Of a DNA stretch of 64,000 bases, positions 1-64,000 are shown one piece after another (position 1 is the stretch's first letter; the number at the start of each line of letters is the position of its first letter). Source of the DNA: Epiperipatus broadwayi (lineage: Eukaryota > Animalia > Onychophora); NCBI GenBank assembly GCA_028023455.1, contig JAQFVV010000007.1, forward strand, positions 19,468,001-19,532,000, written 5' to 3'. Both the position numbers and the translations under genes were made by a program. Under the pieces are notes generated by a model. It was not told the origin of the DNA, did not search any database, and saw only the letters and a program-made list of their open reading frames with translations.

Positions 1-250
1 AACCTTAAACTTGTAACATGTCTCTCAATCTGTTGTCTCTCTGTCCTTTTCTTGATCAAATTGAACTATTCATACCTCCAGTCCTGCTTTTCTGTTCACT
101 CACAATTCCCTCTGTGGTATTGAAACTGTAAGATTCAAGTTTGAATCTTAGTTTCACCTGTCATATTTGTTCTCTCATCTTTTACCCACTCCTCTATCCC
201 ACCTAAATTTAAACCCTCAATATTGGACTGTGTGCATATAACAGTATAAG

Positions 251-251
<1 letters not shown>

Positions 252-302
<51 letters not shown>
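252..302. repeat. (TA)n microsatellite
   Basis: Uninterrupted TA dinucleotide run of about 50 bp. Confidence 0.98.
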
Positions 303-305
<3 letters not shown>

Positions 306-1012
306 CTTGTTAAATAAGCTTCATGCACACACACTTTAATGAGATATTAACACACTGAAAATAATTTATTAAATTTAGAATATTTAATATTTTGCATTAA
401 TTATTATTTAGGTCAAAGTTATATAACATTTTAATTTATAAAATCTAAAAGTTGTTTTTAACCTTTTTAAATATTTAAATGTATTAAAAATAGAAATTCG
501 CCTGCTATGTAAAATTGTAAGTCATAGTGGGTGGGGAGAGACAATATAAGACAGAAATATTCCTGAAAGCTTTTTAATTAGTTTTTAAAAAACATCTGCA
601 GTATAATAGGGTCATAGGTAAAATATGCAATAAAGTAAAGCAAAATATTCAGATGAAAATGACAAATGGAATATGTGCTCTTAATGCACCATTTTATCTG
701 CAGATATTTGAGTGGACCAAAAAGGCAAATAAATATGTAATGTCAGATGGATTTGAAAGATAAAGAGCAAGGGAAACAAAAAGTATATAAAGTCCTGTTC
801 AAAAAAATATAGCTCAATCTATCTCTATCTAGCTGAATCTCAATCTGGTTTTTAGGCCTTCTGCTTTCTTTCTTGCATCAAATTATTAAAGTATGCTACT
901 CATGTATAATATTGTGATGCTTGAGTAGTCAGCATGCACTATTCTCTTCTGGAGAATGGGAGATGCACTGGATACCTTACTTGCTTTTAGAATGAACTGA
1001 AATTGTCTGCCG

Positions 1013-1065
1013 TAATCTGTATACTGCTGCCTAATCTGTATACTGCTGCCTAATCAACTGCTGCT
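1013..1065. repeat. 19-bp tandem repeat (2 full copies + 1 partial)
   Basis: TAATCTGTATACTGCTGCC at 1013-1031 and 1032-1050, followed by the degenerate TAATCAACTGCTGCT. Confidence 0.9.
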
Positions 1066-3259
1066 TATAATCATGATCAATAAATGAACTGTTAAGGAAT
1101 AATTACTGCACCATACTTCATGAACAAGAGGATTACTCAGAAACAAGCATGTTCTGCTTAAATCAATGGTAACCCATACCCAAAATTTTTAAGAACTTTT
1201 ATGCTCTTTTATTCAAAACTAGAACTCGTATCTCTAATTTGTAATATTTTATTTATAATTTCTACTCATGTAAATCCTATTTAAAACCACTAAACTTCTT
1301 AAAATCTGTAACCTTGTAATGTTTAATTACTATAGGATCTTTCCTTTTCTTTGGGTATCCAGTTATATTAATATTCATTTATTGACATAATTAATTTCAT
1401 GCCTCAATAATTTCCAACCTAGCCTTTTAAATTTATTAAATGTTAGCCTTTGCCAAAATGCACAGAGTCATTAGATAATATATTTATAGTAAATTCATCT
1501 TATATTGATAAAGTGGCTAGCTTGGGAATTATATAATTTTTATATTTTATAAATTATTTCTCAGATGCATCTCATTTTATATTAATATGGTTTCTTGTAT
1601 CATCTTATATTTTAATGAATTATCTTAGCTTCAGAGATGCATCTAACTTTCATGATTAGCTATGAGTGTGGGTCTACCATAAATTGTGTGGGCAGATATC
1701 TTAACTTAACAATAGAAATATGATAGAATTATAATCTTCACCCTTTTATTATTAGTATCAATAGGTATTCATTGAATTTAACTTTATAATCAAACCAATC
1801 TCAGGTTATTTGAGGGCTTGTAAGTTAATTACTCATAAATGTGGGCATGTTCTATTATCAAATGATAGGTGTTATTATTGAGTGATGCCAAAGTTTTCCC
1901 TTGTTTAAGAGCCAGGAAAATCACTGGATACCTATGTTTAAAGGTATTATTCCACTCCATACAGAAGGGCACAGTTCAAAATGCTCCCATGGAAACCTGA
2001 GTTCATCATGCGGTCAGGTAGTAACAGTGACAGAAGTTCCTGTAGACCTTAACTTGTGATTATGACCAGTCTCATAGGGTCACCAACAGAAAGCCTGCCC
2101 ATAAGTTTATATTTCCCTCCTTGCTTGCATCTCAAAGTTTGCCCCATTATTATTCTATGGCATCTCTATCAATACCACCTCTAGTCCAGTTAATTATTTT
2201 TTTATTCTCTGCTTATGATTTCACTTCCCAAGACTCCCATGTTATTTACTCTCCAATAACAGGCCCTCTTTAGAATTAATCATGTAAATGAAACTTTATA
2301 TAAAATCTATTGTTGGGATGAGTAAATTCACAGCCATCTATCTCATTCAATGTTTACCTTACATGATAGCTAGTGTACTTAGTCTGGGGCATGAAATAAT
2401 GGTTTTCCACCATTAATTACCCAAAGGGACAGGTTGAATCATTAATGCTTTAATAATGTAAACTCATGCCATGTTAGGAGTATTGAAGATCAATCACTGA
2501 GCTTGTAAATAAATTTATATTAATATTAAATATAGTTTTAATTATATCTACATCTTCATGTCTATATCCTTAATGCCTTATAGCCATAGTGTTTGGTGTT
2601 GAAATAAATTAAATATAACTAGGCCATTCATTAGATTAGTAATAATATTTAATTGTAATAAAATTAGTTAGGGTCTCTTGCATCTCCCTGACCCCTGTGG
2701 CCTAAAAGATGTTTGCTAATGTGGTGGCAGGTATCTTATCCCATAGTTATATGTTGTGTAATCAATATACTAAGTTTGAACTCAGCATTGCAGGCCCTGA
2801 ACCCACCTGTAGTACTGCTCTTCAATTGTAATGGAAGGAAGATGCAACTGGTTAATGAGATATATGAATTCTGACCATTACAATATGTGTTTTCCTAGTG
2901 GCCTCTTCCATTGGTCAGTTTCCCTAATGATAGGAATTCTCCTGCAAAGATTGGACATGCCCTAAGGGTTTATTTGCTAATTAAAAAACAATAACACAAA
3001 TCTGATTGTCTTCTTAATTAAATTTCACAAGCAGTCGTATTAAACAAAGCCTATTGAATTTGAGATTTGTAATGAAAATTAAATAAAATATAATAATAAA
3101 AAACAAGAAGTTTATTCACAAAAATATGAAGAATCTGTTATATTCTCGAAATACAAATTTTATAATAGATGGCTTTTAGCACATCTAACTGCTTCAGCTT
3201 CACCTATTTAAATAGAAAGTAGGGTGAAGTAAAGAAGGGTTCCCCTCTTTTCTTCCATA

Positions 3260-3381
3260 GCATAAGCTTGTGGTTAAAAAACCTGTAGAGGTCCCTACTA
3301 TCGCATTTTATACGCATATTATCAAGGTTATAGCCTCAGTAAATATTACTTACATAATCAATGTGCATTTAATAAATTTAT
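3260..3381 (+). mobile_element. Partial copy of the palindromic short element at 53765-53950 (loop + right arm + tail)
   Basis: CTGTAGAGGTCCCTACTATCGCATTTTATACGCATATT...GTAAATATTACTTACATAATCAATGTGCATTTAATAAATTTAT matches 53852-53950. The preceding GCATAAGCTTGTGGTTAAAAAAC is the reverse complement of the 53831-53852 loop. Confidence 0.85.
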
Positions 3382-4049
3382 AATTACAAATTTAATAAAA
3401 TAATAAATTTATAAAGTATGACAAAATTACAAAGTCTGCCTTATAAATACTGAATTGACTGTTTTTACATCATACTATTTAGGTATATTTATTAAAACAA
3501 AATATAAAATATTATAACCTAAGTAGAAAACAAACTTTAATGATAAATTTTAAAACATTTGTCACACTTTATAGACATCTGAGATTATGTTTACACTTAT
3601 TGCCCATTTATTTTATACATAATTAGTAATAATAACACAAATAGTCAAATGTTATAGCTTACACATACTGATTATAGATATTGATGATAAATTATATATA
3701 TATACTACCGCCTCAAGCAAGATGGATGTCAGTTAATATATAAGACTGGGCTCAAACCCATACTAGTGCTGATGACATTGGCACTAGATGAAGCAGAAAT
3801 ATGTGCTATAATATTTCCAGCTTCAATATATATATATATATGAGCCACACCTATATACTTTAATAAAAAAAGAATTAATAAAAAAAAATGTTATTGAAAA
3901 GTTAAAATTTATAATTTTTAGATGTGCATCTCAGAAATATATACATGAAATATATATACAACTAAAGAAGCGAGATAGGATGTAGGGTTTGAATATAGGT
4001 TTAGATGGAACGATGAAGCTCAATCTTGGGCTAAGATTGACTGCTTCAC

Positions 4050-4450
4050 TAATTACCATCATAAAAAATTATCTTACCAACAGGTTTAAGCTTAAAAATT
4101 CCATATATCTTTCTTCATCTTTTAAAACTAGCTATGGCATTTTATAAGACTCACCATTTGCAACTCATATAGATACCATGATCATACTGATTGTTAAGGC
4201 ACTATCCTTTGTTTAGGATATTCTTATAATCTTCAGAGGTCTTTGGAACATTCCTCTTATTGGTCATATTTTGAATCAATTCCAAATATTAACACAATCT
4301 ATAACACAGTTTTGTAAGTCTTCCATGTGGTGGTTTTCTATAGGTCATATATTATTGCCATTCCTGATAAGAAATTAATTTATCTTTTCTTGGAATTCCA
4401 ATCAATTTATCTAATATACAATTACGTCATCACTTGAACTATCTTATTGT
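4050..4450 (-). mobile_element. Degenerate Penelope-like (PLE) reverse transcriptase C-terminal relic
   Basis: Frameshifted minus-strand pieces read INFL / IRNGNNI / TYRKPPH and ILNKG*. These resemble the PLE motifs 'I.FLD..I.R...T..YRKPT' and 'L..NGYP'. Confidence 0.4.
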
Positions 4451-4916
4451 CAGCAAGTTCAATACAAATTTAAAGTATTATGCTTGCAAATGCTTATACA
4501 ATAGTAAAGTTCGTATTGATAAGGCTATCTTTTTTATAAAAATAATTATCAAAATACTATCTATTTTCTATTATTACATTCAATATAAAATATCATTTAT
4601 AAATTAATTAGATGTCCGTCTTACATTACTTTATTTTCCTCCTGTAATGATTCGAACTGATTGCAATTATCTTTATTACCGGACAAGAATTCAACACATT
4701 ATTAAAAACAAGTTAATAAAATCATACAAACTAGCTTAAACAATACACTAATTTGTAAATTTTACAGCTCGCAATGGATAGCTGCGAATATTATATATAT
4801 ATATGAAGGATTTAGTTAAACCAATTTAATATTTAAATACAAATACAGTATACTTTAAACTAGGTGTAATTAGAGGGAAATTGAACTCAAATCATTTATC
4901 TTTTTTACATGTATGA

Positions 4917-4990
4917 GGTCGTGTTTATCAGTTGTGTAAGGTGGAGTGGATTACTAAATGGAGATTGAAAGTGTGGGTTCAAATCCGTTC
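4917..4990 (+). mobile_element. Possible decayed tRNA-derived SINE head
   Basis: B-box-like GGTTCAAATCC at 4976-4986 with an A-box-like stretch about 50 bp upstream. No cloverleaf could be folded. Confidence 0.25.
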
Positions 4991-6139
4991 TAATTAAACC
5001 AATTAAAAAATAACTGTATTTATAAATTTAATAATTTTTTGAATTATTTTGATATCCTAATACATATTGTAATTTATGAGGCAAGACATAATATCGTGAT
5101 ATCATATAATAATAAATTAAATGTTCCATTTTCCTATGCATGGCCATGTGCGTGTGCTTCTTTTATATATGTATTATGTAAAATAAAAACGGTAAAATTA
5201 TTATTAACCTTTGTGATCAAGTGGACGGAAAGAATTTAAGATCACTAGTTAACGTGAAATAGTTGTTTGATAAAAGATTAGGTATTTTATAACCTTTCAG
5301 GTTTGCCTTCAGCAAAATGTAGATGGTAAATTCAGATATTTTATTGAAAATTATACAGAAGTAAAAAATTAGAGAGGACAGCAAATATATTTCAAACAGC
5401 AATGACATTTTTATATTTATTCCCAATCTTCATAAATTAAAGCTAGTCTACAAATATTTGGAAAACAACTGATGCTAAAATCTAAATAAGAAAAAAAAAT
5501 CTGCCTTGCATATTTAAAATATTGTATTTGAATTTGAGATAAATTGTTTTGGGAAAATATTCCAGTGTTATTTAATCCAAAGTTAATTATGCAGAGTTAA
5601 TTAGTTTCTTTAGTACAATAAACATGTTTGCAAAGAAAAAAAGGCTTACATGATGAATTTGCTATAGAATAATTTATTCTTATTATTATTCAATTTAACT
5701 TTTTCTTCTTTTTGTAGCTCTTGGTTTACAGTATAACAGTTATTTTTAATTCAGATTAATATAAGTTGAGACGGCCATTTTTTTGAGTGGAACAAGACAT
5801 AAACTGTGTTTATTTCCCTTTTACATTTTTTAGTGAATTTCTTTATTTAGTGAGATCTGCAATAATAAGCCTTTACCAAAAGCTTTGTACATACTTCTTG
5901 TAAACTGCCTAATAATTATACTGCTATGCACATATAACTTTTTTAATTAAGAGTGGAATCAATTTTGACAGCCTTCCAAGATGATCTTCTGACTATCGAA
6001 TTTATCACTACTTAATTCCTACTGAATTTTATTGCTCACATATTTTTTTTTTAAAAAATCCTGATATCAATCTTCCATTTAATTACATGACTACTTCAGA
6101 AATTATTACATAAAGACATCACCAATCAATTTACTTTTT

Positions 6140-6700
6140 GCAAAAAAAAATCTATTTATACATTAATTAAAAAATATTTTTTAATTTTATTTACATATAA
6201 TGATTTAAATCTCATCTAGTTTTTTAGTTGTTTTTTTGAAATGGAAAAATATTCTATTTATGCAGAATTAAAAATAACTTTTAATTTTTTCAGTATTAAG
6301 ATTTTAATCTAGGTTTGATGTTTTTATTTTTTGAAAAAACAAAGCATTCTATTTATACTTTAAATGAAATATAACTATCAATTTCTTCAAGGATAAAGAT
6401 CTTAATCTCTTTTTTTTTTTTTTGAAAAACAAAACATTCTAATTTTATATTAATTAAAAAAAAATACTTTTAATATTTTCAAAAATAAAAATATTAATCT
6501 TTTTTTTTGTTCTTATTTCTTTTTTAAAAAAAAAACAACAGTACCATTATATTTATACCTTAATTAAAACAATAACTTTTACTTTTTTTTAGAGATAAAT
6601 GTCTTAATCTCTTCTTATTTTTACTTTTTTGTTTCAAAAATAAAACATATATATATAAACTTAACTACACAAGAAAAAATATCCTTTTTTTTTTTCATTT
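6140..6700. repeat. Decayed ~95-bp minisatellite, 5-6 units
   Basis: A recurring unit, A-tract-CATTCTATTTATA..TTAATTAAAA..TAACTTTTAA...AAGAT.TTAATCT-T-tract, appears at roughly 95-100 bp spacing. Confidence 0.6.
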
Positions 6701-7329
6701 ATATCTAATAAAAATGGAAACATATTATTAAAGCACTTTATAATGTCACATTATCATTTCATATATGTAAATCTTTTAATAAATTTACCCAAGCTAAATT
6801 ATTATTTAACAATGAGATTATCCTGCATCTAACTTGAGAACAAATATTTCTTTACATTACAATTATTTATATTTAATTAAATTTAACATATCTATATATA
6901 ATTTTCTTAATCTTAATATATATAATTTAATTTTATCTTAATACATATATATTTTGACCTTTAGTTTTTCTCAGAAGCTAAATGCCAGGACATGAGTTTT
7001 GCCAAAATATGTTTTAAAAAAAGAAAATTTTATAGTTTAATTTTATAATAAATAATTTTTTTAATGCCTTATAATGATATGATTCTGTATATAAAAATTA
7101 CTATATCAGTATATTCATAAATTTTAGAGTTGTAAAATAATTTTGAGAGTTTGACTTATAATATGTCTAATCTTATATAGTGATTATTGTGTCAAAGTTT
7201 TTAAATCTTTAATAGTTGATAGCTTAAAATAATTAACAATGTATTTTCAAAGTTAATGGTGTTCAATATTTTCTAGACAAAAATAATGTGAACACTAATG
7301 TGCTAAGCAGGAGCCAGTTAATTGGAAAA

Positions 7330-7670
7330 TCTATTCATTACTACCATTTCATTGATAGTTGATGATTCTGAAGAAGAGAAGCTAAAAAATTGAATACTTA
7401 ACAATTTCAGGATCATAAATTGAATCTTATTATTAATCAGCTTTTAAAAATATTGGAATTAGTAGAAATTATGCATTCAACAACTAATAAGAAATTTATC
7501 ATGTTACAAATTGTTGGATGATTTACTGCTCTTCCAAGTTAATAAAGACGATGATGAATCATGGAGGATTGTTATTTATTTGAAAGAAAAATTAATTTAT
7601 TATGTAGTGTCTGTATAGGTTTTATGGATCTAGAAAAGTGGAACGGTGTAATGTGCAGACTGATGTACTG
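7330..7670 (+). mobile_element. Highly degenerate RTE-like RT relic
   Basis: Translatable patches NNFRII and VCIGFMDLEK resemble the LINE RT motifs 'NYR.ISL' and 'FIDLEKAFD'. Confidence 0.3.
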
Positions 7671-8404
7671 ACCTGCAATGTATGTGTCCATACTAAATCG
7701 TATATTAAGATCATGTAGTTTAGATATTTGTTACTTAAAAATCTGAAAGAATAAAGAAAATAGTGTAATTAAGCTTAGTACTTAAAAATAACACATTTGT
7801 TATAGCAAGATATTTTAATCCTGTAAAATAATAACTTTTAACATAAATTATTTCCTGTTATTATCCATTTCATTAACTTAGTAAACTTGTTTTTTTTTTC
7901 ATAAAGAGAAAATAATATAGTAGTTAAAACTAACTATGAATTGAAAAAATACATGATTTTTAAAAAAGAAAAGTAATAATAATTTCATTTTAATGTATAT
8001 ACTTGCAATCATAGATCTAATTTTAAAAATAAAAACTGTTGTGTCTATTTTATGTTTCACACATAAATGTTTTTTTTTTCATTTCAGGCTGTTTAATTTT
8101 AGAAAGTTGTTAAACTTAAAATCTTTTATTTGCATTTAACTGAAAAGTTATTTTAAATATATAAGAGAAGGCTATATAATTGAAATAATAGACTTATTAT
8201 TGTAATTATGATTAATAAAAGAATGTCTGTCTATGGCTTGTCAATAAATAGGTTATATTTGAAATTAGATATAAATAATGATAACGGAGATGCTAATTTA
8301 AAATTTTGATAAATTTATATAATAATTATTTTCTTATTTTAAGTTATTTTTGGCATTATTTCAATGTAATGTTATTCGAAAACAAATACAAGATGTGTGC
8401 ATGG

Positions 8405-9015
8405 ATTAATCAATCAACCAATGGTATTCTGTAAAATCGACAGGTCCAGAGAGTAGTCACAACATCAATTCTTCCATTCTTCTATTCCATTCTCTTCTTT
8501 GCCTATTTCTTCAATTCTATATAAGTCTTCCCATCTCTTATATCATCCAATAATGTCAATCTCTTCCATTCTTTTTTTTTATTTCATTCACCATCCCCTC
8601 CAAAACATCTTTCATTAAACTATAATCTCTTCTCAATATATGTCCAATCCAGTTTCTTTTTCTCTTTCTGATATTCTCAATCAATATTCTTTCCTCATTT
8701 ACTTTTTCCAAAACTTCTTCATTTGTTATTTTATTCATCCAACTGATTTTTTCCATTTGTCTCCATGTCCACATCTCAAAAGCTTCCAATCGTTTCATAA
8801 TTCTATTACTCAATGTCCACATTTCACAGCCATACATTAATGCACTCCACACATAATATTTCATTAATCTCTTCCTTAATTCTCTTTCCAAAGGTCCACA
8901 AAATCTTTTTTCTACTCACAAATGTCTTCTTTGCCAATGCTATTCTTCTTTTAACTTCATCTTCACTTTTTCTATTCTCACTCAACCAACTACCCAAATA
9001 TCTAAATCCTTCACC
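8405..9015 (-). mobile_element. 5'-truncated RTE-clade LINE, 3' end (post-RT region)
   Basis: FRYLGSWLSEN..EVKRRIALAK is followed by a frameshift into ORF 8556-8891 (YVWSALMYGCEMWTL, LEAFEMWTWRQMEKISW, NWIGHILRR), which are typical RTE C-terminal motifs. A short (GATT)n-like tail follows. Confidence 0.85.
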
Positions 9016-10307
9016 TGTTGAACCATGTCATTATGGATATCTGAAGCAAACAATAGGTTTTTTTGGACACCAAATGGTTTCTAGAAAATAATTCCTCAAG
9101 GAAATCTATGGAAATTCAGATGACATGCAACTTCACAGAAGGGAGAGGGTTGTTTATCCTTCAAAGAAAACTTTAGTTTCTTGTACATAAACTTTCAAGA
9201 TAGCCAGAACAAGTTTGTTATAAAAGACTTTTAAAATTATAAAAAATAATGAAGTCAACAGCCAAGATATTTGTCTAAAAACAAAATAATGACTGTTAAA
9301 GTTTTTATTCTTTTGCTTTCTTTGCTAAAGTTCTATTAAAGACATAATGGTAAAACAAACATAAAAAGTCTATCTAACAAAAAAAAAGGAACTTTTAAAA
9401 AATCTATCTCTCTTTAACTCAAGTTGGTGAAAAAGCAACAATTCCTAAATATCCAGCAGAAAATGTCATTGCATCAATTGGTTAAAACATTATCAACATT
9501 ACCAAGAATCATCAACTCTTCATGCCCAGCTATAATTATCTCCATAACAAGTCTCCATGAATAATAGACTATTTATTTTCAGAACGTTTAAAATTCAACC
9601 TTAATAAAATTTTCTTTAACAATATTCATCTTTTCTAATTCATCAATAACATCACCAGGAAAACAACAAAAAATGGACTTGAAATAAACTTTAAACCTAG
9701 AACTTTATTTAAAAAAAGAGAAGACATTTTTATTATTAATAATAATTTTTATTATGAGTTATTACACTCTATTTTTTTATAGCTCTCTGAAAGAACTCCT
9801 TTTTAAGAATAAAGGTAATATTTAATTTTTTTTAAAGTAACACCAATGTTTGCAAATACTACATATATCATTTTGGTGTAAATGTTTTTGTTGAATGTTT
9901 GTTATATGATACTTACTAAGGATTATATAGATTATTAAAATTTATTATTATCATTACTTAAGATAGGTTTTAACCTGTACCAAATGTGCCTTCAAATTTA
10001 TAATAGTCAAGCAATATCTTTATTTTACTGATAGAGGGATTTCTCAAACCACGACACAAGATAGCAACTTAGTTTAAAATATAAATCTTTTAGATAAAAG
10101 ATTTGTATTATCTCTTTGCATTTAATTTAAAGAAAAAAAAAAGGAAAGTAATTGTACAAATTAAACAATGAGTACTTTTATAAATATATATGTGTGAGAG
10201 TAAACAAAGAAATGACAAATGATAAAGGCTTGTATATGTGCATGTTAAAATAATAGTGAAAAATACATGAAAATAAATATTAAAATAAAGTAAATTCAGC
10301 AATAATT

Positions 10308-13218
10308 TTTTTTTTTAAATAACGATTTATTTAAATGATTTATACAATTTTATACAATGAAGATTACATGAATACCAAACAATGTCCATAGCCAAATGAG
10401 AAGTGGATATATACATGAATGTTGGATCAATGCTTCAGTAGTATTCTAGATTGGTCCATACTTTGTTCCAGTTGAACAATTATGTATGCCTCATTGAGCA
10501 TTGACAGGCATGTCCAAATTTATAATGAGTATAGGTTTATAGTCCAGATGTGAAGCAGAGGCTAAGTGGGCTGGGAGAACACTGACAAGGTCATTGATTC
10601 ACTCCCAATCCATCAGTCCGAGCCCAAGCATCCCGAACTCATATTTGATCATTGATATCTTTGTAATAATCAGTGCACTAGCATGGAGGTGCCAGCCAGG
10701 TTTGTTGATACAGCCAATCTGGAGCAAGCATTTTATCTCTGATGATATTACCCTTGATGAGTGTTTTAAATACTTGAAGGGTACTGGTGTTCGCATTGCC
10801 CAGAACAAAACTGCATCTCATTAGCCAGATGGCGAAGGATAGGAAAATTGCTAATCTAATGTTAGCAAAATTGCCAGCTTTAATTGCTTGCTGGATTAAG
10901 AATGTGTCTGTAGAATAGCGTTTTACCTTTTCGTCAATGAAAGACCCAAGAATGCTGAGTGATGGACAATGTAGGAAAATGTGTTCAATTGTTTCTTCAT
11001 CCCTCTGACAGAGTTGACATTGAGAGCTAATTTTGTTAAAACCTCTCCTCATTACGAGGGACTGATTAGTGGGTAGTGATGAGAGGTTTAATTTCAGAAG
11101 AAAGTCAATAAATTTGGGTTCCAGAAACCAATGTTTGGCTTTTTTAATCAATAATTTGTTGTTTAATCCAAGAGCATTATGGAGAGCTGAGGGACAATCT
11201 TTCTTTAGCCTATAAGTTTCCCAGTAGGACTTTTTTTCATTGAAAATGTTTGGAGTTAAGTTAATACAGCCATTGACATGTGTCCAGATGTCAGTCAACC
11301 ATACTTTACTATGGGGAGGTGGCGTATCAGTAGGTTGAAATTCTTGGATTAAATTTGTATAGTCCATTTCCAGTGAATGGTTGTGTAGCAGATTTAGTGA
11401 TTTTTGCAAGTATAATGTAGCAACCGAGTGTAGACCAAGACCATTCAGTTCTCTAGGCATTTGGGCTTTTGCCAAGCTTATGGCCACAACCTTCCTTTTC
11501 CACAATAGCTTAGTACATAATGAGCCCATTTGTTTACCGAAGATTTTAGTAGGCTTGATGATTGGTAGATAGTAATTGAGTCTTGAAAACACTAGCATGT
11601 TAAGGAGTGCGATTTTACCAGGAATTGAAAGCGAAATACTAGAGAGAGTGTTGATTGTTTTATTGGTTTTTTGAAGGATTGAATTTTGTATTTCTCTAGT
11701 CATGATAGTTTTTGTTTTTGCCATGGGGAATCCTAAAAAAAGCTGTGACTTGGCTGTGAATTTGGATGGAATTGTTGTTCCTGTTTTAATTCTCCAGATG
11801 GAAGATTTGCTATTGTTAATTTGAAAGTTTAATATTTTGGCATGCTTGTCAATAATTGTGAAAAGTGTTGGAAGATGAGCTTTGCTGGGAAGAAAAATCG
11901 TAGCATCGTCCACATAGGAGATGTGGTTGATTTGTTTTTTGATGGCAGGAACATAAATGCCTGGCAGAATATTCTCTATGTCCTTGAGCATGGGGTTGAT
12001 GTAAGTTATAAAACATAGTGATGCTAGGGGAGAACCCTGTGGAATCGATATGTGAGGACTAAAACCTGTAGACAACCCTCCATCTAAAGAAGTAAATATG
12101 GAACGATTTAGTAAAAGGTTTGCTATTATTCTGATGTACACGTCGGGCACCTGATACTCCCGCATTGTCTGGAACAGTACGGATGGTATTACTGAGTCAA
12201 ATGCTGAAGAGAAGTCCAGTTGTACGACCAGTGGCCTTGACTTATTGGTTTGTCTGACGTGCTCAGTTAGTAAAAGAAAGCACTGAACTGCATCAATGGT
12301 TGATGATCCTTTTCGGGCAAATTGAAAAGATGAAATATGTGAGTAGAGTTGGGGTTGTATCCGGTCCTTAACTAAGGATTCAATTGTCTTAATTAGCAAC
12401 GGAATCATGGAAATAGGTCGTATATTGTTGAGACTAGATGGATTTTCTTGTTTTTTAAGAAAAGGGACCAGTGCCACTGGGTACAAATCTGGAATGTTCT
12501 GAAAGTCGTCGGCCAGCATGTTAATCATGTTTTTGATTATGGGGATTATGTAGTAACTAAGGTGTAATAGTACAAATTTCAGGATTACGTGAAGGCCCGG
12601 ATGAGTGCTTTCAGAAAATGCCTATAGCTTTTGCAATATTTGGGCTTCATTTATGTTGTGATTGGTTGTGGTATGATTCCATATGTTTCCTGATTGAAAA
12701 GTATTCTTTTGCAACTTTGTTTTGAAATGAGAGTGAATTCTCTCCAACATTTCTGGTCCACTATAGCACTTGCTGTTAATGATAATCGTAGACGGTGTTG
12801 GTCTAGCAGCCGATCCAAGTGCTCATCGAATGTAGCTTCTAGTCCAGTTATGACTATTTGCCAAAAAGATTTTAGATCTCTTTGTAGCAATGTATTGAGC
12901 TAGAGCTTTTTGTTTTTCATGATATTGAGTTTTTAATTCTAGTATTTCTTGAATTTTGGTACTTGAGAGGGGTAGTGAACTTAGCCTATTACTAATTGAA
13001 TCAAGTTCTTTTAGAAGTTGATTTGGTCCCTTAGATCTTTTTGTGTGAAAGTTAATGAGGGTGTTCAAGATTCCTACGAAAGCAGACCATGCTTGCACAG
13101 GTGGCAAAGTGAGTACTTGTATTTTATTTAGAAGGATATATGCTTCTGAGAATAACCATTCCGGTGTCATGGCTTTGTTCAAAAGTCTTATAGTTTTTGT
13201 GTGGTCTGAAAGACCACA
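10308..13218 (-). mobile_element. 5'-truncated L1/Tx1-clade non-LTR retrotransposon
   Basis: RT ORF with a C-terminal zinc motif, AATAAA plus a poly(A) tail at about 10308-10332 on the minus strand, and an 8-bp TSD CAATAATT at 10300-10307 and 13219-13226. Confidence 0.9.
10678..12528 (-). CDS. LINE ORF2 fragment: reverse transcriptase + C-terminal CCHC (zf-RVT-like), 616 aa
   Basis: Motifs NNIRPISMI, QLDFSSAFDSV, IPQGSPLAS, YVDD, FLGFP, GLGL and CQLCQRDEETIEHIFLHC. Upstream linker segments (12651-13221) are frameshifted. Confidence 0.93.
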   Translation of the reverse strand: MINMLADDFQNIPDLYPVALVPFLKKQENPSSLNNIRPISMIPLLIKTIESLVKDRIQPQLYSHISSFQFARKGSSTIDAVQCFLLLTEHVRQTNKSRPLVVQLDFSSAFDSVIPSVLFQTMREYQVPDVYIRIIANLLLNRSIFTSLDGGLSTGFSPHISIPQGSPLASLCFITYINPMLKDIENILPGIYVPAIKKQINHISYVDDATIFLPSKAHLPTLFTIIDKHAKILNFQINNSKSSIWRIKTGTTIPSKFTAKSQLFLGFPMAKTKTIMTREIQNSILQKTNKTINTLSSISLSIPGKIALLNMLVFSRLNYYLPIIKPTKIFGKQMGSLCTKLLWKRKVVAISLAKAQMPRELNGLGLHSVATLYLQKSLNLLHNHSLEMDYTNLIQEFQPTDTPPPHSKVWLTDIWTHVNGCINLTPNIFNEKKSYWETYRLKKDCPSALHNALGLNNKLLIKKAKHWFLEPKFIDFLLKLNLSSLPTNQSLVMRRGFNKISSQCQLCQRDEETIEHIFLHCPSLSILGSFIDEKVKRYSTDTFLIQQAIKAGNFANIRLAIFLSFAIWLMRCSFVLGNANTSTLQVFKTLIKGNIIRDKMLAPDWLYQQTWLAPPC

Positions 13219-14535
13219 CAATAATTACTGATTGAAAACAACACATTTGCAATGCTGCTTAATTAAGAAAGAATCCATAAACAACAACATAATTAAACTC
13301 TTATCAATTGAAATCGAAAGCAGTGGCTAATGAATTTTGCTGGCGGCTATGAAAACAGACTACAAAAAATGACAACAGGTCATTACATAAATAGATCTAA
13401 ATTTTCTCACACGTCAGTTTTTAGAAATCAATCAATTAGCCTGGTCAGTTCAATTTATGAGTTCATTTCATCAATCAGTCATGCATTATTAATAGTCATT
13501 GGAACATACGATGAACTTTGAACCTTGTCCAAATACCAGTACTCTGCCCGAGATGAAATAACAGCTGCCAGAATATCTACTATTATAATAATAGTGCCAT
13601 GAAATAAATAACCATCCTCAACGTTAATAAAAGAAGTAACCAGGATCATCACTCAACAGAAATCCTCCCCAGAAGCATAAATCCAGCCAGCTGGTAAAAA
13701 AACAAGTCAGAAACACCCTGGAAGCATAGGAAGCAAACAACCAAAATCTCCACACTTCAAAAACCTAGGTATTTAATAACTATCATCTCCATTTATAAAT
13801 TCAACATAGTCATTGCCATTTATAAAGCCTCCAGAGTCAGTAATAAATGAACTCTATAGCATGCATAAAAGAACTATTGATGTGCATGTTGGTTTGAAGA
13901 CCTTATATTTAATATTTATCATACTATTTAATACTTTTGTCATTTAATGTTATTAGATTATATATTTTCATGTGTAGTTAAAATGTGTGTGTGTGTGTGG
14001 TCATATATAAACACTATAAAAGTTTATGTTAACTTAAAAATATCTAAAAGTAGTTCAAAACTTTATTAATTAGTGTTGAATTAAAATAAATTGTGTTTTA
14101 AACTTAATATCTGTCAGTCAATTATTTTTACCATTAATTAAAACAATTCTGTCCTTGTATTACTGTGCTGAGCTAGTCATGGGATATTTTTGGGTACTGG
14201 ATTATGGGCCTACTGTCCAAACACGTTAGTTCTAGAAACTAGCTGGTGCCCGGGTTTACTCCAAAACAAATAAAGTGCTTGGATAGTGGGGGTTTGAATC
14301 TAGCAGTCAAGATGGGCCACGGTCTGGAAATGTGATCATGTTATGTGTTGCATAGCTTGGTCTGATCATGGGTATTGTTGATATCTCTGCTATCAATAAT
14401 ATTCTCCCCTCTGCTCGAAGGGCCAATCTATTCATGAAATAGTTATTATATAAAGTCATAATAATAAGGTTTAAACCCAGATGAACCTAGCATGTTGAGT
14501 ATGCTGGATCATCTACTGAACGGACCCACCACAAT

Positions 14536-14555
14536 TGGCTCACCCAACATGAGGC
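14536..14555 (+). promoter_or_regulatory. Degenerate primer-binding site (tRNA-Lys(CUU)-like)
   Basis: TGGCTCACCCAACATGAGGC starts 2 nt after the LTR-terminal CA and resembles the tRNA-Lys PBS TGGCGCCCAACGTGGGGC. Confidence 0.55.
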
Positions 14556-14856
14556 AGAATCTGACATGATTAAATAATCATGTCAATTAATTAAAGAAAT
14601 GTAAACAGTTCAAGAAATGCTAAATTGCATATCTAAAATCAAGAATTGTAAAGTGGTATTAATTTAAAAAAAAAAAAATTGATCAAATTTTTTTCCTTTA
14701 AACAAAAAAAGAGAGAATTAATGACAGATATTTTGGGTGGAGTTAGGGCATGAGAATGGTGGATATAGGACAGGGAGTGGAGTCAGTCGTATATTCAGTG
14801 TAAGGAAATAAAAAGTTTATATTTCAATTTAGTGAAATAAACATATTGTTTCAAAA

Positions 14857-15534
14857 ATGGAAGAAATAGAAAAAGAAGATATATCTAAGATGCAGATGTT
14901 AATAAAAATGATGATGAATATGATGGAAAAAATGCAAGAGTTCAAGGAAGAAATCAAGCAAAGTCAACAAGAGCTCAAAGCAGAATTAAGGGAAGAAATG
15001 CGCCAAGAATTCAAGCAAGGTGAGCAAGAATTCATTGCAGAAATAAGAGAAATGAGATGTGAGATAACAGGAAAGGTAGAGAAGAACCAAGAAAATATAG
15101 AGTTAGATTTTATTAAAGAAAGTCATGAAGTTGAAAAGAAAGTTGAGGTAGTAAGAGATGTAAGTGAAAGGAAGGATGAATTAGAAAATGTAGTAGAACA
15201 GGATAGCGTTAAGTATAGTGGTTTGAAAATGGAAATAATAAAGATAGCAGATAACATAAAGGAGATTTCACAAGGAAGTAAAAATAAAAGGATTAAAGTA
15301 AATGTTCGAGTTCATTATAAGCATAAATTTAAAAATAGATTTAAAAAGAGAAAGAATAGAAAAACATATTCTCATATTGAAGTAAAACAAGGTTCTGCAA
15401 AGCTTAAAGGTTTTCTAACCTATAAAGCAGAAAATAGAACCGAACAGGAAAGAGATAAAGCAACAAATTTTAATCAAAGGATAGATGTGAGGATATGGAG
15501 TATAATTTATGTTAGTGAATTATTAGAAAGATGA
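14857..15534 (+). CDS. Coiled-coil, gag-N-terminal-like ORF (225 aa) of the LTR element
   Basis: E/K/Q/M-rich heptad-like N-terminal half, located about 300 bp downstream of the PBS. No capsid or zinc-knuckle motif follows. Confidence 0.55.
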   Translation: MEEIEKEDISKMQMLIKMMMNMMEKMQEFKEEIKQSQQELKAELREEMRQEFKQGEQEFIAEIREMRCEITGKVEKNQENIELDFIKESHEVEKKVEVVRDVSERKDELENVVEQDSVKYSGLKMEIIKIADNIKEISQGSKNKRIKVNVRVHYKHKFKNRFKKRKNRKTYSHIEVKQGSAKLKGFLTYKAENRTEQERDKATNFNQRIDVRIWSIIYVSELLER

Positions 15535-16742
15535 AAAGAACCACCTGACAAAGTTTAGGAGTTAGTAATCGGGTGGAATAGTAAAGAAAAGAAACAAAGA
15601 ACTGGAAATGGACAATGAGCACAAATATGATTATTCTAATGTAAATAAATCTGATAGATTTAAATCTGAAACTTCTATTTAAAACTAAAATAATAAATTT
15701 AAAAATAAATGAATAATAATAAATGAAATGTTTGAAAGTAATAATAATAATAATGGAGGCTTCGTAAAATAAAAGATTTTTTCTCCACGCACATACTACT
15801 AAAGAAAAGTGTTCGAAAACAAATGACTGCAAGAAATGTCCAATAATGGAAATGTTAAATAAATAGTTCAAATAAAATCCAGTTTCGTATAATAAAATCA
15901 AGTTAAATAAATAAAAGCAAGGTAAAGAAATAAATAAGTAAAAAAAATATCTGTAGAATAATAATAAAGTGGCATAATAAAATAAAAGTTTTTTTTTTTA
16001 AATATACGCATGTTTAAAAAATGTTTTAAATAATATTTGGGAGTGATTTAATACAAATAAATGGTTTAAGATCATGTTCATGTGAATTTAAAAAATAATA
16101 TTGTAAGGTTAATAAATAAAATATAAAGTCAATCTAAATTATATTAGGAGTGTGTAAGGGTTTGAAATTAAAGGGAATGAGGGTAGTAAATAGAAATAAG
16201 TTTTAGATAAGGAAAAGTTAAAGCTGTTGGCTGGATAAAATTTAACACCCACAATCGACTTATCAGGGATCATTCCTCTTTAAAATGCACACTGGAAACA
16301 ACCAGCATAGCTGCAAATCACTTCCTTGGGGGAGAATCCTCATATTTCATATTCCAAAGCATAAGTCGGATTGGACAGTTGATGAATCCTGTCATTTGCA
16401 GTGACTTTTCTTTTCACAAAGTCCGATCAAGAGAACCAGCACATGAAACTTTGTTTTTCATACTTGTAAGTTGGTATAAGACAGCCAATCTGCATCTGCT
16501 TCATTTCCAAAAGATCCTTGCATCACCAGAAATAGTGTTGTCCTCATGGTTGTTATCTAGTACGAAGATTATTGTAAGCAATGTTGCCAGCGTCAAAAGA
16601 ATAAAAGTATAATTGAAGATTGCCCTTAGCATGTAAAGTGTCAGATATTAGAAAGTAAACTTAGGAAAATAATAAATAATTTGAGATTTAATAAAGAATT
16701 TAATCAGAGATAAAATGGTCAAAAATGATGCACTTTATTCTC

Positions 16743-16755
16743 AAACGGAGGGCAG
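16743..16755 (+). promoter_or_regulatory. Polypurine tract candidate
   Basis: AAACGGAGGGCAG lies directly before TGTAATG. Confidence 0.5.
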
Positions 16756-18555
16756 TGTAATGTACCAATATCATATCAGTACATATATATAATTTTTGTC
16801 TAAAAATTATTAAAATAAAATACAGCTCAATAAAAGAAAATAATTAATAAAAGTTGTACAATTCAGTTTGAGATATTGTTATTTATAAAAGGTTTGAAGA
16901 ATTTTTTTTATTAAACCAAAACATGTCACTAAAAAAAAAAGAAATAATTTATAAATGTTCCAATTAATTAATTGGAAGGGGAAAAATTAAAAGTATATCA
17001 GTTTAAAATATAAATCTTTTACATAAAAGATTTGTATTATCTCTTTGCATTTAATTTAAAGAAAAAAGGAAAGTAATTGTAAAAATTAAACAACAAGTAC
17101 TTTTAGAAATATATATGTGTGAGAGTAAACAAAAAAATGACAAATGATAAAGGTGTGTATATGTGCATGTTAAAGTAATAGGGAAAAACACATGAAAAAA
17201 AATATGAAAATAAATAAATTCAGCAATAACTACTGATTGAAAACAACACGTTTGCAATACTACTTGATTAAGAAAGAATCTATAAACAACAATGTAATTA
17301 AACTCTTATCAATTGAAATCGAAAGCAGTGGATAATGGATTTTTCTGGCAGCTACAAAAACAGACTACAAAAAATGACAACAGGTCATTACAGAAATAGA
17401 CCTAAATTTCCACACACAAGTCAGTTTTTAGGGATCAGTCAATTAGCCTGGTCAGTTTAATTTATAAGTTCAATTCATCAATCAGTCATGCATTGTTAAT
17501 AGTCATTGTAACATATGATGAACTTCAAACCTTGTCCAAATACCAGTAATTTGCCTGAGATGAAGTAACAGTTTCCCAATAAGTGAGAGTTGCCAGAATA
17601 TCTACTATCATAATAATAGTGCCACAAAATAAATATCTGGTCTCAACCTTAGTAAAAGAAGTAACCAGGATCATCAATCAAGAGAAATCCTCTGCAGAAA
17701 CATAAATCCAGCTGGCTGGTAATAAAACAAGTCAGAAACACACTGAAAACACAGGAAGCAAACAACTAAAATCTCCACGCTCCCAAAACCTAGGTATTTA
17801 ATAACTTTCTTATTTCCATTTATAAATTCAACATAGTCATTGCCATCCATAAAGCCTCCAGAGTCATAATAAATGAACTCTATAGCATGCATAAAATAAA
17901 TATTGATGTGCATGTTGGTTTTAATGCCTTATATTTAATATTTATCATACTATTTAATACTTTTGTCATTTAATGTTGTTAGATTATATATGTTCATGTG
18001 TAGTTAAAATGTGTGGGTGTGGTCATATATAAACACCATAAATGTTTATGTTAATTAAAAAATATGTAAAAATAGTTCAAACTTTAATAATTAGTATTCA
18101 ATTAAAATAAATTGTGTTTTAAACTTAATATCTGTCAGTCAATTCTTTTTACCATTAATTAAAACAATTTTGTTCTTGTATTACTTTGCTGAGCTAGGCA
18201 TGGGATATTTTCGGGTGCTGGATTATGGGCCTACTGTCCAAACACATTAGTTCTAGAAACTAGGTGGCACCTGGGATTTACTCTGAAACAAATAAAGTGC
18301 TTGGATAGTGGGGGTTTGAATGTAACAGTCTAGGTGGGCCATGGTCTGGAAGTGAGATCGTGTTATGTGTTGCATAGCTCAGTCTGATCATGGGTATTGT
18401 TGACAGCTTTGCTATCACTAATATTCTCTCCTCTGCTTGAAGGGCCAATCCATTCATGAAATAGTTATTATATAAAGTCATAATAATAAGGTTTAAACCC
18501 AGATGAACCTAGCATGTAGAGTATGCTGGATCATCTACTAAATGAACCCACCACA
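16756..18555 (+). repeat. 3' LTR (~1.8 kb, TG...CA)
   Basis: Starts TGTAA after the PPT, ends CCACCACA and contains AATAAA near 18291. It is homologous to the 5' copy from 17000 onward. Confidence 0.7.
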
Positions 18556-18575
18556 CAATATATATATATATATAT

Positions 18576-18887
18576 TGTAACAGTCAGAATCATCTATCTC
18601 GCTAACACACTGCAGAATTCAAACCCCAGACATGAAACTGAACATTCTAGGAGGGGTTGCCTTCTAGATATACTAAGTATGAATCTAAAGTCCAAATTTC
18701 ACAGTGCCTTCTATGTGATAATGCATCTGATGCCACTACTAGTATAACCTTTGACCGGTGCCTGGTGGTCAGGGAGAAACAAAAGACTCTATACTAAAAG
18801 AACCTTGGGTGGCTAATTAATGTCTATGGATTTACAAAAGAAATGCAGAATATAATGTCTATGGATTTACAAAATAAATGCAGAATA
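18576..18887 (+). repeat. Short dispersed repeat flanked by (TA)n, ending in a 35-bp tandem duplication
   Basis: Homologous to 23199-23435 (TGTAA..GTCAGA..CTATCT.GCTAACA, AGGGGTTGCCT, CCGGTGCC.G.TGGTCAGGGAGAA). TAATGTCTATGGATTTACAAAA(G/T)AAATGCAGAATA occurs at 18818-18852 and 18853-18887. Confidence 0.75.
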
Positions 18888-19049
18888 TATATATATATAT
18901 ATATAGACCGAGACAGTGATAGGAATCAAATAAAATAAGAGATCAAATTTAGTTTTAAACAATTTCACAAAATTTATTTATATAAAATATGTATATAACA
19001 CCACTGTCTGCTTATATGAGACAGGGATGCGTATTGAATAATTGTGGCC

Positions 19050-19790
19050 ATTATATTCCAATAAATGATAAAAAGGTTTTAAAGCAAAGTGATATATTCT
19101 ATTCCTTGGGCTAATAGCATTACGATAATGTGCTTGATGAGATAGGAACATGTGCGAGGTGCTTTGAGCAATTATCCAAGTTTAAGAAAATATTTGAAAT
19201 TAAGTGTTATAAAATATTTATTGATTTCGAGAATAGCATGGACAAAAGCTTACTAAGCAACAAAGTGGGAATGTGATCAAAGTATTTATTTGAGAATAAT
19301 AATAACAGAGTTGCATTGGGAGGTCAGTATTGCTGATAATGAATTTATTAAAGTTGGAGGGTGTGACATGTTTAAGTCACGGATGCTTTGTAAAATAAAT
19401 ATAAAAATAAAACATATTGAATATCTGGAATAATTACGGAGGGCATATCGCCGCTAACCCGTAGGAAAGTATTTTATGAATGGCCGAAACTTAGCGACTG
19501 GGTGATGATTGTGTTTAATTCCCAGGTGTGGTATTTGTGGACACACTCTGCCTGGAAACTGCAATAAGCGAAGAGCACGGACTTGGCCGTGTAAAGAATC
19601 CTTGGAAAAGTAAAACAAAGCGGTCTCAATAACCAATTCATTTACCAGCAATACGAGACTAGTGTATATAAAACATACCGAATGGGTTTTATTTGGATTA
19701 AGAGAAATGCCCAATCAAATTCCCAGAAATTTATTTAAAAGAGTCCACACATTCTCAATGTCAATGATGAACTTTGTAATTAAAGTAGAA
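19050..19790 (-). mobile_element. Degenerate LINE relic (RT C-terminal region)
   Basis: GISLNPNKTHSVCF matches the 'W.I.LN..KT..V.F' RT-thumb motif and is followed by a frameshifted KY/LGI/SLSFGH resembling 'KYLG..LD..L.F..H'. Confidence 0.4.
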
Positions 19791-20076
19791 CATGGTAATT
19801 AAAATAGGAAAATGCATACTTGCAGGTTTGAAAAGTAAGTATAGATTTATATATGCAATCATGCATTAGGGGACACATTTAATCATTGACCTCACACATA
19901 CTCTCATATTAGATTAAAATCAATAACATGTAGATTTTAAACTATGTGATTATATTATATATTAAAGAATAGAATCACCCTCGAACGAGTGATTTGCAAG
20001 ATAATAAAATTGGAAAATTATTTAGAAATTTAAAATATGCCTTCATAGCGGCATCTTATTTTCATCAAAGCGAATA

Positions 20077-20358
20077 ATTCACTCGGTCAAAGACGATTCT
20101 GACACATTATCATAATAAAATAACAGAAAGCTTAATAAATAGAAAATATTAACCCAAGGATAGACAGCAAAATGTTGAGTATATTTAAAAGAAATACATA
20201 ATAAAGTTATGTGAAATATTCACTCGGTCAAAGACGATTCTGACACATTATCATAATAAAATAACAGAAAGCTTAATAAATAGAAAATATTAACCCAAGG
20301 ATAGAGAGCAAAATGTTGAGTATATTTAAAAAAAATACATAATAAAGTTATGTGAAAT
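20077..20358. repeat. 141-bp tandem duplication
   Basis: ATTCACTCGGTCAAAGACGATTCTGACAC...GTTATGTGAAAT at 20077 and 20218, differing at only a couple of positions. Confidence 0.95.
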
Positions 20359-21399
20359 ATCAGATAACAATTTAAAATAGTTATAGCATGTTAGGAATCA
20401 CAAGAGCTCTTGGGTTAATTTAGGTTACCTCTGGAGACACATTTTCAGGTAGATGTTCGGCAGGTTTTATAATTCAGCAGCAAAATCTAGAGTGTTCATA
20501 TTTTTGCAGCAGCAGCAGTTCCAGGGTTCCTTATGTGATAGCTTCCGATGGTCTGGAGCAGCGGTTGGCTATTTTGAGGGGACATAGCCTTCTTGACGCC
20601 TCTATTCTGTCATTTCAAAGTTAGCAATTTTTGTGGTAAACATGGTTAGAAACATTTAATCAGCAAAATGATCAGAATAAATTTGGTAAGAAATATTTCA
20701 TCAGCAAATGGCTAGAAAGTCTTGGTTTGAAACAATTAAACCTCAGAATGATTTCTCTTAGAAACATTAGAATGGAGAACAAAAGAAAACCCTCCTTTTT
20801 ATATTAGAAATTAACAATAGAACTGCCCTGGAGCATTACAAAAATATATCGGACTTATCAGCTGTAATTAAATCTATCCGAATGTCTAAAGGAATTCAAC
20901 ATTAATTAATTTCTTTTGTTAATTCCCTCTCGACATTCGAATTACAAACCAGATTTAATTAAAACTTACTTTTATTAATTAAAGAAAACCTTAAGTGGAC
21001 AGCTGCTGTTTTTAGATAAACTTATATAACATTAACTAATTAAACTATTGTCCCTCATTTATTTTAAGAGAAATATTTGGGATGACTTTTATTAAATTAA
21101 ACGAAAATTATTTTACTTTTAACTTGCAATATTTGAATCTATTTACTAAACGAATATTTACTAAATGAATTTTATTTTAAATCAAAATATATTACGACGG
21201 TAATATATTTGTAAATAGATTCAAACAAAATAACTTTAACAATTTATAATTTTGATATGTTTTAAAATGGATATCATAGTGTGTGCGCAATTACGACTTA
21301 TATAACTTACTTTTTAATAAATCAAAATTATATGAACATATACATAATCTATAATCTTTTATTTATTTGGGAATGACTTATATATATAATATGAGCATT

Positions 21400-21545
21400 G
21401 TACTCGCGGTTTAAAATTAGGCGGGATTTTCGGTATATAAGCGTATTGCAGACACACTACGATAGATTGGGGTTCAAACTAAGGTATGAGGGTAGGAAAT
21501 AGGTGAGAAAAGGTGAAATGAAGATCTGCAAGGCAGATTGTTTTC
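21400..21545 (-). repeat. Copy of a ~130-bp LTR-like core repeat
   Basis: CACACTACGATA..GGGTTCAAA..GTATGA.GGTAGG..AAGATCTGCA is shared with 31830-31955 and 34605-34728. Confidence 0.55.
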
Positions 21546-22449
21546 AATTACTTTAGTGTAATTTTTTTATGATTAATTCCCAATTTCTTAATGTTGTATC
21601 ACATTTGAGAAAATTTCTTTTCACATGAACATTTTAAAAGTCCTTACACTGTATGAATAGCATAGTTTTCAGGTTTAAGACAGGAACTAATTTTAATTTT
21701 CAAATTTTTTTAGATCACAAACAGATTTAGATTTCTTTTCTCAAATATGAGACTATATTCAATATAGGTAGCTATTGTATAATATGACAGAAAATTTCCA
21801 CATTATTACTAGATGTAATGGGCATATAGTAATTCAAGGCAATGCTGACATGACACAATTTATTATTTCATGAGTTAAGAGATTTTAATCTAAAATCTCC
21901 AGCAACGTAAGCGGTTCATTTGTCATATAAACTAATTTCACACTGAGATCAGCCACTTCTTTTATTTACTGTGATCAAACATGGAATGGTCTTTTTGTTT
22001 CTGTAACTGTTCACGATATCCAATCATTATTCTCAACTCAAACATCTGCCATTATTCTCCAATCCTATTATTGTCCTTTCAATTTCAGTTGATAAACTTT
22101 CTTGATCTTTCTCTTTCTATACACACACACACACATCTCAAAAGATTATCTTTCGTTTGGACGTCTAATAATACACAACTTTTCTGCAGATCTCAGGTAC
22201 TGATCATACTAGAAGGTATTTTTATTATCTATACTAGCGGTGATATCTGGATTTACTCTTAAAACATTACAAATAAATATTGTAATTATATTATAAACTA
22301 TAGATATATAATAAATATATTAACTAACTAAAAACTATACGTGTAAAAAAATAATTGTTTGCAATTATATATATATATATATAAACCCAATTACTTCTGT
22401 ACATAATTGCTTTAATAAAAATAAACAATTATTCTTCTAAAGAGCCACT

Positions 22450-22550
22450 TTAATATTTCAAACAGAAAACTGGGTATCATCTTAAATTACTGCCAAACGG
22501 TTATTTGCAGTAATTTCTGATGAAGATCAGTCTTCTGATTGAAATATTAA
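22450..22550 (+). ncRNA. Hammerhead-ribozyme-like motif (minimal type I) embedded in an inverted repeat
   Basis: CTGATGA (22517-22523), A, hairpin GATCAG-TCTT-CTGATT, GAAA (22541-22544), then an ATAT palindrome. 22450-22493 is an antisense, more decayed copy of the same unit. Confidence 0.45.
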
Positions 22551-23198
22551 AACTCCTGTGTAGAAAAATGTGTTAGTTTTTAGTTATTTATTTTCGAGTT
22601 AGCTAGTTAATAATTATTATTAATGTGAGCTAGTTAATAATTAATTTTATATGTCATAGATTTTTGAAAAAAGTTGAAAATAAAGATCCAGTGTTTAAAA
22701 AAATGGCCAAACATTTTGAACAATACCCAACAAATGTGTAATTTATAATTAGAATAAAACCATTTAAGATATAGCATTTATAGGTGAAAACAAGAAAACA
22801 TGCTTAAGAAAGGATATGAAAAACAGATTCTTCCTAATGTATAAATAAAAATATATACAGAAAACCATACAGCAAATAGTAAGTTTAATGATGAAAAATA
22901 GCAGCATATAATATAAAATTATTGAAAGATAAATGTATAAGTTCAGCATGAAGAAACTACATTAACAAAGTATACAACAGCATAAAATATCTAAAAATTT
23001 ACTCATCATCTGCAATATGTCCATAAATATTCACAAATGTTGTTGATTATCAAACTACACAAAGAAAACTCAGCAAATCATGTGTCAAGATAATCAAACA
23101 CACTAAAATAAATGAAGAATACAGACTTGCATCTCTAGATATAACTGAGACTGGATAAAACTCTGTCTTGCAAAACATCAGTAAACATAATAAAATAC

Positions 23199-23435
23199 TG
23201 TAATGGTCAGATCACCTATCTTGCTAACAGGCTTCAGAATTTGAACCATATCTTAGAAGGGGTTGCCTCCCAGAAATCCTAAGTTCAAATCCAATATCTG
23301 AGCTCCAGAGCACCACCTATGTGACAGCACATCTGACATTACAAATAGCATAGTTTCTTGCCGGTGCCAGTGGTCAGGGAGAACAAAATATTCTAAATTA
23401 AATAGCCCTAGGTTCATCTAATAAGAACTATAGAT
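23199..23435 (+). repeat. Second copy of the 18576 dispersed repeat
   Basis: Shares colinear blocks with 18576-18831. Confidence 0.7.
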
Positions 23436-25394
23436 GTGCCAAAGATACCTATCAGTGTATATGGTATATAATTTAGACCACTGGGATAAATAAATAAAAA
23501 AGTGTAATTAATCTATTCAAATATAATATTTATTAGACATCAATTTATAAACATCAGCTATATGAATTTGATAGCTATATAAAAGATTACTTTTCAGTAC
23601 TTCATACTTGGATTAAAAGTTATTATAATGTGCCTAATTGTACTATGATAATTGTAAGTATATGCGAGCTACGCAAAGCACTAAAAAAGTTAACTAGTTA
23701 ACTAATTAAAATAGTAGGGAAAATAATTATATTTGATAGGAGAATAACTCAGGCAACTCATGGAATTGTAAATATAAGACAGAGATACACTGAACGTTAT
23801 GGGAATAAATGTAATAATAAATTCATAATGAAAGTATATGGTGGTGTCAGTGAGATATAGTACTAAAGATGGAGTGTGGTATGTTGAAACCATGGCTTTA
23901 CAAAAGACTCAAAGTAAATAAAATATTTACAGTCATGGATAGGCAGTTTGCCATTCATCTGGAAAATCTCTAGTCACGTTGAACAGCCCAAGCCTGACCC
24001 AACCTCAGAAGCTTCATGACAGTAGGGACATACACATATCATTCCCATGTGAGACATTCCATGTCACACTCTACTGGAAACCACAGAGGAAAAAGGGGTA
24101 TGATTTCAACCATTGATGCCCTTGGGAAAGTAACAAAGTAAATCCCAATACCCCAACATGTTCACTGGCAACACACAATTAATTATAAAATATAAATAAG
24201 TAATTAAAAGAGGTAGTTCATAAATGGGCAGAATAGCTCTCTCTTAAATTTGATTTTCTGATGGCTCACATACTCCCCATCAAAATTAAATGAATAAAAT
24301 AACTAGCTAAAATTTGATTTAGATAAAACGTGAAAATATAAATATATTTTAATATCAATTAAAATATAGGGAGGGAAATGCATGATTATGGTTTTAATAA
24401 AATAGTGAAGCAAACAAGCATTTATATAAAATGTCCCTTTGTAACTCGCACATGCTTGAGTGGACTAATTTAAAATATTTCACATAGAATTTATGGAGAA
24501 AATATATTTGGATAAGAATACATATTATAATAGTACTTTCGTTCCCAGCAAAAACTTTTATAGAGAATAAACCCTCGGATGAGTGAGCCATAGAGATATT
24601 TAAAACAATCAATAAAAGAGGTAATTTAACATTCAAGTCCACATCAAAATGGTTGTTTGTAAAATAGTATTAAAAAATAGTTGGATTGATCAGCGGAGTT
24701 TATTCAAGCACATTATAATAAAGAATAAAATGAGACATTAAACAGATATATAAAGAAAATATTAACCGAAGTAGGAATTAAACATGCATTAAAAGAAAAG
24801 AACTAAATGAATAAATACAATTATTAAATACAATATAAGGTTGCTGAAGATTGGAATTATTTATGAGATATCTCGGATTAATTTTTGTATTACCTCAGCT
24901 TCTAAAAAACAGTCCATGTGCACTTTCGAAGAGTTTAATGGATGTCTTGAGCAGTTTCAGTTCACTCTTAAATTTATGGATTTGATGGGCTTCAGTGGCA
25001 TTATTTAGACAGCATTAAAGATGTATGTTTTATCAGCAGCATTCCGACCTATTAGGATGGTCACGGCAGATGTTAGATGGTATAACAGGATGTCAGATGG
25101 TGAAAGATGAATGGCAAGCTAGCCCTTCCTGAGGAAAAACAGCCCACTGCCTCTTTCTACTCCATGATTTTAAGGTTGTCTATTACTAAAACTGTTTGAC
25201 AAAATTTGCTTTCCATCTAGGATCTGGTAAGGTGATTCTTTTTTTCTTGAAACACTTTTAAAACTTGTTGATAATTCTGCTTAGTCACTATCAATTAATA
25301 ATTCAACAAATTCTTCATTAACAAAACTCAGAATAATGTCTCCAATTAGAATCAGAAGAACTCTAGAACAATATTTAGTAATCTGCCTTACTTA

Positions 25395-25520
25395 TATATC
25401 TTACACTTCTTTCTTTCTGTATAATCCCTTTTTTCATATTTATTTTTCCATAACTTCATTATATGTATCCTTTCTGTTTTCAAACATTTACATTCAATTA
25501 ACAAATGCCTAATATTTTCT
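25395..25520 (-). mobile_element. Diverged duplicate of the CCHC-coding 3' part of the adjacent LINE
   Basis: CTGTATAATC..TTCCATAACTTCATTAT.TGTA.CCTTTCTG.TT.CAAACATTTACATT.AA.TAACA.ATGCCTAATATTTTCTA matches 25765-25880. Confidence 0.8.
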
Positions 25521-25529
25521 AATATTTTC

Positions 25530-27700
25530 TTGATGTAATGTGATGTGATGTACTGTGACTTTTCCTTAAATGGAGTCAGAAATCTCTCAGCAGCTATGCC
25601 CAGAGAAACCTGTTAGCCACTTTATCTTCCTTTTCCATTGTCCACCCTAAGTTTTCCCATAATCTGCTCCATCCAATTTCTACAACATAATCTTTGTCAA
25701 CTCCATGACCTTCATATCTAAATCCCCCTTATTTTTTCCCAAACCTAGCATAAAAACCAATAACTCACTTTCTGTATAATCACTTTGTTCATATTTAACC
25801 TTCCATAACTTCATTATTTGTACCCTTTCTGCTTCCAAACATTTACATTGAAGTAACAGATGCCTAATATTTTCTATGCCTTCTTTACACAACTTACAGA
25901 CTAAATCACCCATATTTTTCCATTTATGTGTATATTCCCTTGTTGCTAAAGATCACGTTTGAGCCTTAAACAATAAACTACTTTCCTTACTATTATCATA
26001 AATTAACTCACACCCAATGTTCCGTTTACTTTTTTATATATTTAAACTCATTTTACTCTCCATACTAGTTCTCCATCTCTCCAATTCCCTATTCTTTATT
26101 AATGCATCTATTCTTCTATCCCACTCCTTCCCACTATAACACTCAACAATCCTCCTAACACAATCATCCCATCTTTTGTACAAGTATACTGACATAACTT
26201 TATCCAAATCTTCTGCATACCACATTATCTTTCTCACCCATCTTGTTGGCTGCCCTTTACTTGTAACCCAATTAAATACTATTTTGGCTATTCTTTTATT
26301 ATTCATGAACTGCAATCTACCGAACATTTTCAATTTGCTTTTTGCATCCCTCATATAAAAATCTGACCATCCCATTTCTCCTTGAATTGCCTCTTTTGCT
26401 GTCCACACCTCAGCATCTAATGCATGTCTTCCTACTTCCCTTTGTACTTTTTCTAAGCAATCTAATACCCCTTTACTAACACATAATGCATCATTGCCAT
26501 ATGTTAACCCTGCTACTGCCACTCCCTTCCATACAATTCTAGCTACATCATATTTATTATATGAAAACAGTGTTAATTTTTTTATCAATCCCTTTCTTTT
26601 CTTTGCTTCATTTATCTATTTTTTCTCCCATTCATCCAAGCAATTTTTCTTATTACTCAAGATGATTCCCAAATAACTATATCTATTCACCACACTTAAC
26701 TTTATATCCCCCAATAAGAAATCTTTGTCTTCTCTTTCCCCAGTATTCACTATCATTATATTTGATTTTTCTTCACTAAATTTAATCCCCATATCTTTAC
26801 CCACCTTTGCACATGTCCTCAGCATAACTTCCATATCTTCTGTTCTTTCTGCACACACAAAGACATCATCCGCAAAAAAAAAGACCGGACAATGTATATA
26901 CTCTCTTGCCACCTGTTAACAGTACCTCTATCCCTTTTCCTAGTCTTTCTATTGCTCTCTCCATTTCACTCAAATACAACATGAACAAAATAGGTGACAT
27001 AGGGCATCCTTGCCTCAGTCCCACCCCATTTTTAACTTTAACTGATTTTATATCCCCTAATTGATATGTATAGTAATTATTTTCATATAATTTCTTAATA
27101 ACACCCACTAAAGCTTCATCCATTCCCAGATTTGCTAAACTTATCCATAATCTATTTCTATTCACTCTATCATATGCCTTCTCTATATCTATAAAACTCA
27201 TATATAACTGTCTACCTGAATTTCTACTCATATCTATAAGTTGTGTAACTATAAATAAACTATCTCCTATATGCCTATCTGACCTAAAACCTCCTTGCAT
27301 TTCCCCACTACATTATTTTCTTCCATCCATTTTGCAACTCTTCCAGTCACTATATATGAAAAAACTTTATATAAAACTGATGTTACTGCTATTGGTCTAT
27401 AATTATTTAACTTTCTATGATCCTTACCTTTTCCTTTAAATAATAATCTTACTCTTGTATTACTCCAACTACCCGGAAAAACTCTCTTCTTTGCCATCTT
27501 ATTAAAAGATGGTAGTAACTTTACTTTTGCCCTATGCCCCAAATTCATTACCATCTCTGCTGCCCATCCATCTAATCCTCTTGCCTTACCACTTCTCAAT
27601 TTCTTCCTTGCCTCATTCAGTTCATTTTCTGTAAATGCAATATTCCCATTACTATATGCTTTCATATTTTCTATCCCTCTTTCCTTCACATCTTCCTAGA
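25530..27700 (-). mobile_element. 5'-truncated, frameshifted non-LTR retrotransposon (RTE/RTEX-like) with RT and C-terminal CCHC
   Basis: Successive ORFs give GKARGLDG, NYRPIAV, QGGFR, FIDIEKAYDRV, GLRQGCPMSPILF, FADD, YSYLGI and CKLCKEGIENIRHLLLQC. A (CATCA)n-like tail lies at about 25530-25550. Confidence 0.9.
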
Positions 27701-28494
27701 CTATACAATGCTATGGCCCTCTGGTGATAAATACATTAATTAATGTCATTAATTTAATTGAAATCCAAAAGAATGCATTTAGATTTTACTTAATTTTAAC
27801 ATTCTTACATTCCCAGATATTCTGTGATGAACCATTTAATTAAATTTGCTAGTGAACCTCTATTATTTCTATTCTTAATAGGAAAAACCTATTAGTGAAA
27901 CTTGGCATAAACATATTAAAATTAGTTACTATTGTTCTCTTTCCGCATCTTCATTTTGCTATTTAAAATAAGGCCAAACTTAACAAAATGTGAACTAAAA
28001 CTCTTTTCAAAACCCTTCAAAATATTTCCAAGTTTTAAAACTATTATAACGGTCAAATATGTACATTCATGCAACAAAATCCAGAGTTTTAATAAATCAT
28101 CCCAAGGCTGACCAGCATAAGGTGATGATGACCACATGTCTGATATAGCCACAGTTCATTTACTAACACTCAAAGATTTACTACCTTATGAATGACACAT
28201 ATGAGGCCACAGCATTATTCTTTTTTATCACATGCCGGCAATAGAACATCGGTAGAGCACAAGACTATGGAAAACTAACATTTTAAACAGTATAGCTATA
28301 TAGATATCGTGTGGCTTGGGAATAATTATTAAATACGGATTGTGATTCTTACTAATAATTAACTAATCAATAATGATTTAACAATCAGCAATATCGAGAC
28401 ACTAAGCAGAAGTTAAATTTAAAATTAATTTAATGAAAGCCAAATAATAAAAGTAATAAATGAAATAATAATTGCAATGATTATATAGATTGTC

Positions 28495-28649
28495 TCACTC
28501 ACAGGTGATTAGGTTAGGGATACAATTTACATTTAAGTTTTGGGTTCACACACAGGTGATGATTTTGGCTACAATCATTTATGGTTTACTGAGTTACATG
28601 TAGCTTTAGTTTATATATATATATAGATATATATATATATATATATATA

Positions 28650-28694
<45 letters not shown>

Positions 28695-28920
28695 CATCTT
28701 AAATCACTTGCAGGTGATATTAATTTTCTGGTTACAAATTAATTAAATTATTATATTTGTCATATATATGTCTATCACTCACAGGTGATGATTTTGATAT
28801 AAGCATTTATGGTTTATATACATATAGTGTTTCCAATCACATGCAGGTGATCCTAGTTTGGGTTACAAATAATTTAGTTTACTTTGATATATATATATAT
28901 ATATATCACTCGCAGGTGAT
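28495..28920. repeat. Array of six TCAC-WYR-CAGGTGAT motifs (degenerate 50-70 bp units) interrupted by (TA)n
   Basis: Motifs start at 28495, 28546, 28704, 28775, 28837 and 28906. A compound (TA)n occupies about 28611-28692. Confidence 0.85.
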
Positions 28921-31829
28921 GAAAAAATTATACATTTGAACTTACAGTTTCATGAGCCTTAATATTACTTTAGAAACTTAGTTAATTTGCTCATGATGAT
29001 CTATGCCTAGTTTATGCTATATAACAGGATCTAGATCTGCTTTAGAGCTAGCAGAAGTGATTACAAACATTTATAAAGAATATAACATTTTATTAAGTAC
29101 GAATAATTAATATATTCTCTATATAGCTTATATGCCTATGAAATTAGATTCGAACTCAGATCAAAGCTGAAAGATACAATTATTACGGTGGGTTGAACTG
29201 GTGATTGGCAGTCAGACTTCAGATACCAAGGCATATACAAAATATACAATCTGAGTCCCTGCATCTTTAATGTGCACTTTGTCATGGGATTTGTACCAAG
29301 TACCTGTTCCCTTTTCACCATACTCATTGCTGTGGAAATAAGAGATATTTTAGTCCAGATTATCAAACAACTAATTAAGTATCTGGAGTCTCATGCCCCA
29401 TTTCTGAGGATGCAGAATGGGGTGGTGTGTACCCAACCACCATCTGAAGGAGGTAGTTGTCTGAACTTAGAGTAATAGGGTAGCCCTTATGCACACACCC
29501 ATTAAAGTGATACAGCAACAAGTATATACACCATAGCATTTCTTAAGAACACATTTGCATCGCTGACTACATCATTATATAATCAAATAGGACACTAAAC
29601 AATAGTTTCCTTCATGAAACTACCGTAGATCAGTTCATTATATAGCATCTATAATTATGCTATTAAGGAAAGTTTATGAATCTAATTTATAAAGCTATCT
29701 ATATAGGCATTTATATAATTCTAGGGAGGACTACAGCATATTATAGATAATTACGATACAAAGTTATAACTTTATGCTGTATTTTATCACTTCAACTGAA
29801 TATCAATTAAATATTACATTTAAAGCAAATCTATTTTATAGTAGCTGTGCTTTTAATTATATCTTAAATAAGACATTTTATCCATTTCAAAACAGAGTTT
29901 CGTTTGTGCATTAATAAATGCGAAATTACATATATATGTGTGAGAATATCTAATCGCTTCTCATTATTCATTTAACTAAGAGTAAAACTCTGTTTTGAAC
30001 AAATATAGAATAAACAAATACATAATTGAAAAATAATAAAATTGGCATAGATTTAACTAAAAGGAAACATAAGTTTAAAGATAAGATTTCACGTAAGTGA
30101 AATCTGAAATTTAGCTTTATTTTAGCTTTGTTTAAAAAGGGAATCGAAACGAAATTAGTTTAGATTTGATTGATTCAGTTTAATATAGATCTAAGTTATC
30201 TAAGAGGATTCTTAATGAAAGCAAACTTTATCAGTAAGTTAAATATGTAAAATAACTTAGAGGCTTAATTATCATTTTAAAATAAATCATTTTAGAATTA
30301 TACATATAAAGCAAGTTAAAACTAAATACATTTTAATAACTCAGAATAAGATAAATACATTAAAACTAAATCAATCATAAATAAATTAGCAAACTAACAA
30401 ATAAATCAGTAAATAAATTCAGTAAGTAAATCACTAATTAAATCAATAAATCAGGCAAGATTTTAGGATTAAAATAAAAATAAAATTACATTTAAGAGAT
30501 GAGTTTAAAGTACATTATTATTTTGGCCATAGTTAATAGATTTAGCTAGCTTTAGGAATTAATGAATTTTAGTTGAAAAGTTAACTTTAAGTTCAGGGAG
30601 GTTGTTACCATAATCTTCTTTCTGCTGGCAAGCTGGTTTCATGTTGAAGGATTCTGTTAGCTGGAATCAGCTTTTATCTCACTGCTCTCTGCATCTGGTA
30701 GATCTTCTCAGGGTCTAGAAAGCAAGGAAGTTGCTATTCTAGCCCATTATCATCATCATTATCAATTTTAAAACATAATTTGTTAATGAATTGAATTAAA
30801 AAAGTGTCTGAATGAATTAAAGATGGCTGCAGAAACTTATATATCAGCTTATCTCCTTCTCCCCTGTCATAGTAGTTTTTAGATCTGTTTTTCTAGTTTT
30901 CCCACTGCTTTCTAAGAAATCATGGAATCCCACTGAGATTGATTTTTCTACAGGTGGGTTTTACCTACAGTCAACCATGATTTTTCTTTCAGTCACTCAG
31001 AATAATTTATTCATACTTTTATTTTAAAATCTATTTTTATTCTTAATTTGTAACTAGGTCATAATACAGCGAGAAAGATTAAGTTTTATGAAGTCATCTT
31101 TTTAGAAAAACAAATCCAAAAGATGAAGAACATTTTCTTATATATGTAACTTGATCATATAATTTAGTGATATATGCAGAAATATATAATAATTTCTAAT
31201 ATTACTTTTAGAATAATTATTCTAAATAAAGAAATTTCTAATGTTTTAATTCTATTAACATTATTTTTTCCTGCATATACGTAGTCTTTTGTTACACACA
31301 CAAAGCATTTTTCATTGATTTACTACCAGAAATATATATATGTATTTATGGGTTTTTACATATATAGATACAATTTTCATATTGTATGCTAAAATATACA
31401 CAAACATACATAACTAATACATTTAGGTTTAAATTTAGCCTGATTTTAATACAATATTAGCATGATATAATTATAGTATATGAGGATTTGGTGATAGTTA
31501 CAGATATAGAAATACTACTATAGTATATGGTAAGTGAAACAGTAGGATAGACAGATCTGACTCACTATTTTAGGCCATTTATAGAAATATTAGAATTAAA
31601 ATACAAAGAAACGTATATTTCACTCATAAGCAACCCCAAATTAAAAGTTAAAATATTTCAATTTAAAATATTTGACCATATCATAGTATGTGTGCAGATT
31701 AAAATATGTGACCTACTTTTGTTATATGAGAATATACGTATATATATATATCAGTTTGAAAAATAGAACTACTAAAAGAAATTTAATTACAATAAAACCC
31801 ATGGATACACCATTAGAAGTCTGAATTAG

Positions 31830-32118
31830 GTGGGATTTCGATATATATGCACAATATGCACACACTACAATAACTTTAGGTTTTGAAATAGTATATGATA
31901 GTAGGTAAGATGTAAAAACATGTGAAAAAGATCTGCAGAGCACATCTTGCTGTTTCACATTCCCTTAGTTACAGAACAAAAAAATTAAAAAAAAAAGTTT
32001 TTGACAACAGGTGCTCAATAGCATATTTTGGAAATCCATTGACAAACACAAAAAAAAAAAAAACTTTGACAAGAGGTGACGAGATTTGCTTATACATCTG
32101 AATCATGTCTTAATGCCA
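31830..32118 (-). repeat. Putative 3' LTR start of the Gypsy gag relic, containing the ~130-bp core repeat
   Basis: Begins TG (TGGCATTAAG) directly after a PPT on the minus strand. 31830-31955 matches 34605-34728. Confidence 0.5.
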
Positions 32119-32136
32119 TTCCCCCCCTCCTTTTTT
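32119..32136 (-). promoter_or_regulatory. Polypurine tract
   Basis: The minus strand reads AAAAAAGGAGGGGGGGAA followed by TG, a canonical retroelement PPT-LTR junction. Confidence 0.65.
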
Positions 32137-32263
32137 GAGATGTATTTATTTGTATATTCTATTGTCCAAATTCAAGTAAAATGCTTATTAATATCTTTTT
32201 TCCCTTTTGTGAGATTGTCCAAGATCAAGTCCTTTTTGTGTTTGCTTGTTACCATCCCTGCTT

Positions 32264-33420
32264 TTACAAATTTATCCCAGGGTCAGGTGGGTGGGGCTGA
32301 TCTCTCATGTTTGGTGGCTGTCCTTTTGGGTGATACAATCTTTTTGCTTGATCTGGTGATTCTTTAGCCCATGGACTGAAATCCAACATAGTCATAAACT
32401 CTGTTATTTCTTCTATATATTTAATTCTTCTCCCAGCCATCAGCTGCTGGATCAGCAATGGCATATTTTTCTGAATGGTGTGAATAATATGCACATCAGA
32501 AAACACAAAGGTAGTAAGCAATCTCAGGTGGTTAACTTGATGGATAAAGAATTGAGTATGCATTTCTTTAACATCCCCATATTTTTCTTGTAATATGGTA
32601 TTCAGGATACCATTCTGGCATTCATCACTCCAGTAGTATGGTAATAATGTTTCACTGTATGCAGTGAAGTTACCTGCTTTTTCCTTGATTATACTCCACC
32701 AGTCTCTAGTGTAACTGTGTAAATAATGACTGGTGATTGCAGTTTGTCCTTGGGCCCAGTATTATAGAATGTAAAAAAATCTTTTAAACTTTCCAGATGT
32801 GGATGGGGGTTCTCTCTAATCTCTCCTGGAAATATCTTTATGTAGATTACTTTGGATAACTGGGTTTGAATTCCTGGGTCAGCCATCAGGACTCTGTTAG
32901 TATTGGTGACCCCAGTATTTGCTTTATCACTATTGATTTGGAATGGTAGTAGACTGTGCAAGTTGACTTTGCTTTGATCTGCATATTTCTCCCCCTTTAC
33001 ATCATTGGTGTTATCAGCCTCTATTTTCAGGATCAAAGTTTCATCATATAATTTTGGTATGGTGGCTTCATCTGTTTTTTATGGCTTCTTCTTTTTCGTA
33101 GTCTTTTTCAATTCTTAGTTGGAGGGTTTCCTGTTACTGTTTTATTTGCTTTACTTCTTGGATGAGGAACATGGGCAGTACTCGAAGTTTTTTTGGGGCT
33201 TCTTTGTCTCTTATCCTGGTTTTCTCCATTTGTTGTCTAAAGAGTTCTTCTATGTATTTTAGGTTAAAGTCTGGGCTTATTTCTTTTGGGTGGCTTTTAC
33301 TATTTGTGGTGGACACTCTAGATATTCAGATGAGTTGAGGTCTTCCTGTGCTAGCTCATCCTGGCTTTGAACTCCATTCTTTATTCCTTCTGCCATATTT
33401 TGTTCATTCATATTTTGCTG
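32264..33420 (-). pseudogene. Frameshifted Ty3/Gypsy gag (capsid-like) relic
   Basis: Pieces PHLESLKDFF..DKL, FTAYSETLLPYYWSDECQNGILNTILQEKY and DVHIIHTIQKNMPLLIQQLMAG..IEEITEFMTMLD fit retrotransposon gag patterns ('F...YW...Q..I', 'II..I...P..IQ..L'). Confidence 0.6.
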
Positions 33421-34259
33421 ACGATGATTATTTCTGAATATACGAACAGTCTTTTTTTTAATATTTAGTCCATTGATTTTTTATTTTATTGGAAAAATTA
33501 CTTGTTATGGATATAAGTGACAAGCTTTGGCAATAATTGTCTAAGAAACTTATTAGTATTTGCTATGGATATAGAATGGTTTTCTTAATTGGCTTTTACT
33601 TTTGATCAATTAATGGCCATTGGCTGTCTCCCTCTCGGTCTTTTTTTACTCTTCCACTCATCTTTGTATTGTTTCCTATAACTGATTTGGATATGCTGCT
33701 TCTTTATATATATATATATATGTATATTTGCTTGATGACTTACTATAAGAAGTTTCTTCTGCCACATGCTCAAGTGATAACTATTGGGCTGTGTTTTATT
33801 TAGTATTTTCTAGATTCCAATATCTTGATTTCGTACCCTCTTGTTTAATGGTTGTGAATGGATAAATTATTACCCAAATTTTACATGCATGGTTACATCA
33901 GAGAGGCTACAATAATCTTTAATAAATACACAAATATATATAGTTACATATTTTCATATCCATCACTTGGTCCAAATCGCGTTACATACAAAATTTGATA
34001 TTTGAAATAAATAAATTGACTAATTAGAACCTGATAGCTGACATTTATATTTGGAAACAACTCAGTTTATTAACGTTATTCCAAAGTGCCATGTCATCAG
34101 TGGCAACATCTACATTGTTAGCCTCCCACAGGGACATTCAATTAATTATTTCATTTGACTTTGGGCATTCATCAATAACTAAATAGTCATATACATTATA
34201 TTTCAAAATTATATTTTATTCAAAACGAGATATATATATATATTACGCTACTTTATTTG

Positions 34260-34730
34260 GGAATTATCTTTCTAGTTTACAGTAATTAACACACATATAC
34301 TTATAATACGACCAAAGCTGACAAAAGTTTACATATATATTGCTCGTGTCACACTATAGCAAATTGAAAAGTCTTAAGGTAATTATTTAAATGCCCGAGC
34401 CAAACAAAATACGCATTGGAAAATAATATACATAAATGTAAATCACAATGTTGTGGAAATACCTAAATATAGATCTTTTTAAAATATCTATTGGAATACA
34501 GGGAAATGGATGACTAATTAACAAAAAGCAAAACACTATCAGGGGTTGTGGGTGATTAAATAACAGAGCGCCACATTGGGTAAGCCATGGACCCGGGAAA
34601 AAAACATTTGAGTATACATGCGCAGTACGCACACACTACGATAAGTTTAGGATTTGAAATAGTGTACGATGGTAGGTAAGATGTAAGCAAAGATTAAACA
34701 AAGATCTGCAGAGCACATCTTACTGTTTCA
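34260..34730 (-). repeat. LTR-like sequence containing the ~130-bp core repeat
   Basis: The core matches 31830-31955. On the minus strand AATAAA lies near its end, followed by (TA)n. Confidence 0.4.
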
Positions 34731-35329
34731 ATACTTGCTGGAGGAAAGTGCTTACAATAAACAAAAATAATGAATTCATGATCAATGTATTAACCATAGT
34801 TAATTTAAACAATAAACATTGTAAGGGGAAATAATCATAATTTAATGAGGTTACAAAGCAGTGAAATAATATGCAGAATAATACAAGCAAAAACAAAAAC
34901 AAAATTGTTTGATCATAGTCAATGATACAAACAAACTTCAGAATAAAGACCAAATTAAACACATTTACAATGTTGTAAAAGGAAAATAATTATCTTTTAA
35001 TAAATTTTAGATAATATTCTGATGTGAGAAAGTTGTTACTCAAAATGTTGGTTTTGACGCAAATTTTATGTTTTAAGGAAGTGCGTGCATGCATGCATTT
35101 GTTTACAGTTTGCACAAAAATGTAATCCATGCCAGTAAGAAACCAATCATTGTTTTTTATTTAAATAAAATTATATTGCTACAAATCGAATTGCCCCCCC
35201 CCCCACTAAATAAAATTATATCTCGATATTTTGAGTTAAAGAAGTTTTTCAGAAGATCCTGTGCAGACATTATTTTCCAAGATCGCAAAGTTAGAAGGTT
35301 ATCTCAACTATTACATATATGATATTTCA

Positions 35330-36730
35330 CAGCAGGCCTAGCCCACAAGTACCATACCATCTTTCCTACAAAAAGATCAACACCTTATACACAAACTATA
35401 GATAGAAGATGTATTCAAATGTGAGCCTGAACCAACAAGAAGAAAAATATATAACCTGTTAAGTACAGAATCAAAGTTATAATGGACTATGGAAAATAAC
35501 AACGCCACAAGAAGCATTAAATTATTAGATTTGAAGAACAATAGAAATAAAAACAATATCTATGAAATTATTGTAAAGTCAAAATAAAAAGGTATAATTC
35601 ATCCACAATTGGAAATCATTATGATTTACAAGCTATCAGGATTTTAAAGAATTCCTCAATAGAAACCAATGGCTATGTAAATAGGGAGCAGAGTAAAAAT
35701 AACATAAGATAGAAGAAGACATAAACGACTAATCCACATAGAATATAGCTAAAAACACTGAGTAGAGAAATTAAAAGATTCAATTCCAAAATAAAACAAT
35801 TTAAGAAAACGTGATAACAACAAATCATAAATCACTATGCTTTTTGTCTCAGGCATAACAAATAAAGACAATTTGCAGACAGAAGCATAATGTAGACTTA
35901 GCCAAACTCAATAGGCTTATCAACAACACCAACAATAAAAAAAGAAAAAAACTCCCATGAGTACAGTACAAAGTACAATGCCATGATTCATGCAGTGTAC
36001 TAAAGAGGGAGGGAGATGGATCTCAAGCCAAAGCCACCACAAGAATAACATAATATAAATACCCACACAACAGAGGTAATGAAACCTTAGAATATCCGTT
36101 TTTGTTCTTAAATAATGAAAAAGAATACACAAACATTTGTGTGTATAGAAGAATGATAAATAGATAAATGTAAACAGGGCTTGGTACATCGTAAGTAATA
36201 ACAACGTAATAAATAATAGAGTTAATAGCACCCAAGTATAATGAAATATGCAAATCAGCTTATTTGCATATTAATAACAGTGATAATAAAACAACACATA
36301 GAATAACATAAAACAATACTCATTATGATTCACAATATTGAAAATATATTAAGCTGAATTAAAATCCAAAAACATCTAAGAAAGAATAATTATATACTTT
36401 ATAAAGCATATCAACATGCATATGGAAAATTTATTATACATAATGAACAAAATTTAAAATAAGATTATATAAATACACAATAATGTAATTCACAACGTGA
36501 CAATTTCTTTTATATACAGAGGACCAATGAGAAAGTGATTTTATCTTCTGATTACTATACAGTCATATATTGACATAGAAATGTGTAATATTCACAGTAG
36601 CATCATGTAAATCAATTGGGTTTAACGTTATATATGTATATATAATGTGGAATAATTTAGGTTCTCCATTTATTCATATGTTTTTGCATATATGTGTAGA
36701 AATGGTAATCTGGACCAACTGATGATTATT
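35330..36730 (+). mobile_element. Degenerate Penelope-like element (RT C-terminus, possible GIY-YIG remnant)
   Basis: HKL*IEDVF (~RYVDDIF), TMENNN..RSIKLLDLK..R (~FTME.E...I.FLD), ITMLFVSGITNK (~LPYV.GLS.KI), and later KSAY.H and HNEQ. A CTGATGA relic lies at 36719. Confidence 0.5.
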
Positions 36731-37249
36731 GGTTTAGCATAAAATACGGATATTAATTATTATTTATCTTTTTGACATATATGTGTTCAAGTGCATCAAT
36801 GTTATGAGATAGAATAGAGAATGGTAGGTCATGTGAAAGTTTGTGCTCATATACCCTATATACTTCATATGTTTTTTTATAACTGTGTTTCATCTGGATC
36901 CCAATTGCCATTATTTAGCTAATATGGGTAGCTTAGGGACAGATCTTAACACAAAATATACTACAAATTATTTATTGTGTGATTTAGATGCAGATTACTG
37001 TACCAACTATAAAGTTTAAAAGTTGAATTAAAAAGAGGCAAGTTATTGAGTCATTAAATTGATATTTGTTTGAAAAGATTGCTTTATAATTTTTCTACAT
37101 ACAAGGAAATTTTGATGTTTCATCCCATGTATTAATACTGTGAGATTCTTTCAAAATTTCAATAGTTTTCAATGTGTTTTTTGCTAACATCTGAATATGG
37201 TTTTAATGTTAAAAATATTTATTTCATATTCAGAATTCTTTTAGAATTG

Positions 37250-39450
37250 GATAGATTGCGATGGATTATTTCATTTCCTGAAATCTTATTTCTTCTTGAA
37301 CTGATATGATGACCGCCTAATACTTTACAATCCTCAAATAATATTTTATGAGCTTCCAGATAAAACAAATTTTAGCTTTGTACTAAGCCATTTGAGGCCC
37401 ATGGGATCTATAAATTATATGCTGTTTGTATGGATTCTCACATGCAAATACGCAATTCGGCATCGCTGCTGAAAAGCAGTTAAACGGTAATCATCACGAC
37501 TCAGATTATTCATTTTGGACGCTGGACGTAAAAAGTAATTTAAGCGCACTAAACTTATATAGCTGTGATACTCTCCTCCAGCGATGAATTAGAAATATCA
37601 TCGAAATTTTGAAAAGACTATCTACTTTAATAAACTAGATAAAATGATAGGGCTTTTATGAATAGGTAAATTTGAGTAACGCAAATTAAAAACAAAATTA
37701 GAAATTTTACATTCATTAATACATACCCTTTAAATTTTTAAATTTTATTTCGTCATTTAAATCGCATAAAAACGATTAGCAGTCTTTTCACTTATCAATA
37801 TTTCTAAAAACTATTACTGATCTCACAGTTATTCATACAATGGAAGATATATCCAGAGAAATAACCGCATAATCAGTTTTAAAATTTATATAGCTATTAA
37901 GATCTAAAACAATTTTCTAAAACAAACATTATTAAGCACTTCAACAATTCCACGAATAGTGGAAGTAATACTTTAAAAAACTTTAAATGTATAAAGTTGT
38001 CACGGAACTTATTTAATTCATGGAATCCGTTACGATCGAGGTGAAATGTGTATTTACAACCGTACAATTATCAATGAAGCCTTACTTCCTATATAATAAT
38101 CCATTTAAATGCTTATGTTGAGAGTCATGAGAAAAAACAGGCAGCAAAATATATAAGGTCTTTTCTAAATATAACATAATTTTAAATATAAAGGTTTCTT
38201 CTTTTTCCTTGATATACACAAATTTATTGTATATAATGAAATATATGGATCTTTAAAATAAAAAGAAATACACATATGAATAAACTCCAAAACTATTTTA
38301 TATATGTCATATATTATACATACATTTAAATAAAAATGCCAACTAACTCTATTTTTTTATATTATTTTGTTTCACAACCGTATCTTAATTAAGTACAAAA
38401 TGTCTGTAATTAAACTGAATGTTTGTATCCCGTATTCCTCTATACCAGTAAAGCTTACTATATATATATATATATAATATTCTTAAATTTAAAAAAGCTT
38501 ATTAAATAGAATATATTTATATATTTCTTTCTATTATATATATGCAATATAAAAATATATATGGTGCTGGATATTTATTTACTCGCGTTACTTTTTAAAC
38601 TATGCGAATAAAATATACATTTATTAATAATTGGTTATTAAAAAATAGCTACATTGCATTTGCATATATGCAAAATTGTTTGATACTTATATAAAAATTT
38701 GCATTGATTCATTGATTGCATTATTGCTTCAATCTTTTTTCTTTTATGTCGCTAAATGTATTGAGATTTATAAATTCAAAATAAAGATAATACTTTAAAA
38801 AAATTTATACGGTCTTTTAAAATTAAAACTCAATGGCTTCGAAAGAAAATTCTGACCCGTTGGACAAAAATGTAACAAATATTTCAGGAACTAACAGCGA
38901 TAGTTCAGATGATATAAAAAAAGCACGTACTTCTAGTGAAATACCTAATTGGAGAAAGTTTAAAAGGTGGATTTTTTCAACCGAATATATGCTTCGAACT
39001 CCTTCTCGACTTTTGGGAATGTCTGAATCAGAAGAGCTATACAATCGCCAAATAACTGCAACTGCTATAGTAAGTGCAGGTTATTGTTTGCAATTTAATG
39101 AACTAATTATATCATCTGCTATAGTAAACTGTCAAAGATTTTTTATGCTTTTTGACTTTGAAAATTACAATTGTTATGAAGTTGCTGTTGCAACGCTATT
39201 TCATTCGTGCCGATTTTTCGAACGAAAACATCTCGTTTCACTTGAAAAAATTCGTTTAACTGTTAGACAAATTGTACAAGACTTATTCTCGAATTTGAAT
39301 TTAAATTTAGATAAACGAAATATAATAACAAAATATGACTTACTTGTAAGATATCTGTCAACTGGCCCTTTAACGTTAGTAATTGAACTTCCTCAAAATC
39401 TCATACTGGGCATAAAATTTGAATGTCCTTATGTAACTGACGAAATAATT
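37250..39450 (+). promoter_or_regulatory. CpG-retaining region: likely promoter/5' end of the cyclin gene
   Basis: CpGs are conspicuously more frequent here than in the flanking repeats and the 3' two-thirds of the ORF (visual estimate). Confidence 0.4.
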
Positions 39451-41361
39451 GAAAATAGTTTTGAAATAGCTATGGATCTTTTGGCTATATGTCCTGAATT
39501 TTCTCTTTGTTATTATCCAGCTGTGGCTGCTACATTGTGCTTGGGTTTATCATTTTTGAGAGTAGAAGGATCTCTACCTGTACAGAATCACAGGGGTAGA
39601 CTTTGGTATCAGTGGTTGAATGATGATATTGAATGTGAAATGTTAGGAAGACTCTGTGACAGTATACATAAGTCATGTAAACGTTTTTCTACAGAATTTT
39701 ATGAATTAATATCCAAATGTAGAGGTAGTAGTAATTTCCAAATTGAAAACCAATCAAATGGAAAAATAACAGCATATAATATTTCCTGTAAAGCTTTTAA
39801 TTTATCAACACTATTTTTTAAGATTTCAGTTGAGCTCATGTCTTCAAAACCACACTTATTTACATTTCCAATAGTAATATATAAAACTGAAGATAAATCT
39901 GAAACAGAATCTATTGTAAATCCAACTTCATTTGAGTCAGCAATAACTACAGTTGTTTTTTATTTCAGCAGATTGAAAGATAAGGTTTCAAACATAATTC
40001 AAATGCAAAATGGATTAAATAAAGAAGAGGCACAGACAACAGATAAAGTAATACAAACTAGAGATTGCAAAAATAAAATCATGAAATACATAGAAAATCT
40101 ACCTGAAAAGGAAAAAAGCATTATAATGACTCAAACTAATTCACTATGTCCTGAGATTGTTCCTTTGAATGCATCTTCTTCTAAACATGATTTATCTTTT
40201 GGTGAACAAGCAATGGCATTAGATAAGGAAAGAGCTGGACGATCACTCTTAAGAATTGCATCAGATAAACTTTCTGAGTGTATTAAACACTTTTCCTATT
40301 TAAATTTGAAAAAGTCTAAGATTTCCAAAAAAGTATCAAGATCTAAGAGACATAAAAATAAAATTAAGGAAATCATGAGTGAAATAGGGACTAGATGTCC
40401 AAAATTGATATTGCCTTTGATAGAAACAAAAGAACAAAATGTCAGTCCAACAACATCTAATGTAAAAGAGCTGATAGGATCTGAGATCAGTTTAAAATCA
40501 GAACCAATCAGAGATGGCTTTCATCGAAGTTCATCCCAGCAGATAAATACTGGAGCAAGACCAAAAGAAAAACAGAAAATAACAATTAAAAGCAATTTGA
40601 AATCAGAAAAAGAGCTGATAGAACCTGAAGTCAGTTTAGAATCAGAACCAATCAGAGATGGCTTTCATAGAAGTTCATCCCAGCAGATAAATACTGGAGC
40701 AAGACCAAAAGAACAACAAAAGATAACAATTAAAAGCAACTTGAAATCAGAAAAAGAGCTGATAGGACCTGAGATCAGTTTAGAATCAGAACCAAACAGA
40801 GATGGCTTTCATCAAAGTTCATCCCAGCAGATAAATACTGGAGCAAGACCAAAAGAAAAACAGAAGAGAACAATTAAAAGCAATTTGAAATCAGAAACAA
40901 ATATAGATAAATTTCTTCAATGTTCTATCCAACAGCCAACATCAGAAACAACTGAAGATTCACTTCATCAAATTTCATCCCAGTTTCAATTTGACCAGTT
41001 CACTACTTCAGATGACTGGCTATCATTCTATCCACAAATTTCTGCTGAATCATTTGCTTCACCTGATTTACTAATTCCTGCCCAATCATTTTCTTTAGAT
41101 TTGCCTCCTCTGTCTCATCCCACAGTGATACTTCCAGATATTTCTGAATTACATGATTCACGTGACTTATCACCTCCATATTTTCCACAAATTTCTGCCA
41201 ATCCATATTCTTTAGATTTGCCACCTCTGTATGATCCGTCCCCTCAGTCCTTAATATTTCCAAGTTTTTCTCAAGACCATCAAATGGAAAAAAAAGTCCC
41301 TGACAATATAAAATATTCACTTAAGTCTAAAAAAAAGAAAAGAAAGAAAAAAAAAAGATAA
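38833..41361 (+). CDS. CycT: Intronless divergent cyclin T-like protein (842 aa): double cyclin fold (~38962-39687), unknown middle region, 3x48-aa repeats, basic C-terminal tail
   Basis: KRWIFSTEYMLRTPSRLLG..EELYNRQ..A..G..L..LIISSAIV..QRFFM..F..VA.A.LF parallels cyclin T 'KRWYFTREQLENSPSRRFG..ELSYRQQAA..G.RL..LTINTAIVYMHRFYM'. The second fold LVIELP, FSLCYYPAV and PV..GRLWYQWL parallels LTIDHP, FSLQYTPPV and PV..GKHWWEYV. An in-frame stop lies 15 nt upstream of the ATG, and AATAAA is at about 41589. Confidence 0.85.
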   Translation: MASKENSDPLDKNVTNISGTNSDSSDDIKKARTSSEIPNWRKFKRWIFSTEYMLRTPSRLLGMSESEELYNRQITATAIVSAGYCLQFNELIISSAIVNCQRFFMLFDFENYNCYEVAVATLFHSCRFFERKHLVSLEKIRLTVRQIVQDLFSNLNLNLDKRNIITKYDLLVRYLSTGPLTLVIELPQNLILGIKFECPYVTDEIIENSFEIAMDLLAICPEFSLCYYPAVAATLCLGLSFLRVEGSLPVQNHRGRLWYQWLNDDIECEMLGRLCDSIHKSCKRFSTEFYELISKCRGSSNFQIENQSNGKITAYNISCKAFNLSTLFFKISVELMSSKPHLFTFPIVIYKTEDKSETESIVNPTSFESAITTVVFYFSRLKDKVSNIIQMQNGLNKEEAQTTDKVIQTRDCKNKIMKYIENLPEKEKSIIMTQTNSLCPEIVPLNASSSKHDLSFGEQAMALDKERAGRSLLRIASDKLSECIKHFSYLNLKKSKISKKVSRSKRHKNKIKEIMSEIGTRCPKLILPLIETKEQNVSPTTSNVKELIGSEISLKSEPIRDGFHRSSSQQINTGARPKEKQKITIKSNLKSEKELIEPEVSLESEPIRDGFHRSSSQQINTGARPKEQQKITIKSNLKSEKELIGPEISLESEPNRDGFHQSSSQQINTGARPKEKQKRTIKSNLKSETNIDKFLQCSIQQPTSETTEDSLHQISSQFQFDQFTTSDDWLSFYPQISAESFASPDLLIPAQSFSLDLPPLSHPTVILPDISELHDSRDLSPPYFPQISANPYSLDLPPLYDPSPQSLIFPSFSQDHQMEKKVPDNIKYSLKSKKKKRKKKKR
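40465..40896 (+). repeat. Three in-frame 144-bp (48-aa) tandem repeats
   Basis: Units start at 40465, 40609 and 40753: KELI(G/E)(S/P)E(I/V)SL(K/E)SEP(I/N)RDGFH(R/Q)SSSQQINTGARPKE(K/Q)QK(I/R)TIKSNLKSE. Confidence 0.97.
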
Positions 41362-42074
41362 AATTTTATCAAACATCAATTTTTATTCATTTTTTTATTC
41401 ACACATTTTGTATATTGTTTATCTTTAGAATTTGAAATTGAATATTTAAGATTTTCTAAATTTTTTATTATTGTATTTTTAATATATTTTGAAGTTGTAA
41501 TAATTTTTATTCAGCTTTGAAAATTATGTGTAAACAATTATTTTAAATTTGTAACATTTATTTTTACAATATCATTGAAGTTTTCTCAATAAAGTTTTTT
41601 TTATGCAAATTGTTGTACAGTATTTTGTATTGTTGAAGAATTTTATTTCCAATTAATATTTAAATATCATACTGAAACTGTTTATAGTCACAGATCGATA
41701 AATAAATTTAATATTTGTAATAACATTAATAATTTTAGATTTAAGTGTATTTGTAATTAGTATTTTAATACCAATTATATGAAGAAAAGATAAATATACA
41801 TTTCATTTATTAAAACAATTAAGAAATCAACGGTTACAATTACAAACTATTGATAATAGCTGGAGTAAAAAGCAAAATGTACCTAAAGAATGAAAAAAAG
41901 TAAGTTTATATCTTTAAACTATGTTACTAAAAAATGGTTTATATTGTTGATCTAAAATTAAATTATTATTATGATATACTAATGTTTTACATACATGTTT
42001 AAATTATTAATATATTTAAAATAGTAAGCATTTATTTTAACAAAATTGTAAATAGGTATTAAAAAAATTTAATC

Positions 42075-43280
42075 AAGATAATTACAACTCCTCTATAGAG
42101 AATATTGTATTTCAACAAACCAAAAAAAAAAAAAAAACTGGATTTGAAAGTGGTTTTACATTCAAGTATTGAAAAAATTTATAGAAAAAGCCAATGAATA
42201 TGAGTTGCCATTATGCTTTGGATTTGTAGATTATAAAAAGGTATTTGTTTTTATAAGCATTTTTTCAATGATTAAAGGATTGGATCATCAAGGTATAGAC
42301 TCAGGATATTGTTATATTCTGAAGAATATTTATAAAAATGTAATGGCAACAATTAGATTACATAATTATACTACGAAGGTAAAAACATCTAGAAGAGTGT
42401 AAGACAAGGTATTGCCATATCTCCAAAACTTTTTACAGCAGTGCTGTAAGAAGTATTTTATGGATTAAAATGGGAAGCTAAAGGAGTAAAAGTAAATGGA
42501 GATTATTTAAGTCATGTAGATTTTGCAGATTATGTAATTTTTTTTCCAAATAATGTTTCAGAGCTTCAAAAATGTTGCAAGAGTTAGTAGATGAAAGTAA
42601 GAAAGTAGGACTAAAAGGAAATGTTAAAAAGACTAAAAATAATATTCAATGGATTTTCTTAAAAGATAAAAAATAAAAATTAATTATGATGTGTTAGAAG
42701 ATGGTAACAACTACAAAGTCCTTGGTCAGATTATTACTGCAGATGAAAACATAATGGATAAAATTAATCATAGAATTAAACTTGGTTGGAGTGCCTTGGT
42801 AGAAATAGCTTAATATTAAAAGGAAATATGCCTATGTGTTTATAAAGGACAGTTTTTAATAAATGTGTTTTATCAGTTCTTATATATGGATCTGAGACTT
42901 GGACACAATAGAAGAGTAATATAGAGATTTCAAGCCACTCAAAGAAGTATGGAGAGATGCATGTTACGAATAATAATAAGATATCGAAAATGCAATATAT
43001 GGGTGAGAGAACAAACAGGTATTACTGACATCATTGAAAGAATTAAAAGACTGGAGTTGGGCTGGATATATTGCTAGAAGAGGTGATAATATATTTACAA
43101 TTGAAATCTTAAACTGGATTTCACAAGATTGTAACAGACCCAGAAGGAAACCACTTGTGAGATCGATGGATGAAATAAGAAAGTGTGTAGGGGTCATGTG
43201 ATGAAGAGAGGCTAGAAATAAAAAAAACTTAGACCTTCATTATGCAGTGGATTGATAATGGTTGAGGATGATGATGATGA
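42075..43280 (+). mobile_element. 5'-truncated, degenerate RTE LINE (same family as 55583-58820)
   Basis: Colinear with about 57590-58820, with many stops and indels, FADY at the catalytic site and a (GAT)n tail. Confidence 0.92.
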
Positions 43281-44124
43281 GAAAATAATGAGTTTTTTAA
43301 AAATATGTTATATTTCTAAAATAATAATCTTCTGAATTTGGTAAAAGTTTTCACAAGTCAAACTTTATAGAAATCATTCAATTTCTCTTATAAATAACTT
43401 CATTTTATAATAACCTTTAATGTACCTAAAAATAAACACTTTTATCTAGTTCTCAAATTCTTATGTGCAACTAATTTTAAAGAAATGAACAATTATGTTA
43501 GTGACAATCTTAGCAAGGCCTACATCTAATCTGTTCACCTTTTCATATTATTCCATTAATTTCAACAGTTGTTAATAAATAATAACTATTAAACATGTAA
43601 CCTTAAGATTATGAAATAATGTGAAGGAAAACTACTTTCCACGCATGCGCTATAAAATAGAAAAATAGACGTGCATTCTCACAACTATAAATGTTTTAAA
43701 TGGTCTATCTATGCTTAGAGATTATTCTTTAATTAAATGAACATTTATTGACTGGCTTGAATTTAGGGCTTGATCTTACTGTAAGCCTGCTTTTAAATTG
43801 GAAGATATTGCAGGGAAAAGAAACGTTCTCATTTTTAATTATCTGTGATACTGAACCTTATTTAAGTTAATAAATATAATAATAATATAATGAGTGTGCT
43901 AATAGCTCTAACCAAACTTTTTTGATAAATGCACCAAGAGAAAGCAATTAAAATTTCTATTTAGAATTATCCTTACATTTGTAAATATGAGCTAATTAAG
44001 TCACATGATTTATGACTTTTTTCCCCTTAATGATAATAATGTAGTAATTTATACACATATGAAATTTTAATGAAAACAAATATTTTTCAAACATGCATTA
44101 TAAAATAATTTATGAAATTTCCCA

Positions 44125-45324
44125 TTAAAGGAACCGAGTAGGGCACAATCCTAATATCCACTCCATATGTTCTTGTCATTGCAGCTTACTATGTGATTAT
44201 TCATAGTGTATACGAACATGGGTATGCTGCTCACCAACATGCATTAGCAAGCGTGGTAAGTTTATTAGCTGTTTACCTCTGAGTTTAAGATCAAGAAACA
44301 CCATGGACAGGGCAGAATGAATGTAAGTGTAAATAATAAATATTTTTCCAATAGATATATGCAATCATGACAGACAAAAATAAATCATGGCCCTTATTCC
44401 CAGGAGGCTGTAAATTCACCAACCAAGTCAGCAGTTGGTGGCCAAAGGCAGAGGGTGCTAAAAATCCCCTGATTGTGGATCCAGGCTGCCACTTGATGAT
44501 GACTTTTTATTTAGGAACTTACAACTGCAGATCACTTTCAAGTAAAGAAAGATTGCAAGAATTAGAAGAAGAACAGTCTTATGTTAAATTGGACATTATT
44601 GGACTTCGTGAAGTTAGAAGAAAAGGTGAATTGATTTAAAAAGTGGACATGTACTCTACTATAAAGGCACAAATATTGGAAAATATAAGTGGAGTAGGAT
44701 TCCTTAAGAAGTGGAAGAATTACATTGTGGAGATTGATGGTGTATTAGACAGAGTGGCAAGATTAGTTATACAACTTAATAGCAGATACCAAATGCAGAT
44801 AATTCAGGTTTATGGTCTAACAAGTTCTCATAGTGATGAAATAGTAGAAGATTTTCATATGAAAGTACAAAAGGCTTGTGATCAGAGTAAACAACATTTA
44901 AAAATTGTTATGGGAGACTAATGCTAGAATTGTTAAACAAATGAAAGATGAAAGTGCTAATAGATAATTTTGGTTATGGTAATAGAAATAAAAGAGGACA
45001 TAGACTTGTGGAGTTTGCCGAAAAAGAAAAAAATTATATTATAAATTCTTTTTTTTTTTTTTAGAAAAATATTAAAATGAAATGGACATGGAAGCATCCA
45101 AATGAAGGTACAGCAGAATTGGATTATATTTTGACTAATAGAAAATACATATTTAACACAGGAATCATCGATTAGTAAGATGCAAGATACGTGTTAATGC
45201 AAAACTAGAGAGACAAAAATTATTAAGAAAAACAATATTTACAGTTGATATTCCTAATCTTCAGAAACATTCAAATGAATTCAAATTAGAACTTACAAAT
45301 TGATTTCAAGTATTAGTAGATTTT
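44125..45324 (+). mobile_element. RTE LINE copy, 5' part (5'UTR + APE endonuclease); continues at 52045
   Basis: Matches 55583-56845 (TYNCRSLSS..ELEEE, DIIGL.EVRR, IIQVY, VMGD). It breaks at ATTAGTAGATTTT. Confidence 0.93.
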
Positions 45325-45897
45325 TTTCTTCCAAAATAACCTTTATTTGAACAAAAAGTTAAATATACAGTGTAATTTAGAGTTCTTGTTTAAAATCAGG
45401 GGTGATTAGTCTTGTACTATTGTTAAGTATGAATCATGAAGAATTAAACATATTAAATAAGTGGACTAATAATGAGATTGAATACCAGAGCATTGTATAA
45501 AATAAATTGTAAAATCATGTTTGTTTAACAAATAGCATATATTAAATTGAATATTGATGAGCAATGGATATTAACAAGTGATAGTATAAAGTGAGTAACT
45601 TTCAACATCTCACATTTTTAATGATAAAAACTCATTTAATCCATAGTATTAACTAAACATTCATTGTGCAAATACCTTATCATTGTAAACTGAAAACCAT
45701 TAGTCATAATTGTGGCATGAGTGTGGATTATATCAAGACACATTAAAGACTGAGTTGTTATTAAATTAGATGATGTATATAGGATTATAAGTAAAATTTT
45801 ATGTTATGTTACTTATCAGATATGATCTAAGTTGGCATATAAATCCCATGGTGTGTAAAGTTTAAGTATCATGAATAAATTATGTACATGGTTATTG

Positions 45898-48800
45898 TTA
45901 AATATTTGATTGACTCCGTGTTTGCTTGGTGAGGCTAGGCAGGCAGGTTCTTAGATCACTTTCTTTAGCTTTATATAGTAACTTTAGGAAAAGGTCTTCA
46001 ATGGAACCGGCTGACTCTTTATCAAATAATGCCTTACATCTAATCTTCCATATGACAAAATTTAATGAAAATGGCCAGGTGGATGGAGCCAAAATTTCCA
46101 TTTTTGAATGCATCACTAAGGTGGACATTTATAGAGTTATACCCCATAATCCTCTGTAGGGTGATATTTTGTAACCGAGTCTACCATTCAAATTGATAGA
46201 ATATGTGTTCAATGAACTCATCAAATCTTCTACAAAGGGTACATATGGTATCAATATTATGTCTTCTCTGGTTACAAAGAAACATCTCTGTACGTAAGGC
46301 TCCAAGGTTGACCTTAACCAAAAATCCACAAACTTTGGTTCCAATTTCAGGAACATGGTCAGCCTTATGAGACAAGGAATTCCAACTGGGAGAATATTCT
46401 CTGTCCTAGATTTACCAGAGTGAATTAATTGAAAAGAACTCCAGTAAGATATTTTTTCATCAAACATGGAGCTAGAGCTTTTGATGATATTGAATACAAT
46501 AGTTAGTTGTTGTTGAATCCAGATATTTTTTTACGAGGGGGTGGGCAATCAGTGGGGATTATTTTTTCTAAGGGTATGGGACTTTCTATGTTTGCATTGT
46601 CTTTGAAAATTTTAACAAGGACATTATAAGTCCTCTGTTGTTTATCAAGTGCAGTCCTAATCCATTGAGATGTCTTGGTTTTTGCAAAATATTAAGACTT
46701 ATTGCAGGTGTCTTCCCTCCTCAGCATAGCTTTCTGCATAGAGATTCAACCTTGTGGATGAAGCAAATTGTTGGTGAAAAACCAGCTAGATAATAAGTAA
46801 TTTTTGGTAAAATCACAATATTGAAAAGTGCAACTTTTCCAAACAGGAAAAACTAAATTTTAGATAGTGAAATAATAGCGTTTTTAATCTTTAAAAGTAA
46901 TGAAATTTTCAAGTTCTTTTCTAATAGCTGCTGGAGAAGAAGCAATACTAAAAACAAGAAATTTCTGTGGGGGAGCTTTTAGTCTACCAGATATTTGCTT
47001 CCCTGTCAGGATGGACCACATTGCTGACTTCACTCCATTAACTCCCAGGCCAAATTCACATATGAACTGGTCTAGCAGTCCCTCAAGTCGAGACCAAATT
47101 CACATATGAACTGGTCTAGCAGTCCCTCAAGTCTAGTAAACTCATCCTCAGATGAGAGAAACACAACCACATCATCCATATAGGAAATGTGGCATATGTT
47201 ATATCTCAGCAAAGGAATGTAAATCGAAACTGTGAAGAGTAGTGCACTTAGTGGTGAGCCCTGAGGAATAAATACACAGGGCTGAAAGCTCGGAACAACT
47301 CTTCTATCCAGTGAGAGAAACACTTCTCTGTTAAGGAGAAGGTTCTTGATCATCTGAAGGTATGCCAGAGGCACTTGGAGTTCCTCCAGTACACCAAGCA
47401 GCACATCAATCCTGACAAAATCAAAGGCTCTGGCAAAATCGAGTTGAATTGCAACTGGCCATGGCATTTCTTCCTGCAAACATGATTGATTAGGAGTCGA
47501 AATTGACTGATAGATCGGCAGTAGAGCTCTTTTTTTTGCAAATTGATAGGTGGATAATTTTTCAATAATGTTTGCTTGGATATCCACTCTGATAAGGCAT
47601 TCAATAGTTTTTACAAGTAGCAGCACCATAGAGATAGGCCAAAGATTATCAAGATACTTTTGACCCTCAGGTTTTTTAACAAGTGGGACTATGCCTATTG
47701 AGCAAAGCCCATTTATTTCTTTGCTGCCAATAGCCAAGAAGTCTATCATTTTTTATAATGAGGACTGAGAAGTTGTGTAAGTGAAGTAATAAGAATTTTG
47801 ATATTCCATGCAATCCAAGGTGTGTTTTATCAGGGAATAATGTAATATTTGAAAGGATTCTTGCTTCAGTAATTTTGTGTTGATTAGAGTGTTCATAAAT
47901 AAAACATTTCCATGCAAATAGTGGTTGGAATTTTTTGCATAAAATTACTGAATTCTAAGGAGCATGGAAGAGCTGGTATAGCAGTTGTCTTGTATCTCAA
48001 TGGACCAAGGGGACTTTGATCTTCAGCTAAAGCCAAGGGCCCATATCAGGTACCCCCTGGTCCAGCAATGCTGGTGATGGAGATATTGTCTGGCCCTTCT
48101 TATTGATAGGTACTCAGCAATTCCCTTTTGTGCAGTGTTGTATTTGGATTTTAAATTTAAAATGTTAGGAATATTTTGTGCTTCATATGAAAGCTTTTTG
48201 ATATCATGTGCTATGGAATCAAGCTCATTGAGTAGGCTAACCAGACCTTTAGTTTTATCAGTACAAGAATTTATTAACTTTGTTAGTGTCTCAGTAAAAG
48301 TCTTCCATGCTTTTATCACAGGGAGTGTTAAAATTTTTGTTCTATGGAAATTGATGTAAGCTTTGGAGATCTGTTTAATAGTGGCATTAAACTTTGTAAG
48401 TATTTGAACCATCCTTGGCATCTCAATGATAGGTTGTAGAGTGTTTCTTGAAATTATTTTAATGTCCAGAGTGTAATAATCAGAGAATGTAATTGACCAC
48501 AGATGAGCTTCTATTTGTGATGATAATAAAGGTGAAGAAAAAAGCAGATCAATTAGGAACGTGATAATTTTGTATAGAAAAAGAATGCTTCATCATCAAA
48601 GAAGAATTTTCTGCTGCACAAAGGTTGATTTATGTTCCCAATATATTTTTTTGAAAGACTTGGTATGCATTGTTAAAATCTCCAATGATAATCATTTCAA
48701 AAGGGCAAGTCTTCAGTGTTGAATTAATTGCATTAATCACTCTTGTAACAATTTCTGGAGATTTAGGGAGATATACATTTATCAGAATAAAGTACCAGCT

Positions 48801-49060
48801 TTGATATTGTATGATGGAAATTAGGCAATTAGAGTCAATGAATAGTATTTTGAACAATGTGATTTGTGAATTCTTGCTGATTATGATCGCCACCTCTTCA
48901 GAAGCTGAATAAGAGAAGGAGTAGTGAAAATATCCAAAACTATGTATCATATCAATTATGTGTGAGTCTGACTGCAAGTTCAGTTTAGTCTAACACTTAA
49001 AATATCAGGGCTATAAGAATGAAACCAATGTGACAAAGCATATGCCTGTCATGAGAATTT
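45898..49060 (-). pseudogene. L1/Tx1 ORF2 remnant (APE endonuclease - RT - CCHC)
   Basis: INVYLP and IIGDFN (48630-48977); PISMV, QLDFARAFD, IPQGSPLSALLF and YMDD (47072-47749); CTLC..EFIEHIF (46181-46375). The linker at 48023-48421 is homologous to 12823-13221. Confidence 0.88.
47050..47133. repeat. 44-bp tandem duplication inside ORF2
   Basis: CCAAATTCACATATGAACTGGTCTAGCAGTCCCTCAAGTC occurs at 47050 and 47094. Confidence 0.95.
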
Positions 49061-49087
49061 AAGCCTCATATGCTGGCAGATACAATG

Positions 49088-51650
49088 TTAATCATTCTCT
49101 GATTTATTTGAATTACTATCATCCTGACAATTCACTTCAACTTGTAGTTGGCTATCGAAGTTCTGGTCACTTTTATAATGGAGTATATCCTTTTCTGAGT
49201 CATGATTAATAAGAGAGGAAGTTAAACTGAAATCTTCCAGTTGTAATACTTCTTCACAATCATGATTATACTGATCTGTGGATATAGTCTTCAAAAAGGT
49301 TTCAGTCATGCTCAGATCAATTAGTGCTTCTGAGAAACTAGGGCTTTTGCATTTTAATTTTTTTTGCCCCAGAAGTATGACCCAAACAAGGATTGTCATT
49401 AAGGTTAAGGAGATTGTCTGTAACAACACTTTCTCCAGAAGAGGAAGAGTTTGACTGATGCAACTTGTTTTTTCTGTTTTTGTTCTTGCATTTGCGGAGA
49501 GCAGGAAGGCACTGAACGACGTTTTGGGGTTGAAGTTCTTTATTACACTTAATAAGGCTATATTCAAACTCAAGTTCAGTGGGACAATCAGCTATCTTCT
49601 CACCAGAACTGTCTTCAGTTTGATTTGATGATTGAAAATTCACTAAGTTAACTGTGTCATTCAAAGGTTCAGCGTGTTTTAATTTAGGATTTGAAGAGAC
49701 TGTGTTTGGATTGCTGCATAAAATTTTCTTCAAAATTTGTCAATGTTCCATGGGGAATTAGAGTGGTGGATGACAAAGGAGGCACAATATCTTTTAATTG
49801 TACATTTGTAAAAATTTTTCTTTATTAAACCACATTGATGGCATGAATGTTCAGGGCATGTTTTCATTATATGCCATCTTTTTGAGCAATGGAAGCACTG
49901 TGGTGCGACTCCATGCAGATTAATTATGAGGGGAGATTCGTTGACTTGAATAAGCCCTGGAATGGATAATGGTGAAATACCTTTTGCAAGTACAATTTTT
50001 AAAAAAGCAGTGTTTGTAAAAACTTCACAGTCAATGTTTCTTAACTAAGAGTAGACAAATTTTTCCCATGGAAGCTGAGAATTCTTTGTAGTTCTGCTCT
50101 GTCAAACTTAATACCACAGTTGCATATGGTTCCTTCAATAGATGTTGGGTGATTTATATCAACTGAGATTAAATAATGACCTTCTAGTGTTTTGTGATTG
50201 TTTCTAAATGCTTCTTTGAAACTGTACCACAATATACCTATTGTTTGGGTGAAATAGAATCTTAAACACTGAAGGCCAAATGCCATGGTCTTTAAATAAT
50301 GTGAATAAAGCCTGAGTTGGGAATTTATGTTGTTATCTGTTGTTGTTAAAATGACAGCATTTGGATCTTTGTAATTCATGAAAGATCTCATCAGTATAGC
50401 AGGAATGGATTGTTGGAAACTTTCAGTGATTACATTATGTCTAGATAAATCACAATCAGAGTTTGTATTGATAGTAGTAGGACAGTTCTCAGTGGATTGT
50501 ATATTATCTAAATCTAGAATTTGAATATCCTTATGATAGTCTTCAATATTTGAAATTACATCACTTCTGCTTTTCTCAATGGCTGGGCTCAAAGTTGGTA
50601 TTTTTGTATTGACTGCAGCTTTGTCACAATAGATGTTTGAGTTGAAGTCAAGATCTGATGTGTTTTTATTTAACACTGGAAAATCCTCTTTATATTTAAA
50701 GTTATGCATCTTCTGTGATGTATTTGGATTATCATTGTAATTATAATTAGAGTTAAACACTATGTTATTAGATTGTTGATTACAATTTTCAATGCTAAAC
50801 TTGTGAGAAGTTTGTCTTTCAAACATATTCTGTGAGGCATGTCCTGGGCAACTTGCAGACAGATTTATGGAATTAGGAATCCTTGTGTAGTCTTTGAAGA
50901 CTTCAGTATTGATGTCCGTTTTCTCTATAATAGAATGTAGATCGTTTTGCAAGCTATTTTTGTAAACATATTTTTTTTGGGGGGATTGGTTATATTAGAG
51001 TTATCACATAAAAGTTGATGTTCCAGAGACATTTCTGAAATCTGTACGAGCTTGAGTGGATGGGAGATTTATAGATTCAGATCCTCTAAATGTATCCTCA
51101 TCATCCAATTTGGTGTTAATAAGCTTTAATTCATCAGAATTTGCGCCGTAATCTACTCCGTGAATATTAGCACTGTCTAATTTTTTTTTTACTTTAATGG
51201 CGCCACTGTTGATCGGTTTTTGGCGAATATTTTTTTTCAGGAAAGAGATAAAAATCTGATTTTTTTTTTCAGGATTGTAGCTCTGAAAAAAATACATATT
51301 TATCCAAATTAAATTTTTTATTCGCATTCATATTTAAGTCCTCGTCCGAGTTCTGCAAGGTTTTCCCGCATTTCGGCAAATCCGGAAAGACGTGTTCGTA
51401 CCGTAACTCAATGTTTTCGATACTTTTCTTAATCCACCTTTTTTTTTTTCAATGCTTAATTTTCTTGTTTGTTCTTTTTTTTTTTTAAGATTAATGGATT
51501 TCGAACTGGCCCCTATCATTTTGGTAACATTTGCAGCTTTGGGAACCTGTTTTAAGTTATCAGAACTTTGTTTAAACTTTACGTTATTGATTTTCTGTTT
51601 TGTGTCTATTTCTACGTTAATATTTTCAGTCAAGATTGCCTTTTTCGATT
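49088..51650 (-). pseudogene. L1/Tx1 ORF1 remnant with gag-like zinc knuckle
   Basis: Frameshifted ORFs span 51633 to 49088. At about 49850-49910 the minus strand reads CFHCSKRWHIMKTCPEHSCHQCG (CX2CX4HX4C plus a broken second knuckle). Confidence 0.75.
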
Positions 51651-52044
51651 GATCTAAAGATTTCTTAGGACTAGAATTTAATTTTCTAGTTGATTTTTAA
51701 TATAAACTTTCTTAACAGCTTGCAAATTTTGTCAAAGTCTTATTTTTCATGTACTGGAGTTTCACTGGTATTTCTTGAGTTAACTAAGATCTTTTTTGAG
51801 GTTGCCATTAGCGTTCAGAACGTATGACTAGCAACAAATAGTGACTAAATATATCTTAATATATTTCAATTTTTTAGAAAAATGTTATAAATAGAGATAA
51901 AAGTACTTACTTGATTTTTATGTAACTTTTATTTTTCGAATATCAAACTCAAAGGGTGCAAATAGGACGGCTTCAGGAGGAGATATTAGAAGTAAACAAA
52001 TCCTACATGGAAACCGGAAGTTATATAAAGCATTAGTAGATTTT

Positions 52045-54164
52045 GAACATGATTCAGATTTGAATGAAATAATACGAAAATAACTGATACCCTTTTAAAA
52101 ACTGCAACAAAGATAGCTGGTAGAAAAAAGCAGCAATTGACCAATAAAATTTCTACTGAGACTAGAGAATTAATGAAGAAAAGAAGGAATAACAAGATAT
52201 ACAAAAATGATGCATTAAAAAGGATTGAATATCTCGAATTTTGTAAAATGGTGCGGAAAAGAGTTGAAAATGATATAAGAACGTATAACTGAACTAGCAA
52301 AGAAAGCTGTAGAAGAGAATAAAAGTCTTAAAAGTGTAAAACAACATTTTCGTATTGGTAGGAAATTTATATCTGCAATAAAAAAAAGATGGAATTATTA
52401 CTAAAAAGAGAGATGACATCATGAAATGGGTAGAAGTCATTTATCAAGAATTATATAGTAATAAAGAACAAGTACTTCTTATATTTATTATATCTTCCGA
52501 ATTGCCCAGGGTTTTAAATGAAGAAGTAAGATATGCAATTAAATTTATGAAAAAAGGATAAGCTCCAGGTAATGATGGAATTATAATTGATGTATTAAAA
52601 GAAGCAGGTGAAAAAACAGAAAAAAGTTTAGCAAAGTTATATACCAAATGTCTAAATGATAAAGATGTACCAGATGATTGGAAGAATGCAGTATTAATAT
52701 TAATATTTTTAAAACGTGATAAAAAAAATATTAGAAATTACAAACGTATCAGCCTTTTATCAGTTTTATACAAAATTTTTACTAAGATAATTACAACTCG
52801 TCTACAGAGAACATTGGATTTCCATCAACCAAGAAAACAAGCAGGTTTTAAAAGTGGTTTTAGTACAGTAGATCATATCCAGGTATTGAGATAAGTTATA
52901 GAAAGGGCAAATGAATATGAGTTGCCATTATGCTTTGGATTTGTATATTATGAACAGGCATTTGATTCTATAAACATCTCTTCAGTGATTAAAGTATTGG
53001 ATCATCAAGGTATAGATCCAGGATATTGTCATATTTTAAAGAATATTTATAAAAATGTAACAGTAACAATTAGCTCACATAATGATAGTAGGAAAGTCAA
53101 CATTGAGAAGGGTGTAAGACAGGGTGACTCCATATCTCCAAAACTTTTTACAGCAGTGCTGCAAGAAGTATTTTGTGGATTAAAATGGAATAAGGAGTGA
53201 AAGTAAATGGAGATTATTTAAGTCATTTAGATTTTGCAGATGATGTAGTTGTTTTTGCAAATAATGCTTTAGAGTTGTAGGAAATGGTGCATGAGTTATC
53301 ATATGAAAGTAGGAAAGTAGGACTAAAGATAAATGTTAAAAAGACTAAAGTAATGTTTAATTGATTTGCTCAAAATATGAAAATAAAGATTGATTATGAT
53401 GAATTAGAAGAAGTTAACAGTTACAAATATCTTGGTCAGATTATTAATACAGATGGAAACATAATGGATGAAATTAATCATAGAATCAAACTTGGTTGGA
53501 GTGCTTTTGGTAGAAATAACTTGATACTAAAAGGAAATATGCCTCTTTGAAAAGGAAGGTTTTTAATAAATGTGTTTTACCAGTTCTTACTTATGGATCT
53601 GATACTTTGACACTTAAAAGAAGAGCAATACAGAGACTTGAGACCACTCAAAGAAGTATGAAGAGGTGCATGTTGGGAGTAACAAGAAGAGATCGAAAAT
53701 GCAATATATGTGTAAGATAACAAACAGGTGTTACTGACCTCATTGAAAAAATTAAAAGACTAAATAATATTTACCAAGGCTGTAACCTCGAGAAAATGCG
53801 TGTAAAATGTGATAGTAGATACCTCTACAGGTGTTTAAACACAAGCTTATGCTGTAGAGGTTCTTACTATCGCATTTTACACGCATATTCTCGAGGTTAC
53901 AGCCTTGGTAAATATTACTTATGTAATCAATGTGCATTTAATAAATTTATAATTAAAAGACTAAAGTGAAGTTGTGCTGAAAATATTGCTAGAAGAGATG
54001 ATGATAGATGGACAATTAAAATCTTAAACTGGATTTCAAGAGATTGTAAAAGACCCAGAAAGAGACGTGCAGGAGTGATGTGGAAAAGAGATGCTAGAGA
54101 TCAGAGAAGATGGATTGAGACCTTCATCCTGCAGTGCATAGATAATGATTAATTATGATGATGA
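52045..54164 (+). mobile_element. RTE LINE copy, 3' part (RT region to tail), interrupted by a 186-bp insertion
   Basis: Resumes exactly where 45324 stops, relative to the intact copy (TTTTGA.AATGATTCAG). Contains GVRQGDSISPKLF and FADD, and ends ATGATGATGA. Confidence 0.93.
53765..53950 (+). mobile_element. 186-bp fold-back element (66-bp inverted arms, 21-bp loop, 33-bp AATAAA tail) with 15-bp TSD
   Basis: Arms 53765-53830 and 53852-53917 are 61/66 complementary. The direct repeat AATTAAAAGACTAAA is at 53750-53764 and 53951-53965, and the intact RTE has a single AATTAAAAGATTGAAA at this position. Confidence 0.9.
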
Positions 54165-55582
54165 ACATTAATTATTGCATATATACCCATTTAAATAAGA
54201 TTCAATATTACAGGTAGTTAGAAATGATATTGTTTTCTTTCCCTGTGACACATAATTCGAACCTGTGCAAGTAATATGCTGATTTCATATCTGAACCTAT
54301 GCCAGGAATATGCAGATTTTATATCTGAACTTGTGCAAAGGATATGCAGTGAGATCAAGCCTAAATTCAAGAACATTGTTCATTTATTTAAAGAATAAGA
54401 TATAAGCATAGATAAACTACCTATGCTTTTAAACCCCTTATTGCCATAAGAGTGCATATCTAATTTATGGAGTGTATGTGAAGAGTTGTTTATTTCCACA
54501 ATATTGCATGTGTGTATAAATTTCTGTATTATTAATGATTACATATATACCAACTTAAATAAAGTTCAGTGTTATCTTCTCTGCAATATTCTGATTTAAA
54601 AATCATGCTTGCCACGAGGGTAGGCCGTAAATTCAGGCTGTTAATATATGTTGGTTTATTTAAAGAATAATCTCTAAATATTAGTGAATCACCTATGCTT
54701 TTAAAACATTTATTAACAAGAGAGAGTGTGTGCATTTTATAGTGCAAGTGTAAAAAGTAGTTTCCACAACATATACTTATAAATTGCTATATTCTTAATG
54801 ATTACATTAAAAATATATAATAATATTTTTGAATAACCTCCATTTTCATGTACTATAAGAATTTTTCACAAATCGGATATTCAACAAATCTTTTTAACAA
54901 ACTCGTAATCAAAGTTATCTCATACACTTCTGCTAATCAGACAAAAAAAATAATCCACTTTTCCCTGGATTCCAGATCATAAATTGGCAGTCAATTATTC
55001 ATACATTGCATGAAAAAAACTTTAAATTAGTAATGATCTTGGAAAAGCCTTGAACTAATTTACATTTTCAAATCATAATGCAGATATAAATTCATTTTTA
55101 TCTGCTTAGCAGATTTGTATAGAAGAGCATTATTTGCATATCATTAAAGTTTGATTTGCAAAGAATTCCTTAATATTCTCAGTACTACATATTTTATAGC
55201 CAATATTTATTTGCAAGATTGTTAAATTTACTAAAATTTATATTTGCATTGTGACCTAGTGGACATTGTGCTTAGATTATTGCTAAGGCATATTTCCTCC
55301 CTTTGAAGTTTCACAATAGGCATAAATAATCTTGGAGACTAAAGTAAAGCATATTTATTATGTTAGCAGATTAATGTGAGAAGGCAGTATATGCAAGATT
55401 GTTAAAATGGCATCTAAAAAGAATGATTTTTTTGAGTAATTCTTATAGATGTATAAAGTTTATTACTTTAAATATATATTATTATTAAACTTTATTAATA
55501 TTTCACTTTATGTAAAAAAAAATATAGCAGAAATGAGTTTGCTATTAACTGAAAGGAGACCCTTTGATTTCTCTTGGAGGCC

Positions 55583-58500
55583 TTAAAGGAACCGAGCAGG
55601 GCAAATTCCTAATGTCCACTCCATACGTTCTTGTCGTTGCAGCTGTTATTACTATGTGATTATTCATATAGTATACGAACATGGATGGGCTGCTCATCAA
55701 CATGCATTAGCCAGTGTGGTGAGTTTATTGGCTTTTTACCTCTGAGTTTAAGATCAAGAAACACCATGGTCTTTCTTCTCAGTGCCTGATAAGGCAGAAT
55801 GAATGTTTGTGTAAATGATAAATATTTTTCCAATACATATATACAATTACGACAGACAAAAATAAAGCATGGCCCTTATTTCCAGGAGGCTGTAAAGTCA
55901 CCAACCAAGCCAGCGGTTGGTGGCCGAAGGCGGAGGGTGCTAAGAATTTCCTGATTGCAGACCCAGGCTGCCATTTGATGACGACTTTTTATTTAGGTAC
56001 TTACAACTGCAGATCACTTTCAAGTGAAGGAAGATTGCAAGAATTAGAAGAAGAACTGTCTTATATTAAATGGGACATTATTGGACTTTGTGAAGTTAGA
56101 AGAAAAGGAGAAGAAACAATTGATTTAAAAAGTAGACATATACTCTATTATAAAGGCACACATATTGGAAATACAAGTGGAGTAGGATTCATTATAAATA
56201 AAAAGTGGAAGAACAATATTGTGGAGATTGATGGTGTATCGAACAGAGTGGCAAGATTAGTTATACAACTTAATAGCAGATACCAAATGCAGATAATTCA
56301 GGTTTATGCCCCAACAAGTTCTCATAGTGATGAAGTAGTAGAAGATTTTTACATGGATGTACAAAAGGCTTTTGATCAGAGTAAACAACATTTTAAAATT
56401 GTTATGGGAGACTTTAATGCTAGAATTGGTAGACAAATGAAAGACGAAATTGCTGTAGGTAATTTTGGTTATGGTAATAGAAATGAGAGAGGACATAGAC
56501 TTGTAGAGTTTGCAGAAAAAGAAAAACTTTATATTATGAATTCATTTTTTGAGAAAAATGTTAAAAGGAAATGGACATGGAAGCATCCAAATGAAGGTAT
56601 AGCAGAATTGGATTATATTTTGACTAACAGAAAATACATATTTCAAGATTGTAATGTTCTTAATAAATTTAACACAGGAAGTGATCATCGATTAGTAAGG
56701 TGTAAGTTACGTGTTAATGTAAAACTAGAGAGACAAAAATTATTAAGAAAAACAATATTTACAGTTGATATTACTAATCTTCAGAAACATTCTAATGAAT
56801 TTAAATTAGAACTTACAAATAGGTTTCAAGTGTTAGGAGATTTTGAAAATGATTCAGATTTGAATGAAATTAATATGAAAATAACTGATACACTTTTAAA
56901 AACTGCAACAAACATAGCTGGTAGAAAAAAGCAGCAATTGACTAATAAAATTTCTACTGAGACTAGAAAATTTATGAAGAAAAGAAGGAATATGAAAATA
57001 TACAAAAATGGTGTATTAAAAAGAATTGAATATCTCGAATTTTGCAAAATGGTACGGAAAAGAGTTGAAAATGATATAAGAAAGTATAACTGTGAATTAG
57101 CAAGGAAAGCTGTAGAAGAAAATAAAAGTCTCAAAAATGTTAAACAACATTTTGGTATTGGTAGGAAATTTATATCTGCAATAAGAAAAAAAGATGGAAT
57201 TATTACTAAAAAGAGAGATGACATCATGAAATTGGTAGAAGATTTTTATCAAGAATTATATAGTAATAAAGAACAAGTACCTCCTATATCTATTACATCT
57301 TCCGAATTGCCCAGAATTTTAAATGAAAAAGTGAGACATGCAATTAAGTGTATGAAGAAAGGAAAGGCTCCAGGAAATGATGGAATTATAATTGATATAT
57401 TAAAAGAAACAGGTGAAGAAATAGAAACAACTTTAGCAAAGTTATATACCAAATGTCTAAATGATAAAGATGTACCAGAAGATTGGAAGAATGCAGTAAT
57501 AATATTAATATTTAAAAAAGATGATAAAGAAGATATTAGAAATTACAGACCTATCAGCCTTTTATCAGTTTTATATAAAATTTTTACCAAGATAATTACA
57601 ATTCGTCTACAGGGAACTTTGGATTTCCACCAACCAAGAGAACAAGCTGGATTTAAAAGTGGTTTTGGTACAGTAGATCATATTCAGGTATTGAGAGAAG
57701 TCATAGAAAGGACAAACGAATATGAGTTGTCATTATGTTTTGGATTTGTAGATTATGAAAAGGCATTCGATTCTATACACATTTCTTCAGTGATTAAAGC
57801 ATTGGATCATCAAGGTATAGATCCAGGATATTGTCATATTTTAAAGAATATTTATAAAAATGCAACAGCAACAATTAGATTACATAATGATACTGGAAAA
57901 ATCAACATTGAGAAAGGTGTAAGACAAGGTGACTCCATATTTCCAAACTCTTTACAGCAGTGCTGCAAGAAGTATTTTGTGGATTAAAATGGGAAACTAA
58001 AGGAGTGAAAGTAAATGGAGAGTATTTAAGTCATTTAGATTTCGCAGATAATGTAGTTGTTTTTGCAAATAATGCTTCAGAGCTGCAGGAAATGTTGCAG
58101 GAGTTAGCAGATGAAAGTAGAAAAGTAGGACTAAAGATAAATGTTAAAAAGACTAAAGTAATGTTTAATCGATTTGCTCAAAATATGAAAATAAAGATTG
58201 ATTATGAAGAATTAGAAGAAGTTAACAGTTACAAATACCTTGGTCAGATTATTAATACAGATGGAAACATAATGGAGGAAATTAATCATAGAATTAAACT
58301 TGGTTGGAGTGCTTTTGGTAGAAATAACTTGATACTAAAAGGAAATATGCCTATATGTTTGAAAAGGATGGTTTTTAACAAATGTGTTTTACCAGTTCTT
58401 ACTTATGGATCTGAGACTTGGACACTTAATAGAAGAGCAATACAGAGACTTCAGACTACTCAAAGGAGTATGGAGAGATGTATGTTGGGAGTAACAAGAA

Positions 58501-58820
58501 GAGATCGAAAACGCAATGTATGGGTAAGACAACAAACAGGTGTTACTGACCTTATTGAAAAAATTAAAAGATTGAAATGTAGTTGGGCTGGACATATTGC
58601 TAGAAGAGATGATAATAGATGGACAATTGAAATTTTAAACTGGATTCCAAGAGATTGTAAAAGAGCCAGAAAGAGACCACATGTGAGATGGATGGATGAA
58701 ATAAGAAAATATGCAGGGGTGTTGTGGAGAAGAGAAGCTAAAGATCAGAGAAGATGGATTAAACTTGGAGAGACCTTCATCCTGCAGTGGATTGATAATG
58801 GTTGATGATGATGATGATGA
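55583..58820 (+). mobile_element. Near-intact full-length RTE-clade LINE (~3.2 kb)
   Basis: About 390-bp 5'UTR shared with 44125, a single APE+RT ORF broken by one frameshift, and a (GAT)n tail at 58803-58820. Confidence 0.95.
55975..58805 (+). pseudogene. RTE APE endonuclease + reverse transcriptase ORF (670 aa + 281 aa; frameshift near 57945)
   Basis: TYNCRSL, DIIGLCEVRR, QVYAPT, GDFNARIG, LDYIL, SDHRLV, KAPGNDG, NYRPISLL, QAGF, FVDYEKAFDS and GVRQGD. The second frame has FADN, YKYLGQ, VLPVLTYGSETW and WAGHIARR. Confidence 0.95.
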
Positions 58821-59865
58821 GGTTACAATTGATATTGGTTTAAATGTTGCCAACAGTACTGTGATGAACATCCCCCCAACACTTTACCTTCCTGTTATTC
58901 AGTATAGTTATTAGCACCTATGTGTTTTAATACAATGGTAAAGTGCCAAATTATGGATTGCGAGGTTTTTGCCTCTTCGCTTGTTCAAATTACTTATAAA
59001 CGCTCTAGCACTAAATTCCTAGATTATTTACTGGTTGTATATATATGTGTGGAGATGATAATATGAACCAACTGACGAGTGCAGGAATAAAAAAGCCTGT
59101 ACTATAGAAAAAATTCATATATTAAAATATAGTTAGTTGTGTTGTGTGGAGTTGGCCAAATTAATACCACTAATATACTGAGCTGAACCTACTAAAGCCA
59201 GAATATATCAAAGCTAATATTAAGAGTTTGGATTTATATTTATAACTATTATTATTTTTCATTTTGAAATCAAGTATTATTTTAGTTCATTTAATTTTTT
59301 AATATATAAGCAAACAACTCATAATTCGTTCGATTTTAAGAAATTGTAGATCGCAAATAAAATTAAAAATTGAACTAATTCTTTATCAGAAGAAGACCAA
59401 AGGGTGCTAAAGACAGCTAAAAAAAAAATTATGCAAATTTGATCTTTATTTTAAAAATAGTAATGACTAATAAGACGATCATATCTTTAAGGTTTTTAAC
59501 TTTAGCTCAATGACAATTGGATAATGCAAAAAATATATAATTAGCATAAACATATTTGCATGGGCTAAGATAATATTCATCCAATAAACATTAAAGGTAA
59601 TATTCATCTATTGTTAAAGAACAGCTACTGATATTTTTATTGCTGTTTTTTATTGATATATTATAGTATTTCTAATAATGTGATATCTATTTACATCATG
59701 TAGCTGAATTATTGAATGTATTTAGAAAAATTCAAACTTTATTTATATATTAGCTATACTTGCATCTTTGCTGATGTTAGTAGAATTATAACAAAAATAA
59801 AAATATAAAAATAGAGATATTGACTAGCACAATTTCAAACTATAATTCTAAAGAGACGGTAATGA

Positions 59866-60021
59866 ACCGCTACACATGCTATATTGTCGTAATCAATCGC
59901 TACACTGTTATATTAAACCAACGTTGTTTTTATTGAATTATATGGCTCGGATTGCGAGTTTTCTCATATTCAACAAAAACAACTTTGATTTAACAAGACA
60001 GTACAGCGCATGTGTAGTGGT
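59866..60021. mobile_element. Possible MITE (156 bp)
   Basis: Terminal inverted repeats ACCGCTACACATGC / GCATGTGTAGTGGT (13/14 match, extendable imperfectly). No TSD was seen. Confidence 0.35.
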
Positions 60022-63000
60022 GGATGTCCATCTGTTTAGAAAAGAATATAATGTATTTGATAATTAAAATCTATTTCAAATTTATATATATATATATATA
60101 ATGTAACTGACAGAATTGCACAACCCACAAGCATAGATGCACATACATAAATGATGTACTACAAGTACCAAACCAGTCTGACCCAAATAAAAATGTCTAT
60201 GACTATAAACCAAATATACTGCACTAATTACACTATGGATTGAAGTATTAAAGAGCAAACAAACCAGAAAATCATCAAAACAAATACCGATACTGTCTTG
60301 CAGACAAATAAAACAAACTTGGATCGATTTAAACTATATACTAACTATTTATGTGACAAGCCACCCCCTACCTATCATTAAATATTCACCCAAAGAAAAA
60401 TACTAACATGCTTTTAAACATAGTTTTAGTTCATTAATGCAAAAAAAATTTAAAATTTCAAGTTATTTTGTTTTTTTTAGTTAGATGCAACCAGCTGTTA
60501 CTGACACAATGCTATTTAATTACAATTGGTTTTTTGTGCATATTCAGAAGATCACTATATATATATATCATTTTTAAAATGTCATTTTAAAATGAAATAT
60601 TTAAATTTCATTATCATATATAATGCTACCCACCTCCAGTTGAATATATGTTTATCTGTCCTTCTCTGCCTTTAGATATGTCAGCATGCATATAATTACT
60701 TCTTCAGCAAGCTGGGGTTCCATGGGCAAGATGGAAAATTTTTTTGGTGAGTTTGGTTTTGTTGATTGTCATCAAGAAAAATATCCATGTAAAATGTTGG
60801 TCTCCTTACTGCATAGGATTGTTGATGGAAAGCAGCTGTCTTGGATTGGGCTTCAGGTAAGCTAGCTGTATTAGTTCGATAGATTTCAGGCAAACAACTG
60901 TCCTCTTCATATTTAAGACTATGAATTTCAAGAAGTAGGTCACTTTTCTTTATGTGAATTCAAACTCCTGGAAAGGAAAATAGTAGCAGCTCCTGAATCT
61001 ACTGTCCTGTTTTCAGCTACATCAGTTCATCATAGCTATTTTGCCAACTCTGCTACAGCCAACAACAAACTGCAGCTATCTATTTTTGTCAGCTAATTAC
61101 TGCCATTGTCTCAAAAAATTTTACTAGCCAAACTTTTCTGTTCAGCTCTTATAAAAACTACAATCCAAAGTGTTCTCTTCATAAATTGCTATTCAGACTG
61201 AAACTGATATTTTCATCAGTCCTTTTATAGAATCAGATGAGGTAATAACAACACTTTGATTGAAAACAGTTTTTGTTTTTTTTGTCTCTCTAATCCCTTT
61301 TGAAAACAAGTTTGACATTTTTGTCAAAGTGTGATATACATGTTTTCACTCAGGGGATTTCTAATAGATAGATATTTTGTTTAATTAATTTAAAAGTTTC
61401 AAAAATACCATACTTGTTTTTAAATTTCAAAATCAGAATATAAATAATACAATATTTATATTTAATCATACCTTTTTAAAAGTTTAATTTAAAATAAAAT
61501 TTTATTTTAAATTGAGAGTTATTTAATTCTTTACTTATTATTATTTTATTCCAGGAAATGTAGAAAAATATCTACAAAAATTTGTCTGTATTTAATTCTA
61601 CTTTTTCTTTATTATATATATGTTGATACGAAGATTTTCATGGGTTGCATATATAAACGACATTTTGAGGGTTCATCCATTTTAAAATATTTTCAATATT
61701 AATATACCGATGTATTAGTGTGTGCCATATAACCCAACTGGTTACATTGCTCCAGTCTGAGGGAAAAGGAAAATAGAAATGAAACATCTATCTAACAATA
61801 TTTACACAATTTACATGTATAATCAAAACAAAGTTCATACATAAAACTATGTACTCATGACAGTAGGGTGATCTGCAATTTTGAGATAGCTAAAGAATTC
61901 AGCCATCAGACTTTAAGTACACAATGTACCATAAACACCAAAAGAACTACCTCACATGAGACACTATATACTACTACAACCCTTATAAAGATACTGCAAG
62001 CTGTCTTCTGTGGAGGGGCTGGAAAATACAAAACTATGACCTGCTTTTTTTGAGTCTTATGAATTGGGAAATACAAGCTATGCCTTGCTCCTTTTCTTTG
62101 GAGACTTAGAGGTTGGAATCATGGCAGGACCACATTAACTGCTCTATGATAAACAATACAAATTAGAAAAATGGGTTGGAGCAAATAGCCAAGATAGAAC
62201 ACTCTCAGAGTTGCGTGAAAACATTGCATCCTCAAGCCAATGACAAAAATCTCCATCCATCATCAAAATTGAAAATACAGATAAACAAACTTCAACAATA
62301 AATCCAATCTCCAAAATCATTGATTTTCTATTTAACTCCAAATAGGAACCTGTTTAAACATACATGAAAATTACTATTTTATAATTTATAATCATCAATA
62401 CTCTTGTCATATATTTCATAGTAATTTTTAAAATTAATTTTGTATAAAATGCATATTTTATTCTTTCTCAGTTGTGGTTTGAGATAATATTGATAATTTG
62501 GAGTGAGAATCACCAGTATGGGATCATCATCAGCCTTATGTTGGGCAGCCATATATAACGATTGCCACAGTACATGATCGTCATTGTTGCTCAGTTAGGT
62601 AATCATTTGTAACAAGATGAGGTGGTATGGTGGAAAGATGGAGATGGTCATACCTGGGTTGATGGAAAAATCATCATCACTCCTAATAAATTTAAAATGA
62701 AATATAAAATTACTTATTAAAGTAATGTTTAATATTCAAAATATATAAATAATTTTATATATTTAACAGCATGAGATCAGAGAATCTCTCAGAGATCATT
62801 GAGAGATCAGCAGATTAACTAAAAGCATAATTACCCATCAACCAGCATTATAAAGTAAATAAAAATAGTTACTAATAATACACAAAGAAAATAACCATTC
62901 ATCATCGTGAATGATCTATCAAAATACATCAAAATAAAATCAACAGTCAATCTTATGACTGGATTGGAAATGGGTCTTCTGTAGACCAGGCTAACTATTG

Positions 63001-64000
63001 AGCCTTTACCAGCTTGGAGAAATTATGTAACCATTAATTTGGAGGCACAAACTAATTGTGTATCCATCAGAATACATAACCAGAAAAATCTAAACAATAA
63101 TGCTGGGATAAAAAACATGCTGATCATCATCAATGCTCAGGCCATTTGTATTGGCCAACTATAAACTTAACTTCTAATAAGTCTAAACTAAAATAAAATG
63201 TAGTGCAGGAGCTTTGAAGAATATAATCATTGTGCCAAAACCAGTACAATATCAAATGGAATGCTCCTAAAGCACTAAATACACCCCCACATATATTCAT
63301 CCAGTGCTTGAATCTAGATCAGAGAACACAAGCTCTATTACTGGTATGGTGATGAAGAGATAATTTACATAATATTCCATAACTATTTACAATTAAGTCA
63401 CTGGAATAATTTTTACAATTGAATAAGTTTATCGGATAACAATAAAAAATGAAATTAAGGTCTTATAGGACAAGGCTTCAGATTTTGAATAATATACAAT
63501 GAACACATTTCAATTAATATAAAATAAATATAAAAGAAAATGATTAAATTTTACATATGGGTTATACTTGACAAGCATTGGTATTTGCAATACAATTGAC
63601 AGATATATGCACACATACATGTGTGTCTGTGAAATTTTTGAACATATTTAACTTGTTATCTAAAAATAATATATGGTTAAACATTTTAACTTATATTTTT
63701 AATAATACAAGTACTTCATGCTAGGTTTATTCAAACTGCATATTAGTGAAATATATTAATTTATTTATATAACATATTTGAATTGTTATATAAAATAAAA
63801 TAAAAGATTTAAAATTAATATAAGCATGTGTGTGTGTATGCAGACAGACATTTACCTATTTTAATTTGTTAGAATAATAAAGTTATTAAAATATACATTT
63901 TCACAATTAAATTCTTTGTTGAAATTATCTTATAAAATTCACATATTTTTTATGGTAAGTTTTACTTTGCTGGGTATAGTTTTCTTTTTTTTCCTTTTGA

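Follow-up and report, generated by a model that had tools for sequence, protein, structure and literature searches.

In animals, the control of P-TEFb by 7SK/HEXIM sequestration and by AFF4/SEC recruitment is treated as a conserved core of transcription elongation. The cyclin T genes of animals are multi-exon. In the complex of CDK9 and cyclin T, the contact is limited to the N-terminal lobes (PMC6170502), and in that of CDK12 and cyclin K the second Glu of a K-phi-E-E-phi motif contacts an Arg of the PITAIRE helix (PMC3973122). The groove of cyclin T1 that accommodates HEXIM1 or Tat involves Q46, Q50, N60, H154, K168, Y175, F176 and T179 (PMC4227133), and AFF4 contacts W207, W210 and E211 (PMC3589825). 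Here we describe a cyclin T-derived gene in a window (the whole stretch of DNA analysed, 64,000 nucleotides) from the onychophoran Epiperipatus broadwayi, in which nearly all of these HEXIM1/Tat and AFF4 residues are replaced and the kinase-facing box is far better preserved than the other one.

The gene is a complete single-exon ORF (Table 1), and an in-frame TAA at 38824 lies three codons upstream of its ATG. There are no stops in its frame against 29 to 92 in each of the other five frames over the same interval, and the chance of 842 stop-free codons is 1e-30 to 3e-36 as calculated from the base composition. The 542-codon tail likewise contains no stops against 17 to 54 in the other frames. 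The GC content is about 28% overall and 0.20–0.37 across the window, and that of the three codon positions of the ORF is 0.39/0.36/0.20 with 0.25 in its flanks, the third position being the lowest in each ORF segment. It is evident that the frame is kept open and carries a coding signature in all segments. No second copy of the gene was found within the window.

Table 1. Features of the cyclin T-derived gene and its product, in positions of the window
Feature	Position	Strand	Remarks
Single-exon ORF, complete	38833..41361	+	ATG start, 842 codons and TAA stop, 842 aa
Residues 1-42, Ser/Asn/Asp/Lys-rich leader 5' of the cyclin box	38833..38958	+	predicted disordered, pLDDT 37-52
Residues 43-150, N-terminal cyclin box fold	38959..39282	+	pLDDT 84-98; 36-42% identity to canonical cyclin T
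Residues 160-300, C-terminal cyclin box fold and 'EF..I..KC' helix	39310..39732	+	pLDDT 82-97 mostly
Residues 301-365, linker	39733..39927	+	no confident structure, pLDDT 26-49
Residues 366-530, basic (pI 9.7)	39928..40422	+	predicted helical; pLDDT 66-89 at 366-440, weaker beyond
Three tandem copies of a 144-nt (48-aa) unit, in frame	40464..40897	+	basic, Ser-rich, predicted disordered
Residues 690-830, acidic Pro/Ser/Asp/Leu-rich segment (pI 4.1)	40900..41322	+	predicted disordered
51-nt unit, two copies 117 nt apart	41070-41120 and 41187-41237	+	82% identity
Residues 833-842, KKKKRKKKKR polybasic end	41329..41358	+	A-rich run
First AATAAA 3' of the stop	41588..41593	+	possible polyadenylation signal; 227 nt downstream; hexamer common in such AT-rich DNA

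With regard to the family assignment, residues 43–278 matched cyclin T1 (E 2.6e-16) and cyclin T2 (3e-14) in a phmmer search of PDB, and the score for the whole domain was 62 bits for cyclin T1, 23 for cyclin K and 13 for cyclin C. Each box separately preferred cyclin T1/T2: the N-terminal box alone gave 46.8 bits (E 3e-11) for cyclin T1 versus 19.4 for K, 17 for C and 14 for L2, and the matches of the C-terminal box alone were restricted to cyclin T1/T2 (19 bits, E 0.009). In an exhaustive phmmer search against 1.84e9 representative proteins, 170 matches were obtained, none of which reached past residue ~334 and none of which was an orthologue; among the named ones, those from animals were all cyclin T and those from fungi were BUR2 or cyclin-like proteins. 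AlphaFold predicted residues 50–290 mostly with pLDDT above 90, the lower values in the C-terminal box being 78 at 171–180 and 70 at 291–300. The predicted fold aligned with cyclin T1 (chain 4imy_D) at Z 27.5 with an rmsd of 2.7 Å over 243 residues and with cyclin T2 at Z 27.2 (VIA-align). The sequence comparison and the predicted model thus show residues 43–300 to be a double cyclin box of the cyclin T type, and they bear out the initial annotation, which had placed both cyclin T folds in the N-terminal ~285 residues and derived the protein from cyclin T rather than K or L. Pfam scored the protein below threshold for both Cyclin_N (PF00134; 14.1 bits, cut-off 23) and CycT2-like_C (PF21797; 19.1 bits, cut-off 27). 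The gene is therefore missed by curated domain models, yet can clearly be identified by pairwise HMM and fold comparison.

The kinase-facing residues bear on whether this cyclin still engages a kinase. R68, K93 and E96 of human cyclin T1 align with R102, R127 and E130 of our protein. The K-phi-E-E-phi motif at the end of helix H3 reads R127-F128-F129-E130-R131, in which Phe stands in for the first Glu, but the second Glu and a basic residue are retained. In other words, the invariant K93 is changed to Arg and E95 (Glu in 59 of the 63 comparison proteins described below) to Phe, and the invariant R68 is retained. The substitution of 'FHSCRFFE' for 'FLAAKVEE', read earlier by eye, was recovered at F123 to E130. 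Such changes could suggest a pseudo-cyclin, which activates no CDK and serves as a scaffold via its new tail or as a dominant-negative decoy for a partner: the best-conserved motifs of cyclins have changed (YMHRFY to NCQRFF, FLAAKVEEQ to FHSCRFFER), invariant K93 and the E95 position are among the altered residues, both Pfam cyclin models stay below threshold, and new sequence makes up two thirds of the protein. We regard it as unlikely, since the kinase-facing N-terminal box is clearly better preserved, the invariant R68 and the Glu in contact with the kinase helix are kept, and the cyclin domain is predicted at very high confidence. Moreover, human cyclin T1 with E96G was reportedly crystallised with CDK9 (entry 3BLH), and therefore the interface seems to tolerate change. 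Binding of a transcriptional CDK is most likely retained, with CDK9 as the first candidate, because of the two kept residues and the conservation at the level of the lobe.

The protein has diverged strongly, as first supposed. It keeps 35 of the 78 conserved cyclin T columns (45%), while each of 63 other cyclin T proteins, from vertebrates, arthropods, an acoel and rotifers and including long branches of their own, keeps at least 69%. Its end branch in an IQ-TREE analysis (LG+C20) was 5.49 against a median of 0.55, about 10 times longer, in a tree that included no named cyclin K or L sequences and did not settle its placement within the family. FastTree placed it beside fungal BUR2-like proteins, probably because of long-branch attraction. 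It is the most diverged cyclin T of the set, and the loss is uneven, the N-terminal, kinase-facing box being much better conserved than the C-terminal one.

The surfaces for the regulators are altered. In the HEXIM1/Tat groove, Q46, Q50 and N60 correspond to V80, Y84 and S94, and the changes H154Q, K168D, D169E, Y175F, F176E and T179M are found at Q188, D203, E204, F210, E211 and M214. Of these changes, D169E and Y175F alone are conservative. The eight groove positions other than D169 are 83–98% conserved among the 63 cyclin T proteins, except for F176 (76%) and T179 (Thr in 60%, Ser in 38%). At the AFF4 site, W207R, W210G and E211S occur at R243, G246 and S247, with the conservation of W210 and E211 in the range of 59–76% among the 63 proteins. 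Two of the three strongest contact residues for AFF4 and a weaker one are thus replaced, and the third, R165, falls where two alignments disagree and could not be mapped. One could suppose that this gene is the only cyclin T of the genome, namely a true orthologue that lost its introns, evolved extremely fast and serves as the ordinary P-TEFb cyclin. We consider this quite improbable, because the others retain so many more of the conserved columns, because the HEXIM, Tat and AFF4 contacts, mostly conserved at 83–98% elsewhere, are nearly all replaced here, and because the loss of all those contacts is not expected for an essential single-copy gene. Most likely, it is an extra copy alongside a canonical cyclin T.

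The tail beyond residue 300 showed no relatives among the tails of 128 other cyclin T proteins, in Pfam or in the ESM Atlas, and has no His-rich tract, in agreement with the earlier statement that no recognisable cyclin T tail is present. AlphaFold predicted long helices at 366–421 and 425–438 with moderate confidence, and the region of residues 366–530 predicted by itself reached a pLDDT of 38. The tandem repeats, the Pro/Ser/Asp-rich segment and the polybasic end of the initial annotation were all located (Table 1). The 144-nt copies are 93–96% identical to each other, and their 6–10 differences per pair are too few for dN/dS. Both copies of the 51-nt unit encode S-L-D-L-P-P-L, the second reading LPPLY, a PPxY-like motif. 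The KKKKRKKKKR end is a plausible nuclear or nucleolar localisation signal.

To get insights into the origin of the gene, we inspected its surroundings. The adjoining long ORFs are fragments of LINE reverse transcriptase and endonuclease, so that the description of the gene as lying amid TE debris was right, and at the level of long ORFs, which is the extent of the check, it is also the only host-like gene in the window. No direct repeats of at least 10 nt link 37000–38833 to 41361–43000 above the level of AT-rich chance matches, and no remnant of a poly(A) tract was detected: the sole nearby A-run of at least 8 is an A16 at 42122–42137, 760 nt downstream, and it belongs to repeated DNA that starts near 41926. 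Neither an LTR pair nor a terminal inverted repeat was found around the gene within 30000–50000. Hallmarks of retroposition are absent, and decay with age would explain this absence too. For the retrogene origin put forward earlier, the single exon is the sole support.

Instead of a retrocopy, the gene could have arisen as a DNA-level duplicate with later intron loss or be an old intronless paralogue. Three negative results suit such an origin: there is no poly(A) tract just behind a 3' UTR, target-site duplications of at least 10 nt do not exceed the AT-rich chance level, and the flanks carry no LTRs or inverted repeats. On the other hand, a canonical cyclin T on a rotifer-like contig (L001) has three short introns of 33–41 nt in the box region in keeping with the multi-exon structure in animals, the simultaneous loss of all introns is typical of retroposition, LINE reverse transcriptase is abundant in the genome, and hallmarks are expected to have decayed at such divergence. 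We therefore find a non-retroposed origin somewhat doubtful, and the gene was possibly retroposed. From the flanking LINE fragments, the gene might also be imagined to be a captured or viral cyclin that came as cargo of a mobile element or of an integrated virus, rather than a gene of the host. This is very improbable, since no LTR pair or terminal inverted repeat, no second copy in the window and no relative in IMG/VR was found, and since the stretch of 38755–41925 appears not to be repeated: no contig covers it in the only listed run of the species, in which same-species contigs heavily cover the flanking repeats.

Taken together, we favour, with moderate confidence, a functional lineage-specific paralogue derived from cyclin T, which probably binds a CDK and is cut off from the usual controls of P-TEFb. 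Its N-terminal box, which is basic at the position of Lys93 and retains the second Glu, would still bind a transcriptional CDK. The replacement of nearly all HEXIM1/7SK and Tat residues may let the kinase complex escape the usual sequestration, and that of the AFF4 contacts may let it bypass routing through the super-elongation complex. Its own tail, with basic helices, three 48-aa repeats, an acidic segment with SLDLPPL and a putative polybasic nuclear signal, would then direct the complex. A bolder version, which we put forward tentatively and hold to be rather unlikely in full, is that a retroposed cyclin T kept the kinase-binding lobe alone and lost the HEXIM/7SK brake together with the AFF4/SEC adaptor site. 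Such a protein would give either a constitutively available, retargeted P-TEFb-like kinase or a sponge for CDK9, with the new tail in control. If true, it would be a natural experiment in rewired elongation control, possibly confined to the germline or a single life stage.

More generally, a natural cyclin T that keeps the kinase-facing lobe with both regulatory surfaces replaced would reveal which parts of P-TEFb control are dispensable, and also how a new variant of the elongation kinase can arise from a gene copy and new disordered sequence. Should the gene turn out to be no more than a narrowly expressed extra copy that drifts fast, it would count as an ordinary lineage-specific paralogue.

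Among known systems, cyclin T1/T2 (CCNT1, CCNT2), the partners of CDK9 in P-TEFb, are the best match in sequence and fold. Our protein shares with them the double cyclin box, the motif W-x-F-(S/T)-x-E...PSR behind a short N-terminal leader, an 'EF..I..KC' helix past the second box, and a tail that is long and for the most part disordered. The predicted helices at 366–438 lie roughly where human cyclin T1 has its coiled coil. Our protein differs from cyclin T1/T2 in its ~25% identity, in the change of 43 of the 78 conserved positions, in both Pfam domains staying below threshold, in the replaced HEXIM1/Tat groove and AFF4 contact residues, in the lack of a His-rich or other recognisable cyclin T tail and in its single exon. 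Cyclin K, the partner of CDK12/CDK13, has the same fold (Z 25.4 versus 27.5 for cyclin T1) and also the K-phi-E-E-phi motif with the second Glu contacting the kinase helix (PMC3973122), but its score is 23 bits versus 62 for cyclin T1, and the C-terminal box has no cyclin K match at all.

Lineage-specific extra copies of cyclin T are found in the mosquito Toxorhynchites ('cyclin-T-like'), in the frog Pelobates ('cyclin-T2-like') and in C. elegans (cit-1.1/cit-1.2). By analogy, they show that cyclin T duplicates are apt to arise repeatedly, and two of them are the top-scoring phmmer matches of our protein. Most of the conserved positions are kept in these copies, 79% of them in the Pelobates protein, and the Pelobates pair has a longish branch of 0.58. 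In C. elegans, cit-1.2 still has a Tyr at the place of Y175 and binds worm HEXIM (PMC4227133). Our protein exceeds these copies several-fold in divergence and no longer has the residues of the HEXIM site. A further parallel lies outside the cyclins. Some general transcription factors have retrogene paralogues that are expressed in a tissue-restricted manner, for example the testis-specific TAF copies. Unlike in such paralogues, a poly(A) tract and a target-site duplication are absent here, but our gene resembles them in its single exon, its position in transposon-rich DNA away from other host genes, its fast evolution and its descent from a core transcription regulator.

The open frame of the window gene is under selection along its whole length, because none of its 842 codons from the ATG is a stop and every segment has its lowest GC content at codon position three. 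GC by codon position is 0.39/0.36/0.20 for the frame as a whole. An in-frame TAA lies three codons 5' of the ATG. The window varies in GC from 20 to 37%, with 25% in the flanks of the gene, and a stop is expected about once per 11–13 codons at such composition, giving a probability of 1e-30 to 3e-36 for 842 codons without one. The remaining five frames carry 29–92 stops over the same interval. In the tail (542 codons) there is no stop vs 17–54 in its other frames. These statistics exclude a chance ORF or a dead pseudogene, and agree with the fully open single-exon frame described in the initial annotation.

The encoded protein belongs to cyclin T. In a phmmer search of all PDB chains, residues 43–278 matched cyclin T1 (E 2.6e-16, 62 bits) and cyclin T2 (3e-14), while cyclin K and cyclin C reached 23 and 13 bits. 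Each cyclin box gave the same ranking by itself: the N-terminal box scored 46.8 bits for cyclin T1, 19.4 for cyclin K, 17 for cyclin C and 14 for cyclin L2, and the C-terminal box matched only T1/T2 (19 bits for T1), with no match to cyclin K, C or L2. Residues 50–290 were modelled by AlphaFold (64-sequence alignment) mostly at pLDDT >90, and the predicted fold superposed on human cyclin T1 over 243 residues (Z 27.5, rmsd 2.7 Å), followed by T2 (Z 27.2), K (25.4), C (23) and L2 (20.3). Assignment to cyclin K or L, with lower sequence scores and fold Z than cyclin T, was thus rejected, and the assignment to cyclin T made in the initial annotation stands. Exhaustive phmmer against 1.84 billion representative proteins returned 170 matches, the best with E 1.2e-13 and none under 1e-30, whose alignments all end by residue ~334. 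The named animal matches are cyclin T without exception (mosquito, drosophilid, planthopper, copepod, mantis shrimp, acoel, frog, trout and the rotifer Brachionus), and fungal BUR2-type cyclins are more distant. No orthologue was found in these public protein data, and no relatives in the JGI metagenome and IMG/VR scans. A separate homologue search, in which low-complexity words crowded the candidate list, gave one match with the whole protein and two with an alignment. Neither the window protein nor the Brachionus protein P0013 had an encoding-contig record.

It is evident that this cyclin T is strongly diverged, in line with the earlier view. Both Pfam scores fall below the curated cut-offs (Cyclin_N, 14.1 vs 23 bits; CycT2-like_C, 19.1 vs 27), and the protein keeps 35 of the 78 conserved columns (conservation of at least 85% among 63 cyclin T proteins), that is 45%, vs 69% in the next lowest cyclin T. 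Identity to canonical cyclin T is 36–42% for the N-terminal box, where rotifer sequences lead by a small margin, and about 24% for the C-terminal box. In a FastTree phylogeny, the end branch was 2.47 vs a median of 0.18 and joined a fungal group; under the LG+C20 mixture model, it was 5.49 vs a median of 0.55 and the protein was left unplaced. Since the mixture model no longer recovered it, the placement beside fungal BUR2 was rejected; it is probably a long-branch artefact of the typical kind. Taken with the frame statistics, the window gene is real, intact, strongly diverged and cyclin T-derived.

The replacements were mapped onto the surfaces of human cyclin T1, with conservation counted in 63 cyclin T proteins; the HMMER and MAFFT alignments were concordant at every position used, and R165, at which they were discordant, was omitted. 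The contact of CDK9 with cyclin T is confined to the N-terminal lobes of both (PMC6170502). Human K93–E96 reads R127-F-F-E130 in the window protein: invariant K93 is Arg, E95 (Glu in 59/63) is Phe, and E96 is retained, as is invariant R68 (R102). The groove for HEXIM1, 7SK and Tat has been delimited by mutagenesis (PMC4227133), and carries here Q46V, Q50Y, N60S, H154Q, K168D, Y175F, F176E and T179M, together with a conservative change of D169 to Glu. In human cells, K168E and Y175 mutants lost HEXIM1 binding and retained CDK9 binding (PMC4227133). Among the largest losses of AFF4 affinity on mutation are those of W207A (58-fold) and W210A (21-fold), together with E211A (PMC3589825); these positions are R243, G246 and S247 in the window protein. 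Sequence comparison thus suggests a preserved kinase-facing lobe and rewritten partner surfaces, and because of this combination, we propose that the protein probably still binds a CDK but would have lost the usual partners, nearly all the mapped residues of its docking surfaces for HEXIM1/7SK/Tat and for AFF4 having been replaced. Altered core motifs would also fit a pseudo-cyclin or decoy, but we consider this unlikely, since the kinase-facing lobe is the better conserved half. That the gene is the sole, fast-evolving cyclin T orthologue of this genome is still less probable, as the loss of regulatory residues that are otherwise near-invariant is difficult to square with it.

Beyond the cyclin boxes, the tail (residues 301–842) has no relatives past residue 334 in exhaustive phmmer, gave only noise in Pfam and no usable match in the ESM Atlas (residues 300–545), and resembled none of 128 other cyclin T tails in blastp and phmmer comparisons (best E 0.19). 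These comparisons bear out the earlier remark that no recognisable cyclin T tail is present, and the tandem repeats, Pro/Ser/Asp-rich segment and KKKKRKKKKR end noted there were all found (see the table). In the full-length model, the predicted helices 366–421 and 425–438 reach pLDDT 66–89 in ten-residue blocks; residues 300–545 folded alone gave 38.5. The three 48-aa repeats differ by 6–10 changes per pair, and their dN/dS values (0.23, 0.45 and 1.3) rest on too few sites to be used. The acidic segment carries the peptide S-L-D-L-P-P-L twice, the second copy forming LPPLY, a PPxY-like motif. To trace the polybasic end to translation of what is left of a retrocopy's poly(A) would be speculation, with an A-rich run of just 30 nt and no other support, and we did not adopt this reading.

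Features in and around the cyclin T-like gene and on the metagenome contig L001
Feature	Position	Strand	Remarks
Window gene	38833-41361	+	842 aa, single exon
Linker	residues 301-365		AlphaFold, low confidence
Basic region	residues 366-530		pI 9.7, predicted helical (AlphaFold full-length model)
Three in-frame 48-aa repeats	40464-40897	+	93-96% identical
Acidic Pro/Ser/Asp-rich segment	residues 690-830		pI 4.1
Polybasic end KKKKRKKKKR	last ten codons		A-rich run, 30 nt
Low-copy repeat 5' of the gene	38302-38750		a few X1 contigs cover it
Repeated DNA	~41926-42500		A16 run at 42122-42137, then 5'-truncated LINE reverse transcriptase fragment
ORF, no Pfam at E <=0.001	14857-15534	+	the four such ORFs span 161-303 aa
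ORF, no Pfam at E <=0.001	26034-26588	-	
ORF, no Pfam at E <=0.001	49088-49573	-	
ORF, no Pfam at E <=0.001	50041-50952	-	
Canonical cyclin T gene	L001 10001-11207 and 13020-13115		25% GC eukaryotic metagenome contig

Elsewhere in the window, the long ORFs either encode fragments of LINE reverse transcriptase and endonuclease or lack a Pfam match; the latter, four in number, probably represent decayed transposon ORFs. Neither an Rfam scan nor a tRNA scan gave any hit in the window. Direct repeats of ~125 nt in two adjoining blocks (31835-31957 / 34606-34730, 84–86% identical, 2.77 kb apart) may represent either a segmental duplication or the two LTRs of a small element. A 44-nt unit is tandemly duplicated (95% identical) at 47047-47134 and partly overlaps a minus-strand reverse transcriptase ORF at the end of that ORF. 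The sequencing run X1, which bears the same species label and may be RNA, shares almost none of the sampled words of the gene. Over 38000-42500 it covers the flanking repeats and leaves 38755-41925 empty, which shows neither expression nor silence. This non-repeated interval comprises the gene and its likely UTRs, closely bracketed by repeats. From 41926, X1 contigs heap up at very high summed depth and 85–95% likeness; the LINE family there thus reaches very high abundance and, should X1 be RNA, may be expressed. Carriage of the gene as mobile-element or viral cargo was rejected as extremely improbable, since element boundaries around the gene (30000-50000) and relatives in IMG/VR were both lacking and only one copy was found.

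With regard to origin, the single exon is the sole argument for the retroposition suggested in the initial annotation. No LTR pair or inverted repeat surrounds the gene (30000-50000), no additional copy was found within the window, and neither a target-site duplication beyond the AT-rich chance level nor a poly(A) tract flanks it, the A16 run downstream sitting in repeated DNA. The absence of these hallmarks would suit a DNA-level duplicate that lost its introns afterwards, an origin that we regard as possible but rather doubtful. On the other hand, their absence does not refute retroposition, because their decay is expected at such extreme divergence; retroposition, which the single exon would fit, may be the origin. 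The canonical cyclin T gene of L001 serves as a stand-in for the parent and has three introns of 33–41 nt in the box region. Its exons are individually 47–76% identical to rotifer-like cyclin T sequences that group with Brachionus; tetraspanin and SCHIP-1-like genes lie near it, within 14 kb.

The literature yielded nothing specific on a cyclin T paralogue that is intronless or diverged. Of the three database matches with the highest scores, one carries no name and two are annotated extra copies, namely a Toxorhynchites 'cyclin-T-like' protein (P0002) and Pelobates 'cyclin-T2-like' proteins (P0003/P0152), the latter pair having a longish tree branch. Fast-evolving extra copies of cyclin T may be recurrent in animals.
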